From Acidobacteriota bacterium (GTDB lineage Bacteria; Acidobacteriota; UBA6911; RPQK01; CBDAPI01), in NCBI GenBank assembly GCA_965214465.1, contig CBDCBX010000021.1, positions 943,197-1,007,196 of the forward strand: a stretch of DNA of 64,000 nucleotides, read 5' to 3'. Shown piece by piece: positions 1 to 64,000 of this stretch. Positions within the stretch are counted from its first letter, which is position 1. The number at the start of each line of letters is the position of its first letter. The translations under genes and the position numbers were made by a program. The notes beneath the pieces were generated by a model that was given only the letters and a program-made list of their open reading frames with translations, searched no databases and was not told the DNA's origin.

Positions 1-2008
1 AGCCCCTCAACGACCGTTGCAAAAGCACCCGTTACCGGATCGAGACGGAGCACTCGTCCGGTATTCGGAGCGCTCATGAGCATGTATTCCTGGTCATCCT
101 CCCCTGTAAAAGGAATCATCTTGGACACCTCGTCCGGGATCGTCACCAGTGTCTGGGAGACCTCCTCGGTGGCATCCACAATTCTCGTGGAGAAAGCAGT
201 CTGAAGGGGTCCGGAAGAGTCGGCAGGAGCTGCAGTGGCAACCAGCTCCGCAGTGAAGAGTTTTTGGAGACCGCCCAGGTAGGCGATCGATTGGAGGATG
301 CCCAGATCCGACCGAAAGGCTTCAGGGCTCAGGACATCTACCGAGGCTCCTACTGCGTCCGCCTCTGAATTGGCGGCGACCGTGACTGGCTGATCCTCCG
401 GAATCAGAGCCGGCGCCGTGTAGGTTCCTACGCCATTGATCCTGCCCACCGTGGCGTCCCCCCCGGTGGCGCCGTTCACACTCCACTCCAGAGGACCCAC
501 CAGGCCTTCCACCTCAAAGCTCTGCTGAGCTCCGGGTTCCAGAATGGCCAGCGGTGGCCTCAGGAGAATCTCTTCTCCATCCGAATCGGGCTCAAAGAGA
601 GTAGGGGCAATTTGAGGTGGAATGTTGGAAAAGACACCGCTCGCCAGACTACCGAATATGGAGGTCAGATAAACCGGAACATCGCTCTTCACCCAGATGA
701 ACCCGCCCGCCTGACCGGCAGCAGCGGGGATCAGATCTTCAATCAACCGGCTCAGTCTCTCTCCCGGGCGAAGCACAGTCGAGAAAGACCCGATCCGGGC
801 TCCATCGGATCGAAAGGCCACTACCCGAACATTGGCGGTGAGGGCTCCGGAGTTTAAAAATGCGAGGCCGGTAAAGAATCCCAGGTCCGTGGCGATGTGG
901 GAAAATAGTACCCGGGTCAGGCCTTGAGCGGCTCCCGAGACAGACGCCACCGAGCCAACCACCGGCACAGAGTAGCTCAAAGTCCCAAACAGAGCTTCCG
1001 ATGACGCCTCGATCTCCAGCCATCCTTCCAGAGTCGCCTCACCCGCGAAACCGAACATAGCCTCCAGGTCTTGGCTGAGAAGCCCCAGGGGCTGGATCAC
1101 GCGGTTCACCGGGTTGGTCTGCAGGTTCTCCTGATCATAGAGAGTTCCATCCGGCTTGTGTGCTTTGATCGTGACAATGACGGCTTCCTCAAGTCCGCTG
1201 GAGAGCGTAAGGCGAGATTCGAGCCCACCCAGAACCGCCATCTGAGGAAAAAACATGCGGCTCACCGGCTCATCAATGGGTACCGCGTTCAGGCCCATCA
1301 AGTCTCCTGGGCCCTTGACCAGCTCAAAGCAGGCGATATCCGTGTCAGCGCTGGCGGTGATGTAAAAAAACGGATATCGGCGGATTCGCCCAGGGCGAAC
1401 AACTCGCCCACATCCAGTCTTTGGACACCGTGCGGGGGAAGGGCCAACTGCCGGGACACACTCTCGCCCGCCTCTCCGGAAAGCTCAAGATCGATTTCAG
1501 CGTCAACGTCGCTCGGGTTGACGATGTTGATCTCGGTGGAGAACCCGCCTCCCACCCGCACATCCGGAAGGAAAATGGCAGGGGCTTCCCGGGGGAGGTC
1601 GGCCCCGTCGAACACGGTGACTTCCAGGTCAAGGAACATGAAGAAACCTGTCAGGTCATTGGTTTCACTGACGACTGAAAACCAGCCGACCGTGGGCTCC
1701 GGGAGGGCACTTCCGAAAAAGTCGCTGGTGAGGAGCGCCAACTGCTGGTTGCCCTCGATGACCATTTCGACCGGGTTCTGGATTCCTTCTCCGGCCAGAA
1801 GCGCCCCATTCTCGAGGTAAGCAGTGACGGTGATCGTGGCAGCTTCGTCGCGGGGATTGACGATGGCGACACCGGTGATCGTACCGGGCTCGTTCGAGAG
1901 ACGAGGAAAATTGAGACGAGACTCTGCCAGCGACACCGTTGAGATGAACGCGCACAGCCAGCAGAGTGACACGAAACAACGCACTTCAACTCGATTCAGA
2001 ATGCACAT
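1..2008 (-). CDS. Large secreted repeat-domain protein. 5' end of the gene lies in the window, the 3' end runs off the window start, and a frameshift sits at an A7/T7 run (1364-1370).
   Basis: The minus-strand ORF 1298..2056 carries a signal-peptide-like N-terminus (MCILNRVEVRCFVSLCWLCAFISTVSLA, start at 2008). It is followed by repeated ~110-130 aa units (GVAIVNP...ITVTAY...GNQQLALLTSDFFG...GWFSVVSE). The reading continues in another frame from ~1340 to position 1 with the same repeat pattern (GWLEIEASSEALFGTLSY...GFFTGLAFLNSGALTANVRVVAF). Adding one T to the T7 run joins the two frames. Confidence 0.5.
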
Positions 2009-2181
2009 CCTAAGTAAATTACAATTGGCAGACCCCGATTCCTCATCGAACACCATTGGATTCTACTCTTATTGCGGTCTGGGGCGGGAACTTGGAGAGT
2101 GATCCTGTCGGTTGGGCCCGGAGTTGTAAAGTGCTATCGTCGTAGTCGATCTTGCTGGGAATCGACGAAGGAAAAAGGGTC

Positions 2182-2631
2182 ATGTTCAGGTCGGTGCTGG
2201 CACCCGTTGCCGGGTACGTTACCATCGCGGTGACCGTCTTTGCGTCGCTGTCGGGAGCCTACTTTGTCCTGGGTCCCGGATTTGTCTTTCGAGAAGCCTC
2301 CAACCAGGTAACCATTCAATGGACACTGGTCTCTCTCCTGGCAGGATTTCTTTCGGCCGTGGGCGGGGGATTCGTAGCGGGGCGAGTGGGCAGGAATGGG
2401 CAGGCCTTTCTCTCTCTGATCACGATCGTCCTCGTGTTGGGGGTTGTCTCTGCCACCTACGCCCTGGTGACTCGTCCCGATGTCTTCGAAATGGACACCA
2501 CTCTCTGGGGATTCATGGAGGCAGCCAGTGGAGCAGCGCAGCCCATCTGGTACGATTTTCTGGTCCCGCTGGTAGGGGCTCTGGGAGTGTTCTGGGGCGG
2601 GAGACGTGGCTGTCCTGAATCAGGTGTCTAG
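2182..2631 (+). CDS. Small integral membrane protein, hypothetical
   Basis: Contains four hydrophobic segments (VAGYVTIAVTVFASL, LVSLLAGFLSAVGGGFVAG, LITIVLVLGVVSATYALV, LVPLVGALGVFWGG). No recognisable motif. Confidence 0.4.
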   Translation: MFRSVLAPVAGYVTIAVTVFASLSGAYFVLGPGFVFREASNQVTIQWTLVSLLAGFLSAVGGGFVAGRVGRNGQAFLSLITIVLVLGVVSATYALVTRPDVFEMDTTLWGFMEAASGAAQPIWYDFLVPLVGALGVFWGGRRGCPESGV

Positions 2632-2940
2632 CTCGGAATCGGACTCCTGAGAGGACACCGGCACGGCGCTGACCTCAATCGTTTCGCCCCGGAGATGTTC
2701 CCTGACCGGATTGCCTCCACTCTTTTTCTGTTTCCACATTCCCAGCATCAGAGTGAGCAGACCCAGCATGATTTCATCAACGAGGGGGATCAGGTCGGGA
2801 ACCAGCAGATCTCCGAGGAAGAGGACCAGCGTGAGCAGAAACAGCTGGGGGAACCTCAGCCTCGCGGTAATCTCCTGAAACGCTCCAAGTATACGGGCAC
2901 CGCTCATTTCTTCGCCTTTCATTACCAGCAACCATCTCAA
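2620..2940 (-). CDS. DUF1232 (YkvA-like) membrane protein
   Basis: The motif LFLGDLLVPDLIPLVDEIMLGLL matches the DUF1232 signature (xSPxDLIPDxIPxxGxxDD). It is small and hydrophobic, and convergent with the upstream gene. Confidence 0.45.
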   Translation of the reverse strand: MRWLLVMKGEEMSGARILGAFQEITARLRFPQLFLLTLVLFLGDLLVPDLIPLVDEIMLGLLTLMLGMWKQKKSGGNPVREHLRGETIEVSAVPVSSQESDSELDT

Positions 2941-3227
2941 CGCCAGATGGACGCGCTTACTGCCGTGCGCGCCACCGAAGGTTGCAGAGCCTGGTGCTCG
3001 CTCCTGAAAGCGACAGTAGCGCGCGTGACAACAAGCGCGTTAGCCCAAACCTGCAACGGCGGAACTCCTTTCTATTGTAGACTCAATTCGATGACTGGTG
3101 GCAAGCAGCGGCGGCGGCGGCGGGCAGCCCTACAGCGCTGGGTCTGGTTCGTCCGCTGCAAGTCTCACGAAGGGCGCCCGGGACAGATCGCGATGCAAGA
3201 AGTGGGGAGTCCGAGTCCGAGGCTTTC

Positions 3228-4136
3228 TTGATGATCACACGGTCACATCTCACACCCCGCTTGACTGTTTTCACCTCTTCCGTCTATCCCGACATTGTCC
3301 GCATCTGGAACGACTGCATTCGAAGCTCGCTGCCTGCAGAGGAGATTTGCGTGGAGGTCTTCTTCGACTCATCTTCAGACCGCCTTAACGACAGTATGCT
3401 TCCAGGTGCGACCATCTTGCGGAGAAATCGTAGGTGCCGGGATTTCCACGATGCGTATAACGAGGCTCTCGCGCGTGCCGCAACACCCTACCTCGCCTTC
3501 GTCGACACAGACGTTTTTTGGCTGTCGTCAGCCGTGTGGCCCCGCGCGCTCAAAGAACTCGAGCTCAACGAGGTGGCCGCTGTATCGTGTGTCTCTCGGA
3601 CAAACCGCGAAATTCCAGGGACATTTGCGGTGATTATGAAGACGGATGTCTATCGCCGGATCCTGGCTGAGGTTCCCGGTGGCTTCTATCCCGCGTTGGA
3701 GGGAATCGCTCCGGGAATAGCGCCAGAGCAGTGGAAACGATTCGATACCGGTGATCGGGCAGCCCGGGCCGTGGTGGAGGCCGGTTACGAAATCCGCCTG
3801 CTGAACCTGGATCAGCAAGGCGCGTTCGCCCGCTTCCATGGGCTTACACTCACGCGCCGGGCCTTGGAATGGATCGGCCCCGAAAACTTCCTCAAGGTAG
3901 CCGGCGACAGTTCCTACCATTGGACAGGGCTGGCGGGAAATGCGATCCTCAAGAAACTCCACGACCGCATCTATCCAGATGCCGGGTCCTTCGACTTCCC
4001 TTTTTCTCCCAGCTATGCTTGGCGCACGGCTTTGGGACATGGACGCACCACCATTCGTCGCTTGAAGATGCTGGGGCAACTCGCTCATGCGTCGCGCCGC
4101 ATAGAGCGTCGTGTTCGCACCCGGGACTTCCCATGA
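3228..4136 (+). CDS. DxD-motif nucleotide-sugar-transferase-like protein, paralog A
   Basis: A hydrophobic stretch is followed by D-T-D (AFVDTDVFW). No TM segments. Shares ordered motifs with the 6588..7598 protein (DxD, AAVS, DTGDRAA/PGDCAAISL, ARFHG/ADFHG). The stop overlaps the next start (ATGA at 4133-4136). Confidence 0.5.
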   Translation: MMITRSHLTPRLTVFTSSVYPDIVRIWNDCIRSSLPAEEICVEVFFDSSSDRLNDSMLPGATILRRNRRCRDFHDAYNEALARAATPYLAFVDTDVFWLSSAVWPRALKELELNEVAAVSCVSRTNREIPGTFAVIMKTDVYRRILAEVPGGFYPALEGIAPGIAPEQWKRFDTGDRAARAVVEAGYEIRLLNLDQQGAFARFHGLTLTRRALEWIGPENFLKVAGDSSYHWTGLAGNAILKKLHDRIYPDAGSFDFPFSPSYAWRTALGHGRTTIRRLKMLGQLAHASRRIERRVRTRDFP

Positions 4137-6307
4137 TTTTCCTCATCAACACAAAATCCACGCAGCCGTTCTGGCGACGCTTTCCGCTGTCGGTGATGGC
4201 CCTCGGTGCGGCCCTGCCACCGGAGGTGTCGTGGGAGATTTGGGACGGCAACAAGCCGGAACCGGATTTCGACAAACGACTGGTTGCCCGGGTTACGGCC
4301 GCGCAAAAAACGCCTGATCCCGTTACCCTTCTAGCCTTTAGTGTGATGCCGGGACCGCAACTTGCAAGCGCCGCCAGATTGTCCAGGTTGCTGAAGGCGC
4401 GTTTCCCGGAGATACCGATCGTATGGGGTGGCTATTTCCCCAGCCTGTATCCGAAACCTGTACTCAAGGCTCCCTATGTCGACTGGGTCATTCGCGGACA
4501 AGGGGAACGGACGCTGGCAGAGTTGCTGGAAGTCCTGAAGGGCCGGTGTGATGCTGCAAGGGTAGCCGGCCTGGCCTTCCGCAACGGCGGCGGCCATCGG
4601 ATCAACGAGGAGAGAGCCTGGACGGGTCCGAACGATTTTCCCTCTCCCCCCTACGACAGAATCGACGTGGATGGCTATTTAGGCCCGACTGCGTTGGGCC
4701 GCAGGAGCGGAGTCTATCAGGCCTCGATTGGTTGTCCGTACAAATGCAGTTTCTGCGGCGTGATCTCCGTATATGGCGGCGGCGAGAGGTTCGAGGATCC
4801 CGGCCGAACCGCTTCCAACCTCGACTATCTTGCCAAACGGCACGGAATGGATTCAGTGCACTTCTATGACAACAATTTCTTCCTCAGAGAATCGCACGCT
4901 GAGGAACTGTGCGAGCGACTGACCCCACTGCGCCTCAATTGGTGGTGTGAAACGCGGATCGACGGGATGTTGAGGTTCTCGGATGCAACCTGGAAAAAAA
5001 TTGAGAGGTCCGGTGCCCGCATGATTTTCTTTGGCGCCGAGTCCGGTTCCGACGCCGCGCTGCGGGCGATGTCGAAGAACCTCACCACGGCGCAGACCCT
5101 TGAGATCGCCCGGCGCCTGGCGCATACCACCATGGTCCCCGAATTCTCGTTTATGTTGGGAGGACCAGATGATCCGGAAGAGGAGATCTCGGCGACGTTC
5201 GACTTGATTCGTAAACTCAAACAGATTGATTGCCGCTCCGAAATTGTCTTTCATTACTACACTCCAATGCCGCGTGCGAATGGACTGGGGGAACAAGTCA
5301 GCTCGCCGGACGGGACGCCCGAGTCGATCGAAGAGTGGTGCGAACCGGACTGGGTCGAGTGGATGACCTTCGAGAAGCCGCGAACTGCATGGATGAATCG
5401 CCGTCTGTGGGATCGTGTCACCAATTTTCAATTGGTCCTGGAGAGCCGTTATCCTTCTATGCACTCTTCACGGATGAGTGGCTTGAGCGGCAAGCTCTTG
5501 GGGCGCATGGCACGGCGACGCTGGGATGAGGGGCGCTTCGAGAGACCGGTACTACTGCGTGTCGCGCGCAAATTGGCGCGTTTCGCTCCGAAAGACCCGC
5601 AGGCCTACGGCCATCTACGACCACCGCGTGAGGAGGAAAGAACCCTGTCGCCCCGCCAGGGCTATTGGCTGTGGGCCGCGACCTATGAGGGCCCCAACGG
5701 GATGACGCATCTCGATGATCTCGCGGTCAAGCGACTCTCACCCGGGAGTTTCAGCCGTCTCCTCGACGCAGGTTGCGGGACTGGCTGGCGCTTACCTGCA
5801 GCGGAGATGGGCTCGAGCATCGGCCTTGATATCGCGACCGAAATGCTGGCGATCGGCAAAGCCCGCGGTGAGACACGCTTACTCAACGCCGATGTCCGGG
5901 CACTGCCCTTCCAAAACGGTGAATTCGATCTGCTCTGGTGTCGTTTAGTGCTTTCGCATCTCGTGGACGCGGGGCAAGCCTACCTCGAACTGGGTCGTAC
6001 GGCAGCAACCGGGGCACCTTTGATCGTTACCGACATGCACTCAGACGCGATTCAGGCGGGATTCAAGACGACCTTCAAGGACCGTTCCGGCAGGACACGG
6101 TTCATCCAGATCCACGAGCGCACGATCGATGACCATGCACGCCTGGCCGCCGACGCTGGGTTTGAGCTCAGAGATACCGTGGAAAGTGCAATTGGGCCGG
6201 AGATCCGACGCTTCTTCGAAGATGCGGGCGAGCGGCATCTCTATGAGCGTCACCAGGGTCACAAGGTATTGCTGGCGATGAGATTTGTGAAGCGAGGGGC
6301 GTTGTGA
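4133..6307 (+). CDS. Fusion of a B12-binding radical SAM (class B) domain with a C-terminal class I SAM-dependent methyltransferase
   Basis: N-terminal Rossmann-like cobalamin-binding region (IPIVWGGYFPSLYP). Radical SAM CxxxCxxC motif (GCPYKCSFCGV). C-terminal methyltransferase motif I (LLDAGCGTGWRL) and post-I/II region (LPFQNGEFDLLWCRLVLSHL). The ORF-track start at 3869 is rejected in favour of the in-frame ATG at 4133, which overlaps the upstream stop. Confidence 0.8.
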   Translation: MIFLINTKSTQPFWRRFPLSVMALGAALPPEVSWEIWDGNKPEPDFDKRLVARVTAAQKTPDPVTLLAFSVMPGPQLASAARLSRLLKARFPEIPIVWGGYFPSLYPKPVLKAPYVDWVIRGQGERTLAELLEVLKGRCDAARVAGLAFRNGGGHRINEERAWTGPNDFPSPPYDRIDVDGYLGPTALGRRSGVYQASIGCPYKCSFCGVISVYGGGERFEDPGRTASNLDYLAKRHGMDSVHFYDNNFFLRESHAEELCERLTPLRLNWWCETRIDGMLRFSDATWKKIERSGARMIFFGAESGSDAALRAMSKNLTTAQTLEIARRLAHTTMVPEFSFMLGGPDDPEEEISATFDLIRKLKQIDCRSEIVFHYYTPMPRANGLGEQVSSPDGTPESIEEWCEPDWVEWMTFEKPRTAWMNRRLWDRVTNFQLVLESRYPSMHSSRMSGLSGKLLGRMARRRWDEGRFERPVLLRVARKLARFAPKDPQAYGHLRPPREEERTLSPRQGYWLWAATYEGPNGMTHLDDLAVKRLSPGSFSRLLDAGCGTGWRLPAAEMGSSIGLDIATEMLAIGKARGETRLLNADVRALPFQNGEFDLLWCRLVLSHLVDAGQAYLELGRTAATGAPLIVTDMHSDAIQAGFKTTFKDRSGRTRFIQIHERTIDDHARLAADAGFELRDTVESAIGPEIRRFFEDAGERHLYERHQGHKVLLAMRFVKRGAL

Positions 6308-6591
6308 GCGAAGATTTACGTAGCGAGACGGTGCTGGTTGAGGGGGAGTTTCGACGCGGCGAGAAATTTGGACCGGAAGCCGTTAACAAGGGGGCGATCC
6401 TGATGGACTGCGAGTGGGATGGCGGCATCTTTGAATCGGGCACAATGGTGGGTGGTATCTTTCGCTCCGGCATTTTCCGTGGCGGAACGGTCTATGGAAC
6501 CGTGTGGTTGGGAGGAGAGTGGATTGACGGCCGCTGGGAGGCCGGCTTCGATCAGACGGGGCGCTATCGGCCGAGGACCGATCATCCGTGA
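6304..6591 (+). CDS. Small Gly-rich repeat protein (95 aa), translationally coupled
   Basis: GTG start overlaps the upstream stop (GTGA at 6304-6307). The stop overlaps the next GTG start (6588-6591). Contains G-G-x-F/W repeats (GGIFESGTMVGGIFRSGIFRGGTVYGTVWLGGEWIDGRWEAG). Confidence 0.4.
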   Translation: MSEDLRSETVLVEGEFRRGEKFGPEAVNKGAILMDCEWDGGIFESGTMVGGIFRSGIFRGGTVYGTVWLGGEWIDGRWEAGFDQTGRYRPRTDHP

Positions 6592-7598
6592 GCGAAGCGA
6601 ACCATCCCCCGCGACTGCTCATCGCGAGCGCGCACCGCTACCCGGACCTGGCGCGTCTATGGTATCGGTACGTTTCGCGCGAAGTGGTCCCGGCATTCCG
6701 CGCCAAGGGCATGGAGGTCGAGACCCGGATCTTTCGGGACGCCAACGTAGAGGCCTTCAAGGCAGAACGCTTTTCCGAGGCTTTCCTCGACGCTCCGCGT
6801 GCAAAGGCCCGCGATTTCCTCGAATTCTACGACTCGGCGCTCGGACTTGACCACGACTTTATTCTATTCCTGGATGCTGATCTCTTCATCCTCGACGGAG
6901 AATGGGCCGCCGACTTCATCGACCGGTTCGAAGACCCCGATTTGGCAGCGGTTTCTCTGCTGAGAAGGTCGTCTCAGCCGGGGTTGTACGCTCTTCTTCT
7001 GCGAATAGCAAACTATCGGGCACTCCCGGAACCGGTCCTCGCTTGCCGCTATGACGGCCTCTCAGGGGAAGGACCCTGGGTCAATCATCAGCCGGGAGAT
7101 TGCGCCGCTATTAGCCTGCGCGCGGCGGGCCAGAGGATACTCGATGTCCCAGCGCAGGAGGCGCAAAGTCGACTCGCCGATTTCCATGGCACAACAGTCG
7201 TCAGAGCCTCGCGTGATCTCTTTGGCGTGTTCATCGGAGACCGCTTCGATCTCCTGGGCGCCGATCAGCGGTACTTCGCCATGAGCGCCTACGATAACGT
7301 ACTCCTGGGTGCGTTCTACCGGACACTCTACGGAGAACCGTTCGCCGCAGGCACGGGCGGAAAACACCTCAGCGGAAGCGTGACAGCGGAGTCGCTGCGT
7401 GAGAATCTGGCGCGCTGTCGCAGCTTGCGTTTGCTCCTGCGACTGACCAGCTACTTCGAGCGCTCAAAGCGGGCGCTGGCACGACTGGCGGCATACGAGG
7501 ATCTTCCCGTGCGGCCGCCGCGTGTTTTCTCGTTTGAGCGTGAGTTCATCTTCAGAGCAGCGATAATGATCCTGCCAAAACGCTGGACCCGGTGCTGA
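6588..7598 (+). CDS. DxD-motif nucleotide-sugar-transferase-like protein, paralog B
   Basis: FILFLDADLFILDG motif. Collinear similarity to the 3228..4136 product. Confidence 0.5.
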   Translation: MSEANHPPRLLIASAHRYPDLARLWYRYVSREVVPAFRAKGMEVETRIFRDANVEAFKAERFSEAFLDAPRAKARDFLEFYDSALGLDHDFILFLDADLFILDGEWAADFIDRFEDPDLAAVSLLRRSSQPGLYALLLRIANYRALPEPVLACRYDGLSGEGPWVNHQPGDCAAISLRAAGQRILDVPAQEAQSRLADFHGTTVVRASRDLFGVFIGDRFDLLGADQRYFAMSAYDNVLLGAFYRTLYGEPFAAGTGGKHLSGSVTAESLRENLARCRSLRLLLRLTSYFERSKRALARLAAYEDLPVRPPRVFSFEREFIFRAAIMILPKRWTRC

Positions 7599-7599
7599 C

Positions 7600-8571
7600 A
7601 TGGGTGTCCTGGCGCAGGTTAAGAAGTCTGTTAAGAGGCGGGCCTTCGGACACATCGAATTTGGGCTGTTTGGTCCTGTCGCTCTGCGTGACCCACAACA
7701 GGAGATCCGCGTTTGGCTCTGTGGCCTCGGGCCTCCCCGGGACGTGACCTATCGAAACGTCATAGCCAACTCCCGGCCCCACACGATCGGAATTGGCCTC
7801 GACGGTGCAGATCAGAGAATCGAATCATCGGGTGCCGGGGTTATGCTCAAGTTCGAGGAGCGTACAGGCCGCCAGCGCCCGCTCGGAGAAATCGACCTTG
7901 AATGGAAGGAGTCCATCGATTTGTCTGACGGGCAGGTGCTGCTTTTTCGCTCGCGGAGGTGCCGCAACTTTTGTCTGCCGAAGACGCTGCTATGGAGGCA
8001 ATACATGGGCTGGGCCTATCATCGCTGGCGTACGAGAAACCGCGACGACCCCGATCATCGGTTGTCCACGCGGGAAGTGCATGCCATGTTTGCATTCTAC
8101 ATTTGTCCGCGGCCGGTATTTCTGGTCAGCGTTGCAGACGGGGACAAGTCCAATATCTTTCCAATGGACCTTCTCGGCGTCATCGGTGCCGAGCGCTTCT
8201 CGCTGGCGTTCAAATGCACCAGTTCGGCCGTGCCCCTCTTGCAACGCTCGCGCCGCGCAGCGCTCGCTTCCGTACCCATTGAGCGAGCGGCTCTCGTCTA
8301 TCGATTAGGGCCCAATCACCGCAAAGCGGATTTCGATTGGGCTGAAGTCCCTTGCGGAGTGCTTGCGTCTCCGGCGTTCGGCTTGCCTGTTCCCGATTTT
8401 TCCCTGCGAGTCCGGGACGTGGAGGTTTCGGAGATCAGGAAACTGGGAAGTCACCAGTTCTTCATCTGCCGAATTGTCGAAGACCAGCGCCTGGCCGACG
8501 GGGAAGAGTTTTTTGAATCCCACTCCTTCTACCAGGAATGGAAGCAACGCACGCGTGACCGCTTCCGCTAA
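7600..8571 (+). CDS. Flavin-reductase-like (split-barrel) domain protein, possibly a tandem duplication
   Basis: The C-terminal half (VHAMFAFYICPRPVFLVSVADGDKSNIFPMDLLGVIG...SLAFKCTSSAVPLL...HQFFICRIVED) resembles the flavin reductase-like fold. Starts 2 nt after the upstream stop. Confidence 0.4.
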   Translation: MGVLAQVKKSVKRRAFGHIEFGLFGPVALRDPQQEIRVWLCGLGPPRDVTYRNVIANSRPHTIGIGLDGADQRIESSGAGVMLKFEERTGRQRPLGEIDLEWKESIDLSDGQVLLFRSRRCRNFCLPKTLLWRQYMGWAYHRWRTRNRDDPDHRLSTREVHAMFAFYICPRPVFLVSVADGDKSNIFPMDLLGVIGAERFSLAFKCTSSAVPLLQRSRRAALASVPIERAALVYRLGPNHRKADFDWAEVPCGVLASPAFGLPVPDFSLRVRDVEVSEIRKLGSHQFFICRIVEDQRLADGEEFFESHSFYQEWKQRTRDRFR

Positions 8572-9368
8572 TGATTACGTCATCCACAGCATTTGATGCC
8601 GCCGCCCACGACTATGACAGGGAGTTTTCGCATACGACGATTGGCCGGTATCTGCGCCGCGCGGTGCATGAGGAACTGGCCTGGGTCGGCTCCGGGGCGC
8701 GCCTTCTCGATCTTGGTGCGGGCACCGGCGAGGATGCGCTGTGGGCCGTTTCGCGGGGAAGCGACGTCGCCATAGTGGACGCGTCCGAGGCTATGCTGGC
8801 AAACGCCCGTGACAAGGCTCGCAAGGAAGGCGTGGACAGCCGGATTGAATTCCATCAACTGGATCTGAACGCCTGTGACCTCTCGCAAAGGTTCGATGCG
8901 GACAGCTTTGAGGGCGTGCTGTTGAACTTCGGCGTCTACAACTGCATTGAAGACGGTCCGCGCCTGGCGCGGACTCTAGCCCGGCTGACCAAGCAAGGCG
9001 GGTATTTGACACTGGTTGTGATGAGTCCGGTATGCCCGTGGGAGATCATCTGGCATCTGCTGCGGCTGTGTCCGCGTGACGCGTTCAGGCGCCTGAGGCG
9101 CAATCCAACGGTGCGGATAAAAGCTGGACCAGATGTTTCTGTTCGCTACCCGACGCCGCGGGCGGTGCGCCGCGAATTCGAGGGAGCATTTGACTTCGTG
9201 TCCCTGCGGGGTGTGGGAGCCTGTATCCCGCCTCCTTATCTGAATCGGATATTCGAAAGGCATCCCGGTATGCTGCGCCGGCTGTCGCGCTGTGAAGGAG
9301 CCATCTGCCACCGGTTTCCATGGACGTGGATGAATGACCACTACCTGATGTCGATGGTACGCCGTTGA
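8571..9368 (+). CDS. Class I SAM-dependent methyltransferase
   Basis: Motif I (LLDLGAGTGEDA), an acidic residue after beta-2 (VAIVDASEAM), and motif II-like (GVLLNFGVYNCIED). Overlaps the upstream stop (TAATG). Confidence 0.7.
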   Translation: MITSSTAFDAAAHDYDREFSHTTIGRYLRRAVHEELAWVGSGARLLDLGAGTGEDALWAVSRGSDVAIVDASEAMLANARDKARKEGVDSRIEFHQLDLNACDLSQRFDADSFEGVLLNFGVYNCIEDGPRLARTLARLTKQGGYLTLVVMSPVCPWEIIWHLLRLCPRDAFRRLRRNPTVRIKAGPDVSVRYPTPRAVRREFEGAFDFVSLRGVGACIPPPYLNRIFERHPGMLRRLSRCEGAICHRFPWTWMNDHYLMSMVRR

Positions 9369-9406
9369 TGGGCATGAGTGGAACGCTTGCCAAGTGAAGA
9401 TGAAAC

Positions 9407-10075
9407 CTACTCCGGATCGACACTCTCAGTTAGGCAGTTCGGTAGTGACGCCACCAGGCCCACGACGACCCAAATCATGACATAGGTGGGGGTAAAGGCC
9501 AGAAAGTGATCGAAGAGACCGTGGATCAAGAAAGCGGCGGTAGCTGCGCTGATCCCTAAGAAAAGCGAAAGCTCAGCGTCTCCCATTTTGCGCCATTGGG
9601 CACCCAGGATTGAAGTGACCCGCCAGACAAACCATAAGAAAAGGCCGCCGCCGACGAGCCCCGTCGTAGCAAAGAACTCCAGATACATGTTGTTGGCGTG
9701 AAGATCGCGCCTCCACCCCTTGAGGTCGAGATAGTTTCCGTAGAGCAGGCGAAAATTGTCTGGTCCCACACCCAGAAGGGGCCGGTCGAGTAGCATCCGC
9801 AGGGCACCTCGCCAAAGAGTAGGACGGGCCAGATCAAGCCTCGGTGTGGGGGCCGGGCCCAAAGGGATAAGCGGTGGTTCTACTCTTCTCTCCGCGCTCC
9901 CCTCGGCAGCGTAGATTTTGACCAGGGAGTGAGCTAAAGGGGCACCTGCCGTACTGAACCATAGACGGTGCTCCTGAACCAGGTCCCAGGCCAAGATGTA
10001 TTCTCCCGGATGTGGCGGAGCCAATATCCGAGCCTGGACCTGCAGGCTTTCTGTCGGTTCTACAGTCTGTCCTAA
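9407..10075 (-). pseudogene. O-antigen ligase / Wzy_C family gene, 3' portion separated from its 5' portion by IS copy 1
   Basis: Wzy_C hallmarks (LGVGPDNFRLLYGNYLDL...RRDLHANNMYLEFFATTGLVGGGLFLWFVW, conserved His in an HxNxY context). Abuts the left IS end at 10076. Confidence 0.55.
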
Positions 10076-11732
10076 CCCGGATTATGCATGAGATCTGAAT
10101 CCGAGTGAGATTTGGGCCCATAAAAAGAGCCGTAGCTCTCTGATATAAAAGGGTTTACACAAACAAGACCCTAACCAGGAGCTACGGCAATGTTAAGAGC
10201 AGTCTGCCAGAATACCCTGCCATTTCACAGCCACAGAAAGATCACGGCGCGTTTTGATGGGGGGAGCCTCACTTCCGACGCAGGATGGTTGTTGTTTGGA
10301 TCGGTGGATCGGCAACATCGGCTCTGCGAGGGCTTCAGTTCGTGTATTTCGGAGAGTCGAGACCAACGCTACATTCGTCATGATCTGTTGAAGTTGATCC
10401 GACAACGAGTCTTGCAGATCGTGGCCGGCTACGAAGACTGTAATGACGCCGATACGCTGCGCTCGGATCCGATGCTCAAAACCGTCTGTGATCAGTTGCC
10501 GGAGAGCGATCCGGATTTGGCCACGCAGCCGACTTTCTCCCGCTTGGAGAACTCCGTCACCAGGAAGGATCTGATGCGTTTGAGCCAGTGGCTGCTAGGC
10601 CGTTATGTGCGCTCCCTGAAGAAAAGACGTCCCGGTAAGATCATCCTGGATCTGGACAGTACCGACGACCATACCCACGGCCAGCAGGAGTTCTCCTTCT
10701 ACCACGGGTATTACCGAAGCCACATTCTGCATCCTTTGCTGATCTTCGATGCCGACACGGGAGACCTGGTGTGTGCCGTGTTGAGACCTGGCAACAAGGG
10801 AGCTGCCTCTCACATCGTGCCCATTCTGAAGCGAGTCGTGGAGGCTATCCGACAAGGAGTGGGGACGGATGTCGAGATTGAGATTCGGGCCGACAGCGGC
10901 TTTGCCACGCCGCGGCTCTACGAGTTCTGTGAGGCTGAAGAGAATCAACTCCAGTATGTCATTGGGTTAAGTCGAAACCCTCGCCTGCAGCGAGTGGTCG
11001 AGCCCCTGCTGGATTCGACTCGGGAAAGGTTCCTTGAGCTGGAGGAAAAACAGCGTCAGTTTGACGAGTTTCTTTATCGAGCCAACAGCTGGGATCGATC
11101 TCGTCGCGTCATCGTCAAAGTGGAGGTCGATCAGCGCGGGATCAATCGTCGCTTTGTGGTCACCAACCGGGACGATCTCTGCTCCCAATCACTTTATGAC
11201 CACTACACAAACCGAGGACAGACCGAAAACTTCATCAAGGCCTTCAAGAATCATCTGAGCATGGACCGACTCAGCTGTCATCGATTCCTGGCCAATCAGT
11301 TTCGACTCCTTCTGCATGCCCTGGCTTACCAGATGTTCGTGCGCCTGCGCGACTATCTGCACGGGACCCCCTGGCACAAGCTCGAAATCGAAACCTTACG
11401 TCGTCGTGTCCTCAAGATCGGGGCCCGGATCCGACAAACCACTCGACGCATCTGGGTCCATCTTTCCTCAGCCTTTCCCGAACAACCCCTCTTCCACCTC
11501 GTCTTGAGTCGCCTCAACTCCAGCTAGCCTCTCCCAGCTCCCAGCTCCCCGAAAAACCGCTTCCGATACTCACCCAGGCCCAGATCTGTCTGAAATTCAC
11601 TCCCCAACCACTTCAAACGCCTCGCCAACCGATATTCTTCGCAAATCCGCCTGTCACACCTGTCCGCTTTCGAGTTGAGCCACTTCTCGAGTCGTTTTTC
11701 AACTCCGGACTACGGTTCTTGCATAATCCGGG
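10076..11732 (+). mobile_element. IS element copy 1 (IS4/IS5 superfamily, 1657 bp)
   Basis: Terminal inverted repeats CCCGGATTATGCA (left 10076-, right ends 11732). 4-bp direct repeat CTAA at 10072-10075 and 11733-11736. Carries a single transposase ORF. Two further copies lie at 41355 and 52467. Confidence 0.85.
10190..11527 (+). CDS. DDE transposase (DDE_Tnp_1-type with YREK signature)
   Basis: 445 aa. The signature Y-x2-R-x3-E-x6-K is present (YTNRGQTENFIKAFK). AGGAG sits 8 nt upstream of the ATG. The product is 99-100% identical to the one encoded at 41469..42806. Confidence 0.85.
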   Translation: MLRAVCQNTLPFHSHRKITARFDGGSLTSDAGWLLFGSVDRQHRLCEGFSSCISESRDQRYIRHDLLKLIRQRVLQIVAGYEDCNDADTLRSDPMLKTVCDQLPESDPDLATQPTFSRLENSVTRKDLMRLSQWLLGRYVRSLKKRRPGKIILDLDSTDDHTHGQQEFSFYHGYYRSHILHPLLIFDADTGDLVCAVLRPGNKGAASHIVPILKRVVEAIRQGVGTDVEIEIRADSGFATPRLYEFCEAEENQLQYVIGLSRNPRLQRVVEPLLDSTRERFLELEEKQRQFDEFLYRANSWDRSRRVIVKVEVDQRGINRRFVVTNRDDLCSQSLYDHYTNRGQTENFIKAFKNHLSMDRLSCHRFLANQFRLLLHALAYQMFVRLRDYLHGTPWHKLEIETLRRRVLKIGARIRQTTRRIWVHLSSAFPEQPLFHLVLSRLNSS

Positions 11733-12816
11733 CTAATGGGGTCCGCACTCCCTCAAAGACCAGAGTCTGCTCTCCCTTCCGATCAAGCCAGTGATAGGAG
11801 AGTGCAAAAGCATTCTCTCCCTCCGATCGCCAGGGAGCCAGGCCGGTGTTCTTCACTCGGACTCGGACGAGGTTGTCGCTTCCGGGGGCAAGTTCTAGTT
11901 CTCCCGGAGCGTCATACTCGACCTGATACCCCGGGCTGGAGTCGATGCCCGTGAGTCTCAACCAGAACAACGGATTGCGCAGCAAACTCAATCCCAACAG
12001 AACTACCACCATTCCGGATATCCCTAGCAGCAGGCGAAGGCGGTCGTCAGCACCCTTACGAATCAGCCAAAAACCAGCGGCGAGAAGCGGCAAGATAAGA
12101 AGGAGAATCAGGCCAGCGCGAGTGAGCGTCACGATCGTCCCGGCCGCGATAAGCGTTGAGGAAAGAAAGAGTGCCGATCTCTGCCAGCGCCGAACCTGGC
12201 ACAGTAAAAGACCGATGGTCAATCCAAAGGCCAGTTCCAGGTACATGGAGGTGATGGTAGGATATTGAAGGGTCGAAGTGGCTCGCACCTGGTTCTTTAC
12301 AAATCCAGTGCCTGGGCGAAAAGCTTGCAGAAAGTCCAGCACCCACGCCACTTCGAAAGATTCCAGCACTCCTAGAGCAGCGACCACACAGGCGACAAGG
12401 GTGACGGCCACCATCAAGGCGACGAGTCGACGCCGGTGTGTGATGGTTTGCACTACCATGAAAAAGATAAGGACACCCGTTAGATAGCGGGCTGTGAACT
12501 GCAGGGAGTTCGCACGATGGGCTGAGGCCAAAAGCGAGGAGACAACCATCCATGCAAGCAGGCAGAGAATCGGCGAGGCCAACCTGGTTCGGACGACACG
12601 AGGTGGTTGGCCAACAGCGCGGGAGCCACTCCACGCGAGCAGACTGATGAGGATGACGAGTTCGAGGTTGGTTACCGCCTGCCAGGACACGGTAAAGACA
12701 GCCTCGAGTCGCTCAAAAGGGGCAGCCAGTACCAGGAGCAACAGGCCGGTATAAGGAAGTCGAGTCCGAAATGGTTTCCCTTCTCTTCTCAAATACCCGC
12801 CGGAACTCCACGGCAC
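11733..12816 (-). pseudogene. O-antigen ligase-like membrane protein, 5' portion interrupted by IS copy 1
   Basis: About 10 TM segments, then the start of a Wzy_C-like region (TIVTLTRAGLILLLILPLLAAGFWL) and a periplasmic loop. The reading frame runs into the IS right end, and the last residues are IS-encoded. Confidence 0.5.
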
Positions 12817-12888
12817 AAGAAAAGAAATTGTATCGCTATTCTCAGCCGAGTGGAAGAATCACTACGATCTGCCGAATGTTTCGGACTC

Positions 12889-12919
12889 TTGACAGGGTTC
12901 CGCGCACTCTTGCCATAAT
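12889..12919 (+). promoter_or_regulatory. Candidate sigma70-type promoter for the radical SAM gene
   Basis: TTGACA (12889-12894), a 19-nt spacer, then CATAAT (12914-12919), 18 nt upstream of the ATG at 12938. The spacer is long, so this is weak. Confidence 0.3.
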
Positions 12920-12937
12920 GAGCAAGAAATTGGGCCC

Positions 12938-14281
12938 ATGAAAGAACGAGCCGTGCTTTACAACCCGAAAGCCGAATATTACACGATGCCACTCGCCTTG
13001 CTGGCTCTGGGTTCTGCCTTGGACCCGGCCCGCTATGAGGTGGTGGTCGTTGATGGGCGTCTGGAAAAGGACCCCCTAGGAAGAGTTCTCTCGCTGCTTG
13101 ACCGGGCGATTTGTCTTGGTGTCACGGTCCTCACGGGTTTCCCTATCCAAGACGCCCTGCGTGTCAGCCGGGCTGCCAGGTCGGCTCGACCGAGTCTGCC
13201 GGTGGTATGGGGAGGATGGCATCCTTCCCTGTTTGGAACCAAGTGTCTGGAGCAAGAAGGATCGATTGGCATCACGGTTCAAGGACAGGGAGAAGAAACC
13301 TTTCAAGACATATGTCGGCGGCCGAGGGGGTTGGAGGGAGTTGCGGGTTGCTCGTTTCGTCGGGATAAGGAGATTATCCACAACCCTCCAAGGCCCCTTC
13401 GGGATGTGAACAGCTTTCCTCGTCACCGATATGAACTGTTGGATCCGGAGCACTATTTTCGCTTTAAGGGGTGGCGGCAACTGGATTATATCTCTTCAAT
13501 TGGCTGCCGATTCCGCTGTGCCTTCTGCGCCGATCCGACCATCTATGAGAGGAAGTGGTTTGGACTGGATCCGGAGCGAATTGGAGAAGAAGTCGAATTC
13601 CTATGGAAAAAATACAGATTCGAAGACTTAAACTTCCAGGACGAAACCTTCTTTACCAAGAGCACGAGAGTCACTGCAATCGCTGAAGAGTTCCTTCGCC
13701 GGAGAGTCAAAATCAGTTGGGCCGGGACACTTCGTGCCGACCAAGGCGTGCGCCTCTCTGAAGATGACTTTCGAAAGTGCAGGGAATCTGGCCTGCGGAG
13801 AGTCATGATCGGGGTCGAGTCGGGCTCTGTGGAAATGCTGAAGTGGATGAAGAAAGATATCCAGTTGACTGAAGTATTCAAGACGGCGGAGATGTGTCTT
13901 CGGCATGGTGTTGCGGCAATTTTTCCTTTTATTGTCGGTTTTCCCGATGAGCCTGAAGAGAGCGTAAACGAAACTCTTAGAGTGGCGTACCAGCTACGCT
14001 CGATGAGCCCGAATTTCGAGATTCAGATCTTCTTCTATTCGCCTTACCCTGGCTCTCCCATAACGACACACGCCGAAAAGGCCGGTTTCCCAATCCCAGA
14101 CACTCTCGAACAGTGGGCCAGGTTCGACTTTAGCAAGTGGGGACCGTGGGTCGATTCAAAGAAACGTCGCCGCGTCGAAGTCTTTCAGTTTTGCCAGCGT
14201 TTGGCCGGACGTCAGAGTTCCCTCTGGACCAGATCGATTCAGGCCCTGGCTCGCTGGCAATGCCAACGACTGATTGGCTGA
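12938..14281 (+). CDS. B12-binding domain-containing radical SAM protein (class B)
   Basis: LPVVWGGWHPSLFG cobalamin-binding-like segment. Radical SAM motif CRFRCAFCAD. Paralogous to the N-terminal two-thirds of the 4133..6307 product. Confidence 0.8.
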   Translation: MKERAVLYNPKAEYYTMPLALLALGSALDPARYEVVVVDGRLEKDPLGRVLSLLDRAICLGVTVLTGFPIQDALRVSRAARSARPSLPVVWGGWHPSLFGTKCLEQEGSIGITVQGQGEETFQDICRRPRGLEGVAGCSFRRDKEIIHNPPRPLRDVNSFPRHRYELLDPEHYFRFKGWRQLDYISSIGCRFRCAFCADPTIYERKWFGLDPERIGEEVEFLWKKYRFEDLNFQDETFFTKSTRVTAIAEEFLRRRVKISWAGTLRADQGVRLSEDDFRKCRESGLRRVMIGVESGSVEMLKWMKKDIQLTEVFKTAEMCLRHGVAAIFPFIVGFPDEPEESVNETLRVAYQLRSMSPNFEIQIFFYSPYPGSPITTHAEKAGFPIPDTLEQWARFDFSKWGPWVDSKKRRRVEVFQFCQRLAGRQSSLWTRSIQALARWQCQRLIG

Positions 14282-14398
14282 CCTGGCGGAAGGGTACCCA
14301 GGATCCCGATCGACTCTCCCTCCTGCAGCAATCAGGCCAAAGGTGGTCCAGGTCACCACGATTACAGGGGTGAATTCCTAATTTCCTTGCCTGAAACT

Positions 14399-14430
14399 TG
14401 TGGCCACAAATAAGTATAATGTGGACACAT
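14399..14430 (+). promoter_or_regulatory. Toxin-antitoxin promoter/operator. A palindrome TGTGGCCACA and a near-palindrome ATGTGGACACAT bracket a consensus -10 TATAAT.
   Basis: TGTGGCCACA at 14399-14408, TATAAT at 14415-14420, ATGTGGACACAT at 14419-14430. GAGG RBS at 14434-14437, then ATG at 14447. Confidence 0.5.
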
Positions 14431-14446
14431 TTTGAGGCATCACTTC

Positions 14447-14701
14447 ATGACCACATCTGTGAGAGAACTGAAGGACCATCTGAGCAAGTATCTTCGGCGC
14501 GTTCAGAGCGGGGAGGAGGTGATCATCACTTCTCACCGTCGGCCGGTTGCCAAACTGGTCCCCCTCTCCGGAGACGAGACAGACGACTGCCAGAGCTTTT
14601 TCGACGGTCTCCAGGATCTTCGCGCACAGTTCAATGGGGAAGTAAAAGGCACTCCACTGAGCCAGATCGTGATCGAAATGCGTGAGGAAGAGCGCGATTG
14701 A
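14447..14701 (+). CDS. Phd/YefM-family type II antitoxin
   Basis: MTTSVRELKDHLSKYLRRVQSGEEVIITSHRRPVAKLVPL is the canonical Phd/YefM N-terminus. The upstream TTG start at 14432 is rejected in favour of ATG 14447, which has an RBS. The stop overlaps the toxin start by 4 nt. Confidence 0.75.
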   Translation: MTTSVRELKDHLSKYLRRVQSGEEVIITSHRRPVAKLVPLSGDETDDCQSFFDGLQDLRAQFNGEVKGTPLSQIVIEMREEERD

Positions 14702-15132
14702 GGGTCTACCTTGACACCAGCCTGCTGGTTGCCGTCTATGTTCCGGAGAGTCTGACGGGCAAAGTCCTTCAGCTTCTCAAGGAGCCGATCATCGTTTTCG
14801 TTTCAAGTCTGGTTGAGGTCGAACTCCACTCTGCCCTGTCAAGAAAACTTCGCATGGGGGAACTCCGAGCCAGTCAATGCCGCCGCATCACGGGGTTGTT
14901 TGATCGTCACCTCCGAGAAACCCGGTACCAGCGCCTGACCATCTCACCGGCAGCGTTCACGACGGCGGCAGACTTTCTCCGTGACTTCTCGACTCCTCTG
15001 CGTACGCTGGATGCATTGCACGTGGCTTGCTCCTTTCACACCGAAACGACTCTCTTCACAGCGGACGCGACCGCGACACTGAGCAGGGCGGCTTCCCATT
15101 TCGAAGTTCCCTGCAAGTTGCTGGCATCCTGA
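14698..15132 (+). CDS. vapC: PIN-domain toxin (VapC-like)
   Basis: MRVYLDTSLLVAVY places the first PIN acidic residue at position 6. Further D/E residues are spaced as in VapC. 144 aa. Confidence 0.7.
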   Translation: MRVYLDTSLLVAVYVPESLTGKVLQLLKEPIIVFVSSLVEVELHSALSRKLRMGELRASQCRRITGLFDRHLRETRYQRLTISPAAFTTAADFLRDFSTPLRTLDALHVACSFHTETTLFTADATATLSRAASHFEVPCKLLAS

Positions 15133-15155
15133 GCAGACCTGTGAAAGAAACACAC

Positions 15156-17219
15156 ATGCTTATGAACTTCACCGCCTCCATTGTTTGTGTCATCGCCTTC
15201 CTGACCGCACTCCAGGGCCAGGAAATATCTACCGAGCGGCGCCCGATTCAGGTGGATGATCTGTTTGTGATCAAGAGAGTCGGGAATCCTCAGTTCAGCC
15301 CGGACAGCGGCTGGGTGGCCTACACGGTCAGCGGGTCGAGCCTGGAGAGTGACAGTTCCCAGACCAGCATCTGGATGGCATCCACCAGCGACGGCGCCGA
15401 GATCCGAATGACGGGCAAAGGGACCTCCGGAACCCAGCCCCGCTGGAGCCCGGACGGGAAATACCTGTCCTTTCGATCGGGACGCGCGGAAGGCGAATTC
15501 CAGGGTTCGAACCAGTCGAGCCGATCCCAGGTGTGGCTGCTGGATCGCCGGGGCGGAGAGGCCCGGCAACTCACCGACATTGCACAGGGAGTCAGCGGCC
15601 ATGAGTGGTCACCCGATGGAAGACAACTGGTGCTCCTGATCAAAGATCCAAAACCTGGTGACATTGAGAATGGAGAAAGGACCGCCGGGAAACCCGAACC
15701 CTGGGTGATCGACCGGCTGCAGTTCAAGAGAGATCGAATCGGCTACCTCGACCGGTTCCGGACACACCTGTATTTGTTTGACCTGAAGAGCGGAGAAACC
15801 CGCCAGCTCACGTTTGGTGACTACGACGACTCCGAACCCGTCTGGAGCCCCGATGGGAAGTGGATCGCCTTTGTCAGCAACCGGACCGAGGAACCCGATG
15901 CCAACAGTAATTCGGATATCTGGGTCGTCTCCACCGTGACCCGGGAGACCCGGCCCTCGCCCAGACAGATCACAACGAATCCCGGATCCGATACGAACCC
16001 GGCCTGGAGTCCGGATGGAAAGTACCTGGCTCATGTGACGATCACGCGCCCCGACCTGATCTGGTACGCAGGACGCAAGCTGGCTATCTCTCCCTTTGCC
16101 GGCGGAAGGGCTGAAATTCTGACCGCCGACCTGGACCGCAACGTGAGCCAGCCCCGCTTCGATCCCGACGGCAAAGCCATCTATTTTCGGGCCGAAGACG
16201 GCCGCGCGTATCACCTGGCCCGGCTGCAACTGGAGACCCGACAACTCACCCGGCCTGTGGGTGGCAAACGGATGGTTTCAGCCTTCACTATGAGCCCGGC
16301 TGGCCGGCTGGCAATCCTGAAGAGTGAGCCCCATCAGCCGGGGGAGGTCTTCCTGGTCAACCACCTGCCCCGCCAGCTCAGCTTCAGAAACCGGGGGCTG
16401 CTGAATCGTCTCAAGCTGGGAGAAGTCGAGGGCATTCAATTTGCCAGCCAGGATGGTACCCGGATCGAGGGGTTTGTGGTGAAGCCTCCCGACTTCGTGG
16501 AAGGTCGGCGCTATCCCACCCTGCTTCGGATCCACGGCGGACCTGTGTTTCAGTTCTTCTTTGACTTCAACTTCGAAGCCCAGTTCTTCGCCGCTCAGGG
16601 ATACCTGGTGGTCTTGGCCAATCCACGTGGCTCCTCCGGCTACGGTCAGGACTTTGCCATGGGGATCTGGCAGGCCTGGGGTCAGAAGGACTTCGAGGAT
16701 GTGATGGCCGCCGTGGATCACGCCGTCGAGAAGGGATGGGCTGATCCTGAGAGGCTGGGCGTGGGAGGATGGTCGTACGGGGGGATTCTGACCAACTATG
16801 TGATCACTCAGACGGATCGATTCAAAGCCGCGATTACGGGAGCCAGCGAGGTTCTTTACGTCGCCAACTACGGGCATGATCACTACCAGTTTCAGTGGGA
16901 AAAGGAACTGGGTCTTCCCTGGGAAAATCGTGAGCTCTGGGAGCGACTCTCCCCCTTCAACTACGTGGAGAAGATTGTGACTCCCACTCTGATCATGGGA
17001 GGCGAGAAGGACTGGAATGTCCCGATTCTCAACTCCGAGCAGCTCTATCAGGCTCTGAAACGGCTGGGTCGCGAGACGCTTCTGGTGGTCTACCCTGGAG
17101 AGTCTCATGGGGGGATTCGCCGCCCCACCTTCCTGAAGGATCGTCGCTTGAGGGCGCTGGGCTGGTACGACAAGTACCTGAAAGGGAGGCAGCCCGATAC
17201 CACGGGAGGTCACCCATGA
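15156..17219 (+). CDS. S9-family serine peptidase (prolyl oligopeptidase / acylaminoacyl-peptidase type) with an N-terminal beta-propeller
   Basis: Signal peptide (MLMNFTASIVCVIAFLTALQG). Repeated SPDG(K/R) propeller blades. Catalytic nucleophile elbow GGWSYGG. C-terminal alpha/beta hydrolase region with ...GESHGG. Confidence 0.85.
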   Translation: MLMNFTASIVCVIAFLTALQGQEISTERRPIQVDDLFVIKRVGNPQFSPDSGWVAYTVSGSSLESDSSQTSIWMASTSDGAEIRMTGKGTSGTQPRWSPDGKYLSFRSGRAEGEFQGSNQSSRSQVWLLDRRGGEARQLTDIAQGVSGHEWSPDGRQLVLLIKDPKPGDIENGERTAGKPEPWVIDRLQFKRDRIGYLDRFRTHLYLFDLKSGETRQLTFGDYDDSEPVWSPDGKWIAFVSNRTEEPDANSNSDIWVVSTVTRETRPSPRQITTNPGSDTNPAWSPDGKYLAHVTITRPDLIWYAGRKLAISPFAGGRAEILTADLDRNVSQPRFDPDGKAIYFRAEDGRAYHLARLQLETRQLTRPVGGKRMVSAFTMSPAGRLAILKSEPHQPGEVFLVNHLPRQLSFRNRGLLNRLKLGEVEGIQFASQDGTRIEGFVVKPPDFVEGRRYPTLLRIHGGPVFQFFFDFNFEAQFFAAQGYLVVLANPRGSSGYGQDFAMGIWQAWGQKDFEDVMAAVDHAVEKGWADPERLGVGGWSYGGILTNYVITQTDRFKAAITGASEVLYVANYGHDHYQFQWEKELGLPWENRELWERLSPFNYVEKIVTPTLIMGGEKDWNVPILNSEQLYQALKRLGRETLLVVYPGESHGGIRRPTFLKDRRLRALGWYDKYLKGRQPDTTGGHP

Positions 17220-17495
17220 ACACACCCCTGCTCCAGAGCAGATACCGGAGAACAGTGATGACCTGGCTCGGCTCCTGCGGCTGGCACTCGACAAAGTGGC
17301 CTTTCTCCCCTTCGGGCTGCTCGTCGATCGGTGGCGATGGAAGGTGTTCTCCGGCGAAACACCTCCTGATCGGCACATCCGGATCTGGTGGGAACTCGTG
17401 GAGAAGTATGAAGCAGTGGCTGGACGCGCAAAACAAGGGTCAGACCTGCGGCTGGTAGCTTGCAGCGTCACCCCCCATCCGTTACCCTTTCGGCG

Positions 17496-17975
17496 ATGCC
17501 GAGACGCCCCAGCCTTCGCTACTGCATTCTTTTTCTGCTGGCATCGACCTGGCTGTTCTTGATTGTTTCCCCATCTCTGCTGGCCGCAAGATATCCTCTG
17601 CCGGTCGGTGCCGTTTATTACTTTTTCTCTCAAGTGTGCCGCCAGATCCCAGACCGGAGCTTTCACTGGGCGGGGGCTCAAATGGCCGTCTGTCACCGCT
17701 GCCTGGGTATTTACCTGGGCTTCTGGCTCGGAGTCCTGTGCTGGCCCGGCCTCGGACGTCTGGGCCAACGACTGCTCGACCGGCCACGGCTGATCCTGCT
17801 TCCGGCCGCGCTGCTGCTCCTGAACGCCCTGACGCCGAACTCACCCTTTGATCGCGTGGTCACGGGCCTGCTCGCTGGTTTTCCAGTGGCCCTGTTTGTG
17901 TGGATTGGATTTGAACAGCTCTTGGCCGTCCCCCCAGGATCCGAATCTCGAGGAGAATCGCATGTACTCAGCTAA
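17496..17975 (+). CDS. DUF2085-family membrane protein
   Basis: The conserved CHRCLGIY motif sits between TM helices. Contains four TM segments. Confidence 0.5.
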   Translation: MPRRPSLRYCILFLLASTWLFLIVSPSLLAARYPLPVGAVYYFFSQVCRQIPDRSFHWAGAQMAVCHRCLGIYLGFWLGVLCWPGLGRLGQRLLDRPRLILLPAALLLLNALTPNSPFDRVVTGLLAGFPVALFVWIGFEQLLAVPPGSESRGESHVLS

Positions 17976-18621
17976 ACCCAGCATGTCCGTTCCCGTAATT
18001 GCCGGCGGCCTTTTTCTAGGCGTCCTTTCGGTTGTTCCACCCATCAGTTTCCTCAACTGTGCCTGCTGCATCCTGGTCATCGGCGGGGGGCTACTGGCCT
18101 CTTATCTCTACATGAAGGGCTACCCACTCGATTCGCCCCGCGTCACCTACGGGGACGGAGCCCTTCTGGGACTTCTGGCCGGCCTGGTTGGCGCCGTTGT
18201 GGGCACGGTGGTTTCGATTCCCATCAACCTGATGATGAACCTCGGCTTCTCCAGCGAGGAAGCGCTCGAGCATCTCCGAGACACGCCCGACATTCCGCCC
18301 CAGTTGATTCAGTTTCTGGAGTCGATGATGGCGGGGGGCGTGACGGTTGTCGGGATCCTCTTTTCGCTGTTGTCCCAGGGCATCGTCTTTTCGATCTTCG
18401 GCATGGTCGGGGCGATGCTGGGCGTGGCCATCTTCGGGCCCAAAGGAGGTGCAGAACCAGGATCCGTGCCACCGGCTCCCAGCATGAGTCCCTACCAGAC
18501 GACTCTGCCTCCTCAGGCGCCTCCGCAGCCCGAATCTCCGAGTCAGCCTGCTCCGCCGGCGCCGCATCCGAAACCTCCGGAACAGGGCGGTTCGGATGGT
18601 GGAGGATCGGGACCCACGTAG
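17962..18621 (+). CDS. Membrane protein with a Pro-rich C-terminal tail, hypothetical
   Basis: Four hydrophobic helices, including one with an NCACC motif. The C-terminus is low complexity (PPAPSMSPYQTTLPPQAPPQPESPSQPAPPAPHPKPPEQGG). Confidence 0.4.
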   Translation: MYSAKPSMSVPVIAGGLFLGVLSVVPPISFLNCACCILVIGGGLLASYLYMKGYPLDSPRVTYGDGALLGLLAGLVGAVVGTVVSIPINLMMNLGFSSEEALEHLRDTPDIPPQLIQFLESMMAGGVTVVGILFSLLSQGIVFSIFGMVGAMLGVAIFGPKGGAEPGSVPPAPSMSPYQTTLPPQAPPQPESPSQPAPPAPHPKPPEQGGSDGGGSGPT

Positions 18622-18632
18622 GAGGACCCTCC

Positions 18633-19343
18633 GTGGTCCGATCCCCATCGGATCGCCGCATGGAAGCGGCTGCCACCCTGAGTCTCCGTCAATTTCCGGA
18701 TTCGTTCGAGCTGCATTGCCCCCGGTGCTCTCCTCACACTCCTTGCTTACGAATGTGGTCTGGATCACGTCGGGTTTCCAGCAATACCCCCGATAATGGG
18801 CGCTATCGAAGCAGAGAGGGTCTGCAGATGCTTGAATCCCGAGGCCCATCAAACGCTCGCAGAAGTGGAAGGATGAGGATGATCGATCGGAAACTGCTTC
18901 TTCGGCTGGCAGTCTACCTGCAGCGCGAGGAGGGAAGCGTAACGCTGGGGCAGTTCAACCCGAACCGAGACTTCCAGCTTGCTAACAGCCGCATCACTTC
19001 GCTTGTTCTGCTGGCCTCAGCCCTGATCGTCCTCTTGGGACTCGCTCTGAATATGTTGACAGGACAGCCCATGCCGGTTCCGGTAGCGATAGACGCATCA
19101 CCTTTTGCCACTGTGAAAATCCAGGATGCCGACCAGGCGATCGTCTTGAGCGGGGAGACTCCTCTTGTCGCCCCCCTGCCTCCAGGAGACTACTCGATCC
19201 AGTTCACTTACGGATCGCGTACGGTGACAAAGCTCATTCAGGTAAGCCATCGCGGGGCCCCCGGGGTTCGACACGAATTCTTTGATAGTGAAGATATTGA
19301 GGCTCTGGTTGGACGCTTCCTTGGCGATGGAGTTCAGCGCTGA
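18633..19343 (+). CDS. Hypothetical protein with a single TM anchor
   Basis: Long ORF with one hydrophobic segment (ITSLVLLASALIVLLGLAL). The start codon is uncertain. No known motif. Confidence 0.3.
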   Translation: MVRSPSDRRMEAAATLSLRQFPDSFELHCPRCSPHTPCLRMWSGSRRVSSNTPDNGRYRSREGLQMLESRGPSNARRSGRMRMIDRKLLLRLAVYLQREEGSVTLGQFNPNRDFQLANSRITSLVLLASALIVLLGLALNMLTGQPMPVPVAIDASPFATVKIQDADQAIVLSGETPLVAPLPPGDYSIQFTYGSRTVTKLIQVSHRGAPGVRHEFFDSEDIEALVGRFLGDGVQR

Positions 19344-20689
19344 TGTTCAAAGAGCCGGCCATGGAAACCCTGATTCTGATCGCGGCTCTGTCCATCAGCA
19401 TGGTGATGCCCCTGCAGTCGACCAGAAAGTCTCCAGAAGAGTGCAGCATAGAAGTCCTGGAGCAGGCCCGTCGTGCCTTCAGGGCCGACGACTTGAGTCA
19501 GGCCGAGAGACTGGCAGAGTCGATTGTCGGCTGTCCCGAAGAGCTGGGAAAGGAAGCGGCCCAGATGTTGACTGCAGTGACGGGCAGGAGAGAAAACGAC
19601 CGCCTCTGGCAGCACGCCCAGGTGCTGATCCAAAGGGAGAGATTCGAACAAGCCTGCCAGCTGCTTCATGAGATCCACGGGACTGCACCCAATTTCCCCA
19701 ACCTCCAGGTAGCCCACCAGCAGGCGGGCTGTGATTCCGATCCTGGGCAACTCCAGAGAGAGTTGGATCGGGTTGATGAACTGGTTGAAACGGGAAACTG
19801 GCAAGAGGCTCGCCAGATACTCGCCACCGTGCTGGAGAAGCATTCAGGTGAGAGGAAGGCACGGGAAAAGCTGAAGGCTGTGGATTCTGAGATCAAGAAA
19901 GAGCGCTCGAGGACCGCCGCTCTTCACTTCGAAGCTGCGGTCCGACTTCTAGAACGGGGTGACGCCGCAGGCGCGAAGAGCCGTTTACAGGAAGTGTTCA
20001 AGTCGGCAGGTGACCACCCCCAATCCCGGGCACTGCTCCTGAAATTGGAGACCCAACTCAAGGAGCAGGAGAATACCCGGACGGCCGGTCGTCTTTCCAT
20101 CCAGGCCCGCGAACTTCTGGATGATGGAACTTTCGGCGAAGCTCTGGAAACGGTTGAGAAAGCCATCGCTCTTCAGGGCGCAGAGCCTCTTCTCATGGAA
20201 CTGCGGCGAACCATCGAAGTCGCCCGAATCTCCCATGAGGCCAGGGAACTCCTCGATGCTGGAGAGTCTTCGGAGGCACGGCTCAAGGTGGAGGAAGCTC
20301 TTTCGTTGCAGAGCTCTGGCCCCCTCCTGATCGAACTGCAGGACTCCCTTGAAAGAGAGCGGCAGATGACCCTGCTCAGACTTGCTGTTCGGAGCTACTA
20401 CTCGGGAGAGTATGCAGAATCGACCGCTCAGCTCAAGGGCTACCTGGAGGAGAAGCCCCAGCCTCCATTTGCATCATTTGCTTACTTCTACCTGGGCGCT
20501 TCGCTGGCCTCCTCGTCACTTCTGTCAGTCAACGCTCCGGCTCAGGGCCTGGATACTGCCAGAGAGCACTTCAGGACGGGCCGCCACATCGACCCCAACT
20601 TCAGCCCTCCGCTGGAGTCGGTGTCGCCGCTCATCCAGTCTCTCTTTTCCCAGGCTATAGTCGAAGACAGAGTAGGGGCTCGAGAATGA
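19343..20689 (+). CDS. Secreted alpha-helical repeat protein (TPR-like), hypothetical
   Basis: N-terminal hydrophobic segment. Long helical Ala/Glu/Leu/Arg-rich repeats. The stop overlaps the next gene (ATGA at 20686). Confidence 0.45.
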   Translation: MFKEPAMETLILIAALSISMVMPLQSTRKSPEECSIEVLEQARRAFRADDLSQAERLAESIVGCPEELGKEAAQMLTAVTGRRENDRLWQHAQVLIQRERFEQACQLLHEIHGTAPNFPNLQVAHQQAGCDSDPGQLQRELDRVDELVETGNWQEARQILATVLEKHSGERKAREKLKAVDSEIKKERSRTAALHFEAAVRLLERGDAAGAKSRLQEVFKSAGDHPQSRALLLKLETQLKEQENTRTAGRLSIQARELLDDGTFGEALETVEKAIALQGAEPLLMELRRTIEVARISHEARELLDAGESSEARLKVEEALSLQSSGPLLIELQDSLERERQMTLLRLAVRSYYSGEYAESTAQLKGYLEEKPQPPFASFAYFYLGASLASSSLLSVNAPAQGLDTAREHFRTGRHIDPNFSPPLESVSPLIQSLFSQAIVEDRVGARE

Positions 20690-22860
20690 AACATCGGTAT
20701 GCAAGGATGAACCAGCTTGTGCGATCCTGGATTCTCTTCGGGGCACTCGCGTCGATCCTGTCGGTGGGAGTCTTCGGAACAGGTCTGGCAAAAGGGTCCG
20801 GTCAACTGGGCAGCCTGTCTGAAAAAAAACTCTACGAAGAAGCTGAGAGGGCCCTGGCGACGGGCCAAAAAGATCGGGCCTACGAAGCCTTGGGACTGGC
20901 GCTGGAGAAAAGAAACGCAGGACGTAAGCAACCCAGGCCGCACAAGAAATACACTCCTCTCCAGCTTCAACTGGGCCGCGAGCTTGCCGATCGGGAAGCG
21001 GCTCTGGGCGTCGAAGGTTGCAATGCCATGGACCTCAAAGCCTGTGAGGCGTGGCTCTCGTCTGCGCAGAAATTTGCCTCGACTGCGAAGGTTCGGGAAC
21101 TCGCGGCACTCCTGAAGGAGAAACATTCTACTTTGAAGGGAGACTTCTCTTCCGCTGTGGCAGTGGCTGAGACGGGAGGCGAAGAGGCAGCCTTGAAGGA
21201 ATTGCGCTCTCTGGCTCCCTATTCCGCATATCTGCCGGCTCTGGACGACGAGATTCTCCGGATCGAGAGAGCCTATGCGGATAGTCTCATCCGGGACGGC
21301 CTGAAGCTCCTCGATTTCAAGAACTGGGGAAGGGCCGAAGACCTGTTTCGACGTGCTGATGCCCTGGGCAGGGACGACCCGCGTATCGCGGCGGCTCTGG
21401 ACCGCGTCGAGCGGGGACGACAGGCCTATGAACTGGCGGCAAGAGCCGAAAGTGAGGCCACAGAGGGGTTCTTCGAGGCGGCGATGAGTACGATCCGGGG
21501 GGCGATCGGGAGTTATCCGGAGGGTAGAGATCTAGAGGCGATCAAGGAGACAATAGCCAACCTCTGGGTGGATCATCTTGCTTCAAGAGTGGAGTTCTTC
21601 TCACGGAATCGAGATAGCTTCACCGACGCGAAAAACATGGTGAATACCCTGGACAAAATCAGGCAGCTGAACCCTGATCACCCGGTTCTTTCGAACCGGG
21701 AGCGGGGCGCGGCGGAGAATTTCGGTTCTTCCGCGCTGCAGAGGGCCATGGCCCTGACCGAATTCGGTGATCCGGCTTTCATCGGAACCGCCTTCATCCT
21801 GTTAATGAGCGCCGAGTCAAGACTGGGTCCGGCCATTGTTCTGCCCAGCCAGGTGAAGGACGCCGGCAGTCTCTTCAATCGTAAGCGGGCCTCCCAGCTG
21901 ATTCTGTCGGTGCAAGATCTGACCGGCACTCCCCGCACCTTCGCCGACGCGGTATCCGCACGCCTGCGGCACACGTCCGAAAGCCTGGGCCTGCCGGACT
22001 TGCGGATCAGAACCAAGGAGAGCTACCAGGTTTCAACCGACGAAGATCCCGAGTTCCAGGACTTCAGGCCTGACGGGAGGTCTCCGACAGCCCTCTTAGC
22101 GGTGGGAATTCGAAAGCATCTGTCCGAGCGCTGGTCGTCCGAGACTCCGGAACGGGTCCAGTCGAAGTTCATCTCCGGCACCCAGGAGATTTCCAATCCC
22201 GAGTACGAAGCCAAGCGATCTGAACTCGAGGACATCGTCGGGCAGATGGAACGTACCAAAGACGACAAGAAACTGTCTTCTTTGGCTCGGCAGAAAGATC
22301 TGGCTGAAACGGTTCTGGCAACCATCTCGAGAACCAAGCAGGTGCCCAGTCAGGCTGACTACACGTATTTGAAAATCAACCATCGGCAGCAGACCCGAGT
22401 GGAACTCCTGTTGACTCTGCGCGACTTCTTCACCAAGAGCCAGATCGAAAGTCAGGAAATCGTCTTCTTCGAGGTGAAGGAAGACAGCCAGCTCGATGGA
22501 GTTCGGGAATCAGACATCTCCCTGGTCCAAAACGAGCCTGTTCGCCTGCCTTCTCCCGAGCAGATGCTCGCCAGAGCGCAGAGAGAAGTCCTGGATTCTC
22601 TGGAAGAGAAGATCAAGGAAAGCCTGCCCGCCTATATTCACCGCTTCTATCGCGAGGGAATGCGCCTCCACGAAGCCGGTCGACGGACCGAGGCGACAGA
22701 ACTCTTTGTTTGCCACTGGGCCTTCCTGCGGGGACGGCTCCCGGCAGCTCAGCGGGAAGTCGTCTTTGGGGTCGTCAAGGAAGAAACCGCCTTCGACCTG
22801 GCTCGGGATGGCCAGGCCTTCCTGTCGGCACTTGATCGGGTGGCCCCCGTCGTCTGGTGA
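20686..22860 (+). CDS. Large secreted helical protein, hypothetical (724 aa)
   Basis: Signal-like N-terminus (WILFGALASILSVGVFGTGLA). No catalytic motif recognised. Translationally coupled to the upstream gene. Confidence 0.45.
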   Translation: MKHRYARMNQLVRSWILFGALASILSVGVFGTGLAKGSGQLGSLSEKKLYEEAERALATGQKDRAYEALGLALEKRNAGRKQPRPHKKYTPLQLQLGRELADREAALGVEGCNAMDLKACEAWLSSAQKFASTAKVRELAALLKEKHSTLKGDFSSAVAVAETGGEEAALKELRSLAPYSAYLPALDDEILRIERAYADSLIRDGLKLLDFKNWGRAEDLFRRADALGRDDPRIAAALDRVERGRQAYELAARAESEATEGFFEAAMSTIRGAIGSYPEGRDLEAIKETIANLWVDHLASRVEFFSRNRDSFTDAKNMVNTLDKIRQLNPDHPVLSNRERGAAENFGSSALQRAMALTEFGDPAFIGTAFILLMSAESRLGPAIVLPSQVKDAGSLFNRKRASQLILSVQDLTGTPRTFADAVSARLRHTSESLGLPDLRIRTKESYQVSTDEDPEFQDFRPDGRSPTALLAVGIRKHLSERWSSETPERVQSKFISGTQEISNPEYEAKRSELEDIVGQMERTKDDKKLSSLARQKDLAETVLATISRTKQVPSQADYTYLKINHRQQTRVELLLTLRDFFTKSQIESQEIVFFEVKEDSQLDGVRESDISLVQNEPVRLPSPEQMLARAQREVLDSLEEKIKESLPAYIHRFYREGMRLHEAGRRTEATELFVCHWAFLRGRLPAAQREVVFGVVKEETAFDLARDGQAFLSALDRVAPVVW

Positions 22861-22903
22861 TTTGCTGCTAAGCTGTCCCGCAGCAGCCAGGGTGGAATGC
22901 TGG

Positions 22904-23299
22904 ATGGGAGCCAGACTGACTCCGCAACAACTGGATCAGATCGTTCGGGAGTACTTTGGACCCGGCGGCGCGGGCGAGTGCCCGTTTTGTCCGAGTTGCG
23001 GAGAAGACCTCGAGATTGAGTCCTCCGCGGTAGCGGGCTTCGGCCTCCAGCTTCGGATCAACTGCCAGGATTGCGAGGTTCTCGCCACCTGGGTTCAGCC
23101 TCAGCCGGTCCGGGACTGGAAGACGCTCCACCTCGATTACTTCGCGGAGTGCTACCTGTTGGAGGAGACGATCCGCTGCCCTTATGATGATTGTTATGTG
23201 ACCTGGGCCGAGTTCAGTGACAGGGTCGTCCAGTTCAACTGTCCTTACTGTAATCGCCGCGGGCGGATCATCGTGACTCCAACGCCTGAGGTCCAGTGA
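22904..23299 (+). CDS. Cys-rich zinc-ribbon protein (two CxxC pairs, twice)
   Basis: CPFCPSC...CQDC and CPYDDC...CPYC arrangements. The start was chosen at the ATG at 22904 rather than the ORF-track 22496. Confidence 0.45.
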   Translation: MGARLTPQQLDQIVREYFGPGGAGECPFCPSCGEDLEIESSAVAGFGLQLRINCQDCEVLATWVQPQPVRDWKTLHLDYFAECYLLEETIRCPYDDCYVTWAEFSDRVVQFNCPYCNRRGRIIVTPTPEVQ

Positions 23300-23365
23300 G
23301 TTGGTGGGCCCTGTGAGACGATAGTATGATTGGCCTTTAACGAGCCCTGTAAGTAGGAAAGAAGC

Positions 23366-24622
23366 ATGCGCGAAACCAGTCTTGTTCTTCTCTTCATTTC
23401 TTTTCTGGTGTCTCCTGCAGTGGGCGGAAACTGGCCCCAGTGGCGCGGTCCCCAGCAGACTGGAACCAGCCCCGAAAAGGACCTTCCGCTGCGCTGGGGT
23501 CATGCAGAAAACATCGAATGGAAGATCGAGATGCCTGGCCGCAGCGGTGCTACCCCGATTATTTGGGGTGATTACATCTTCCTCAATGTGGCCGAGGACG
23601 ATTCTCTCTCCCTCTGGTGTCTGAATCGCAACAGCGGCGAGAAACTCTGGACCCGGTGGCTGTCGGATGGAAATTACTTCAAACAGAAACACAATATGTC
23701 TTCGCCCTCGCCGGTGACGGACGGCCGTCATGTGTGGGTCTTGACCGGTACCGGTGCACTCAGGGCCTACGACTTTCAAGGTCAAGAGCTGTGGCACAGA
23801 GAACTGCAGAAAGAGTACGGTGCTTTCGGCCTCAACCATGGTTATGCGTCTTCCCCGCTTCTTCATCAGGGTCGACTTTTCGTGCAGGTGTTGCACGGTA
23901 TGACCACCGACGACCCTTCCTACGTGATGGCCATAGACTCGCTCACCGGGAACAACCTGTGGCGCGTCGAAAGGCCCACTGATGCCCTCAAGGAGTCCCC
24001 TGACTCCTACACGACACCTGCCGTTTTAGAGTTCGCGGACGGTTTTCAAATCGTCATCAGCGGGGGAGACTATGTGACTGGACATGATCCTGACACGGGT
24101 GGAGAGACCTGGCGGGTCAGCGGTCTCAACCCGGCTCGGGACCATTGGTACCGGATTGTCGCATCCCCCCTGGTACACGATGACATGATCTATGTCGCAT
24201 CCCGGGTGAAGCCCTTCCTGGCCCTGCGAGCCCGGGGTCCAGGGAACGTGGAGACGGTCTGGTCCACCGACCAGGGGCCTGATGTACCCAGTCCTGTCCA
24301 CGACGGAAAACGCCTGTATATCGTTCGGGATAAAGGAATCATGTGGTGCCTGGACGGGCAGTCGGGAAAAGTCGTCTGGGGGCCCGAACGACTGCGCCCC
24401 GGAACCTACAGCTCATCTCCGGTGCTGGCCGACAATCGAATCTACGTCACCAACAAAGATGGTGTGACTTCCGTGGTGGAGGCGTCTGATCGCTTTCGGA
24501 CCGTGGCCGTGAATGAACTGGAAGGCTACACCCTTTCGTCTCCTGCCATCTCAGGGGGTCAGATCTTTATCCGGACAGCAGAGTTCTTCTACTGCATCGG
24601 CAAGCAACACTCTTCTGATTGA
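23366..24622 (+). CDS. PQQ-like beta-propeller repeat protein (BamB-like fold), secreted
   Basis: Signal peptide. The N-terminus matches PQQ-repeat propellers (NWPQWRGPQQTG, LWCLNRNSGEKLW). Repeated W-x-x-x-x-G blades. Confidence 0.7.
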   Translation: MRETSLVLLFISFLVSPAVGGNWPQWRGPQQTGTSPEKDLPLRWGHAENIEWKIEMPGRSGATPIIWGDYIFLNVAEDDSLSLWCLNRNSGEKLWTRWLSDGNYFKQKHNMSSPSPVTDGRHVWVLTGTGALRAYDFQGQELWHRELQKEYGAFGLNHGYASSPLLHQGRLFVQVLHGMTTDDPSYVMAIDSLTGNNLWRVERPTDALKESPDSYTTPAVLEFADGFQIVISGGDYVTGHDPDTGGETWRVSGLNPARDHWYRIVASPLVHDDMIYVASRVKPFLALRARGPGNVETVWSTDQGPDVPSPVHDGKRLYIVRDKGIMWCLDGQSGKVVWGPERLRPGTYSSSPVLADNRIYVTNKDGVTSVVEASDRFRTVAVNELEGYTLSSPAISGGQIFIRTAEFFYCIGKQHSSD

Positions 24623-24737
24623 GACTCTCGGGAACTGCCCACGGTCCCATGTCTCAAAAAACTACACCGCCCTGCCTGGCTGTATCGATTCTGGACAAAC
24701 TCCGCTCCCGATAACCCCGGATATTCAGCTCCTAAGT

Positions 24738-24766
24738 GGGATGGGTGCTGGGTGCTGGGTGCTGGG
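24738..24766 (+). repeat. (GGGTGCT)3 heptamer repeat matching the G-quadruplex consensus
   Basis: GGGATGGGTGCTGGGTGCTGGGTGCTGGG: five G3 tracts with 3-4 nt loops, in the gap between convergent genes. Confidence 0.6.
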
Positions 24767-24863
24767 TACCACGGCGCCACACTGTCACACCCCCGGACGT
24801 GGGAGGACGCTCTGTGGTCCGATCAGATCTGACGAGTGACAACGAGAAAACCAGGAGCGAGGA

Positions 24864-24947
24864 ACAAAAAAGGAGGCCCACCGCACCTGGCAGCCGATTC
24901 GGTGCGGCGAGCCTCCCGGGGAGGCGGCGGCAGGAAAAGACCGCCGC
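24864..24947 (-). terminator. Rho-independent terminator candidate for the OmpA-family gene, with two hairpins
   Basis: On the minus strand, a 9-bp GC stem (AGGCGGCGG/CCGCCGCCT) sits directly after the stop. A second imperfect ~13-bp stem (GGAGGCTCGCCGCACC...GGTGCGGTGGGCCTCC) follows, then TTTTTTTGTT. Confidence 0.5.
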
Positions 24948-25922
24948 CTAATTCATGGCGAGTTCAGCCATAGCAAGATTGAGAAGCACTTGGACTTCTG
25001 CGCGCCGATTGGCCTGGCGTCCTTCAATAGTGGAATTGTCGGCCACTGCCATGACCTCACCGAAACCGTGAGGTCGCACAAACCAGCGCAGCGGAACCGA
25101 GTGCTCTTCAGCCAGGTATTGGATCACCGACTCGGCCCTGCGACGGCTCAGGTGGCGATTGAAGTCGATGGGACCGTCGGAGGAGGCGAAGCCGGTCACC
25201 TGAAAGAGAATCCCCTGGCGGCGCTCGGCAGCAGAGACCAGAAGCTCGTCAAGCTGCATCCGAGCCTCTCCATCCAGTTCGACGCTCGCCACCTGGAACT
25301 GGACTGTGATGGACTCCACCACACGATAGTCATCGAGATTCGAGAGTTGACCCTCGAGGTACCCCACTTTCCGCGAATTCTGGTCAGCCTGGAGCCTGGT
25401 CTTCTGAAGATCCGTCATGACTTGACCCAGACGCTTGCCAGTGTCCCTGGCATCCTTGCGGATTCGCGCGGAGGTACCGGTCAGCTCTTCGACCTGGCCG
25501 CCGAGCTGGATCATATTCTGCTCCATCCCTCCCAGTTGAGCGTCAAACTGGGAGGCCCTCGCTTCAACCGTAGAGGCGACTTTCAAATCGATATGCTTCA
25601 TTTTGATCGACCTGGCTGTGACCAAACCCGACTGATCCTCCCGTCCTCGAACCCGGACTAGCAGACCTCGCATCAGATCTGAAGGCCGATAGATGCGGGG
25701 GTAACGAAGGAAGTTCTTGGTTTGCTCTTGAATCTGAGTCCCTGGCTCGAGCCGCACGACGAACTGGTGGCCCCTGAGATCGTCCACAATGATTCGGTGC
25801 GGCGTGTTGGAGAGTACGACCCCTTCGATTCGAACCTTCTTCCCAGCCTGCAGAAGAGAGACGCAGGTGATCAGGATTAATGTGAAGAGAAGCAGCATTG
25901 ATTTGCGGGAGTTCTTGTTCAT
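24948..25922 (-). CDS. OmpA-family protein (C-terminal OmpA/MotB peptidoglycan-binding domain)
   Basis: Strong SD (AAGGAGGAACCAAAATG). Signal peptide (MNKNSRKSMLLLFTLILITCVSLLQA). Coiled-coil middle region. OmpA_C motifs (FASSDGPIDFNRHLSRRRAESV...NRRAEV). Confidence 0.75.
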   Translation of the reverse strand: MNKNSRKSMLLLFTLILITCVSLLQAGKKVRIEGVVLSNTPHRIIVDDLRGHQFVVRLEPGTQIQEQTKNFLRYPRIYRPSDLMRGLLVRVRGREDQSGLVTARSIKMKHIDLKVASTVEARASQFDAQLGGMEQNMIQLGGQVEELTGTSARIRKDARDTGKRLGQVMTDLQKTRLQADQNSRKVGYLEGQLSNLDDYRVVESITVQFQVASVELDGEARMQLDELLVSAAERRQGILFQVTGFASSDGPIDFNRHLSRRRAESVIQYLAEEHSVPLRWFVRPHGFGEVMAVADNSTIEGRQANRRAEVQVLLNLAMAELAMN

Positions 25923-26311
25923 TTTGGTTCCTCCTTGAGGTTTCTTCGAACTCTGGTTTGGCGACCCGGTGTCCATCACCGGACCATCCGCTTGTCCAGC
26001 CCTAAAGCAAGTCTCGTTCCAATCTCCGGTAAACCAATTGAACTACATTTTAATCAACTACTTAGGAGGACTAATGACTGAAACCCTGCACCCACAGAAC
26101 AAGGAAATATTCCCCCTGTCAGGGAAAATTTCCCGGTCTCATCGGAAGTTCGGGCCTGTAGTTGGAGTCGATATCGCCAAATGCTATGATCTTGCGATTC
26201 GGCCCGGATCGAGGGCCAGAGAGTTGCGGAGACAAAGCCGTTGCGTTCGTCTTACAGGAGAGCAGCCCGAGGTGTTCAAGACCGGGTCACCGCACTGATG
26301 CACGAGAACCG

Positions 26312-27270
26312 ATGAGTTGGAGTGGAAACGGAAATCCCCAGGTGGTTGGCTCCTGGGGCAAGCAGGCTCACGGACCCGTTCTGGTCGTGGTCGGCGGCCT
26401 CCATGGTAACGAGTCGAGCGGAGTCATTGCCCTGACCCGGTTGCTGCAAGAGCTTGCAGCGGGGAATGGGGACGCCCGGGGAAGGCTGGTGGGTCTCAGA
26501 GGTAACTGCCAGGCCCTCGACCTTGGAGCGCGCTGGATCCATCAGGATCTGAATCGGCTCTCGACCGAGGAGCAGGTCGACTGGATTCGTTCCCACCCGG
26601 ATCCTTCCCAACTCGACGGTGAGAGGCGAGAGCAGGCTCGATTGCTGCAGATTGTTGAGCCCCTCCTGAGCACCACACCCGGTGGTCAGTTCTACCTGCT
26701 GGACCTGCACTCTACTTCCGGCCAGAGTGCGCCCTTCTCGATTGTGAACCATCAGCCCTCCAGCCGGCGACTGGGGGCTCGGTTTCCAGTTCCGATGGTG
26801 TTTGGGCTTTATGATGAGATCCACGGGACCCTGGTGAGCTATTTCGACTCGCGAGGCATTGCCGCTCTGTGTTTCGAGGGAGGTCAGCACGAATCGAAAG
26901 AGACGGTCCTTTTTCACCTCGCTATTCTGCGGCTGGCCCTGGTCTTCACCGGAATCTTGAAAAAGAAGACTGCACCCACTTTCGACAGTCGATGGAGATG
27001 CTGGAGCAGGCTTCCCGGGATCTGCCCCGGGCTCATCAGGTTCGCCACCGGCACCCGGTTCAGCCTCGCGACCAGTTCCGGATGGAACCCGATCTGGTCA
27101 ACTTTCAGTCGGTCAGGAAGAACCAGTTGCTGGCCCGCGACCAGAACGGGGAGATCCGATCCCCTCGCCCCGGACGAATCCTGATGCCCCTCTATCAGGC
27201 CCAGGGAGACGACGGGTTCTTCATCGTGGATCCCATCGAGAAAACCCCAGCCGACTCCCCGGCTTTCTGA
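26312..27270 (+). CDS. Succinylglutamate desuccinylase / aspartoacylase (AstE/AspA) family zinc hydrolase, frameshifted at an A5 run (26960-26964)
   Basis: GGLHGNE zinc-binding motif. The family-typical C-terminus (RILMPLYQAQGDDGFFIV) lies in ORF 26869..27270 in another frame. Adding one A to the A5 run fuses the two frames seamlessly. Confidence 0.6.
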
Positions 27271-27272
27271 TT

Positions 27273-27303
27273 CCAGAACCCAGAACCCCAGAACCCAGAA
27301 CCC
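27273..27303 (-). repeat. (GGGTTCT)4-type heptamer repeat (read on the minus strand) filling the gap between convergent stop codons
   Basis: Plus strand reads CCAGAACCCAGAACCCCAGAACCCAGAACCC. G-quadruplex consensus on the minus strand. Confidence 0.6.
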
Positions 27304-27308
27304 ATTCT

Positions 27309-28364
27309 TCAGTGATCCTGCTGATAGTGCTCGGCAATCCAGTCACGCCCAAAGTCGCTCTCATAATCGCGCCACACAGAGTGGACGTGATTGGCGTTGT
27401 TCTGAATGTTGTCGAACTCGATCAGAAAGGTTCTTCCGTGGACTCGATAATAGTGTGGGTGCCCCAGGCCCTTCTCCAGGCCTCCCATCCATGCGAAGTA
27501 GATCTCGTCGCCACTCTCCTGGACCCGCTTCACTCTGGCTTCAGCCAGGTCAGGGGGGACATTGTGGATATACTCCTCGATGAGAGCTTTCAGGAGGCCC
27601 TGCTGCTTCGAAGTCATCTCGGTTCTTTTCAGGCCCCTGGGGGGAACGCTGGAAAACTCCACGGCCCTGGCGTTGCTCGTGAAAATGTCACGGGGTGGCT
27701 CGGGAGCCAGAATAGCCTGCTCCCGCTGCTTCGCATCCAAAGAGTTGAGCAGGGTTCTGGCTTTGGCTTCTTCGTCGGCCAGGACACTCAGGCCTTTGCG
27801 TGGCCCGCTTGGCACGACATGGGGCTCGGAGCCGAAGAACATGGGTGTGGTGGCCCGGATGTGCCCCTTATCTACCGTGAAATGGAAGGAGATATGGTGA
27901 CCTTCGACCCTCCAGCCCCACAGTTTCTCAGTAGTCGGATCGCCGTAGATCGCAAAGTAGTAGAGATCCGGGTTGCGCAGTTGCAGGATCTCATCCCGAG
28001 CTCCCTCAGCCCGGTTTAGTTCCAGAACGAGTTGCTCCAGGCTCATGATGGTCTTGGCCTTGTAGTAGCCGGTGCGGCTCAAGCCGCTGGCCACCAGAGC
28101 ATCGGACAGCCGCACCTGATCCGGGGTCATCTGGTCGTACCGAACTCCGATGCGACTGCGCATGGGAATGAAGTGCCACTTCTCCCATTCCTCCTGGTCG
28201 AAGGGGAACACGGCCTGGTTGCGCTGCTCCCAGGTGAGCGCCGCCAGAAAGTTGCGGGCCGCCTGCACCATCAGCTCATCCGATTCGCTCGGATGGGCCC
28301 AACTGGTCCCGCTTGTGAGGTGAAAAACAACGAGCAACGTTGCGCTCAGGATGGCAGTTCTCAT
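27309..28364 (-). CDS. DUF3500-family secreted protein
   Basis: Signal peptide (MRTAILSATLLVVFHLTSGTSWA). A conserved His-rich C-terminal block characteristic of DUF3500 (GHPHYYRVHGRTFLIEFDNIQNNANHVHSVWRD). Confidence 0.55.
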   Translation of the reverse strand: MRTAILSATLLVVFHLTSGTSWAHPSESDELMVQAARNFLAALTWEQRNQAVFPFDQEEWEKWHFIPMRSRIGVRYDQMTPDQVRLSDALVASGLSRTGYYKAKTIMSLEQLVLELNRAEGARDEILQLRNPDLYYFAIYGDPTTEKLWGWRVEGHHISFHFTVDKGHIRATTPMFFGSEPHVVPSGPRKGLSVLADEEAKARTLLNSLDAKQREQAILAPEPPRDIFTSNARAVEFSSVPPRGLKRTEMTSKQQGLLKALIEEYIHNVPPDLAEARVKRVQESGDEIYFAWMGGLEKGLGHPHYYRVHGRTFLIEFDNIQNNANHVHSVWRDYESDFGRDWIAEHYQQDH

Positions 28365-28432
28365 GTCGAATCCTCCCTGGGTATGGTTAACGACGGGATC
28401 TTATGGAGCGGGACGGGGATTGTCAAAGAAAT

Positions 28433-28457
28433 GGGTTCTGGGTTCTGGGTTTGGGGG
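28433..28457 (+). repeat. (GGGTTCT)n G-quadruplex motif in the divergent promoter region
   Basis: GGGTTCTGGGTTCTGGGTTTGGGGG. It is the inverted partner of the repeat at 27273-27303. Confidence 0.6.
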
Positions 28458-28523
28458 TTGGAGTTCCCGGATTGCAGCTTCGGAGGGAACCGGCTAGAGT
28501 TAAGGCAGGCCCTTCACCGTACG

Positions 28524-40110: not shown

Positions 40111-41067
40111 TCAGACGCCCCCGGGTTGGGGCAGACGGGCCGCTCGAACCTGTTCGGGGACCGGCCGGAGGTCCCAGATCAGACCGAGCCAGCTCATGAC
40201 CTTGAGCAGGTAGAAGGTGATATCGACTTCCCACCAGAAGAACCCCTGGCGAACCGTGGCGGGATAGTGGTGGTGGTTGTTGTGCCAGCCCTCTCCCAGC
40301 GTCACAAGAGAGAGCAGAAAGCTGTTCCGGCTTTCGTCTCCGGTGTCGTACCGTTTTCTGCCCATGAGGTGGGCTAATGAGTTGATCGAGCAGCTGCCGT
40401 GGAAGAGCAGGATCGTGGACACGAAGAAGCCCCAGATCAGCATCTGCCAGCCGCTCGTCCCGGAGCCGGGAAAATAGAGGCTCAGGAACTTACCCAGGCC
40501 AAAGAGGCTGAAGGCCATGACGATCGGGACCAGCAGATCAAATCGATCCAGGAAACGAAGCTCCCGAAAGCGCATCAGGTCGGGTATCATGCTGACCCGG
40601 GTAGGGAAGTTCCTTTGATCGGTGATCCAGCCGATATGGCTCCAGAAGGGCCCGTGCTGGAGAGGCGAATGAGGATCTTCCGGTCCGTCCGAGTGCTTGT
40701 GGTGGACGCGATGATGGGCAGCCCACCAGAGCGGTCCCTTCTGCGTACAGGATAACCCGAGAAGAGCCAGAACGAACTGCATGAAGCGGCTCGTCTTAAA
40801 GGTCTTGTGCGAAAAGTAACGGTGATAAAAGCCAGTGATAAAAAACATCCGGACAAAGTAGAGAGAGATCGCCACCGCTACCGCCACCGGACTCCATCCC
40901 ACAAAGATAACTCCAAAGCAGACCAGGTGAAGGGCAATAAATGGAATGCTGCGGATCCAGTCGATCTGGTACGGCACTTCCTGAAAGGTAGGAGGATTGA
41001 GTTGTTCTGGCGCCCCGACACCGGATTCAAACCAGCGGCGGATCTCAGTAAGTATTGGCTTAGCCAT
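40111..41067 (-). CDS. Acyl-CoA (stearoyl-CoA) delta-9 fatty acid desaturase
   Basis: Three His boxes ([23 protein letters not shown]). Four TM helices. Confidence 0.85.
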
Positions 41068-41354
41068 AGGTTAAGAATCTACACCCTTCATCGGACAGGC
41101 TTTGGTTGATATTGCTTCTGCAAGATCAGCCGGAGAGCTCGAAATTAAGGAATCTCTATTCTAGCGGAAAACGTCTTCGATCTCATCTTTTCGACAGCAA
41201 AACGTTCCAAACCTTCCAAAGTTCCTGGACTCCAGGGTAGCAGGCCCCGGGGTCACTCGATGATTTCCTGGACTCACCCCAGGGTCCCCAATATCTGCAC
41301 AGAAGCGCTCCAAAGAAGTCCTCCATCTCCAACAGCCGCATTTTCAGATCTTAG

Positions 41355-43004
41355 CCCGGATTATGCATGAGATCTGAATCCGAGTGAGATTTGGGCCCAT
41401 AAAAAGAGCCGTAGCTCTCTGATATAAAAGGGTTTACACAAACAAGACCCTAACCAGGAGCTACGGCAATGTTAAGAGCAGTCTGCCAGAATACCCTGCC
41501 ATTTCACAGCCACAGAAAGATCACGGCGCGTTTTGATGGGGGGAGCCTCACTTCCGACGCAGGATGGTTGTTGTTTGGATCGGTGGATCGGCAACATCGG
41601 CTCTGCGAGGGCTTCAGTTCGTGTATTTCGGAGAGTCGAGACCAACGCTACATTCGTCATGATCTGTTGAAGTTGATCCGACAACGAGTCTTGCAGATCG
41701 TGGCCGGCTACGAAGACTGTAATGACGCCGATACGCTGCGCTCGGATCCGATGCTCAAAACCGTCTGTGATCAGTTGCCGGAGAGCGATCCGGATTTGGC
41801 CACGCAGCCGACTTTCTCCCGCTTGGAGAACTCCGTCACCAGGAAGGATCTGATGCGTTTGAGCCAGTGGCTGCTAGGCCGTTATGTGCGCTCCCTGAAG
41901 AAAAGACGTCCCGGTAAGATCATCCTGGATCTGGACAGTACCGACGACCACACCCACGGCCAGCAGGAGTTCTCCTTCTACCACGGGTATTACCGAAGCC
42001 ACATTCTGCATCCTTTGCTGATCTTCGATGCCGACACGGGAGACCTGGTGTGTGCCGTGTTGAGACCTGGCAACAAGGGAGCTGCCTCTCACATCGTGCC
42101 CATTCTGAAGCGAGTCGTGGAGGCTATCCGACAAGGAGTGGGGACGGATGTCGAGATTGAGATTCGGGCCGACAGCGGCTTTGCCACGCCGCGGCTCTAC
42201 GAGTTCTGTGAGGCTGAAGAGAATCAACTCCAGTATGTCATTGGGTTAAGTCGAAACCCTCGCCTGCAGCGAGTGGTCGAGCCCCTGCTGGATTCGACTC
42301 GGGAAAGGTTCCTTGAGCTGGAGGAAAAACAGCGTCAGTTTGACGAGTTTCTTTATCGAGCCAACAGCTGGGATCGATCTCGTCGCGTCATCGTCAAAGT
42401 GGAGGTCGATCAGCGCGGGATCAATCGTCGCTTTGTGGTCACCAACCGGGACGATCTCTGCTCCCAATCACTTTATGACCACTACACAAACCGAGGACAG
42501 ACCGAAAACTTCATCAAGGCCTTCAAGAATCATCTGAGCATGGACCGACTCAGCTGTCATCGATTCCTGGCCAATCAGTTTCGACTCCTTCTGCATGCCC
42601 TGGCTTACCAGATGTTCGTGCGCCTGCGCGACTATCTGCACGGGACCCCCTGGCACAAGCTCGAAATCGAAACCTTACGTCGTCGTGTCCTCAAGATCGG
42701 GGCCCGGATCCGACAAACCACTCGACGCATCTGGGTCCATCTTTCCTCAGCCTTTCCCGAACAACCCCTCTTCCACCTCGTCTTGAGTCGTCTCAACTCC
42801 AGCTAGCCTCTCCCAGCTCCCCGAAAAACCGCTTCCGATACTCACCCAGGCCCAGATCTGTCTGAAATTCACTCCCCAACCACTTCAAACGCCTCGCCAA
42901 CCGATATTCTTCGCAAATCCGCCTGTCACACCTGTCCGCTTTCGAGTTGAGCCACTTCTCGAGTCGTTTTTCAACTCCGGACTACGGTTCTTGCATAATC
43001 CGGG
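41355..43004 (+). mobile_element. IS element copy 2 (1650 bp)
   Basis: Same terminal inverted repeats. 4-bp direct repeat TTAG at 41351-41354 and 43005-43008. Intergenic insertion. Confidence 0.85.
41469..42806 (+). CDS. DDE transposase, intact (copy 2)
   Basis: Protein 445 aa, differing by one residue from copy 1. Confidence 0.85.
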   Translation: MLRAVCQNTLPFHSHRKITARFDGGSLTSDAGWLLFGSVDRQHRLCEGFSSCISESRDQRYIRHDLLKLIRQRVLQIVAGYEDCNDADTLRSDPMLKTVCDQLPESDPDLATQPTFSRLENSVTRKDLMRLSQWLLGRYVRSLKKRRPGKIILDLDSTDDHTHGQQEFSFYHGYYRSHILHPLLIFDADTGDLVCAVLRPGNKGAASHIVPILKRVVEAIRQGVGTDVEIEIRADSGFATPRLYEFCEAEENQLQYVIGLSRNPRLQRVVEPLLDSTRERFLELEEKQRQFDEFLYRANSWDRSRRVIVKVEVDQRGINRRFVVTNRDDLCSQSLYDHYTNRGQTENFIKAFKNHLSMDRLSCHRFLANQFRLLLHALAYQMFVRLRDYLHGTPWHKLEIETLRRRVLKIGARIRQTTRRIWVHLSSAFPEQPLFHLVLSRLNSS

Positions 43005-43185
43005 TTAGGAGAGGCGTCACAAACCCGGATCGGAAATACTTCAACCGACACAGTTGTCACGATTCGGCAAGGCGGGAAACGCACCATCCGGTAGTACTCG
43101 TCACTGATCCGGAGTCAGCAATCTTCTAACCTCCAAACAAGAGGGGTGGAGCACTTATTGCCGCCTCTTCCAAGGAGGGTTGTAT

Positions 43186-44499
43186 ATGGTTAAGGTGCGT
43201 GTTGTCGACGAGCGTGGAACCGTGGCGGTGACGACGGCTATCTTGTTGGTTTCGCTTCTGTGCTTCGGGGCTCTGGCTCTTGATATCAGTTCTCTTTTCG
43301 TGGTCCGGAACGAGTTGCAGAATGCCGCTGACGCCGGTGCCCTGGCAGCCACGCGACGGCTGTATGTCGCCAGCGGGGATGCGGTTAACCCGGGGGCCAA
43401 TGCTGTGGGGGTCGCCGCAGCCCAGGCAAACAGTGCCCAGAACATTCAAGTAGAAGTCACTGGAGATCCGGGTGCCAACAGCGGGGACGTGGAACGGGGC
43501 CACTGGAGATGGTCCGATCACTCCTTCACGCCCAACAGCAGCCTCCTGGCCACCACGCTCAATGAAGTGACGAATGCGGAACTCGACGCGGACGTGAGTT
43601 TCATCAATGCGGTTCGGGTCAAAGTGCGCAGAGAGACGACGCCGGCGAATTCCTATCTTTCCAAGGTCATGGGCTTCGTTGACTTCCCCATGCAGGCCGA
43701 GGCGATCGCCTACATCGGTTTCGCGGGGACCTTTCTTCCAGGTGAGGCAGCTGAGCCCATCGCCATCTGCCACGAGGCTCTTCTCAACGCCCAGGGCGAG
43801 TACTCCTGCAGCACCGGGCGGATGATCAACAGTGGGGGAGGCGACACCCATAACACCGCTGGATGGACCAACTTCACTCAAGCTCCCTGTGCAACAGCAA
43901 GCTCTTCGTCAGTAACCCCCTATGTCGGTTGTAACGCAATCCCCTCTCCCGAGATCACGCTTCAGGTTGCTATGGGGACGACTGGAGGACAGCTTCAGAA
44001 TGTCTTCGACGGTTTGGAAGCCTGCTGGCTGACGAGCGCAGATTCGGACGCCGATGGCCGCCCCGATACCGTCTACAACATGACGCTTCCGGTCATCAAC
44101 TGTCCGGCCAATAATGTCGCCAACTGCTCAACCCTGGTGGGTGCAGTCAACGTGAACATGTTGTGGATGGTCCGGCAAGCCCAGGCGAATTACAACTGGG
44201 TCCCAACCGAGATGAGAGGACCTGCTCCGTTCCCGGACTGGGTCTGTCCCGACTCCATTACCGGCGGCCTGGCATTCGGTGATCTCAGCACCAACCAGAA
44301 GGAGGCCTGCTGGGGTGACTTCGTCGATCACTTCAGTCTGGTCAACTACGAGGGGACCAGCGTCAAGGACCTGACTCCGCTCTCGTCACTGAACAAGACG
44401 CTGTACTTTCTCCCGGATTGCGCAACCCACGTCCCGATCGGAGTGACTGCGGGACCCAACCTGGGGGTCCTCGCCAAGATTCCGGTACTCGTGCAATAG
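43186..44499 (+). CDS. TadE/TadG-like pilus assembly protein
   Basis: AAGGAGG SD 7 nt upstream. N-terminal TM plus the Tad-like motif (TVAVTTAILLVSLLCFGALALDISSLFVVRNELQNAADAGALAA). Large extracytoplasmic domain. Confidence 0.5.
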   Translation: MVKVRVVDERGTVAVTTAILLVSLLCFGALALDISSLFVVRNELQNAADAGALAATRRLYVASGDAVNPGANAVGVAAAQANSAQNIQVEVTGDPGANSGDVERGHWRWSDHSFTPNSSLLATTLNEVTNAELDADVSFINAVRVKVRRETTPANSYLSKVMGFVDFPMQAEAIAYIGFAGTFLPGEAAEPIAICHEALLNAQGEYSCSTGRMINSGGGDTHNTAGWTNFTQAPCATASSSSVTPYVGCNAIPSPEITLQVAMGTTGGQLQNVFDGLEACWLTSADSDADGRPDTVYNMTLPVINCPANNVANCSTLVGAVNVNMLWMVRQAQANYNWVPTEMRGPAPFPDWVCPDSITGGLAFGDLSTNQKEACWGDFVDHFSLVNYEGTSVKDLTPLSSLNKTLYFLPDCATHVPIGVTAGPNLGVLAKIPVLVQ

Positions 44500-44537
44500 A
44501 CCGGGGTCCGGACAAGAAAAAGTGAGTAGTACTGCCG

Positions 44538-44765
44538 TTAGTCACAGCACTTCTCGACCGGCTTCCCTTTCCCGTCGCCGTCAGGCGCCAGGGCCACGAT
44601 CATCCGGGAATAAACTGAAGTGACGGATTCGCTGAGCTCCAGGCCAAAAGCGGCGACCGAGATCGCGACCAGAACCAGCATGACCGCATACTCGACCGTA
44701 GTGACGCCGGATTGGAGACCACACCTTTTAGCGAATGCTCTAAGGAAACCCCTTCTCAACTTCAC
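44538..44765 (-). CDS. flp: Flp/Fap-family type IVb pilin
   Basis: 75 aa. Flp signature GVTTVEYAVMLVLVAI after a basic leader. Confidence 0.6.
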   Translation of the reverse strand: MKLRRGFLRAFAKRCGLQSGVTTVEYAVMLVLVAISVAAFGLELSESVTSVYSRMIVALAPDGDGKGKPVEKCCD

Positions 44766-45077
44766 CGCTCCGCCCTCCGAATTTGAGAAAATAACTGCTC
44801 AAAGATCTTAGACGAGGCCATCCGAATCACCAAGCAGAATCGCTCTGCGCGCTGTCTCATGGCCGGCTGGCAAGCATACAGGGCGGGGAGTAAATGTCCG
44901 GGCTACAGGGCAGGCAGCTTCACCGTCGGCGCACCAGCCGACCTGATTGGGTGTTGGGCCGGATTTGGGCCAGATTGGACATGATCTGAACCAATCTGAG
45001 AGATTTGAGACAAATGAGAGGGTGCCTGAAGATTGCCGTAAATCTCCTGAAATCAGCCAATTGAAGGGAAATCAGTC

Positions 45078-45153
45078 TGGTAGCCCCAAGGGGATTCGAA
45101 CCCCTGTTTCCGGCGTGAGAGGCCAGCGTCCTAGTCCCCTAGACGATGGGGCC
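45078..45153 (-). tRNA. tRNA-Glu (anticodon CUC), CCA encoded
   Basis: Minus-strand sequence GGCCCCATCGTCTAGGGGACTAGGACGCTGGCCTCTCACGCCGGAAACAGGGGTTCGAATCCCCTTGGGGCTACCA. Cloverleaf present with T-loop TTCGAAT and anticodon loop CTCTCAC. Close to the canonical bacterial tRNA-Glu. Confidence 0.8.
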
Positions 45154-45250
45154 ACCTGTAGAGTCCGGCGGCTTATTCAACCGGATTCCCCGAGTACTTG
45201 TCAAGGCTTGAGGGGTTCCAGATCCAAACCTGAACGGCTCAGTCCCCGGC

Positions 45251-46234
45251 TCAAGTTGATCGAGAATGATCGAACAAGACTGTAGTCCCCTGCTCCTCGA
45301 AACGGAAGGGTAGCTGTTTGAGTTCGCTGAGGGCCTCGCGCACCCTACCCTGAAATTCGGGATTGCAGTAAAGAAGCAAGAAACCTCCTCCTCCGGCTCC
45401 GGTGATTTTCCCTCCCAGAGCTCCGGCGTCCAGCGCTCGAGAGTAGAACGAGTCGATTCCTCCGCTGCTGATGCCCGCAGCAAGCCCCTTCTTGAACTGC
45501 CAGCTCTGGTGCAGCAGAGACCCGAAACTGTCCAGTGCCCCTTTCTGAAGAGCCTCAATCCCCTCATCCACCAGGTCTCTCATTCTGGTCAGTACGCTGA
45601 AGTTCGTCTCTATCCGGCTCTCCTGCTCGCTTAACACTCTCTCCGCCCTGCGGGTCTGGTTGGTGTAAAAGAGCATCAGACGGTCTTCCAGCTGCTTCTG
45701 GTATTCAGCCTTCAGGTTGAGAGGGCAGCTTCGGATTTTGCCGTCGGGCTCAAACGAGAGCCGCTGGAATCCACCCAGGGACACAATGTACTGGTCCTGT
45801 ACTCCGATCGGCTTGGACAGAACATCGATCTCGATTTCACAGGCTTCTTCTGCCAGCTGCACCTGAGAACGCTGCCTTCCTGAGTAGCTGTACATGGCAT
45901 TGAGCAGACCCACAGTCACAGTGCTCGAAGACCCCAGCCCTGAGCCCTCAGAAGGGATATCCCCCATGGTTGAAATCTCGACTCCCTGCAGGATTTCTGT
46001 CCTGCGCAGGCATTCTCTGACAAGTTCATGCTCGAGTTCGTCCACTGACTCCACGAGTTCCGTGCGGGTGTACCCCACCCGTATGCGATCGTCGAATCTC
46101 TTCTTGATGATGACAAAAATGTACTTGTTGACGGCAGAGGAGAGAACGGCTCCGCCCTCCCTTCGATAGAAGTCCCGGAAGTCGGTGCCGTCCCCGAGAA
46201 AGCTGATGCGGAGAGGAGTCCGGGTGATCAGCAT
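45251..46234 (-). CDS. GHMP-family sugar kinase (D-glycero-D-manno-heptose-7-phosphate kinase-like)
   Basis: [13 protein letters not shown]-terminal motif. GHMP ATP-binding motif [11 protein letters not shown]. Confidence 0.75.
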
Positions 46235-46249
46235 CCAGGAAAAGCCTGT

Positions 46250-47830
46250 TCAGGCGGAATCTGCCGTAGAGGAGTAGTCATAGTAGTGGGACGACAGACC
46301 CGTCTCATGCCGGTTCAGGATGATTCCCAGAAAGTGGGCATCCGCTTTGGCCAGAGCCTCTTTGCTGCTTTTCGCCGATCTCCTTTGAGTGGAACCGGAA
46401 TCGACGATGAGAAGCACGTTCTTGCTCAGCGACGCTAAAAGTGGGGCATCGGCGAGAGCTAAGACGGGTGGACTGTCAATCAGAATGGTGTCCGCCAGTT
46501 CCTGCAACTGTCCGACTCGCTCCCTCATCAACTCTGACTCGAGAAGCTCCACCGGGTTCGGAGGGGCAGGCCCGGAGGGTAACAACGAAAGCCGATCTAT
46601 GGCGGTTGGAACAATCACGTCCGCGACCTTGAGGCTGGCATCGACAAGCAGGGTTGAAAGTCCCGGCGATGAGGCAAAACCCAGCGCTGTAGTGAGCCCG
46701 AACCTCCTCAAATCTGCATCGACCAGCAGCACATGTTTGCCGCTTCTGGCGATGGCCATGCCCAGATTGGACACGCTGACCGTCTTTCCTTCCGAAGGAC
46801 CCGCGCTGGTCAACAGGATCATGTTGGAACGCTCAGTAAAGCGGGTGAAGGCCAGATTGGCTCGGAGCAGATTGAACTCCTCTCCGGCTCGCCCGTCCGA
46901 GCCGGCCTCCAGGAATGATCCCCCAGCCTCTGAAGACTGTCTCGGGATGGTCGAGATTGTGGCCATCAAGGGGAGTTCCAGGTCTTCTTCGACTTCTTCC
47001 GCGCTGCGGTAACGGTCGTCGAGCAGGTCAAACAGGAAAACACCCAGCAATGTCAGGAGAGCACCGCCCAGTCCCGAAAGCGCAAGATTAAGCCAGAGTT
47101 TCGGAGAACTGGGACGGGTGGGTGTGAAAGCCGATTCGACCACGGACAGGTAGTTGGTCTGTTCCCGATCTCCCTGTAGTTTGAAGAGAGCCACATATTC
47201 CTGCCGCAACCCGCTCAACTTGACCTTTAGGGAAGCGATCCCATCGTCCAGCTTACGAATCTGCTGAGCTGTAGGAGCCTTGGTCCTTCCCTCTTCGAGG
47301 GCCCCCAGCTGATCCTGAAGGCTGCCGATCTGGGTTCGAAGCCGGGCCAGTTGATCATTCAGAAACAAGCTGTGATCTTCGTCGTCGATGCTCCCGCCAG
47401 TGGGGCTCTGACGGATCAACTGGGAGGCGATTTCGTCTGCAATCCTGCGAGCTTGCTCAGGATCGGAATCCGATACCGTGATGTCGAGCAACTGGGTGCG
47501 CGCTCGTGGTGCGGCGCTCACCCGGATTGCCAGATCTCGCCAACCCGTCGGCAATCCAAGTTCTGTCACTGTTGCCTGCAGGACCACCTCACGGGCGACC
47601 AGGTGCGCATAGGTCTCCGCCAGCCGCTCTCCTGCCATCATGTCCTGGGCTGTCGGTCGTTCCCTGTCCAGAAACTGACCGACCATCAGAGTGGTTGTGC
47701 TCTTGTAAATCGCCGTCATGCTTCTGGTGACCAGAAAACCTGTCGCCAGCGACAGAGCCATAGCTGCCAGAATTCCCCAGCGCCACCACCAGGCAGTTTT
47801 CAGCACCTGTCGAAACTCTAAGGTCTCCAC
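46250..47830 (-). CDS. Polysaccharide co-polymerase / bacterial tyrosine autokinase (Wzc/EpsB-like)
   Basis: N-terminal TM. Periplasmic coiled-coil (Wzz-like). Second TM. Walker A (LLTSAGPSEGKTVSVSNLG). C-terminal Tyr cluster (SHYYDYSST). Confidence 0.8.
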   Translation of the reverse strand: METLEFRQVLKTAWWWRWGILAAMALSLATGFLVTRSMTAIYKSTTTLMVGQFLDRERPTAQDMMAGERLAETYAHLVAREVVLQATVTELGLPTGWRDLAIRVSAAPRARTQLLDITVSDSDPEQARRIADEIASQLIRQSPTGGSIDDEDHSLFLNDQLARLRTQIGSLQDQLGALEEGRTKAPTAQQIRKLDDGIASLKVKLSGLRQEYVALFKLQGDREQTNYLSVVESAFTPTRPSSPKLWLNLALSGLGGALLTLLGVFLFDLLDDRYRSAEEVEEDLELPLMATISTIPRQSSEAGGSFLEAGSDGRAGEEFNLLRANLAFTRFTERSNMILLTSAGPSEGKTVSVSNLGMAIARSGKHVLLVDADLRRFGLTTALGFASSPGLSTLLVDASLKVADVIVPTAIDRLSLLPSGPAPPNPVELLESELMRERVGQLQELADTILIDSPPVLALADAPLLASLSKNVLLIVDSGSTQRRSAKSSKEALAKADAHFLGIILNRHETGLSSHYYDYSSTADSA

Positions 47831-47860
47831 TTCAACTCAGTCCCGTACATCTGGTACTCA

Positions 47861-49515
47861 CTAAAGAGCGCCCTTTCCCTTCAGAACCGTCGGAATCGTC
47901 TGCACCAGGAGAATCTGCAAATCCTTCCAGATCGAGTAGTTTCTAATATAGGCCATGTCGAGTCTCACGCGATGAGCATAATCCAGGTCGGAGCGCCCGG
48001 AAACCTGCCAGAGACCGGTCATACCCGGCTTGACCGTTAAGAGGTTCGGCCCGAACGGGCCAAAGTGCGACAGTTCTTCAGGAGTGATGAACCTGGGTCC
48101 GACGAGACTCATCTGGCCTGCAACCACGTTCAGCAACTGGGGCAGCTCGTCCAGACTGTATTTTCTCAGGAACTGCCCAAGGGACGTCACTCGTGGATCT
48201 CCTCTGATCTTCCCACGCAGCTCCCATTCGCGGAGCAGTTCGGGATGATCTTCAAGCAACTCGGCACTGTTTGAGACCATGGTTCTAAACTTCAAAGCCC
48301 CGAACTGGCGACCTCCCGTTCCGAGAACCTTCCTACGGTGGAGCACCGGGCCGGGCGAGGTCCACTTGACCAGTCCGGCGAGCAACAGAAACAGCGGCGA
48401 CAACAGGATCAGGCCAAGACCTGCGCCGGTGTAGTCCATGAGTCCCTTCAGAGCCCGCTGAAGCGGATTCAGTCGTAGCCCGGGAAGGCTGGTCAGCGCC
48501 TCGCTGAGTCGGCAGCTGACCCCAATCACCTCCCGCTTGCCCCAGCAGTTGACTCCGGTCGCTTTCAAGACGGCCACATCCTGAATGCTGCCCTGGCGAC
48601 GGACCTTCTCGTAGTGGGCATCCAGGTACACAACTGGATAGCTGCCCAAAGGGCGGTTGCACCGAACCCACCGTTCGAACCTGCAGCCCCGTAGCCAGGA
48701 TCTCGTACAACCCGGTGGACACCCGAACCCGCACTTTCGGGACTTCGGCCGTCCGCTGCATGATCTCCAGCAACTGTTCTCTGGAGACCGCCCTCATATC
48801 GACGATCAGTTCATCCAGGTTGCCGGTCCTCAACAACCTCGGGCAGAGCCGAGAGATTGCCCAGACGAGGAACCTTTGTAAATGAAGCAGCCGACTCTTC
48901 AGAGTCTGACAGGAAGCCCAGAACGAACAGGCCCGAGCTTCGTTGATCGGACAGATCCTCAACCAGCGAGACCTCCAGTTCGTGGCCGGAGACAATGACG
49001 GTCCGCGCCAGTAGATACCCCCGAGTGCGCAGGAAATAGGCACCGCGCCTGATCAGGAAGCGGCTGGCTGCCACCAGCAGCATGGCCAGAATCCAGCTGT
49101 AGATGACCCACCCTCGAGCGACTACAATCAGCGGGATGAAGAGGAACGTCCCCAGGACCACCAGTGCCATTCCCAGGGTGCTGGCCTGGGCCAGCCTGGC
49201 GTATTCCCGCGTGCCTCCCAGCAGGTGCCCTCTTTCGTAGGCCCCGAGCAAGTAGAACAAGGCGATCCACACAGGCACGAATACAAGTCCCAGCTTCACG
49301 TACAGGGAAGGCGTCGGCAGGGCCTCCGGCGAGACAGAAAGCAGAAGCGTAAACCTGAGCCAGTAGCCAATACCGAAGGACAGTGTCAAAGCCACGGTGT
49401 CAGCGACCGCCAGCAGAAAACGGAACCATCTAAACTGCCGTGCAAGCGGCATGATCGATTGGACCTCTAGCACGACTGAGGCTGCTGGAGCGGCGCTCTC
49501 TACCACACGATTCAT
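47861..49515 (-). pseudogene. WbaP-like initiating polyprenyl-phosphate sugar phosphotransferase, split over three ORFs by two frameshifts
   Basis: Three minus-strand ORFs together make a WbaP-like gene. ORF 49863-48811 carries the N-terminal TM bundle, ORF 49043-48333 the middle part (ELIVDMRAV...[21 protein letters not shown]), and ORF 48649-47861 the C-terminal catalytic domain ([12 protein letters not shown]). They are collinear with WbaP, with frame changes near 48800-48830 and 48650-48700. The start at 49515 overlaps the upstream stop (ATGA). Confidence 0.65.
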
Positions 49516-50849
49516 GAACCGTTCTCCGGAAGGGATACCGCCCCGGCCCAGACCAGAAGTCGAAAAAGCCCAAGGCCCGAAAACAGGAGCAGCACCGCGT
49601 CCACAGGTATTCGATAACGAATCAGCGACCAGGAAGCAAGATGGATGCTGGAATAGGTCAGACAGACAAGCAGCAAGAGCAGGATGGATCGCCCGGTTGG
49701 AGAATCTCTCAGCCCAAACCCGCTGATCGCCGTCCAGATTCCAAGAAGAATCAGGGGCAGGCAGAGTCCAAAAGACCCAACTCGAACCAGGTTGCTGATC
49801 GGAGAAGACTCCCTGGAGGGCCAGAACTTGAAGTAGTCCTTGAGACGGCTGACCGAAAGCCACAGGAATCTAACCGGGTCGTCCCGTACGAATCCGAGCC
49901 CGTCATTCAACAGGCGACTGTTCAGCTCAGCCTCGCCCAGGGCCCTGAGGTCCTTCGGAATCAATTCAAGATAAGCTCTGGGCCCTTCCTCCAGAATCGA
50001 CCTAAAGGACGTTCCCTGAGAAGGATGGTTGGCCCAGTAGAAGGCGAACCCGGCGTTGGTGTTGAGCAGGACGAAGCTGCCGAAAGCGCGATAGTTTCTC
50101 AATGTGAAGGGCAGGACCGCGAGAAGAAGAACCAATAGAGCGATCGCCCAGCCTCGCGCCAGCCCACTCAGCCCTGATCCACGGAGCCCTCTCGAAGAAG
50201 ATCCCCTCCATCGCTCCCAGAAACTCCAGGCGACCAGCACCGGGATCAACAGAAATGTAACCTGTCGAGTCGTGGTCGCAATCACAAGCGCGCAGCCCAG
50301 GCCGACCCAGGTCCGAGTCTGTCTCCCTCCGTGGCCAGAGTCTGTGCGTCCCGCCAGGGAGCCAGTCAGAAGATCGCAGACCCAGAGTAAGCCCAGGATA
50401 TGAAAGGTCTCGCTCATCAAAGCCCCGGCGTAGTAGACGAAGTACCCGTAGAGGGCGCTGATCAGGGCCGCTGCCAGGGCCGCCTTCTCACCGAAGAGTC
50501 GCTTTGAGATCCTCCAGGTCAGCCAGGGCTGAATCAGTCCTGCGATCATGGCCTGGATCACCCTGGCCACAATCGGTTGAAAGCCGAAGGCTGTGTAGAT
50601 GAACGTCAGGTACAAGACCTGCAGATAGCTCCAGTGAGCGGTGGGCTCTCCGGCCTGCGTGGCCGGCCACCACCCCTCCTCAAAGCTGAACCCATGACCC
50701 TCGACGACCCTCCTGGCCAGAGCGTCGTAGCTGATCTGATCGTGGGCTCCGGGGGTCGGGACCACCTCGTTCCCCTGATAAAGCGCGGAAGCGAGACGCA
50801 GGACCACTGACAGCGTCATGATCCAAATGAGAGGCGATCCGCGCTTCAA
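49512..50849 (-). CDS. ArnT/PMT-like (GT83/GT39-type) membrane glycosyltransferase
   Basis: About 12 TM helices. The N-terminal loop carries acidic residues, as in lipid-linked sugar transferases. 445 aa. Confidence 0.6.
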   Translation of the reverse strand: MKRGSPLIWIMTLSVVLRLASALYQGNEVVPTPGAHDQISYDALARRVVEGHGFSFEEGWWPATQAGEPTAHWSYLQVLYLTFIYTAFGFQPIVARVIQAMIAGLIQPWLTWRISKRLFGEKAALAAALISALYGYFVYYAGALMSETFHILGLLWVCDLLTGSLAGRTDSGHGGRQTRTWVGLGCALVIATTTRQVTFLLIPVLVAWSFWERWRGSSSRGLRGSGLSGLARGWAIALLVLLLAVLPFTLRNYRAFGSFVLLNTNAGFAFYWANHPSQGTSFRSILEEGPRAYLELIPKDLRALGEAELNSRLLNDGLGFVRDDPVRFLWLSVSRLKDYFKFWPSRESSPISNLVRVGSFGLCLPLILLGIWTAISGFGLRDSPTGRSILLLLLVCLTYSSIHLASWSLIRYRIPVDAVLLLFSGLGLFRLLVWAGAVSLPENGS

Positions 50850-50853
50850 AGAG

Positions 50854-52068
50854 TTACCTCGTGCTCAAACCGAGGACGGATCGGTAAACACTCTCCAGCT
50901 TCCGGCCACTCTGATGCCAATCGTGTTGAGAAGCGACATAGCGTCTCCCCGCCGCTCCCATCTCCTGTCTGAGAGCAGAGCTCTCGAGAAGCCGGCCGAT
51001 GTTCTCTGCAAAGCCCTCTGGATCTTCCGCCACGAGCAGGTCCCTGCCCGGCTGCGCCCCGAGTGCACGCACAGCGGAGGGATAGGCGACCAGTGGAATC
51101 CCACAGCTGAGGGCTTCCAGCACCTTGTTCTGGACACCGACCGAGTAGGTCAGCGGAGCCACCGCCACAGCGGCCCTTCTCAGGTAGGGCCGCAAGTCCG
51201 GGACCTGACCCACCACCCGGATCCGACCCTGACCGGAGCGGCGAGAAAGTCGGTGAAGAATCCTGGGGGGCCCGGCTCCAACGACCCAGAAGCGCACCCC
51301 GGGGCGAGTCTCCCATACGACCGGGAGAACCTTCTTTACAAAATGGATAACCGCCGATACATTGGCGTGAAAACTCATTTTTCCAGAAAACACCAGGGTC
51401 TCCGCATCCGCCTCGATATCAGATGAGGGGGAGAAATAGCTGCTGTCCACGCCGTTTGGAACTACCGCAACCGGAGCCCTTCCCCCGGACTTCTCCAGGA
51501 GGGCTTGATCCTGTGTGCCCGCCACAACCACTGCAGCGAACCGATCCCGCAACCAGGCTTCACATCTGCGAGTCCGTTCCAACTCAAAGTGCGCTACCAG
51601 CCGAACCAGTCTGCTTGCAGCCCTGGCTCGCGCCTGCTCAACCAGCCAGGAAATGGTATCGACGGCATCCCAGACAACAGGAGGACCGTCCGGAAAAGCC
51701 TCGCGAATGCGGGCACCAAACACCGCGCCCCGAAGATGTTCCACATGAACAAGGTCGTAGTCGCCCGACTCCAGCTCGTGCCGGATCCAATCCCACAACT
51801 CGGGTTGGAAGGAGTAGAAGTACTGGAGAGGAAGTCCCCTGCCAACGGCCTGCAGCGAGTTCTTAATTCTCTGGAACAAACTGAGCTGAAAACACTTGAC
51901 GTCGACTCCCCAGGAGCTGAGCTGGCGGAGAGCGTCCGTGTTGTCAGGAAACTCGGCCAGGGTGCCGAGTCTCAATCGGTGCCCGCTCTCACTCAGAACT
52001 CGAAGCAGTTCGAATGGGCGGACCCGGATCCGGCTCGGCAGATAGGCCGTCAGGTACAAAATCTTCAT
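50854..52068 (-). CDS. Glycosyltransferase family 4 (GT-B fold)
   Basis: C-terminal Glycos_transf_1 motifs (AVAPLTYSVGVQNKVLEALSCGIPLVAY). The start was chosen at MKILYLTAYLP. Confidence 0.75.
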   Translation of the reverse strand: MKILYLTAYLPSRIRVRPFELLRVLSESGHRLRLGTLAEFPDNTDALRQLSSWGVDVKCFQLSLFQRIKNSLQAVGRGLPLQYFYSFQPELWDWIRHELESGDYDLVHVEHLRGAVFGARIREAFPDGPPVVWDAVDTISWLVEQARARAASRLVRLVAHFELERTRRCEAWLRDRFAAVVVAGTQDQALLEKSGGRAPVAVVPNGVDSSYFSPSSDIEADAETLVFSGKMSFHANVSAVIHFVKKVLPVVWETRPGVRFWVVGAGPPRILHRLSRRSGQGRIRVVGQVPDLRPYLRRAAVAVAPLTYSVGVQNKVLEALSCGIPLVAYPSAVRALGAQPGRDLLVAEDPEGFAENIGRLLESSALRQEMGAAGRRYVASQHDWHQSGRKLESVYRSVLGLSTR

Positions 52069-52466
52069 GGTAGACGTCATCCCAGGCAACGTAGTTGCGC
52101 CGCCAATCATAGAGGGAAACCACAGTCTCCCGGCCACTCCGGCCCAATCTGCGGGACATGCTGCGGTCTTTCAAGGTGAGACAGACGGCGTCTGCAAAAC
52201 CGGGAGCCCCATCAGCTACCAGGATATTCGCGCCCGAGGTCGCTTCCAGCCCCTCCGCACCCATCGTAGTACTGACAACAGGCAGACCGTGACTCCAGGC
52301 GTCCAGAATCTTGACCCTCGTGCCCGAGCCGGACTGCAAGGGCACGACAAGCACGGCCGTCTCAGCCAGGATTTCATCGAGTCGGGGTTGATATCCCAGG
52401 ATCTCGACTCCGGAAACTCGCCTGATCCTGCCAGAGAGCTTGCCCGGTTGCGCTCCGATGACGCTA
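51989..52466 (-). pseudogene. GT4 glycosyltransferase, 3' half separated from its 5' half by IS copy 3
   Basis: ILDAWSHGLPVVSTTMGAEGLEATSGANILVADGAPGFADAV is a GT4 C-terminal domain. The frame is entered from IS sequence (MGPNLTRIQISCIIRV). Confidence 0.75.
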
Positions 52467-54104
52467 ACCCGGATTATGCATGAGATCTGAATCCGAGTGA
52501 GATTTGGGCCCATAAAAAGAGCCGTAGCTCTCTGATATAAAAGGGTTTACACAAACAAGACCCTAACCAGGAGCTACGGCAATGTTAAGAGCAGTCTGCC
52601 AGAATACCCTGCCATTTCACAGCCACAGAAAGATCACGGCGCGTTTTGATGGGGGGAGCCTCACTTCCGACGCAGGATGGTTGTTGTTTGGATCGGTGGA
52701 TCGGCAACATCGGCTCTGCGAGGGCTTCAGTTCGTGTATTTCGGAGAGTCGAGACCAACGCTACATTCGTCATGATCTGTTGAAGTTGATCCGACAACGA
52801 GTCTTGCAGATCGTGGCCGGCTACGAAGACTGTAATGACGCCGATACGCTGCGCTCGGATCCGATGCTCAAAACCGTCTGTGATCAGTTGCCGGAGAGCG
52901 ATCCGGATTTGGCCACGCAGCCGACTTTCTCCCGCTTGGAGAACTCCGTCACCAGGAAGGATCAGATGCGTTTGAGCCAGTGGCTGCTAGGCCGTTATGT
53001 GCGCTCCCTGAAGAAAAGACGTCCCGGTAAGATCATCCTGGATCTGGACAGTACCGACGACCACACCCACGGCCAGCAGGAGTTCTCCTTCTACCACGGG
53101 TATTACCGAAGCCACATTCTGCATCCTTTGCTGATCTTCGATGCCGACACCGAGACCTGGTGTGTGCCGTGTTGAGACCTGGCAACAAGGGAGCTGCCTC
53201 TCACATCGTGCCCATTCTGAAGCGAGTCGTGGAGGCTATCCGACAAGGAGTGGGGACGGATGTCGAGATTGAGATTCGGGCCGACAGCGGCTTTGCCACG
53301 CCGCGGCTCTACGAGTTCTGTGAGGCTGAAGAGAATCAACTCCAGTATGTCATTGGGTTAAGTCGAAACCCTCGCCTGCAGCGAGTGGTCGAGCCCCTGC
53401 TGGATTCGACTCGGGAAAGGTTCCTTGAGCTGGAGGAAAAACAGCGTCAGTTTGACGAGTTTCTTTATCGAGCCAACAGCTGGGATCGATCTCGTCGCGT
53501 CATCGTCAAAGTGGAGGTCGATCAGCGCGGGATCAATCGTCGCTTTGTGGTCACCAACCGGGACGATCTCTGCTCCCAATCACTTTATGACCACTACACA
53601 AACCGAGGACAGACCGAAAACTTCATCAAGGCCTTCAAGAATCATCTGAGCATGGACCGACTCAGCTGTCATCGATTCCTGGCCAATCAGTTTCGACTCC
53701 TTCTGCATGCCCTGGCTTACCAGATGTTCGTGCGCCTGCGCGACTATCTGCACGGGACCCCCTGGCACAAGCTCGAAATCGACGTCGTCGTGTCCTCAAG
53801 ATCGGGGCCCGGATCCGACAAACCACTCGACGCATCTGGGTCCATCTTTCTTCAGCCTTTCCCGAACAACCCCTCTTCCACCTCGTCTTGAGTCGTCTCA
53901 ACTCCAGCTAGCCTCTCCCAGCTCCCCGACCGCTTCCGATACTCACCCAGGCCCAGATCTGTCTGAAATTCACTCCCCAACCACTTCAAACGCCTCGCCA
54001 ACCGATATTCTTCGCAAATCCGCCTGTCACACCTGTCCGCTTTCGAGTTGAGCCACTTCTCGAGTCGTTTTCAACTCCGGACTACGGTTCTTGCATAATC
54101 CGGG
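52467..54104 (+). mobile_element. IS element copy 3 (1638 bp, decayed)
   Basis: Same terminal inverted repeats. 4-bp direct repeat CTAA (52463-52466, 54105-54108). Sits inside a GT4 gene. Confidence 0.85.
52582..53891 (+). pseudogene. Transposase pseudogene (copy 3)
   Basis: Frameshift at ~53150 (CGGGAG to CCGAG). A 7-nt deletion near 53780. An L-to-Q substitution. Read as two ORFs, 52582..53175 and 53160..53891. Confidence 0.8.
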
Positions 54105-54916
54105 CTAAAGACGGCCGCTGGGTGCTCTCGAAACACACCAGGCCAAACCCGTCTGACAAACCACTCAACCGCCTCGCGGTTGGGAGGCCAGTGGAGTCCA
54201 CCCACGAAGGTCACCCTGAAGCGCTCGGCATCAGACTGGGTGAGTTCGTGCCGTTCAATCGATATTGGGATCACTTGATGAACCGCCTGTTCACCGCCTG
54301 GCTGCCTGGTTGAAACCTCCTCGCGAAATGATCTCAGGTCGGCCTCATTCACCCAGACAATTCGGTCGAACCGGCGCATCAACTGGTCTTCCTCACGGCG
54401 AAGCCATCCTTCCTCCAGACCAAGCCAGGTCTTGAGAAGAGGATTCCTGGTAGAACCCCGAAAGGACCTGAGGATCCGAAACAGCGCGTTGTGCCGGTCA
54501 AGGACAGTGAGAGTTCTTCCTTCTTGCAACTCCGCGGCTCGCAACGCATAGGGTGCCATCCAGATCTGATCCGCATGCACCGCATCAAAGGGGCCGCTCT
54601 CCCGCACTTCTCTCTCCAGTGCTCTGAACATGGGCTCCTGGAGATTCCTGGCCAGCAGAAAGGATCGTCGGGCCAAAACGTTTGTGAGAAGACAGCTCAG
54701 ATCAAAGAGTTTCGCACGCTCAATGGGAACCGCCTTGACGTCCTGACAGATCGTTCGCAGCTGATTCATAAACGCAGGCTGATCGGATGGCCTGGAGAAT
54801 GCCAGCAGACGCACGTCGTGTTGAAGACTGAGATGCCTCAGCGTGTAGTAGAGCCGGACCTTGGCACCCGAATCGAGCGGAAAAGGCACGAGCTGACTCA
54901 GAACGAGTATTTTCAC
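54105..54916 (-). pseudogene. GT4 glycosyltransferase, 5' half upstream of IS copy 3
   Basis: MKILVLSQLVPFPLDSGAKVRLYYTLRHLS is a GT4 N-terminal domain. The ORF runs into the IS end, and the last 11 residues are IS-encoded. Confidence 0.75.
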
Positions 54917-54925
54917 GCTTCCTGC

Positions 54926-55864
54926 TCAAAAATGACGCAAGTTCTTCAAGAGTTCCAAATGACGCCCGCTCAACTCCTGGTAGTAAGATCGCCGACCGGT
55001 CCGATCGAAGGGGCCCAGCGCCGCCGCCGGCAGGCGGGACAGGGCCACCATATAGAGACCCAGCTTGTAGGCCATTGCCCTCCATCTTCCGCCGTGCTTT
55101 CTGAAGAAAAGAACCTTGGATTTGTAAAGCTCTTGAAACATCTTGCGTGTCCTCTGCCCGGTGCTGACTCCCCCGATGTGGATCACTTCGGCCCGGGGCT
55201 CCCAGGCTATCTTCCAGCCGGCTGTTCGTGCCCGGACACAAAGGTCCCATTCTTCCGAATACATGAAGAATGACTCGTCAAAGCCGCCCAGAGTCTGAAA
55301 CATGTCCTTGCGAACCAGCAGACAGGATCCCTCCAGCATTTCCACACTCCGGCACCCATCCCTCGCAACATCCCTCGCTGCCCCGGAAACGGAGAAGAGT
55401 CGGCTTAGATGGAAAAGGTCCAGCAATTCACTCCACCAGGTCGGCTCGCGAAAACCGGATCTGTCCGGGATGCCTTCGCGGTTCCTGAGGGCGGGACCGA
55501 CGATTCCGGTGTGCGGATCCGCCTTCAGAGTGTCGACCAGCCGGACCAGAGAGTGCAGTTGCAGGAAGGCGTCAGGATTGAGAATCAACACCAGATCTCC
55601 GCGGGCCTGGGCCACGGCCCGATTGACAGCCGCCCCGAACCCCAGGTTGCGCTGGTTTCTGAGGATACGAGCTGCCGGATAGCCCCTGCTGACGCTATCG
55701 ATCGAGGTATCGGTGGAAGCGTTGTCCACCACCAGAAGTTCGGTATCCTCCCTCCCGATCTCATCGAATTCCTCCCCCAGGCACTTCAGGCATTCCTCGA
55801 TCGTAGCCTTGCTGTTCCAGAGAACGATGACTGCGCTCACGGAGACTCCAGCGTGTTTATCCAA
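54926..55864 (-). CDS. Glycosyltransferase family 2
   Basis: VSAVIVLWNSKATIEECL...LLVVDNASTD...LNPDAFL: a GT2 Rossmann with DxD. Confidence 0.8.
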   Translation of the reverse strand: MDKHAGVSVSAVIVLWNSKATIEECLKCLGEEFDEIGREDTELLVVDNASTDTSIDSVSRGYPAARILRNQRNLGFGAAVNRAVAQARGDLVLILNPDAFLQLHSLVRLVDTLKADPHTGIVGPALRNREGIPDRSGFREPTWWSELLDLFHLSRLFSVSGAARDVARDGCRSVEMLEGSCLLVRKDMFQTLGGFDESFFMYSEEWDLCVRARTAGWKIAWEPRAEVIHIGGVSTGQRTRKMFQELYKSKVLFFRKHGGRWRAMAYKLGLYMVALSRLPAAALGPFDRTGRRSYYQELSGRHLELLKNLRHF

Positions 55865-57307
55865 TCAGATTCCCCTGGCAGCGGCTCTTGACGGTTTCTC
55901 TTCTTTCGGGTGCGGTGACGGCTCTTGCAGCGACCCGGCGGTTGCAATTGCCGCGCCCGCGAAAAGCCAGGAGAGGACGCTGGCGCGAAATCCAGCCACG
56001 CCGACGTTGTAAACAAACGGGATCAGCCAGTCGGCCAAAGCCGCTGCCGACAGGCATCCGATCCAGCCTCCCCAGCATGCAAACAGGAATGCCCGCGAGA
56101 AGCCGGATCCGATCCGGTGTCTGGCACGCCAGATCATACGCAGGAACTCCAGTGAAAACCAGAACAGAAAGAGAAGTCCCAGTAGCCCCGTCTGGGCGGC
56201 AATGTCGACATAGTTGTTGTGAGAACTAAAGGGCACAAACCAGCCTAGAATCGGAGAGAAGGCGACCTCGTAATAATAGTTGGCCATGCCCAGCCCGAGC
56301 AGTGGGTACCTCAACACCAGGTCCGAGACGATCTTGAGCGCCTCCCAGCGAGTCAGGAGACTGTACGACTGATCTCCAACCATGATGAGCGCCAGAAGAT
56401 CCTCCCAGTAGAGTCCTGCCAGCAGGAGCGCGGCGACGGTGAGCACGACTCCCCACCGGGGCGAGGAAATCCAGATTACGGCCATCACCCCGACCAGTGG
56501 AGGCAGCCATCCGGTGGCCCAGGCCAGGTTGAAGGTCAAGGAAGACCAGAGACTGACCACAACGATGCCCCCACAGGCCAGCCTCCAGTACCGACTCAGG
56601 TCTCGATTCCAAAAACACTGCCCCAGAGCCAGCACAACCAGCCAGGTTCGGAAAACGCCTTTGACGGTCTCCTGGGGAACCACGGCGTCGGTCGCTGAGG
56701 ACACTCCTGGAACCACAAATCGAAGCAGAAACAGTCCTCCCAGGAGCAGGAATACGACAGTCAGAACTCTTCGATGATGCTCACTGACCTCCGGGTGCAG
56801 TGCCAGCAGCATGGCCCCTATGGAGAGCAGGAACAACGCAAGCCCCGCGACCTGCCCCCGCAGAGGGGCGCTCGCAAACTGGGATGAACCCGACGTTCGG
56901 AACAACCCGGCGCAAAAGGAGACAAGACCGGTCACAGCAAGTCCATAGAGAGGAAGAGTGACTCGATTGGCGAGCGTCCAGAGTTTGCCCTCCAAGACGA
57001 CCCTGACCAGCAGTACACCCACAGCAATCGAAGTCAGAATGATGACAGCATTGAGCCTGGAAGTGGTGCCGATGTCGAGTTCGAAGGGAACCAGGAACGC
57101 CGATCCCACGATCAAGGCTGGTATGTAGCCCATGTGGACCCAGAGCAGCCGTCCCGCGATCACCGCTGCGGGCAGAGCCAGGGCCAGCCACGGCGCCCGG
57201 CTGGCCACCAGCAGTGACTGCAGGACACAGAGAGTCCAGATGGCGATCAACCAGATCAGAGGTTTACGCAGGGGAAAATTGGGCAACGATACCGGGAGGG
57301 CCTTCAA
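55865..57307 (-). CDS. O-antigen polymerase/ligase-family (Wzy_C) membrane protein
   Basis: More than 10 TM helices. Wzy_C region with SHNNYVDIAAQTGLLGLLF. Confidence 0.7.
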   Translation of the reverse strand: MKALPVSLPNFPLRKPLIWLIAIWTLCVLQSLLVASRAPWLALALPAAVIAGRLLWVHMGYIPALIVGSAFLVPFELDIGTTSRLNAVIILTSIAVGVLLVRVVLEGKLWTLANRVTLPLYGLAVTGLVSFCAGLFRTSGSSQFASAPLRGQVAGLALFLLSIGAMLLALHPEVSEHHRRVLTVVFLLLGGLFLLRFVVPGVSSATDAVVPQETVKGVFRTWLVVLALGQCFWNRDLSRYWRLACGGIVVVSLWSSLTFNLAWATGWLPPLVGVMAVIWISSPRWGVVLTVAALLLAGLYWEDLLALIMVGDQSYSLLTRWEALKIVSDLVLRYPLLGLGMANYYYEVAFSPILGWFVPFSSHNNYVDIAAQTGLLGLLFLFWFSLEFLRMIWRARHRIGSGFSRAFLFACWGGWIGCLSAAALADWLIPFVYNVGVAGFRASVLSWLFAGAAIATAGSLQEPSPHPKEEKPSRAAARGI

Positions 57308-58413
57308 TTCCCTTCTCCGGCTTCATCCACGAGGCGCAGGAAGGCAGGAAGCACCTGCCGGCAGTCGTGGTGGCACGATACAAACTCGCGGGCCGCCGCG
57401 GCCAGACTGTCTCGCTTGCCGTCATCGGCCAACAGCTGGACGACGGCGTCGGAAAAGCTCTCAGCCGAGTCAGCCAGAGAGAGATGAGTCCCGGCCGAAA
57501 TGTCCAGCCCCTCTGCTCCCAGTGAGGTAGAGACAACGGGAACGCCCAGCGCCATCGATTCCAGAATCTTGAGCCTCGTCCCACCTCCGTCCAGCAGAGG
57601 GACGATGCAGAGCTTCACGCGGCCAAACAGCTCATGCAGGCCTGACCGGCTCAGGTGACCTGTCAGAACGAGACGTGAATCGGGGTTGGCGGGAGGTGGG
57701 CCCCCTCCCGTCACATAGACTTTGAAGTCGCCGACGCGACTGGTGATGGCCGGAAGGACCCGCTGCTGGAACCACTCGATCCCCCTGCGGTTCGGGGTAT
57801 AGGAGCGCGCGCCGGGAAAGATAGCTGCTGATTCTCTGGTACCGAATCCCACCTCGTAGTCCTCCACCCGGACGCAATTCGGGATGACGTGGATTGATCT
57901 ATAGCCGGGCACCCAGTCTTCCAGGATCGTTTTCTCGGCCTCCGAAACAACTGTACATGCAGAGAAACGCCCCAGCAGGCGACGCAGATAGCGCCTGAGC
58001 TTGAAGTTCGTCAGTTCCCTGCGCAGTCGAACCACAGGGGACGAGGCGTGACGTGCCCGATGGGCGAAGAAACCACACTCGATGTCCTCAAGGATGGCAG
58101 GAACCCCGCCGAAGTGCCTCACATAGGCCGCGGTCCTCAACTCAGACGCCACAACCAGGTCAAAGGAGCCCCCGTCAAGCTCCTCTTCGATACGACCTGC
58201 GATCTCTCCCCGGTGTGTGGACACGATGGATCGCGGCTTCGGACTCACGAGACCAAGGACCGCCGAGATCGAATTCGGTTGACAGAGTCGGGCAGGCAAC
58301 CACTCATACTCGATTCCCCGGTTCTTGAGCTCGTGTACTCCTTCTTCTCCGGGTTCTTCCAGAGTCAGGGCCAGCAGCCTGACCTGGTGCCTTGCGACCA
58401 GGTCTTCCAGCAA
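57304..58413 (-). CDS. Glycosyltransferase family 4
   Basis: KILESMALGVPVVSTSLGAEGLDISAGTHLSLADSAESF. The stop overlaps the downstream start (ATGA). Confidence 0.75.
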   Translation of the reverse strand: MLEDLVARHQVRLLALTLEEPGEEGVHELKNRGIEYEWLPARLCQPNSISAVLGLVSPKPRSIVSTHRGEIAGRIEEELDGGSFDLVVASELRTAAYVRHFGGVPAILEDIECGFFAHRARHASSPVVRLRRELTNFKLRRYLRRLLGRFSACTVVSEAEKTILEDWVPGYRSIHVIPNCVRVEDYEVGFGTRESAAIFPGARSYTPNRRGIEWFQQRVLPAITSRVGDFKVYVTGGGPPPANPDSRLVLTGHLSRSGLHELFGRVKLCIVPLLDGGGTRLKILESMALGVPVVSTSLGAEGLDISAGTHLSLADSAESFSDAVVQLLADDGKRDSLAAAAREFVSCHHDCRQVLPAFLRLVDEAGEGN

Positions 58414-58481
58414 AGATGCAATTCTCAGCTTGGATCCGTTGTCGCAGGGAAAGGGAAACCAGGACGAAAGAAAGAGGATTC

Positions 58482-59729
58482 TCAGGGGAGGCTCCCGCCC
58501 ACTCCGTCCAGCACTCGATCAAGATACCCTTCGAGGCTGCTGCCGGTTATGTCCTGAGTAAAACGAGACGTGACCGTTTCTTGCCCGGCTCTTCCCAGTT
58601 GGTGAACCAGTTCTCGATTGCTAATCACGCGAGAGATGCTCCGGGCCAGTTGATCTACGTTACCGCACTCAAAGGTGAGGGCATTCTCACCGTCCCGCAG
58701 AATCTCGGGCTGCCCTCCAACCTCGGACCCGATGACCAGCACGCCGGCCCCCATCGCTTCCAATACCGTCCTGGCGAAGGGCTCGGCCCAGACAGATGTG
58801 AAGAGTAGAACATCGGAACTTCCCAGCAACTGAGCGATCCGTGCACTGGTCACCTGACCGGCAAACTCCACGATTTCTTCCAGGCCTTCCCGCGTAACAA
58901 TGGATTGCAGTTCCTCTTCGTAATCGGGGTGACCACCCCCGGCAATCGTGAGCAGCACCCGACTCCGCTGCTCCTCATCCAGCCGTGCCAGGGCCTCCAG
59001 GGCCAGGTGCGTCCCTTTATCACGGACCAGTCGACCTACAGACAAAAGTCTCAGCCGGCGGTCCGGACCCTTGCGACTTCGGACCTGAACACAGGACTCC
59101 GGAGGAACGCACAGGTAAATGACTTGCGCCGTTTCCTGCAGAACGCCACTCGATATCAGTCGCTCCCGAACAAAGTGGCTGACGCAGATAGACCGCTCAA
59201 AACGCAGTTGGGGAGGATAACCGTCTGCCCGAAGCTGCCCTAAGGCAACTCCCCGTAGCAGCTTCTTGAGGAGTTCTCTCCAGCGGCGCCGCGCCGGGCT
59301 CTGCCAGTACTGCAGGTGCAGGTCCAGGTCAGTGGGCCAGTAGGACGCCAGGTAGTAGACGACTCGGTCAGGGATTCTCTTTTCCAGAAGTTCCGGGAGA
59401 AGAGTTGTCAGGTTCCACATGCTCCAGACCACAACCAGATCGGGCGAATAATCCTCCAGAAGGTCGGAAAGAGCTTCCAGGTTGGCTTTCTCGCGGCGGC
59501 GGTGATGAAGAAAGAAATCAAGAGGTCGATAGTGATAGTCATGGGCCTGCGGCCAGAGGCTCCGGTAGACACCCTTCTCCCGCCCCGCGGCAGAGCGGTT
59601 GGCCCGACTCGTCAGAATGCGCACCTCGTGCCCCCGGGTCCCGAGCCACTCTGCCATTTCGGCGCAGCTCAATTCGTATCCACCCAGGTGCAATGGGGGG
59701 TAGGCGCTGGTCAAGAAAAGGAGTCTCAC
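58482..59729 (-). CDS. Glycosyltransferase family 4
   Basis: RTVLEAMGAGVLVIGSEVGGQPEILRDGENALTF. The GTG start at 59729 overlaps the upstream TGA (GTGA). The ORF-track ATG at 59798 would overlap the upstream gene by 73 nt. Confidence 0.7.
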   Translation of the reverse strand: MRLLFLTSAYPPLHLGGYELSCAEMAEWLGTRGHEVRILTSRANRSAAGREKGVYRSLWPQAHDYHYRPLDFFLHHRRREKANLEALSDLLEDYSPDLVVVWSMWNLTTLLPELLEKRIPDRVVYYLASYWPTDLDLHLQYWQSPARRRWRELLKKLLRGVALGQLRADGYPPQLRFERSICVSHFVRERLISSGVLQETAQVIYLCVPPESCVQVRSRKGPDRRLRLLSVGRLVRDKGTHLALEALARLDEEQRSRVLLTIAGGGHPDYEEELQSIVTREGLEEIVEFAGQVTSARIAQLLGSSDVLLFTSVWAEPFARTVLEAMGAGVLVIGSEVGGQPEILRDGENALTFECGNVDQLARSISRVISNRELVHQLGRAGQETVTSRFTQDITGSSLEGYLDRVLDGVGGSLP

Positions 59730-60916
59730 GGCAGCCCCCGCTTCTTCCCCAGTGCACTGCGGGCTGTTATGGAGCGAAAGCCGCGGTTGAGAAGCCACCC
59801 GGGAGATTGCCGCACAGCCCGCAGGGCTGAGTTCAGCGCCTCTGCAGGCCTTCCCCTCTGGTAGCTCCCGAAGGTGTGCACTCCCAGGAAATGACCCAGG
59901 ACGGCTCGCCGCAGGGACTGGGTCTGACCAAGCCGCGGCGGAAGACAGTTGAAGAACTGATCCACGATCAGTGCGCCCCTTTGGGGCGGGGTGCCAAACT
60001 CATACAGATTCTCAATAAACTGCCCCAGCATGGAAACAAATTCCCGGGCCGGAGGTGCGAAAAAGCCGGGGTCGCTTTGAAAAGCCGCTACCATCCACTG
60101 ACGGGCTCGCTCTCCCTCTCCACTGGCACATCGCAGGCAGGCGTTTTCAGTGCAGGCGATCGCTTCTTCCCGATCCTTGGCCTGCTCCGGAATCGAATCG
60201 CCCAGTCGATCAAGGGCTCTGTGCAGAATGCGGAGACGGGCCTGCTCTCGCCCCCGTTTCAGATCGAGTGGATACGCCGCTCCTCGATACCGCCGATAGT
60301 AGTAGAGCGACTCCCTCAGGTAGTAAACGGGGTGGCGAATTGCAGTCTGCAGGATCAGGTCCCAGTCGGTCCCCCAGTGGAGCTCGCAGTCGAAGGGCTC
60401 GTCTTTCAGGAAAACTCGTCGAAACATGCAGGCGCTGGAGCGGGCAGGGTTGGCGCGGAGAATGCTTTCCGTCATCCGCCGACGATCCTGGAGGGGGGGA
60501 AGCTGGCGGTACTCCTCGCAAATCGAGCGGCCAGCCTCATCCATCTCGATGGCGGCCGTAAAGCTCAGCGCGACGTCGGGCCTCAGACGCATTTCCTCCA
60601 CCTGACGCTTCAGAAAATCGGAGTGCCAGCAATCGTCGGCATCCAAAAATGCAACAAACTCCCCGCGAGCTCGCCGCACACCTGCGTTTCGAGCCGCAGG
60701 CTCTCCCTGATTCTGCTGCCGGTGGTAGCGGATCCGGTTCAAGAAAGGGTTCAGAACCTCTGGAGTCTGGTCAGTCGAGCCGTCGTCAATGACAATGATC
60801 TCACGCTTCTCAAAGGTCTGCTTCAGGGCGCTCTCGACCGCCTGCGCGATGTACGCAGCGTGATTACAGGTGGGAATGATGGCTGAGACGAGGGGGGCGT
60901 CCTTGGTGTTGATCAT
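59726..60916 (-). CDS. Glycosyltransferase family 2 with a C-terminal extension
   Basis: VSAIIPTCNHAAYIAQAVESALKQT...IVIDDGSTD...FLDADDCW. Confidence 0.8.
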   Translation of the reverse strand: MINTKDAPLVSAIIPTCNHAAYIAQAVESALKQTFEKREIIVIDDGSTDQTPEVLNPFLNRIRYHRQQNQGEPAARNAGVRRARGEFVAFLDADDCWHSDFLKRQVEEMRLRPDVALSFTAAIEMDEAGRSICEEYRQLPPLQDRRRMTESILRANPARSSACMFRRVFLKDEPFDCELHWGTDWDLILQTAIRHPVYYLRESLYYYRRYRGAAYPLDLKRGREQARLRILHRALDRLGDSIPEQAKDREEAIACTENACLRCASGEGERARQWMVAAFQSDPGFFAPPAREFVSMLGQFIENLYEFGTPPQRGALIVDQFFNCLPPRLGQTQSLRRAVLGHFLGVHTFGSYQRGRPAEALNSALRAVRQSPGWLLNRGFRSITARSALGKKRGLP

Positions 60917-60919
60917 CGG

Positions 60920-64000: not shown

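Follow-up and report, generated by a model that had tools for sequence, protein, structure and literature searches.

The window analyzed here is a 64-kb stretch of DNA from an uncultured soil bacterium. The features considered in this study are as follows, with six consecutive open reading frames (ORFs) referred to as A to F and a later one as H.

A, 3228..4136, plus strand: GT-A/GT2-like protein with a Pfam match, 302 aa when read from TTG 3228; paralogue of D, with DTD as the DxD motif
B, 4133..6307, plus strand: 724-aa fusion of B12-binding, radical SAM, and class I methyltransferase (MT) domains (Pfam and NCBIfam)
C, 6304..6591, plus strand: 95-aa Gly/aromatic-repeat protein, conserved, with fusions to A- and D-type proteins
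D, 6588..7598, plus strand: glycosyltransferase-like protein of 336 aa, with a GT-A fold and, at the C terminus, a helical domain; the DxD motif is D96-A-D98
E, 7600..8571, plus strand: 323-aa protein of two domains, beta at the N terminus and split-barrel flavin reductase at the C terminus (fold comparison)
F, 8571..9368, plus strand: 265-aa class I SAM methyltransferase (Pfam), orthologous to the first of the MTs (272 aa) in the canonical cluster described below
Wzy-like gene, 9407..12816, minus strand: Wzy_C/O-antigen-ligase-like membrane protein (Pfam Wzy_C on 9407-10024)
Insertion sequence (IS), 10076-11732: 1.66-kb element splitting the Wzy-like gene, with its transposase at 10190-11527
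H, 12938..14281, plus strand: second B12-binding radical SAM protein, 447 aa (Pfam B12-binding and Radical_SAM)

Genes A to F form one translationally coupled six-ORF operon (3228-9368). As read from the DNA, the junctions are ATGA at 4133-4136 (A/B), GTGA at 6304-6307 (B/C), GTGA at 6588-6591 (C/D), TGA-C-ATG with a 1-nt gap at 7599 (D/E), and TAATG at 8569-8573 (E/F), all of them as given in an earlier note on this DNA, which had described six overlapping or abutting genes. The frame of B is nested in a longer mechanical ORF (3869-6307), and the likely start of A is ATG 3231 (301 aa), the one called in the related locus L001. All six ORFs are intact. The operon is identical in independent assemblies, and its genes recur in similar neighborhoods in other phyla, so the arrangement is beyond chance. 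Membrane segments are predicted in none of the six proteins, which are presumably cytoplasmic. Every domain call of the earlier note was borne out by HMMs or by fold, and its failure to find a characterized pathway was repeated here, since the system matched no curated family or characterized pathway.

The tridomain protein B and the methyltransferase F

Three Pfam domains are found in the single polypeptide of B: B12-binding (PF02310; 44.4 bits, cutoff 32.1, residues 65-132), Radical_SAM (PF04055; 47.7 bits, cutoff 29.5, residues 199-359), and Methyltransf_11 (50.2 bits, cutoff 21.2, residues 544-628). The tridomain fusion claimed in the earlier note therefore holds, with the length corrected from 725 to 724 aa. 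The CPYKCSFC motif occupies residues 201-208 (nucleotides 4733-4756), and its three cysteines (Cys201, Cys205, and Cys208; CxxxCxxC) are invariant in 21 homologues. As in QCMT, TokK, CysS, and BchE, an N-terminal B12-binding Rossmann domain is followed by a radical SAM barrel, and on the presence of both domains B is assigned to the cobalamin-dependent (class B) radical SAM superfamily, whose members, most of them uncharacterized, catalyze alkylations that rank among the hardest in biology. B differs from these enzymes in an extension specific to its family (about 120 aa), which follows the radical SAM core and runs to about residue 497, and in the attached class I MT.

The Pfam matches of the MT domain lie within about residues 532-680, the NCBIfam matches begin at residue 527, and motif I (LLDAGCGTGW) corresponds to residues 543-552 (nucleotides 5759-5788). 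Judged by sequence, this domain and F are both class I SAM-dependent methyltransferases with a Rossmann-like fold and a GxGxG motif I. F matches Methyltransf_25 (56 bits, cutoff 27), as expected from the earlier description of it as a second SAM methyltransferase; its best NCBIfam model, CpaM, is far under threshold (69 bits, cutoff 180). F is 34% identical to the 272-aa MT of locus L088 and 35% identical to the 275-aa MT of L006, and F-like MTs adjoin B12-radical SAM genes in most related loci.

None of the curated NCBIfam models for B12-radical SAM enzymes (BchE, HpnJ, HpnR, PhpK, ApyD, QCMT, BzaD, and ladderane) was reached by B. The best was BchE (110.7 bits, cutoff 481), with HpnJ scoring close to it; ApyD gave 84 bits (cutoff 750), HpnR gave 60 bits (cutoff 650), and the remaining scores were about 4- to 10-fold under their cutoffs. 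By sequence, the nearest relatives of B among solved structures include TokK and QCMT (PDB accession number 9CCB), the nearest being QCMT, a protein methylase. Those of the MT domain include enzymes annotated as sugar-modifying, the D-glucose O-MT 6uv6 and dTDP-aminosugar N,N-dimethyltransferases. No description of a fusion between a B12-radical SAM protein and a class I MT was found in the literature searched.

The glycosyltransferase-like proteins, their small partner, and protein E

Both A and D resemble glycosyltransferases, with a GT-A fold and a DxD motif, and they are predicted to be sugar transferases. The two are 25% identical (E=6e-19) with their DxD positions aligned, which agrees with the earlier view of them as paralogous transferase-like proteins. 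The HMM classification that the earlier note had proposed for the pair places A barely over the Glycos_transf_2 threshold (PF00535; 25.3 bits, cutoff 23.3) and D under it (17.5 bits). The GT-A fold with its DxD motif was found in D, whose Asp residues are conserved. In comparison with the GT-A enzymes of family GT2 (BcsA catalytic domain, GlfT2, PcManGT, and SpsA), identity is only 7-15%, and D carries an extra helical C-terminal domain; its family is tiny (225 proteins) and unnamed. A, which lacks a transmembrane segment, always co-occurs with C and D.

C contains 18 Gly in 95 residues, arranged in roughly 10-residue GGxFxxGxFx units, and is probably a small β-solenoid. No match was found for it in Pfam, NCBIfam, or the PDB sequences, and its relatives amount to just 25 representative clusters at E<1e-10. 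It is conserved end to end (54-65% identity between phyla), with 17 invariant positions between residue 11 and residue 61. C is fused to A in five proteins (P0243, P0244, P0249, P0251, and P0258), is found joined to A-type and D-type proteins in either order, and also lies within NTP_transf_5-C-A and sulfatase-C-A proteins. The glycine-repeat character noted earlier is thus real, but C is a conserved folded partner domain of A and D that always travels with them, and not a free peptide. A role as a RiPP precursor is not supported, as C is uniformly conserved, has no leader/core split, and forms an internal domain of glycosyltransferase-like and other enzymes. Nor was C taken for a pentapeptide-repeat protein, there being no Pfam match, with sub-threshold Pentapeptide_4 matches confined to distant multi-repeat relatives. 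We know of no characterized GT2 enzyme with an obligatory small β-solenoid-like partner of this kind.

The Flavin_Reduct match of E (PF01613) is sub-threshold (23.6 bits, cutoff 27), many of its homologues have a precomputed PF01613 match, and fold comparison identifies a split-barrel FMN-binding fold, which bears out the flavin-reductase-like assignment made earlier. Relative to the two-component flavin reductases PheA2, HpaC, and SgcE6 and the corrin reductase CobR, E is extended by an N-terminal β domain of about 120 aa. Unlike PheA2, HpaC, and SgcE6, E is tied not to a monooxygenase but to B12-radical SAM clusters, including clusters with 4-5 such proteins, and to a glycosyltransferase-like protein, being covalently joined to D as one protein in a relative. 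We propose E as a candidate electron donor.

Related clusters and the downstream genes

The radical SAM family of B comprises thousands of proteins from abundant, mostly uncultured soil bacteria, the majority in metagenome-assembled genomes labelled Gemmatimonadota and Acidobacteriota. The comparison of neighborhoods around homologues of the fusion, likewise suggested earlier, shows the radical SAM and MT parts as a single ORF in L001-L005 and as two adjacent genes in 22 other loci, which belong to Gemmatimonadota and Acidobacteriota (at least two phyla); the two are neighbors in nearly all relatives. L006 encodes a separate 233-aa MT, a clear orthologue of the C-terminal domain of B. The fused orthologues form 8 clusters (68-90% identity, 719-726 aa, plus one 682-aa partial), and by these comparisons the fusion is lineage-specific, restricted to relatives at about 68-73% identity or more. 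'Rosetta-stone' fusions of this kind (radical SAM-MT, glycosyltransferase-reductase, and C-glycosyltransferase) reveal which proteins of the cluster work together.

The canonical order, seen in Thermoanaerobaculia, is HprK-like / rSAM / MT / MT / rSAM(B1) / MT(B2) / amidohydrolase / C / D / A. The operon, together with H, is a compacted, lineage-specific version of this widespread uncharacterized cluster type of soil Gemmatimonadota and Acidobacteriota, which is built of repeated pairs of B12-radical SAM and class I MT genes, one pair being fused as B in this lineage. Class I MTs are as numerous as radical SAM proteins in related clusters, or more so. Several canonical genes are missing from the window. 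The HprK-related kinase and NTP_transf_5 genes that mark HPr-rel-A/HprK-related kinase cassettes are likewise absent from these 64 kb, and in relatives they give weak partial matches only (30-35 bits, cutoff 200). Glycan genes occur near the clusters of L005 (two GT4 and AlgX), L006 (Wza/Wzc/Wzi), L091 (two GT4, a sulfotransferase, and acyltransferase_3), and L090 (GT87), and none were found in the contexts of L003/4, L088, and L089.

H probably belongs to the same system as A to F: its orthologues (52-56% identity) lie inside the L005 and L013 clusters beside F-like MTs. H reached no NCBIfam family, its top models being HpnJ (115 bits, cutoff 577) and BchE. The Wzy-like gene, which is convergent with the operon and encodes multiple transmembrane segments, only possibly belongs to the system; it is intact in L001/L002 (540-582 aa), and other lineages do not keep it beside the module. 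Apart from the IS insertion, the window and L001 are 99.8% identical, and the 4 bases common to both alignment blocks are a target duplication. Two further copies of the IS are present in the window.

Proposed function and alternatives

With slightly less than even confidence, we favor a system that assembles a sugar-containing product in the cytoplasm and decorates it heavily with methyl groups, coupling class I methylation to B12-radical chemistry. A and D, each with C, would transfer sugars from nucleotide sugars to an acceptor in the cytoplasm or at the membrane face. A hydroxyl, amine, or carboxyl group would be methylated by the class I MTs, namely F and the C-terminal domain of B. The B12-radical SAM domains, those of H and of the N-terminal part of B, would then act by radical chemistry on or beside the methylated position, either by C-methylation or alkyl extension, as CysS does after CysF, or by a non-methylating reaction, as BchE does after BchM. 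The fusion in B may channel the two steps, and E, with reduced flavin, may reactivate cob(II)alamin, the [4Fe-4S] cluster, or both. A glycoside or glycan bearing many methyl groups would result.

In cystobactamid biosynthesis, the methyl group placed by the class I O-MT CysF is extended by the B12-radical SAM enzyme CysS, and cob(II)alamin requires an external electron (PMC12846815); BchE needs a dedicated low-potential redox partner (PMC13598231). The CysF/CysS precedent fits both the obligatory adjacency or fusion of radical SAM and MT genes and the presence of E. The operon differs from CysF/CysS in that specific homology is not detectable, an NRPS or carrier-protein context is lacking, the partner proteins are glycosyltransferase-like, and the order and site of the reactions are inferred. 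With respect to BchM/BchE, B is far under the BchE cutoff and there are no other bch genes nearby.

A glycan product is suggested by the glycan genes near related clusters, by the Wzy_C gene next to the operon here, and by the sugar-modifying relatives of the MT domain, and the earlier note's overall interpretation, in which two methylation chemistries and sugar-transferase-like proteins tailor a glycoconjugate or lipid, is partly supported. Against a glycan stand the Wzy-like gene, which is unconserved and IS-split, the missing glycan genes in several contexts, and the GT2 Pfam scores, marginal for A and sub-threshold for D. The operon itself holds no genes for sugar-nucleotide synthesis, a flippase, or export.

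Part of the evidence against the favored reading is shared with its alternatives. BchE and HpnJ, the top models, are not methylases, so the B12-radical SAM domains might instead perform another radical reaction (cyclization, oxidation, or rearrangement) on a substrate that the MTs have first methyl-esterified or O-methylated, as BchE, itself no methylase, does with the methyl ester produced by BchM (PMC13598231). The supply of class I MTs, at least equal in number to the radical SAM proteins, agrees with this; however, most characterized B12-radical SAM enzymes are methylases (PMC12846815) and the BchE score of B is far below its cutoff, and we regard this alternative as possible but doubtful. 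Being about mechanism, it can be combined with any class of target. Unlikely in our view is a RiPP-like system, in which the radical SAM proteins and MTs methylate a ribosomal peptide or small protein, possibly C, and A and D glycosylate it. HprK-related, NTP_transf_5, and SPASM radical SAM genes are common in peptide-tailoring cassettes; in related clusters the first gene encodes a P-loop protein related to HprK and NTP_transf_5 is also present, which counts against the sugar-product reading, and one such cluster has a SPASM radical SAM protein. The kinship of B with the protein methylase QCMT, the ApyD and rSAM_ocin RiPP models among its matches, and the small size and mid-operon position of C point the same way. 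On the other hand, every RiPP model score is far under its cutoff, no RRE/PqqD, protease, or exporter was found in the window, and C, conserved throughout without a leader/core split, is an internal or terminal enzyme domain in both orders.

Lipid tailoring, with radical SAM/MT pairs methylating or cyclizing a hopanoid or a membrane-spanning or branched lipid and A and D adding a sugar head group, is very unlikely: the HpnJ, HpnR, and ladderane models score on par with any other, many B12-radical SAM enzymes work on lipids, and the taxonomic range is that of soil Acidobacteriota and Gemmatimonadota, but those scores are about 4- to 10-fold under the cutoffs, a lipid-synthesis gene occurs in 0 of roughly 10 annotated contexts, A to F lack membrane segments, and the searched literature on brGDGT and archaeal lipid radical SAM enzymes draws no link to the family of B. 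It is hardly credible that the fusion or operon arose as an artefact of assembly or is a functionless remnant in decay, as the IS copies, the split Wzy-like gene, and the missing canonical genes might suggest. This is largely refuted by the same 724-aa protein in ENA, NCBI, and Logan assemblies, by the fused orthologues in 8 clusters, and by the intact, coupled ORFs with conserved catalytic motifs.

If the favored coupling of class I methylation to radical chemistry is true, B offers a single polypeptide for studying a polar-to-radical methyl hand-over, E is a candidate physiological reductant for B12-radical SAM enzymes, usually missing in vitro, and A or D with C represents a new two-component glycosyltransferase architecture. 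Soil biofilms or biomarkers might then involve the product, which could be a methylated glycan or glycolipid. A more specific proposal, quite unlikely as it stands, is that the pairs are a dedicated two-step alkylation device that decorates a sugar polymer or glycolipid with branched alkyl groups (ethyl, isopropyl, or tert-butyl ether) or with C-methyl groups. The device would be served by a previously unrecognized two-component glycosyltransferase (GT-A plus C as a β-solenoid subunit) and by a cobalamin/FeS reductase of its own that depends on flavin. If so, the dominant soil phyla Gemmatimonadota and Acidobacteriota would share a widespread, unrecognized pathway. Gentamicin-type networks reportedly combine the B12-radical SAM C-methylases GenK and GenD1, class I N/O-MTs, and glycosyltransferases on a sugar scaffold. 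A comparable set of enzyme types is present here, with no specific homology and no aminocyclitol or aminotransferase genes, and its hosts are uncultured soil Gemmatimonadota/Acidobacteriota-like bacteria.

Operon organization and the fusion protein B

The region at positions 3228-9368 of the window holds six ORFs (A to F), all on the plus strand, which form a coupled operon. The overlapping or abutting gene boundaries claimed in the earlier note are present as described when the junctions are read from the DNA:

4133-4136, plus strand: ATGA, junction of A and B
6304-6307, plus strand: GTGA, junction of B and C
6588-6591, plus strand: GTGA, junction of C and D
7599, plus strand: 1-nt gap in TGA-C-ATG, junction of D and E
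8569-8573, plus strand: TAATG, junction of E and F

The mechanical ORF of B begins at 3869; its start is ATG 4133, as placed by the gene calls in related assemblies and by the overlap with A, and gives a protein of 724 aa. The start of A is probably ATG 3231. HMM classification of each operon protein, a check proposed in the earlier note, was run with Pfam and gave B12-binding, Radical_SAM, and Methyltransf_11/25 matches in B, so that the predicted combination of three domains in one protein was recovered. Class I methyltransferase (MT) domains were matched in F, Glycos_transf_2 in A (just over the cutoff) and in D (under the cutoff), and Flavin_Reduct in E (under the cutoff); the 95-aa Gly-repeat protein C had no Pfam, NCBIfam, or PDB sequence match. 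A and D share 25% identity (E = 6e-19) with their DxD motifs aligned and are thus paralogues, as had been supposed. Membrane segments were predicted in none of the six proteins. In the operon region, the promoter and terminator scan yielded no excess over shuffled sequences, and the Rfam and tRNA scans gave no match.

The same exact 724-aa B protein is present in the ENA, NCBI, and Logan assemblies. Among the candidates scored, 5,676 proteins match B at E ≤ 0.001; fused orthologues make up 8 clusters only (68-90% identity), and the next 112 matches (55-61% identity) are about 500 aa long and have no domains other than B12-binding and Radical_SAM, the named ones being mostly from Gemmatimonadota MAGs. 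In the related locus L006, a 233-aa MT encoded on its own comes after the radical SAM (rSAM) gene and is a clear orthologue of the C-terminal domain of B. The arrangement of the rSAM part (B1) and the MT part (B2) was scored in 34 loci; the two are a single ORF only in L001-L005 and separate neighboring genes in 22 loci (gaps mostly 12-137 nt), and B2 is missing only beside more distant rSAMs. MAGs with the split pair are labeled Gemmatimonadota, Thermoanaerobaculia, Terriglobia, and a few Proteobacteria. It follows from this distribution that B is a gene fusion of a conserved rSAM and MT pair; the fusion is real but lineage-specific.

None of the six operon proteins nor H, a second B12-rSAM (447 aa; 12938-14281, plus strand), reaches the cutoff of any NCBIfam model; the BchE model gives 110.7 bits against B (cutoff 481), and the HpnJ model gives 115 bits against H (cutoff 577). 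The best solved relative of B by sequence is 9CCB (E = 1.6e-12), which according to a review is QCMT, the MCR glutamine C-methyltransferase. For the MT domain, annotated sugar-modifying MTs (the D-glucose O-MT 6uv6 and dTDP-aminosugar N,N-dimethyltransferases) are among the closest solved relatives, but with E-values that are generic.

Protein C as a partner of A and D, and the link of D to E

C is conserved over its full length, with 54-65% identity between phyla, and 17 positions, a Cys and a WDGGxFExG motif among them, are invariant across 15 diverse sequences. In an exhaustive HMMER search, no more than 25 representative clusters reached E < 1e-10, and many of these are fusions:

P0244 and P0258: C-A
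P0243, P0249, and P0251: A-C
P0256: C-D
P0241: NTP_transf_5-C-A
P0265: sulfatase family-C-A

C, D, and A co-occur in all nine loci that have any one of them. From these sequence relationships we conclude that C is a folded domain that partners A and D rather than a peptide substrate on its own; a role as a RiPP precursor was rejected as the leading reading, given the uniform conservation and the fusions to enzymes. The fold is probably a small beta-solenoid. The weaker matches to C are long proteins with many repeats that score below threshold for pentapeptide-repeat models. L087 (Thermoanaerobaculia) has two C genes, one before D and the other, on the opposite strand, before A (the two stretches are 11036-12204, minus strand, and 9723-11026, plus strand), a layout that suggests a C subunit of its own for each glycosyltransferase (GT)-like paralogue.

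D and E are one 662-aa ORF at 12458-14446 of L003, and the same is seen in L004; B is 78% identical there, F is missing at the operon end, and A is called shorter. The family of E comprises 282 proteins, the few with source names being from Acidobacteria/Terriglobales MAGs. PDB sequence searches with D and with E gave no match. By fold, D is a GT-A protein and E carries a split-barrel flavin-reductase domain. The clusters in which homologues of E reside encode four or five B12-rSAMs along with several MTs; one of these clusters also contains two GT4 genes, NTP_transf_5, an HprK-like gene, a sulfotransferase, and an acyltransferase_3.

Related clusters and the version in the window

The neighborhood comparison that had been suggested for the fusion protein was run as a local tblastn search in which the proteins of the window were compared with every locus retrieved, and it recovered recurrent related clusters. 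Their core consists of a different B12-rSAM, an F-like MT, another MT, and then B1 and B2. In Thermoanaerobaculia, the order is HprK-related-like protein, B12-rSAM, MT (the F orthologue), MT, B1, B2, TRZ/ATZ-deaminase-type amidohydrolase, C, D, and A. In L005 and L013, orthologues of H (52-56% identity) lie within these clusters as well; the present analysis extends the system to H as a probable member. The window is without the HprK-like, amidohydrolase, and NTP_transf_5 genes, the first rSAM (rSAM-X), and the second MT of the canonical clusters; the locus is therefore a reduced, rearranged version, which has gained E and the B fusion.

The amidohydrolase is found at 8641-9720 of L088, 8642-9721 of L087, and 12272-13375 of L006, and its matches include a 5'-deoxyadenosine deaminase model. 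Since related deaminases also act on SAH and MTA, the enzyme may remove inhibitory by-products of SAM in these clusters with their high demand for SAM. Many related clusters open with a protein of 340-380 aa (L088, 2376-3410; L087, 2366-3388; L006, 5745-6815; L091, 15519-16658; L089, 8416-9921) that has only a weak match, in the P-loop region, to the HprK-related kinases A/B and ScmC. The L089 protein (501 aa) is seemingly fused to a C domain, and NTP_transf_5 genes frequently accompany this opener.

All components can be assigned to known superfamilies (class B rSAM, class I MT, GT-A, or split-barrel flavin reductase) but to no curated or characterized family, and the families of C and D are small and unnamed. 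The literature searches turned up no account of a B12-rSAM/class I MT fusion, of a two-component GT-A/C unit, or of this cluster type. We rate the cluster family as biosynthetic, built from known enzyme classes, uncharacterized, and with informative natural fusions. What the analysis adds to the earlier note is the restriction of the fusion to one lineage, the wider family of conserved clusters, a role for C, the link of D to E, and the extension to H. The operon, which comes from an uncultured organism, is of value to radical-SAM enzymologists and to work on natural products of soil microbes.

Proposed chemistry, alternative targets, and genomic surroundings

In the pathway that we propose, A and D, each with C, would be nucleotide-sugar-dependent transferases with an acceptor that is cytoplasmic or at the membrane face. 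The class I MTs would methylate at O, N, or carboxyl groups, after which the B12-rSAMs would act on or beside the methylated positions; E would serve as the electron donor for cob(II)alamin and/or the FeS cluster. Precedents for a class I MT acting first and a B12-rSAM second come from two published systems. CysF methylates a hydroxyl group and CysS extends the methoxy group to ethoxy, isopropoxy, or butoxy, with an external electron required for cob(II)alamin (PMC12846815); BchM forms a methyl ester, and BchE, which has a dedicated redox partner, then carries out non-methylating radical chemistry on this ester (PMC13598231).

The most likely target is a glycan or glycoside, as supported by the GT-A proteins and by glycan genes next to several related clusters: GT4 and AlgX (L005), Wza/Wzc/Wzi (L006), GT87 (L090), GT4, sulfotransferase, and acyltransferase_3 (L091), and Wzy_C in the window. 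Such neighbors vary and are absent from several related contexts (L003/L004, L088, and L089), and because of this inconstancy we put the reading at slightly short of an even chance. The structural description in the earlier note is correct, and the glycoconjugate or lipid tailoring that it proposed is reasonable, though unproven. That the rSAMs perform radical chemistry other than methylation, which would fit any target class, is a possible minority explanation. Modification of a RiPP or protein is unlikely: similarities to QCMT and ApyD and the HprK-like, NTP_transf_5, and SPASM genes of relatives speak for it, whereas the properties of C argue against it and the window is without an RRE, a protease, or an exporter. 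Lipid tailoring draws on matches to HpnJ, HpnR, and ladderane models, all equally weak, and on the taxa involved, and on nothing else; with no lipid gene linked to the clusters and no connection in the literature searched, it is very unlikely. An artifact or a decaying locus has next to no probability, given that the assemblies are independent, the ORFs intact, and the motifs conserved.

Apart from a 1.66-kb insertion sequence (IS), the window matches L001, a 5.68-Mb metagenomic contig, at 99.8% identity. Three copies, 98.5-99.3% identical, are present:

10076 (or 10070) to 11732: IS copy 1, transposase ORF 10190-11527 (DDE_Tnp_1_4)
41349-43004: IS copy 2, transposase ORF 41469-42806 (DDE_Tnp_1_4)
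52464-54108: IS copy 3, inside the polysaccharide locus

Copy 1, which L001 lacks, interrupts a Wzy_C/O-antigen-ligase-like gene; this gene converges on the operon and is whole in L001 and L002. Copy 1 is therefore implied to have transposed recently in this strain, and a target duplication is indicated because 4 bases are common to both alignment blocks flanking it. In L005 (a relative with 73% identity), the E gene is in fragments around an IS21-type insertion (rve/Mu-transposase and IstB; 13437-17965), another case of IS activity within the cluster family.

H is immediately followed by a PhdYeFM antitoxin/PIN toxin pair (14447-15132, plus strand), annotated from L001 and placed on the window by coordinate offset, and then by an S9 prolyl-oligopeptidase-family protein with PD40 repeats (15027-17219). 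A 724-aa ORF at 20686-22860 (plus strand), preceded with an overlapping junction by a TPR protein (19343-20689), was weighed as a paralogue of B because of its equal length and rejected, as it matches no Pfam domain and shows no similarity to B. Two RHS-repeat proteins (28032-36307, plus strand; 1539 and 1209 aa, the first also with DUF6531) are probably polymorphic toxins. A classical polysaccharide locus lies 37 kb from the operon:

46250-63948, minus strand: Wzz/Wzc-like tyrosine-kinase protein, Bac_transf initiating transferase, three GT4, three GT2, a second Wzy_C, and an ABC ATPase

The Bac_transf ORF of this locus has an N-terminal Transposase_mut fragment.

Follow-up and report, generated by a model that had tools for sequence, protein, structure and literature searches.

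A stretch of 64,000 nucleotides from an Acidobacteriota contig, called the window here, carries one insertion sequence (IS) three times, and two of the copies lie within genes for surface glycans. To which family does this element belong, and have its insertions altered the surface polysaccharide or abolished it? We favor a joint explanation, to which we would give a probability of about 0.9: the element is a new member of the IS1380 family that targets YTAR, copies 1 and 3 are recent knock-outs, copy 2 is older, and the polysaccharide was most likely lost.

Copies, ends and target duplications

The three copies share one orientation and a size of 1.64-1.66 kb.

10072-10075 and 11733-11736: left and right target-site duplication of copy 1, CTAA
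10076-11732, + strand: IS copy 1, 1657 bp, intact IS1380-family element
41351-41354 and 43005-43008: target duplication of copy 2, TTAG
41355-43004, + strand: IS copy 2, 1650 bp, transposase gene intact at 41469-42806
52464-52467 and 54105-54108: target duplication of copy 3, CTAA
52468-54104, + strand: IS copy 3, 1637 bp, ends intact, transposase gene broken

Every copy has the left end CCCGGATTATGCA and the right end TGCATAATCCGGG, which form a perfect 13-bp terminal inverted repeat (TIR). The first-pass annotation was right to describe a single insertion sequence in three copies, and the perfect 4-bp flanking repeats of the YTAR type that it reported are present at each copy (CTAA/CTAA, TTAG/TTAG and CTAA/CTAA). 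Its coordinates for the copies also stand, with the exception of the start of copy 3, which it placed at 52467; the A at that position is part of the CTAA repeat, and the copy begins at 52468. A 7-bp tandem duplication (CTCCCAG), found in copy 1 alone, lies in its 3' non-coding part at 11531-11537.

The transposase gene is represented here by that of copy 1.

10190-11527, + strand: transposase gene of copy 1, 445 aa, matching NCBIfam NF033539 and Pfam PF13701

Copies 1 and 2 encode an identical 445-aa protein, both of the two differences between their coding regions being synonymous. The proposed catalytic residues are D156, D235 and E346. The YREK signature of a DDE transposase, noted previously, was located at residues 339-353 as YTNRGQTENFIKAFK, with the spacing Y339-x2-R342-x3-E346-x6-K353. 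A 445-aa transposase had been ascribed to each copy, which is correct for copies 1 and 2. In copy 3, the loss of 1 bp near 53150 puts the sequence out of frame after about residue 189, and this copy therefore does not provide a third 445-aa gene; its further private deletions are one of 7 bp near 53781 and two, of 4 bp and 1 bp, in the 3' region. A search of solved structures found no sequence relative of the transposase.

Family assignment

The curated models place the transposase in the IS1380 family. The NCBIfam IS1380 model (NF033539, cut-off 180 bits) gives 381 bits and is covered from position 2 to position 418 of its 419, and PF13701 (cut-off 34.7 bits) gives 486 bits. The element had initially been assigned to IS4/IS5, a superfamily label that is true only in a loose sense, through the Pfam DDE_Tnp_1 domain (PF01609), which matches the transposase at 82 bits. 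That match, the YREK motif and the 4-bp YTAR duplication speak for placing the element in the IS4 family or in the IS5 family's own IS5 group, YTAR being read as a mark of the family. However, the IS4 model (NF033592), with a cut-off of 115 bits, reaches only 29, the NCBIfam search gave no match to an IS5-family model at E <= 0.01, the 1.65-kb length and 445-aa protein suit IS1380, and CTAG/CTAA flanks are also found at other IS1380 elements. We regard membership in the IS4 or IS5 family as hardly credible.

IS1380-family elements, of which IS1380, IS1247, ISPme1 and ISEcp1 are well known, are about 1.55-2.0 kb long, contain one transposase ORF and produce target duplications of 4-5 bp. IS5-group elements are about 1.0-1.5 kb long, and IS4 elements duplicate 8-13 bp. 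The element described here is 1637-1657 bp long, with one 445-aa ORF, a TIR that starts with CC and a 4-bp duplication, in keeping with IS1380. Judged from its sequence, the transposase, and with it the element, belongs to the IS1380 family and to neither IS4 nor IS5. Features in common with IS5 itself, of the IS5 group, are the 4-bp duplication at YTAR/CTAG and a catalytic domain of the DDE_Tnp_1 type. Our element differs from that group in matching none of its models, in its longer protein and overall length, and in its ends, so that the likeness is one of target choice only.

Among named elements, the nearest in PLSDB were ISAzs25 and ISAzs3 from Azospirillum sp. B510, which are IS1380-like and 39-40% identical at the amino acid level. 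They likewise have CTAG/CTAA flanks and a 4-bp duplication, and the left end of ISAzs25, CCGGGATTATGCA, nearly matches the TIR core of the present element, GGATTATGCA. The duplications of IS1247 are 5 bp long, as opposed to 4 bp here (PMC3281130). With just 39-40% identity to the named IS1380 elements found, and with an acidobacterial host, the element is a previously unnamed IS1380-family insertion sequence of uncultured Acidobacteriota, and this degree of identity makes a new IS name due. Many other contigs encode the identical transposase: in the contig collection its exact sequence is found in 67 indexed blocks, and it occurs in at least 8 places on one 1.68-Mb contig. Most of the stretches with the element, of which there are at least 66, belong to the Acidobacteriota MAG CBDBGQ01, and some Acidobacteriota genomes carry dozens of copies.

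Target choice

Perfect 4-bp repeats flank 47 of the 55 distinct copies in the window and the fetched loci, and all but three of these 47 are CTAG (27), CTAA (10) or TTAG (7). YTAR accounts for 0.19% of window positions outside the IS copies, and the probability of finding it at three of three insertions by chance is about 7e-9. This target had been taken as a sign of the IS5 group. ISAzs3 is flanked by CTAG/CTAG, ISAzs25 by CTAA/CTAG, and an IS1380 element of 38% identity in the related genome L019 by CTAG/CTAG. Because these three IS1380-family relatives, 38-40% identical to our element, have the same kind of flanks, YTAR does not discriminate between IS5 and IS1380. Four IS1380 elements with mutual identities below 40% now show this targeting, and YTAR/CTAG should therefore not be read as an IS5 signature. 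In the literature searched we found no paper tying IS1380 to a CTAG target.

The 13-bp TIRs would be recognized by the single 445-aa DDE transposase. Insertion takes place at the rare tetranucleotide YTAR, with CTAG favored over CTAA/TTAG. The 4-bp duplication probably arises by staggered joining across four target bases, followed by copying on repair.

Copy 1 and the Wzy_C-family gene

Copy 1 lies between two parts of a gene of the Wzy_C/O-antigen-ligase family.

9407-10075, - strand: 3' part of the gene, residues 362-582, including the Wzy_C match
11733-12816, - strand: 5' part of the gene, residues 1-361, rich in membrane-spanning segments

Removal in silico of the IS and one repeat leaves a continuous minus-strand ORF of 582 aa. 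The first-pass annotation had copy 1 separating a membrane-spanning 5' portion from a Wzy_C 3' portion, and this is what we observed, the division falling between residues 1-361 and 362-582. On the restored protein, Wzy_C (PF04932) scores 38.4 bits against a gathering score of 31.7. The restored protein has 277 homologues at E <= 0.001; among the 120 listed, nearly all are about 540-640 aa long with at least 90% query coverage. An intact orthologue, P0001, is 99% identical to it. The break falls within an Ig-like loop domain at residues 309-397 that resembles PF16158, with a score of 23.9 bits that is below the 28-bit cut-off. As it now stands, the 5' reading frame continues for 7 codons into the right end of the IS before a stop, giving a 368-aa fragment for which a look-up gave no recorded match. 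Copy 1 cuts the membrane protein short after residue 361 of 582, as a simple insertional knock-out.

Copy 3 and the GT4 gene

Copy 3 interrupts a gene for a GT4 glycosyltransferase.

52180-52467 (lower end approximate), - strand: GT4 gene, 3' part, from residue 271 of the restored 428 aa through the stop codon
54105-54916, - strand: GT4 gene, 5' part, encoding residues 1-270

Here too, removal of the IS and one repeat in silico gives a single minus-strand ORF, of 428 aa, and full-length homologues exist for both this protein and the restored 582-aa protein. The outcome that the first-pass annotation had named as refuting, gene halves that fail to join, was seen at neither site. An intact version (P0241), 100% identical to the restored GT4 protein, is present in four other assemblies. 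Pfam Glyco_trans_1_4 (PF13692), a GT-B group 1 domain, matches residues 233-370 at 75.5 bits, where the cut-off is 27, and the N-terminal GT4 domain (PF13439) scores 21 bits, below its cut-off of 28.5; the homologues have both domains. Copy 3 does bisect the gene, as had been proposed, but the cut lies in the C-terminal glycosyltransferase domain, after residue 270 of 428, and not between the two domains. TIGR03087 aligns with residues 3-400 in one stretch across the junction; its score is 160 bits against a threshold of 317, and for this reason we have not filed the protein as the PEP-CTERM/XrtA-system glycosyltransferase equivalog. Within this Wzy-type polysaccharide locus, the truncation likewise amounts to a simple insertional knock-out.

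Filled and empty sites

L001 has no IS and only one CTAA at the copy 1 site, and the two flank alignments to L001rc overlap by exactly those 4 bases. The copy 3 site is empty in four assemblies (L012-L015). On contig ctg471346 of ERZ25074053 (5.68 Mb), both sites are empty, with one CTAA each, and the flanks of both insertions are 99.8-99.9% identical; the intact P0001 and P0241 are encoded there. These natural empty sites on a 99.8%-identical contig prove copies 1 and 3 to be true insertions, which makes them recent, strain-specific knock-outs. At the level of sequence comparison, filled and empty sites demonstrate transposition, and for IS activity in the hard-to-culture Acidobacteriota they offer a clean natural comparison of before and after. 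When the flanks of the three copies were compared with loci on GTDB genome contigs, only an 82%-identical desaturase homologue was found, and it does not adjoin an IS.

Copy 3 has four private indels and three substitutions, although its site is empty in four near-identical assemblies. Such changes are unexpected in a fresh copy and require either a defective donor or an assembly or polishing error within the repeats. Lacking a transposase of its own, copy 3 could presumably move only with the enzyme from intact copies such as 1 and 2.

Copy 2 has the following neighbors.

40111-41067, - strand: fatty-acid desaturase gene, left of copy 2
43180-44499, + strand: Tad-family gene, right of copy 2

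Copy 2 is present at its site in three further assemblies (L016-L018) and is an older intergenic insertion common to sister strains. Outward promoters are documented in the IS1380 family (PMC9330008), and copy 2 might activate its neighbor through one, as ISEcp1 and ISPme1 of that family do. The 3' end of copy 2 faces the Tad-family gene, which begins about 175 bp downstream in the same orientation. A sigma-70 scan detected no promoter in the right end of copy 2, although the rules for Acidobacteriota promoters lie outside that consensus. We think such activation very unlikely, and we saw no sign at this element of one-ended gene mobilization or of a strong outward promoter in the style of ISEcp1 and ISPme1. 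Rfam and tRNA scans of the window detected nothing in or beside the IS copies and a single tRNA-Glu at 45078-45153.

Probable decay of the polysaccharide locus

The glycan locus that contains copy 3 has further lesions, both in the gene for the priming transferase (CoA_binding_3 and Bac_transf domains).

48499-48658: 160-bp insertion in the priming transferase gene

The second lesion is a 1-bp insertion at 48837 that causes a +1 frameshift. Both were defined by reference to four near-identical assemblies, from which they are absent. The 160-bp insert comes from the interior of a transposase gene of the IS256 type and has no target duplication. A MITE was considered and ruled out, since the insert has neither terminal repeats nor a target duplication and translates as a segment of an IS256-type transposase. 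As a fragment without a target duplication in an assembly that is probably metagenome-derived, it could be an assembly artefact.

Much of the window consists of glycan genes, so that two of three insertions in such genes are not significant alone. The ongoing IS-mediated remodelling of surface glycans that the first-pass annotation suggested is plausible. Given the additional priming-transferase lesions, multi-hit inactivation or locus decay describes the case better, and because the priming transferase is broken as well, the surface polysaccharide was most likely lost altogether rather than changed. The pattern of lesions looks like locus decay or selected loss.

Insertion sequences are well known in polysaccharide genes, examples being IS492 in Pseudoalteromonas eps, IS1301 in meningococcal siaA and IS256 in staphylococcal ica. 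As in those cases, the insertions described here are in polysaccharide biosynthesis genes, and filled-site strains hardly differ from empty-site strains in other respects. Unlike those switching systems, the present locus has several independent lesions, which point to permanent loss. Events of this type are well known, and the ecological interest of one strain losing an exopolysaccharide or O-antigen-like glycan is a local one.

The lesions could be causally linked. A block at a late step (GT4 or Wzy_C) would trap undecaprenyl-phosphate and thereby select for inactivation of the priming transferase, by the 160-bp insertion and the +1 frameshift. Suppressors of late-step blocks are well known in the Wzy-dependent pathways of other bacteria, and copy 3 and the two Bac_transf lesions occur in the same locus and are all absent from the four near-identical assemblies. 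However, one sequence cannot give the order of events; the priming enzyme may have been lost first, with the later hits then neutral, and the 160-bp insert is perhaps the artefact mentioned above. We consider a causal link unlikely.

The insertions could also have been adaptive, either because glycan loss was selected, for example in escape from phages or predators, or as phase variation by IS insertion and precise excision. In L019, the Wzy_C orthologue has been independently interrupted, 163 bp upstream of the copy 1 site, by a different IS1380 element with its own CTAG duplication. A third lineage, L088, has a Wzy_C orthologue rearranged beside IS3-like and IS5-like transposase genes, although this is a contig of 3x coverage. 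At least four separate glycan-gene lesions are present in one strain, and the flanks of the empty-site and filled-site versions differ by about 0.1-0.2%. A reversible switch fits less well, since several lesions in one pathway and a broken copy 3 transposase are better suited to irreversible decay. Adaptive insertion is possible, if doubtful. The broadest form of this idea is recurrent selection to shed surface polysaccharide, for example under attack by phages or predators. In an uncultured Acidobacteriota clade, different mobile elements would then have disrupted the Wzy_C-family gene on at least two, perhaps three, separate occasions. IS1380-family elements at rare CTAG/YTAR sites would be the agents, with further hits in a linked locus and priming-transferase lesions that relieve sequestration of the lipid carrier. 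Taken as a whole, this scenario seems rather unlikely to us. Recent knock-outs by copies 1 and 3, with the surface polysaccharide most likely lost, remain our preferred reading.

Insertional knock-outs in the window

Two surface-glycan genes of one Acidobacteriota strain have recently been knocked out by insertion of an IS1380-family element, of which the window holds three copies in the same orientation. The observation is sound, and the phenomenon is an ordinary one. Each copy opens with the perfect 13-bp terminal inverted repeat (TIR) CCCGGATTATGCA, closes with its reverse complement, and lies between perfect 4-bp direct repeats, as the first-pass annotation had described, except that the true start of the third copy is one base to the right of where it had been placed.

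Copies of the element in the window
c1, 10076-11732, 1657 bp, flanks CTAA / CTAA
c2, 41355-43004, 1650 bp, flanks TTAG / TTAG
c3, 52468-54104, 1637 bp, flanks CTAA / CTAA

In-silico excision, proposed with the original annotation, rejoins the halves into a single homologous protein at both c1 and c3. Removal of c1 and one CTAA leaves a minus-strand ORF of 582 codons whose product has a Wzy_C match of 38.4 bits, over the cut-off, in residues 443-507 and a sub-threshold match to an Ig-like loop domain at residues 309-397, within which the insertion falls (after residue 361). Of the 120 listed among its 277 homologues, nearly all have a length of about 540-640 aa and at least 90% query coverage, and one (P0001) is 99% identical, confirming that c1 interrupts a Wzy_C-family gene. 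Between the radical-SAM and tricorn-like peptidase genes of this neighbourhood is a PhdYeFM antitoxin/PIN toxin pair (window 14432-14701 and neighbours; 7565-8244 in the comparison locus L001). The corresponding interval of a related genome, L019, holds a second Wzy_C gene (443 aa), so the neighbourhood is variable between lineages.

Excision of c3 restores a 428-aa GT4 glycosyltransferase that is 100% identical to an intact protein (P0241) and aligns to TIGR03087 over residues 3-400 in one stretch spanning the junction. The gene is thus interrupted as first proposed, but the N- and C-domain halves do not lie on either side, since c3 entered the C-terminal GT domain itself, following residue 270. 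The gene belongs to a Wzy-type polysaccharide locus, which in the annotation of the syntenic locus L012 also includes the following.

Other members of the polysaccharide locus (L012 annotation)
ABC transporter pair
several GT2 and GT4 genes
second Wzy_C gene
PMT_2
CoA_binding_3/Bac_transf priming transferase
Wzz/AAA_31 chain-length regulator

A tRNA-Glu (CTC) gene (45078-45153, minus strand) lies between the GHMP-kinase end of this locus and a Tad-family gene, and may mark the locus boundary.

The priming transferase gene is also damaged in the window: four near-identical assemblies lack both the 160-bp insertion (48499-48658) and the additional C (48837) that it carries. No target duplication surrounds the insert, whose minus-strand translation corresponds to an interior segment of an IS256-type transposase and which is 100% identical to sequence within longer repeats of an Acidobacteriota metagenome-assembled genome (MAG; L027, L050). 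The insert may be an assembly artefact or filler DNA. Over the rest of the window almost all differences from the sister genome are substitutions, so the assembly shows no general tendency to indels. The glycan locus of this strain appears to be decaying, and its polysaccharide would probably be lost.

Filled and empty sites

The window is syntenic with the 5.68-Mb contig ctg471346 of ERZ25074053. In that contig the empty c1 site (L001) matches window positions 1-10075 and 11733-22695 in two alignments of 99.8% identity that overlap by just the four bases CTAA. At its empty c3 site (L012) the aligned window segments are 48659-52467 and 54104-64000 (99.9% identity), and one CTAA is left where they meet. 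The c3 site is likewise empty in three further assemblies. Both insertions are therefore strain-specific, whereas c2, which three other assemblies (ERZ25074053, ERZ21829562 and ERZ25068966) have at the same position, is an older, shared insertion. It breaks no ORF, having entered the space that separates a fatty-acid desaturase gene from a Tad-family gene transcribed divergently; a sigma-70 scan, whose consensus may not be that of Acidobacteriota, found no outward sigma-70-like promoter in its right end.

Family assignment and differences among copies

The transposase aligns to nearly the whole of the NCBIfam IS1380 profile NF033539 (381 bits, cut-off 180) and to Pfam PF13701 (486 bits). The earlier IS4/IS5 label must be abandoned: the IS4 model gives only 29 bits (cut-off 115), and the NCBIfam profile search returned no IS5 match at E <= 0.01, which together with the IS1380 score makes membership of either family very unlikely. 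The description of a YREK DDE transposase holds, with the motif Y339-x2-R342-x3-E346-x6-K353 and a match to Pfam DDE_Tnp_1 (82 bits). An element of this length with one ORF, a TIR beginning in CC and a 4-bp duplication is in keeping with IS1380. The named elements nearest to it in a plasmid collection, at 39-40% amino acid identity, both come from Azospirillum sp. B510 (ISAzs25 and ISAzs3), and judged by sequence it adds a new member to the family. We found no solved structures related to the transposase by sequence.

The 445-aa transposase is identical in c1 and c2, whose coding regions differ by two synonymous changes. A 7-bp tandem duplication in the 3' non-coding part is private to c1. The first-pass annotation had given every copy this protein, which is wrong for c3, where a 1-bp deletion and adjacent substitution shift the frame after residue ~189 and further private deletions of 7, 4 and 1 bp occur. 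Its site is empty in four near-identical assemblies, and flanking divergence (~0.05-0.2%) predicts far fewer changes than the three substitutions and four private indels that c3 carries. Possible explanations are a donor copy that was already defective or polishing errors in repeats. The defective c3 might be mobilised by transposase from intact copies.

Target choice

We collected 55 distinct full-length copies from the window and from loci with transposase or left-end matches. Perfect 4-bp repeats flank 47 of them (CTAG in 27, CTAA in 10, TTAG in 7, TTAA in none), with a weak palindromic extension, C before and G after. Neither CTAA nor TTAG is confined to one orientation of the element, so there is no orientation bias. 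Insertion would be DDE-catalysed, with a 4-bp stagger. YTAR tetramers occupy 0.19% of window positions outside the copies, and the chance of three YTAR duplications in three is ~7e-9. CTAG is about ten-fold under-represented there (21 observed in 59 kb against ~218 expected from base composition), making the preferred target scarce. The YTAR target stands, but not its proposed link to the IS5 group, because all four IS1380 elements examined share it: ISAzs3 (flanks CTAG/CTAG) and ISAzs25 (CTAA/CTAG), both <40% identical, and the L019 element (transposase 38% identical; CTAG/CTAG) resemble ours.

Related genomes

L019 (ENA ERZ28763718 ctg125597) has flanks ~90-93% identical and an empty c1 site. 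Its orthologue of the Wzy_C-family gene is broken by that different IS1380 element, which lies 163 bp upstream of the site (5964-7708; 1737 bp, 18-bp TIR CCCGCATAGATCACCGAT, CTAG duplication). In a third lineage (L088 3010-5640, ENA ERZ25074053 ctg298305) the orthologue has undergone rearrangement and partial deletion beside IS3-like and IS5-like transposase genes, although errors are possible at this contig's low 3x coverage. The sequences of these two lineages hint at recurrent loss of the gene.

Many other contigs of the contig collection carry a gene for exactly this transposase, and the left end of the element is present in several Acidobacteriota MAGs. Most of the at least 66 stretches matching it (L020-L085) come from one of these, CBDBGQ01, in which the element has greatly expanded; its subfamily is ~5% divergent from that of the window, and many of its copies equal the overall consensus. 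Several copies among these stretches abut other IS elements.
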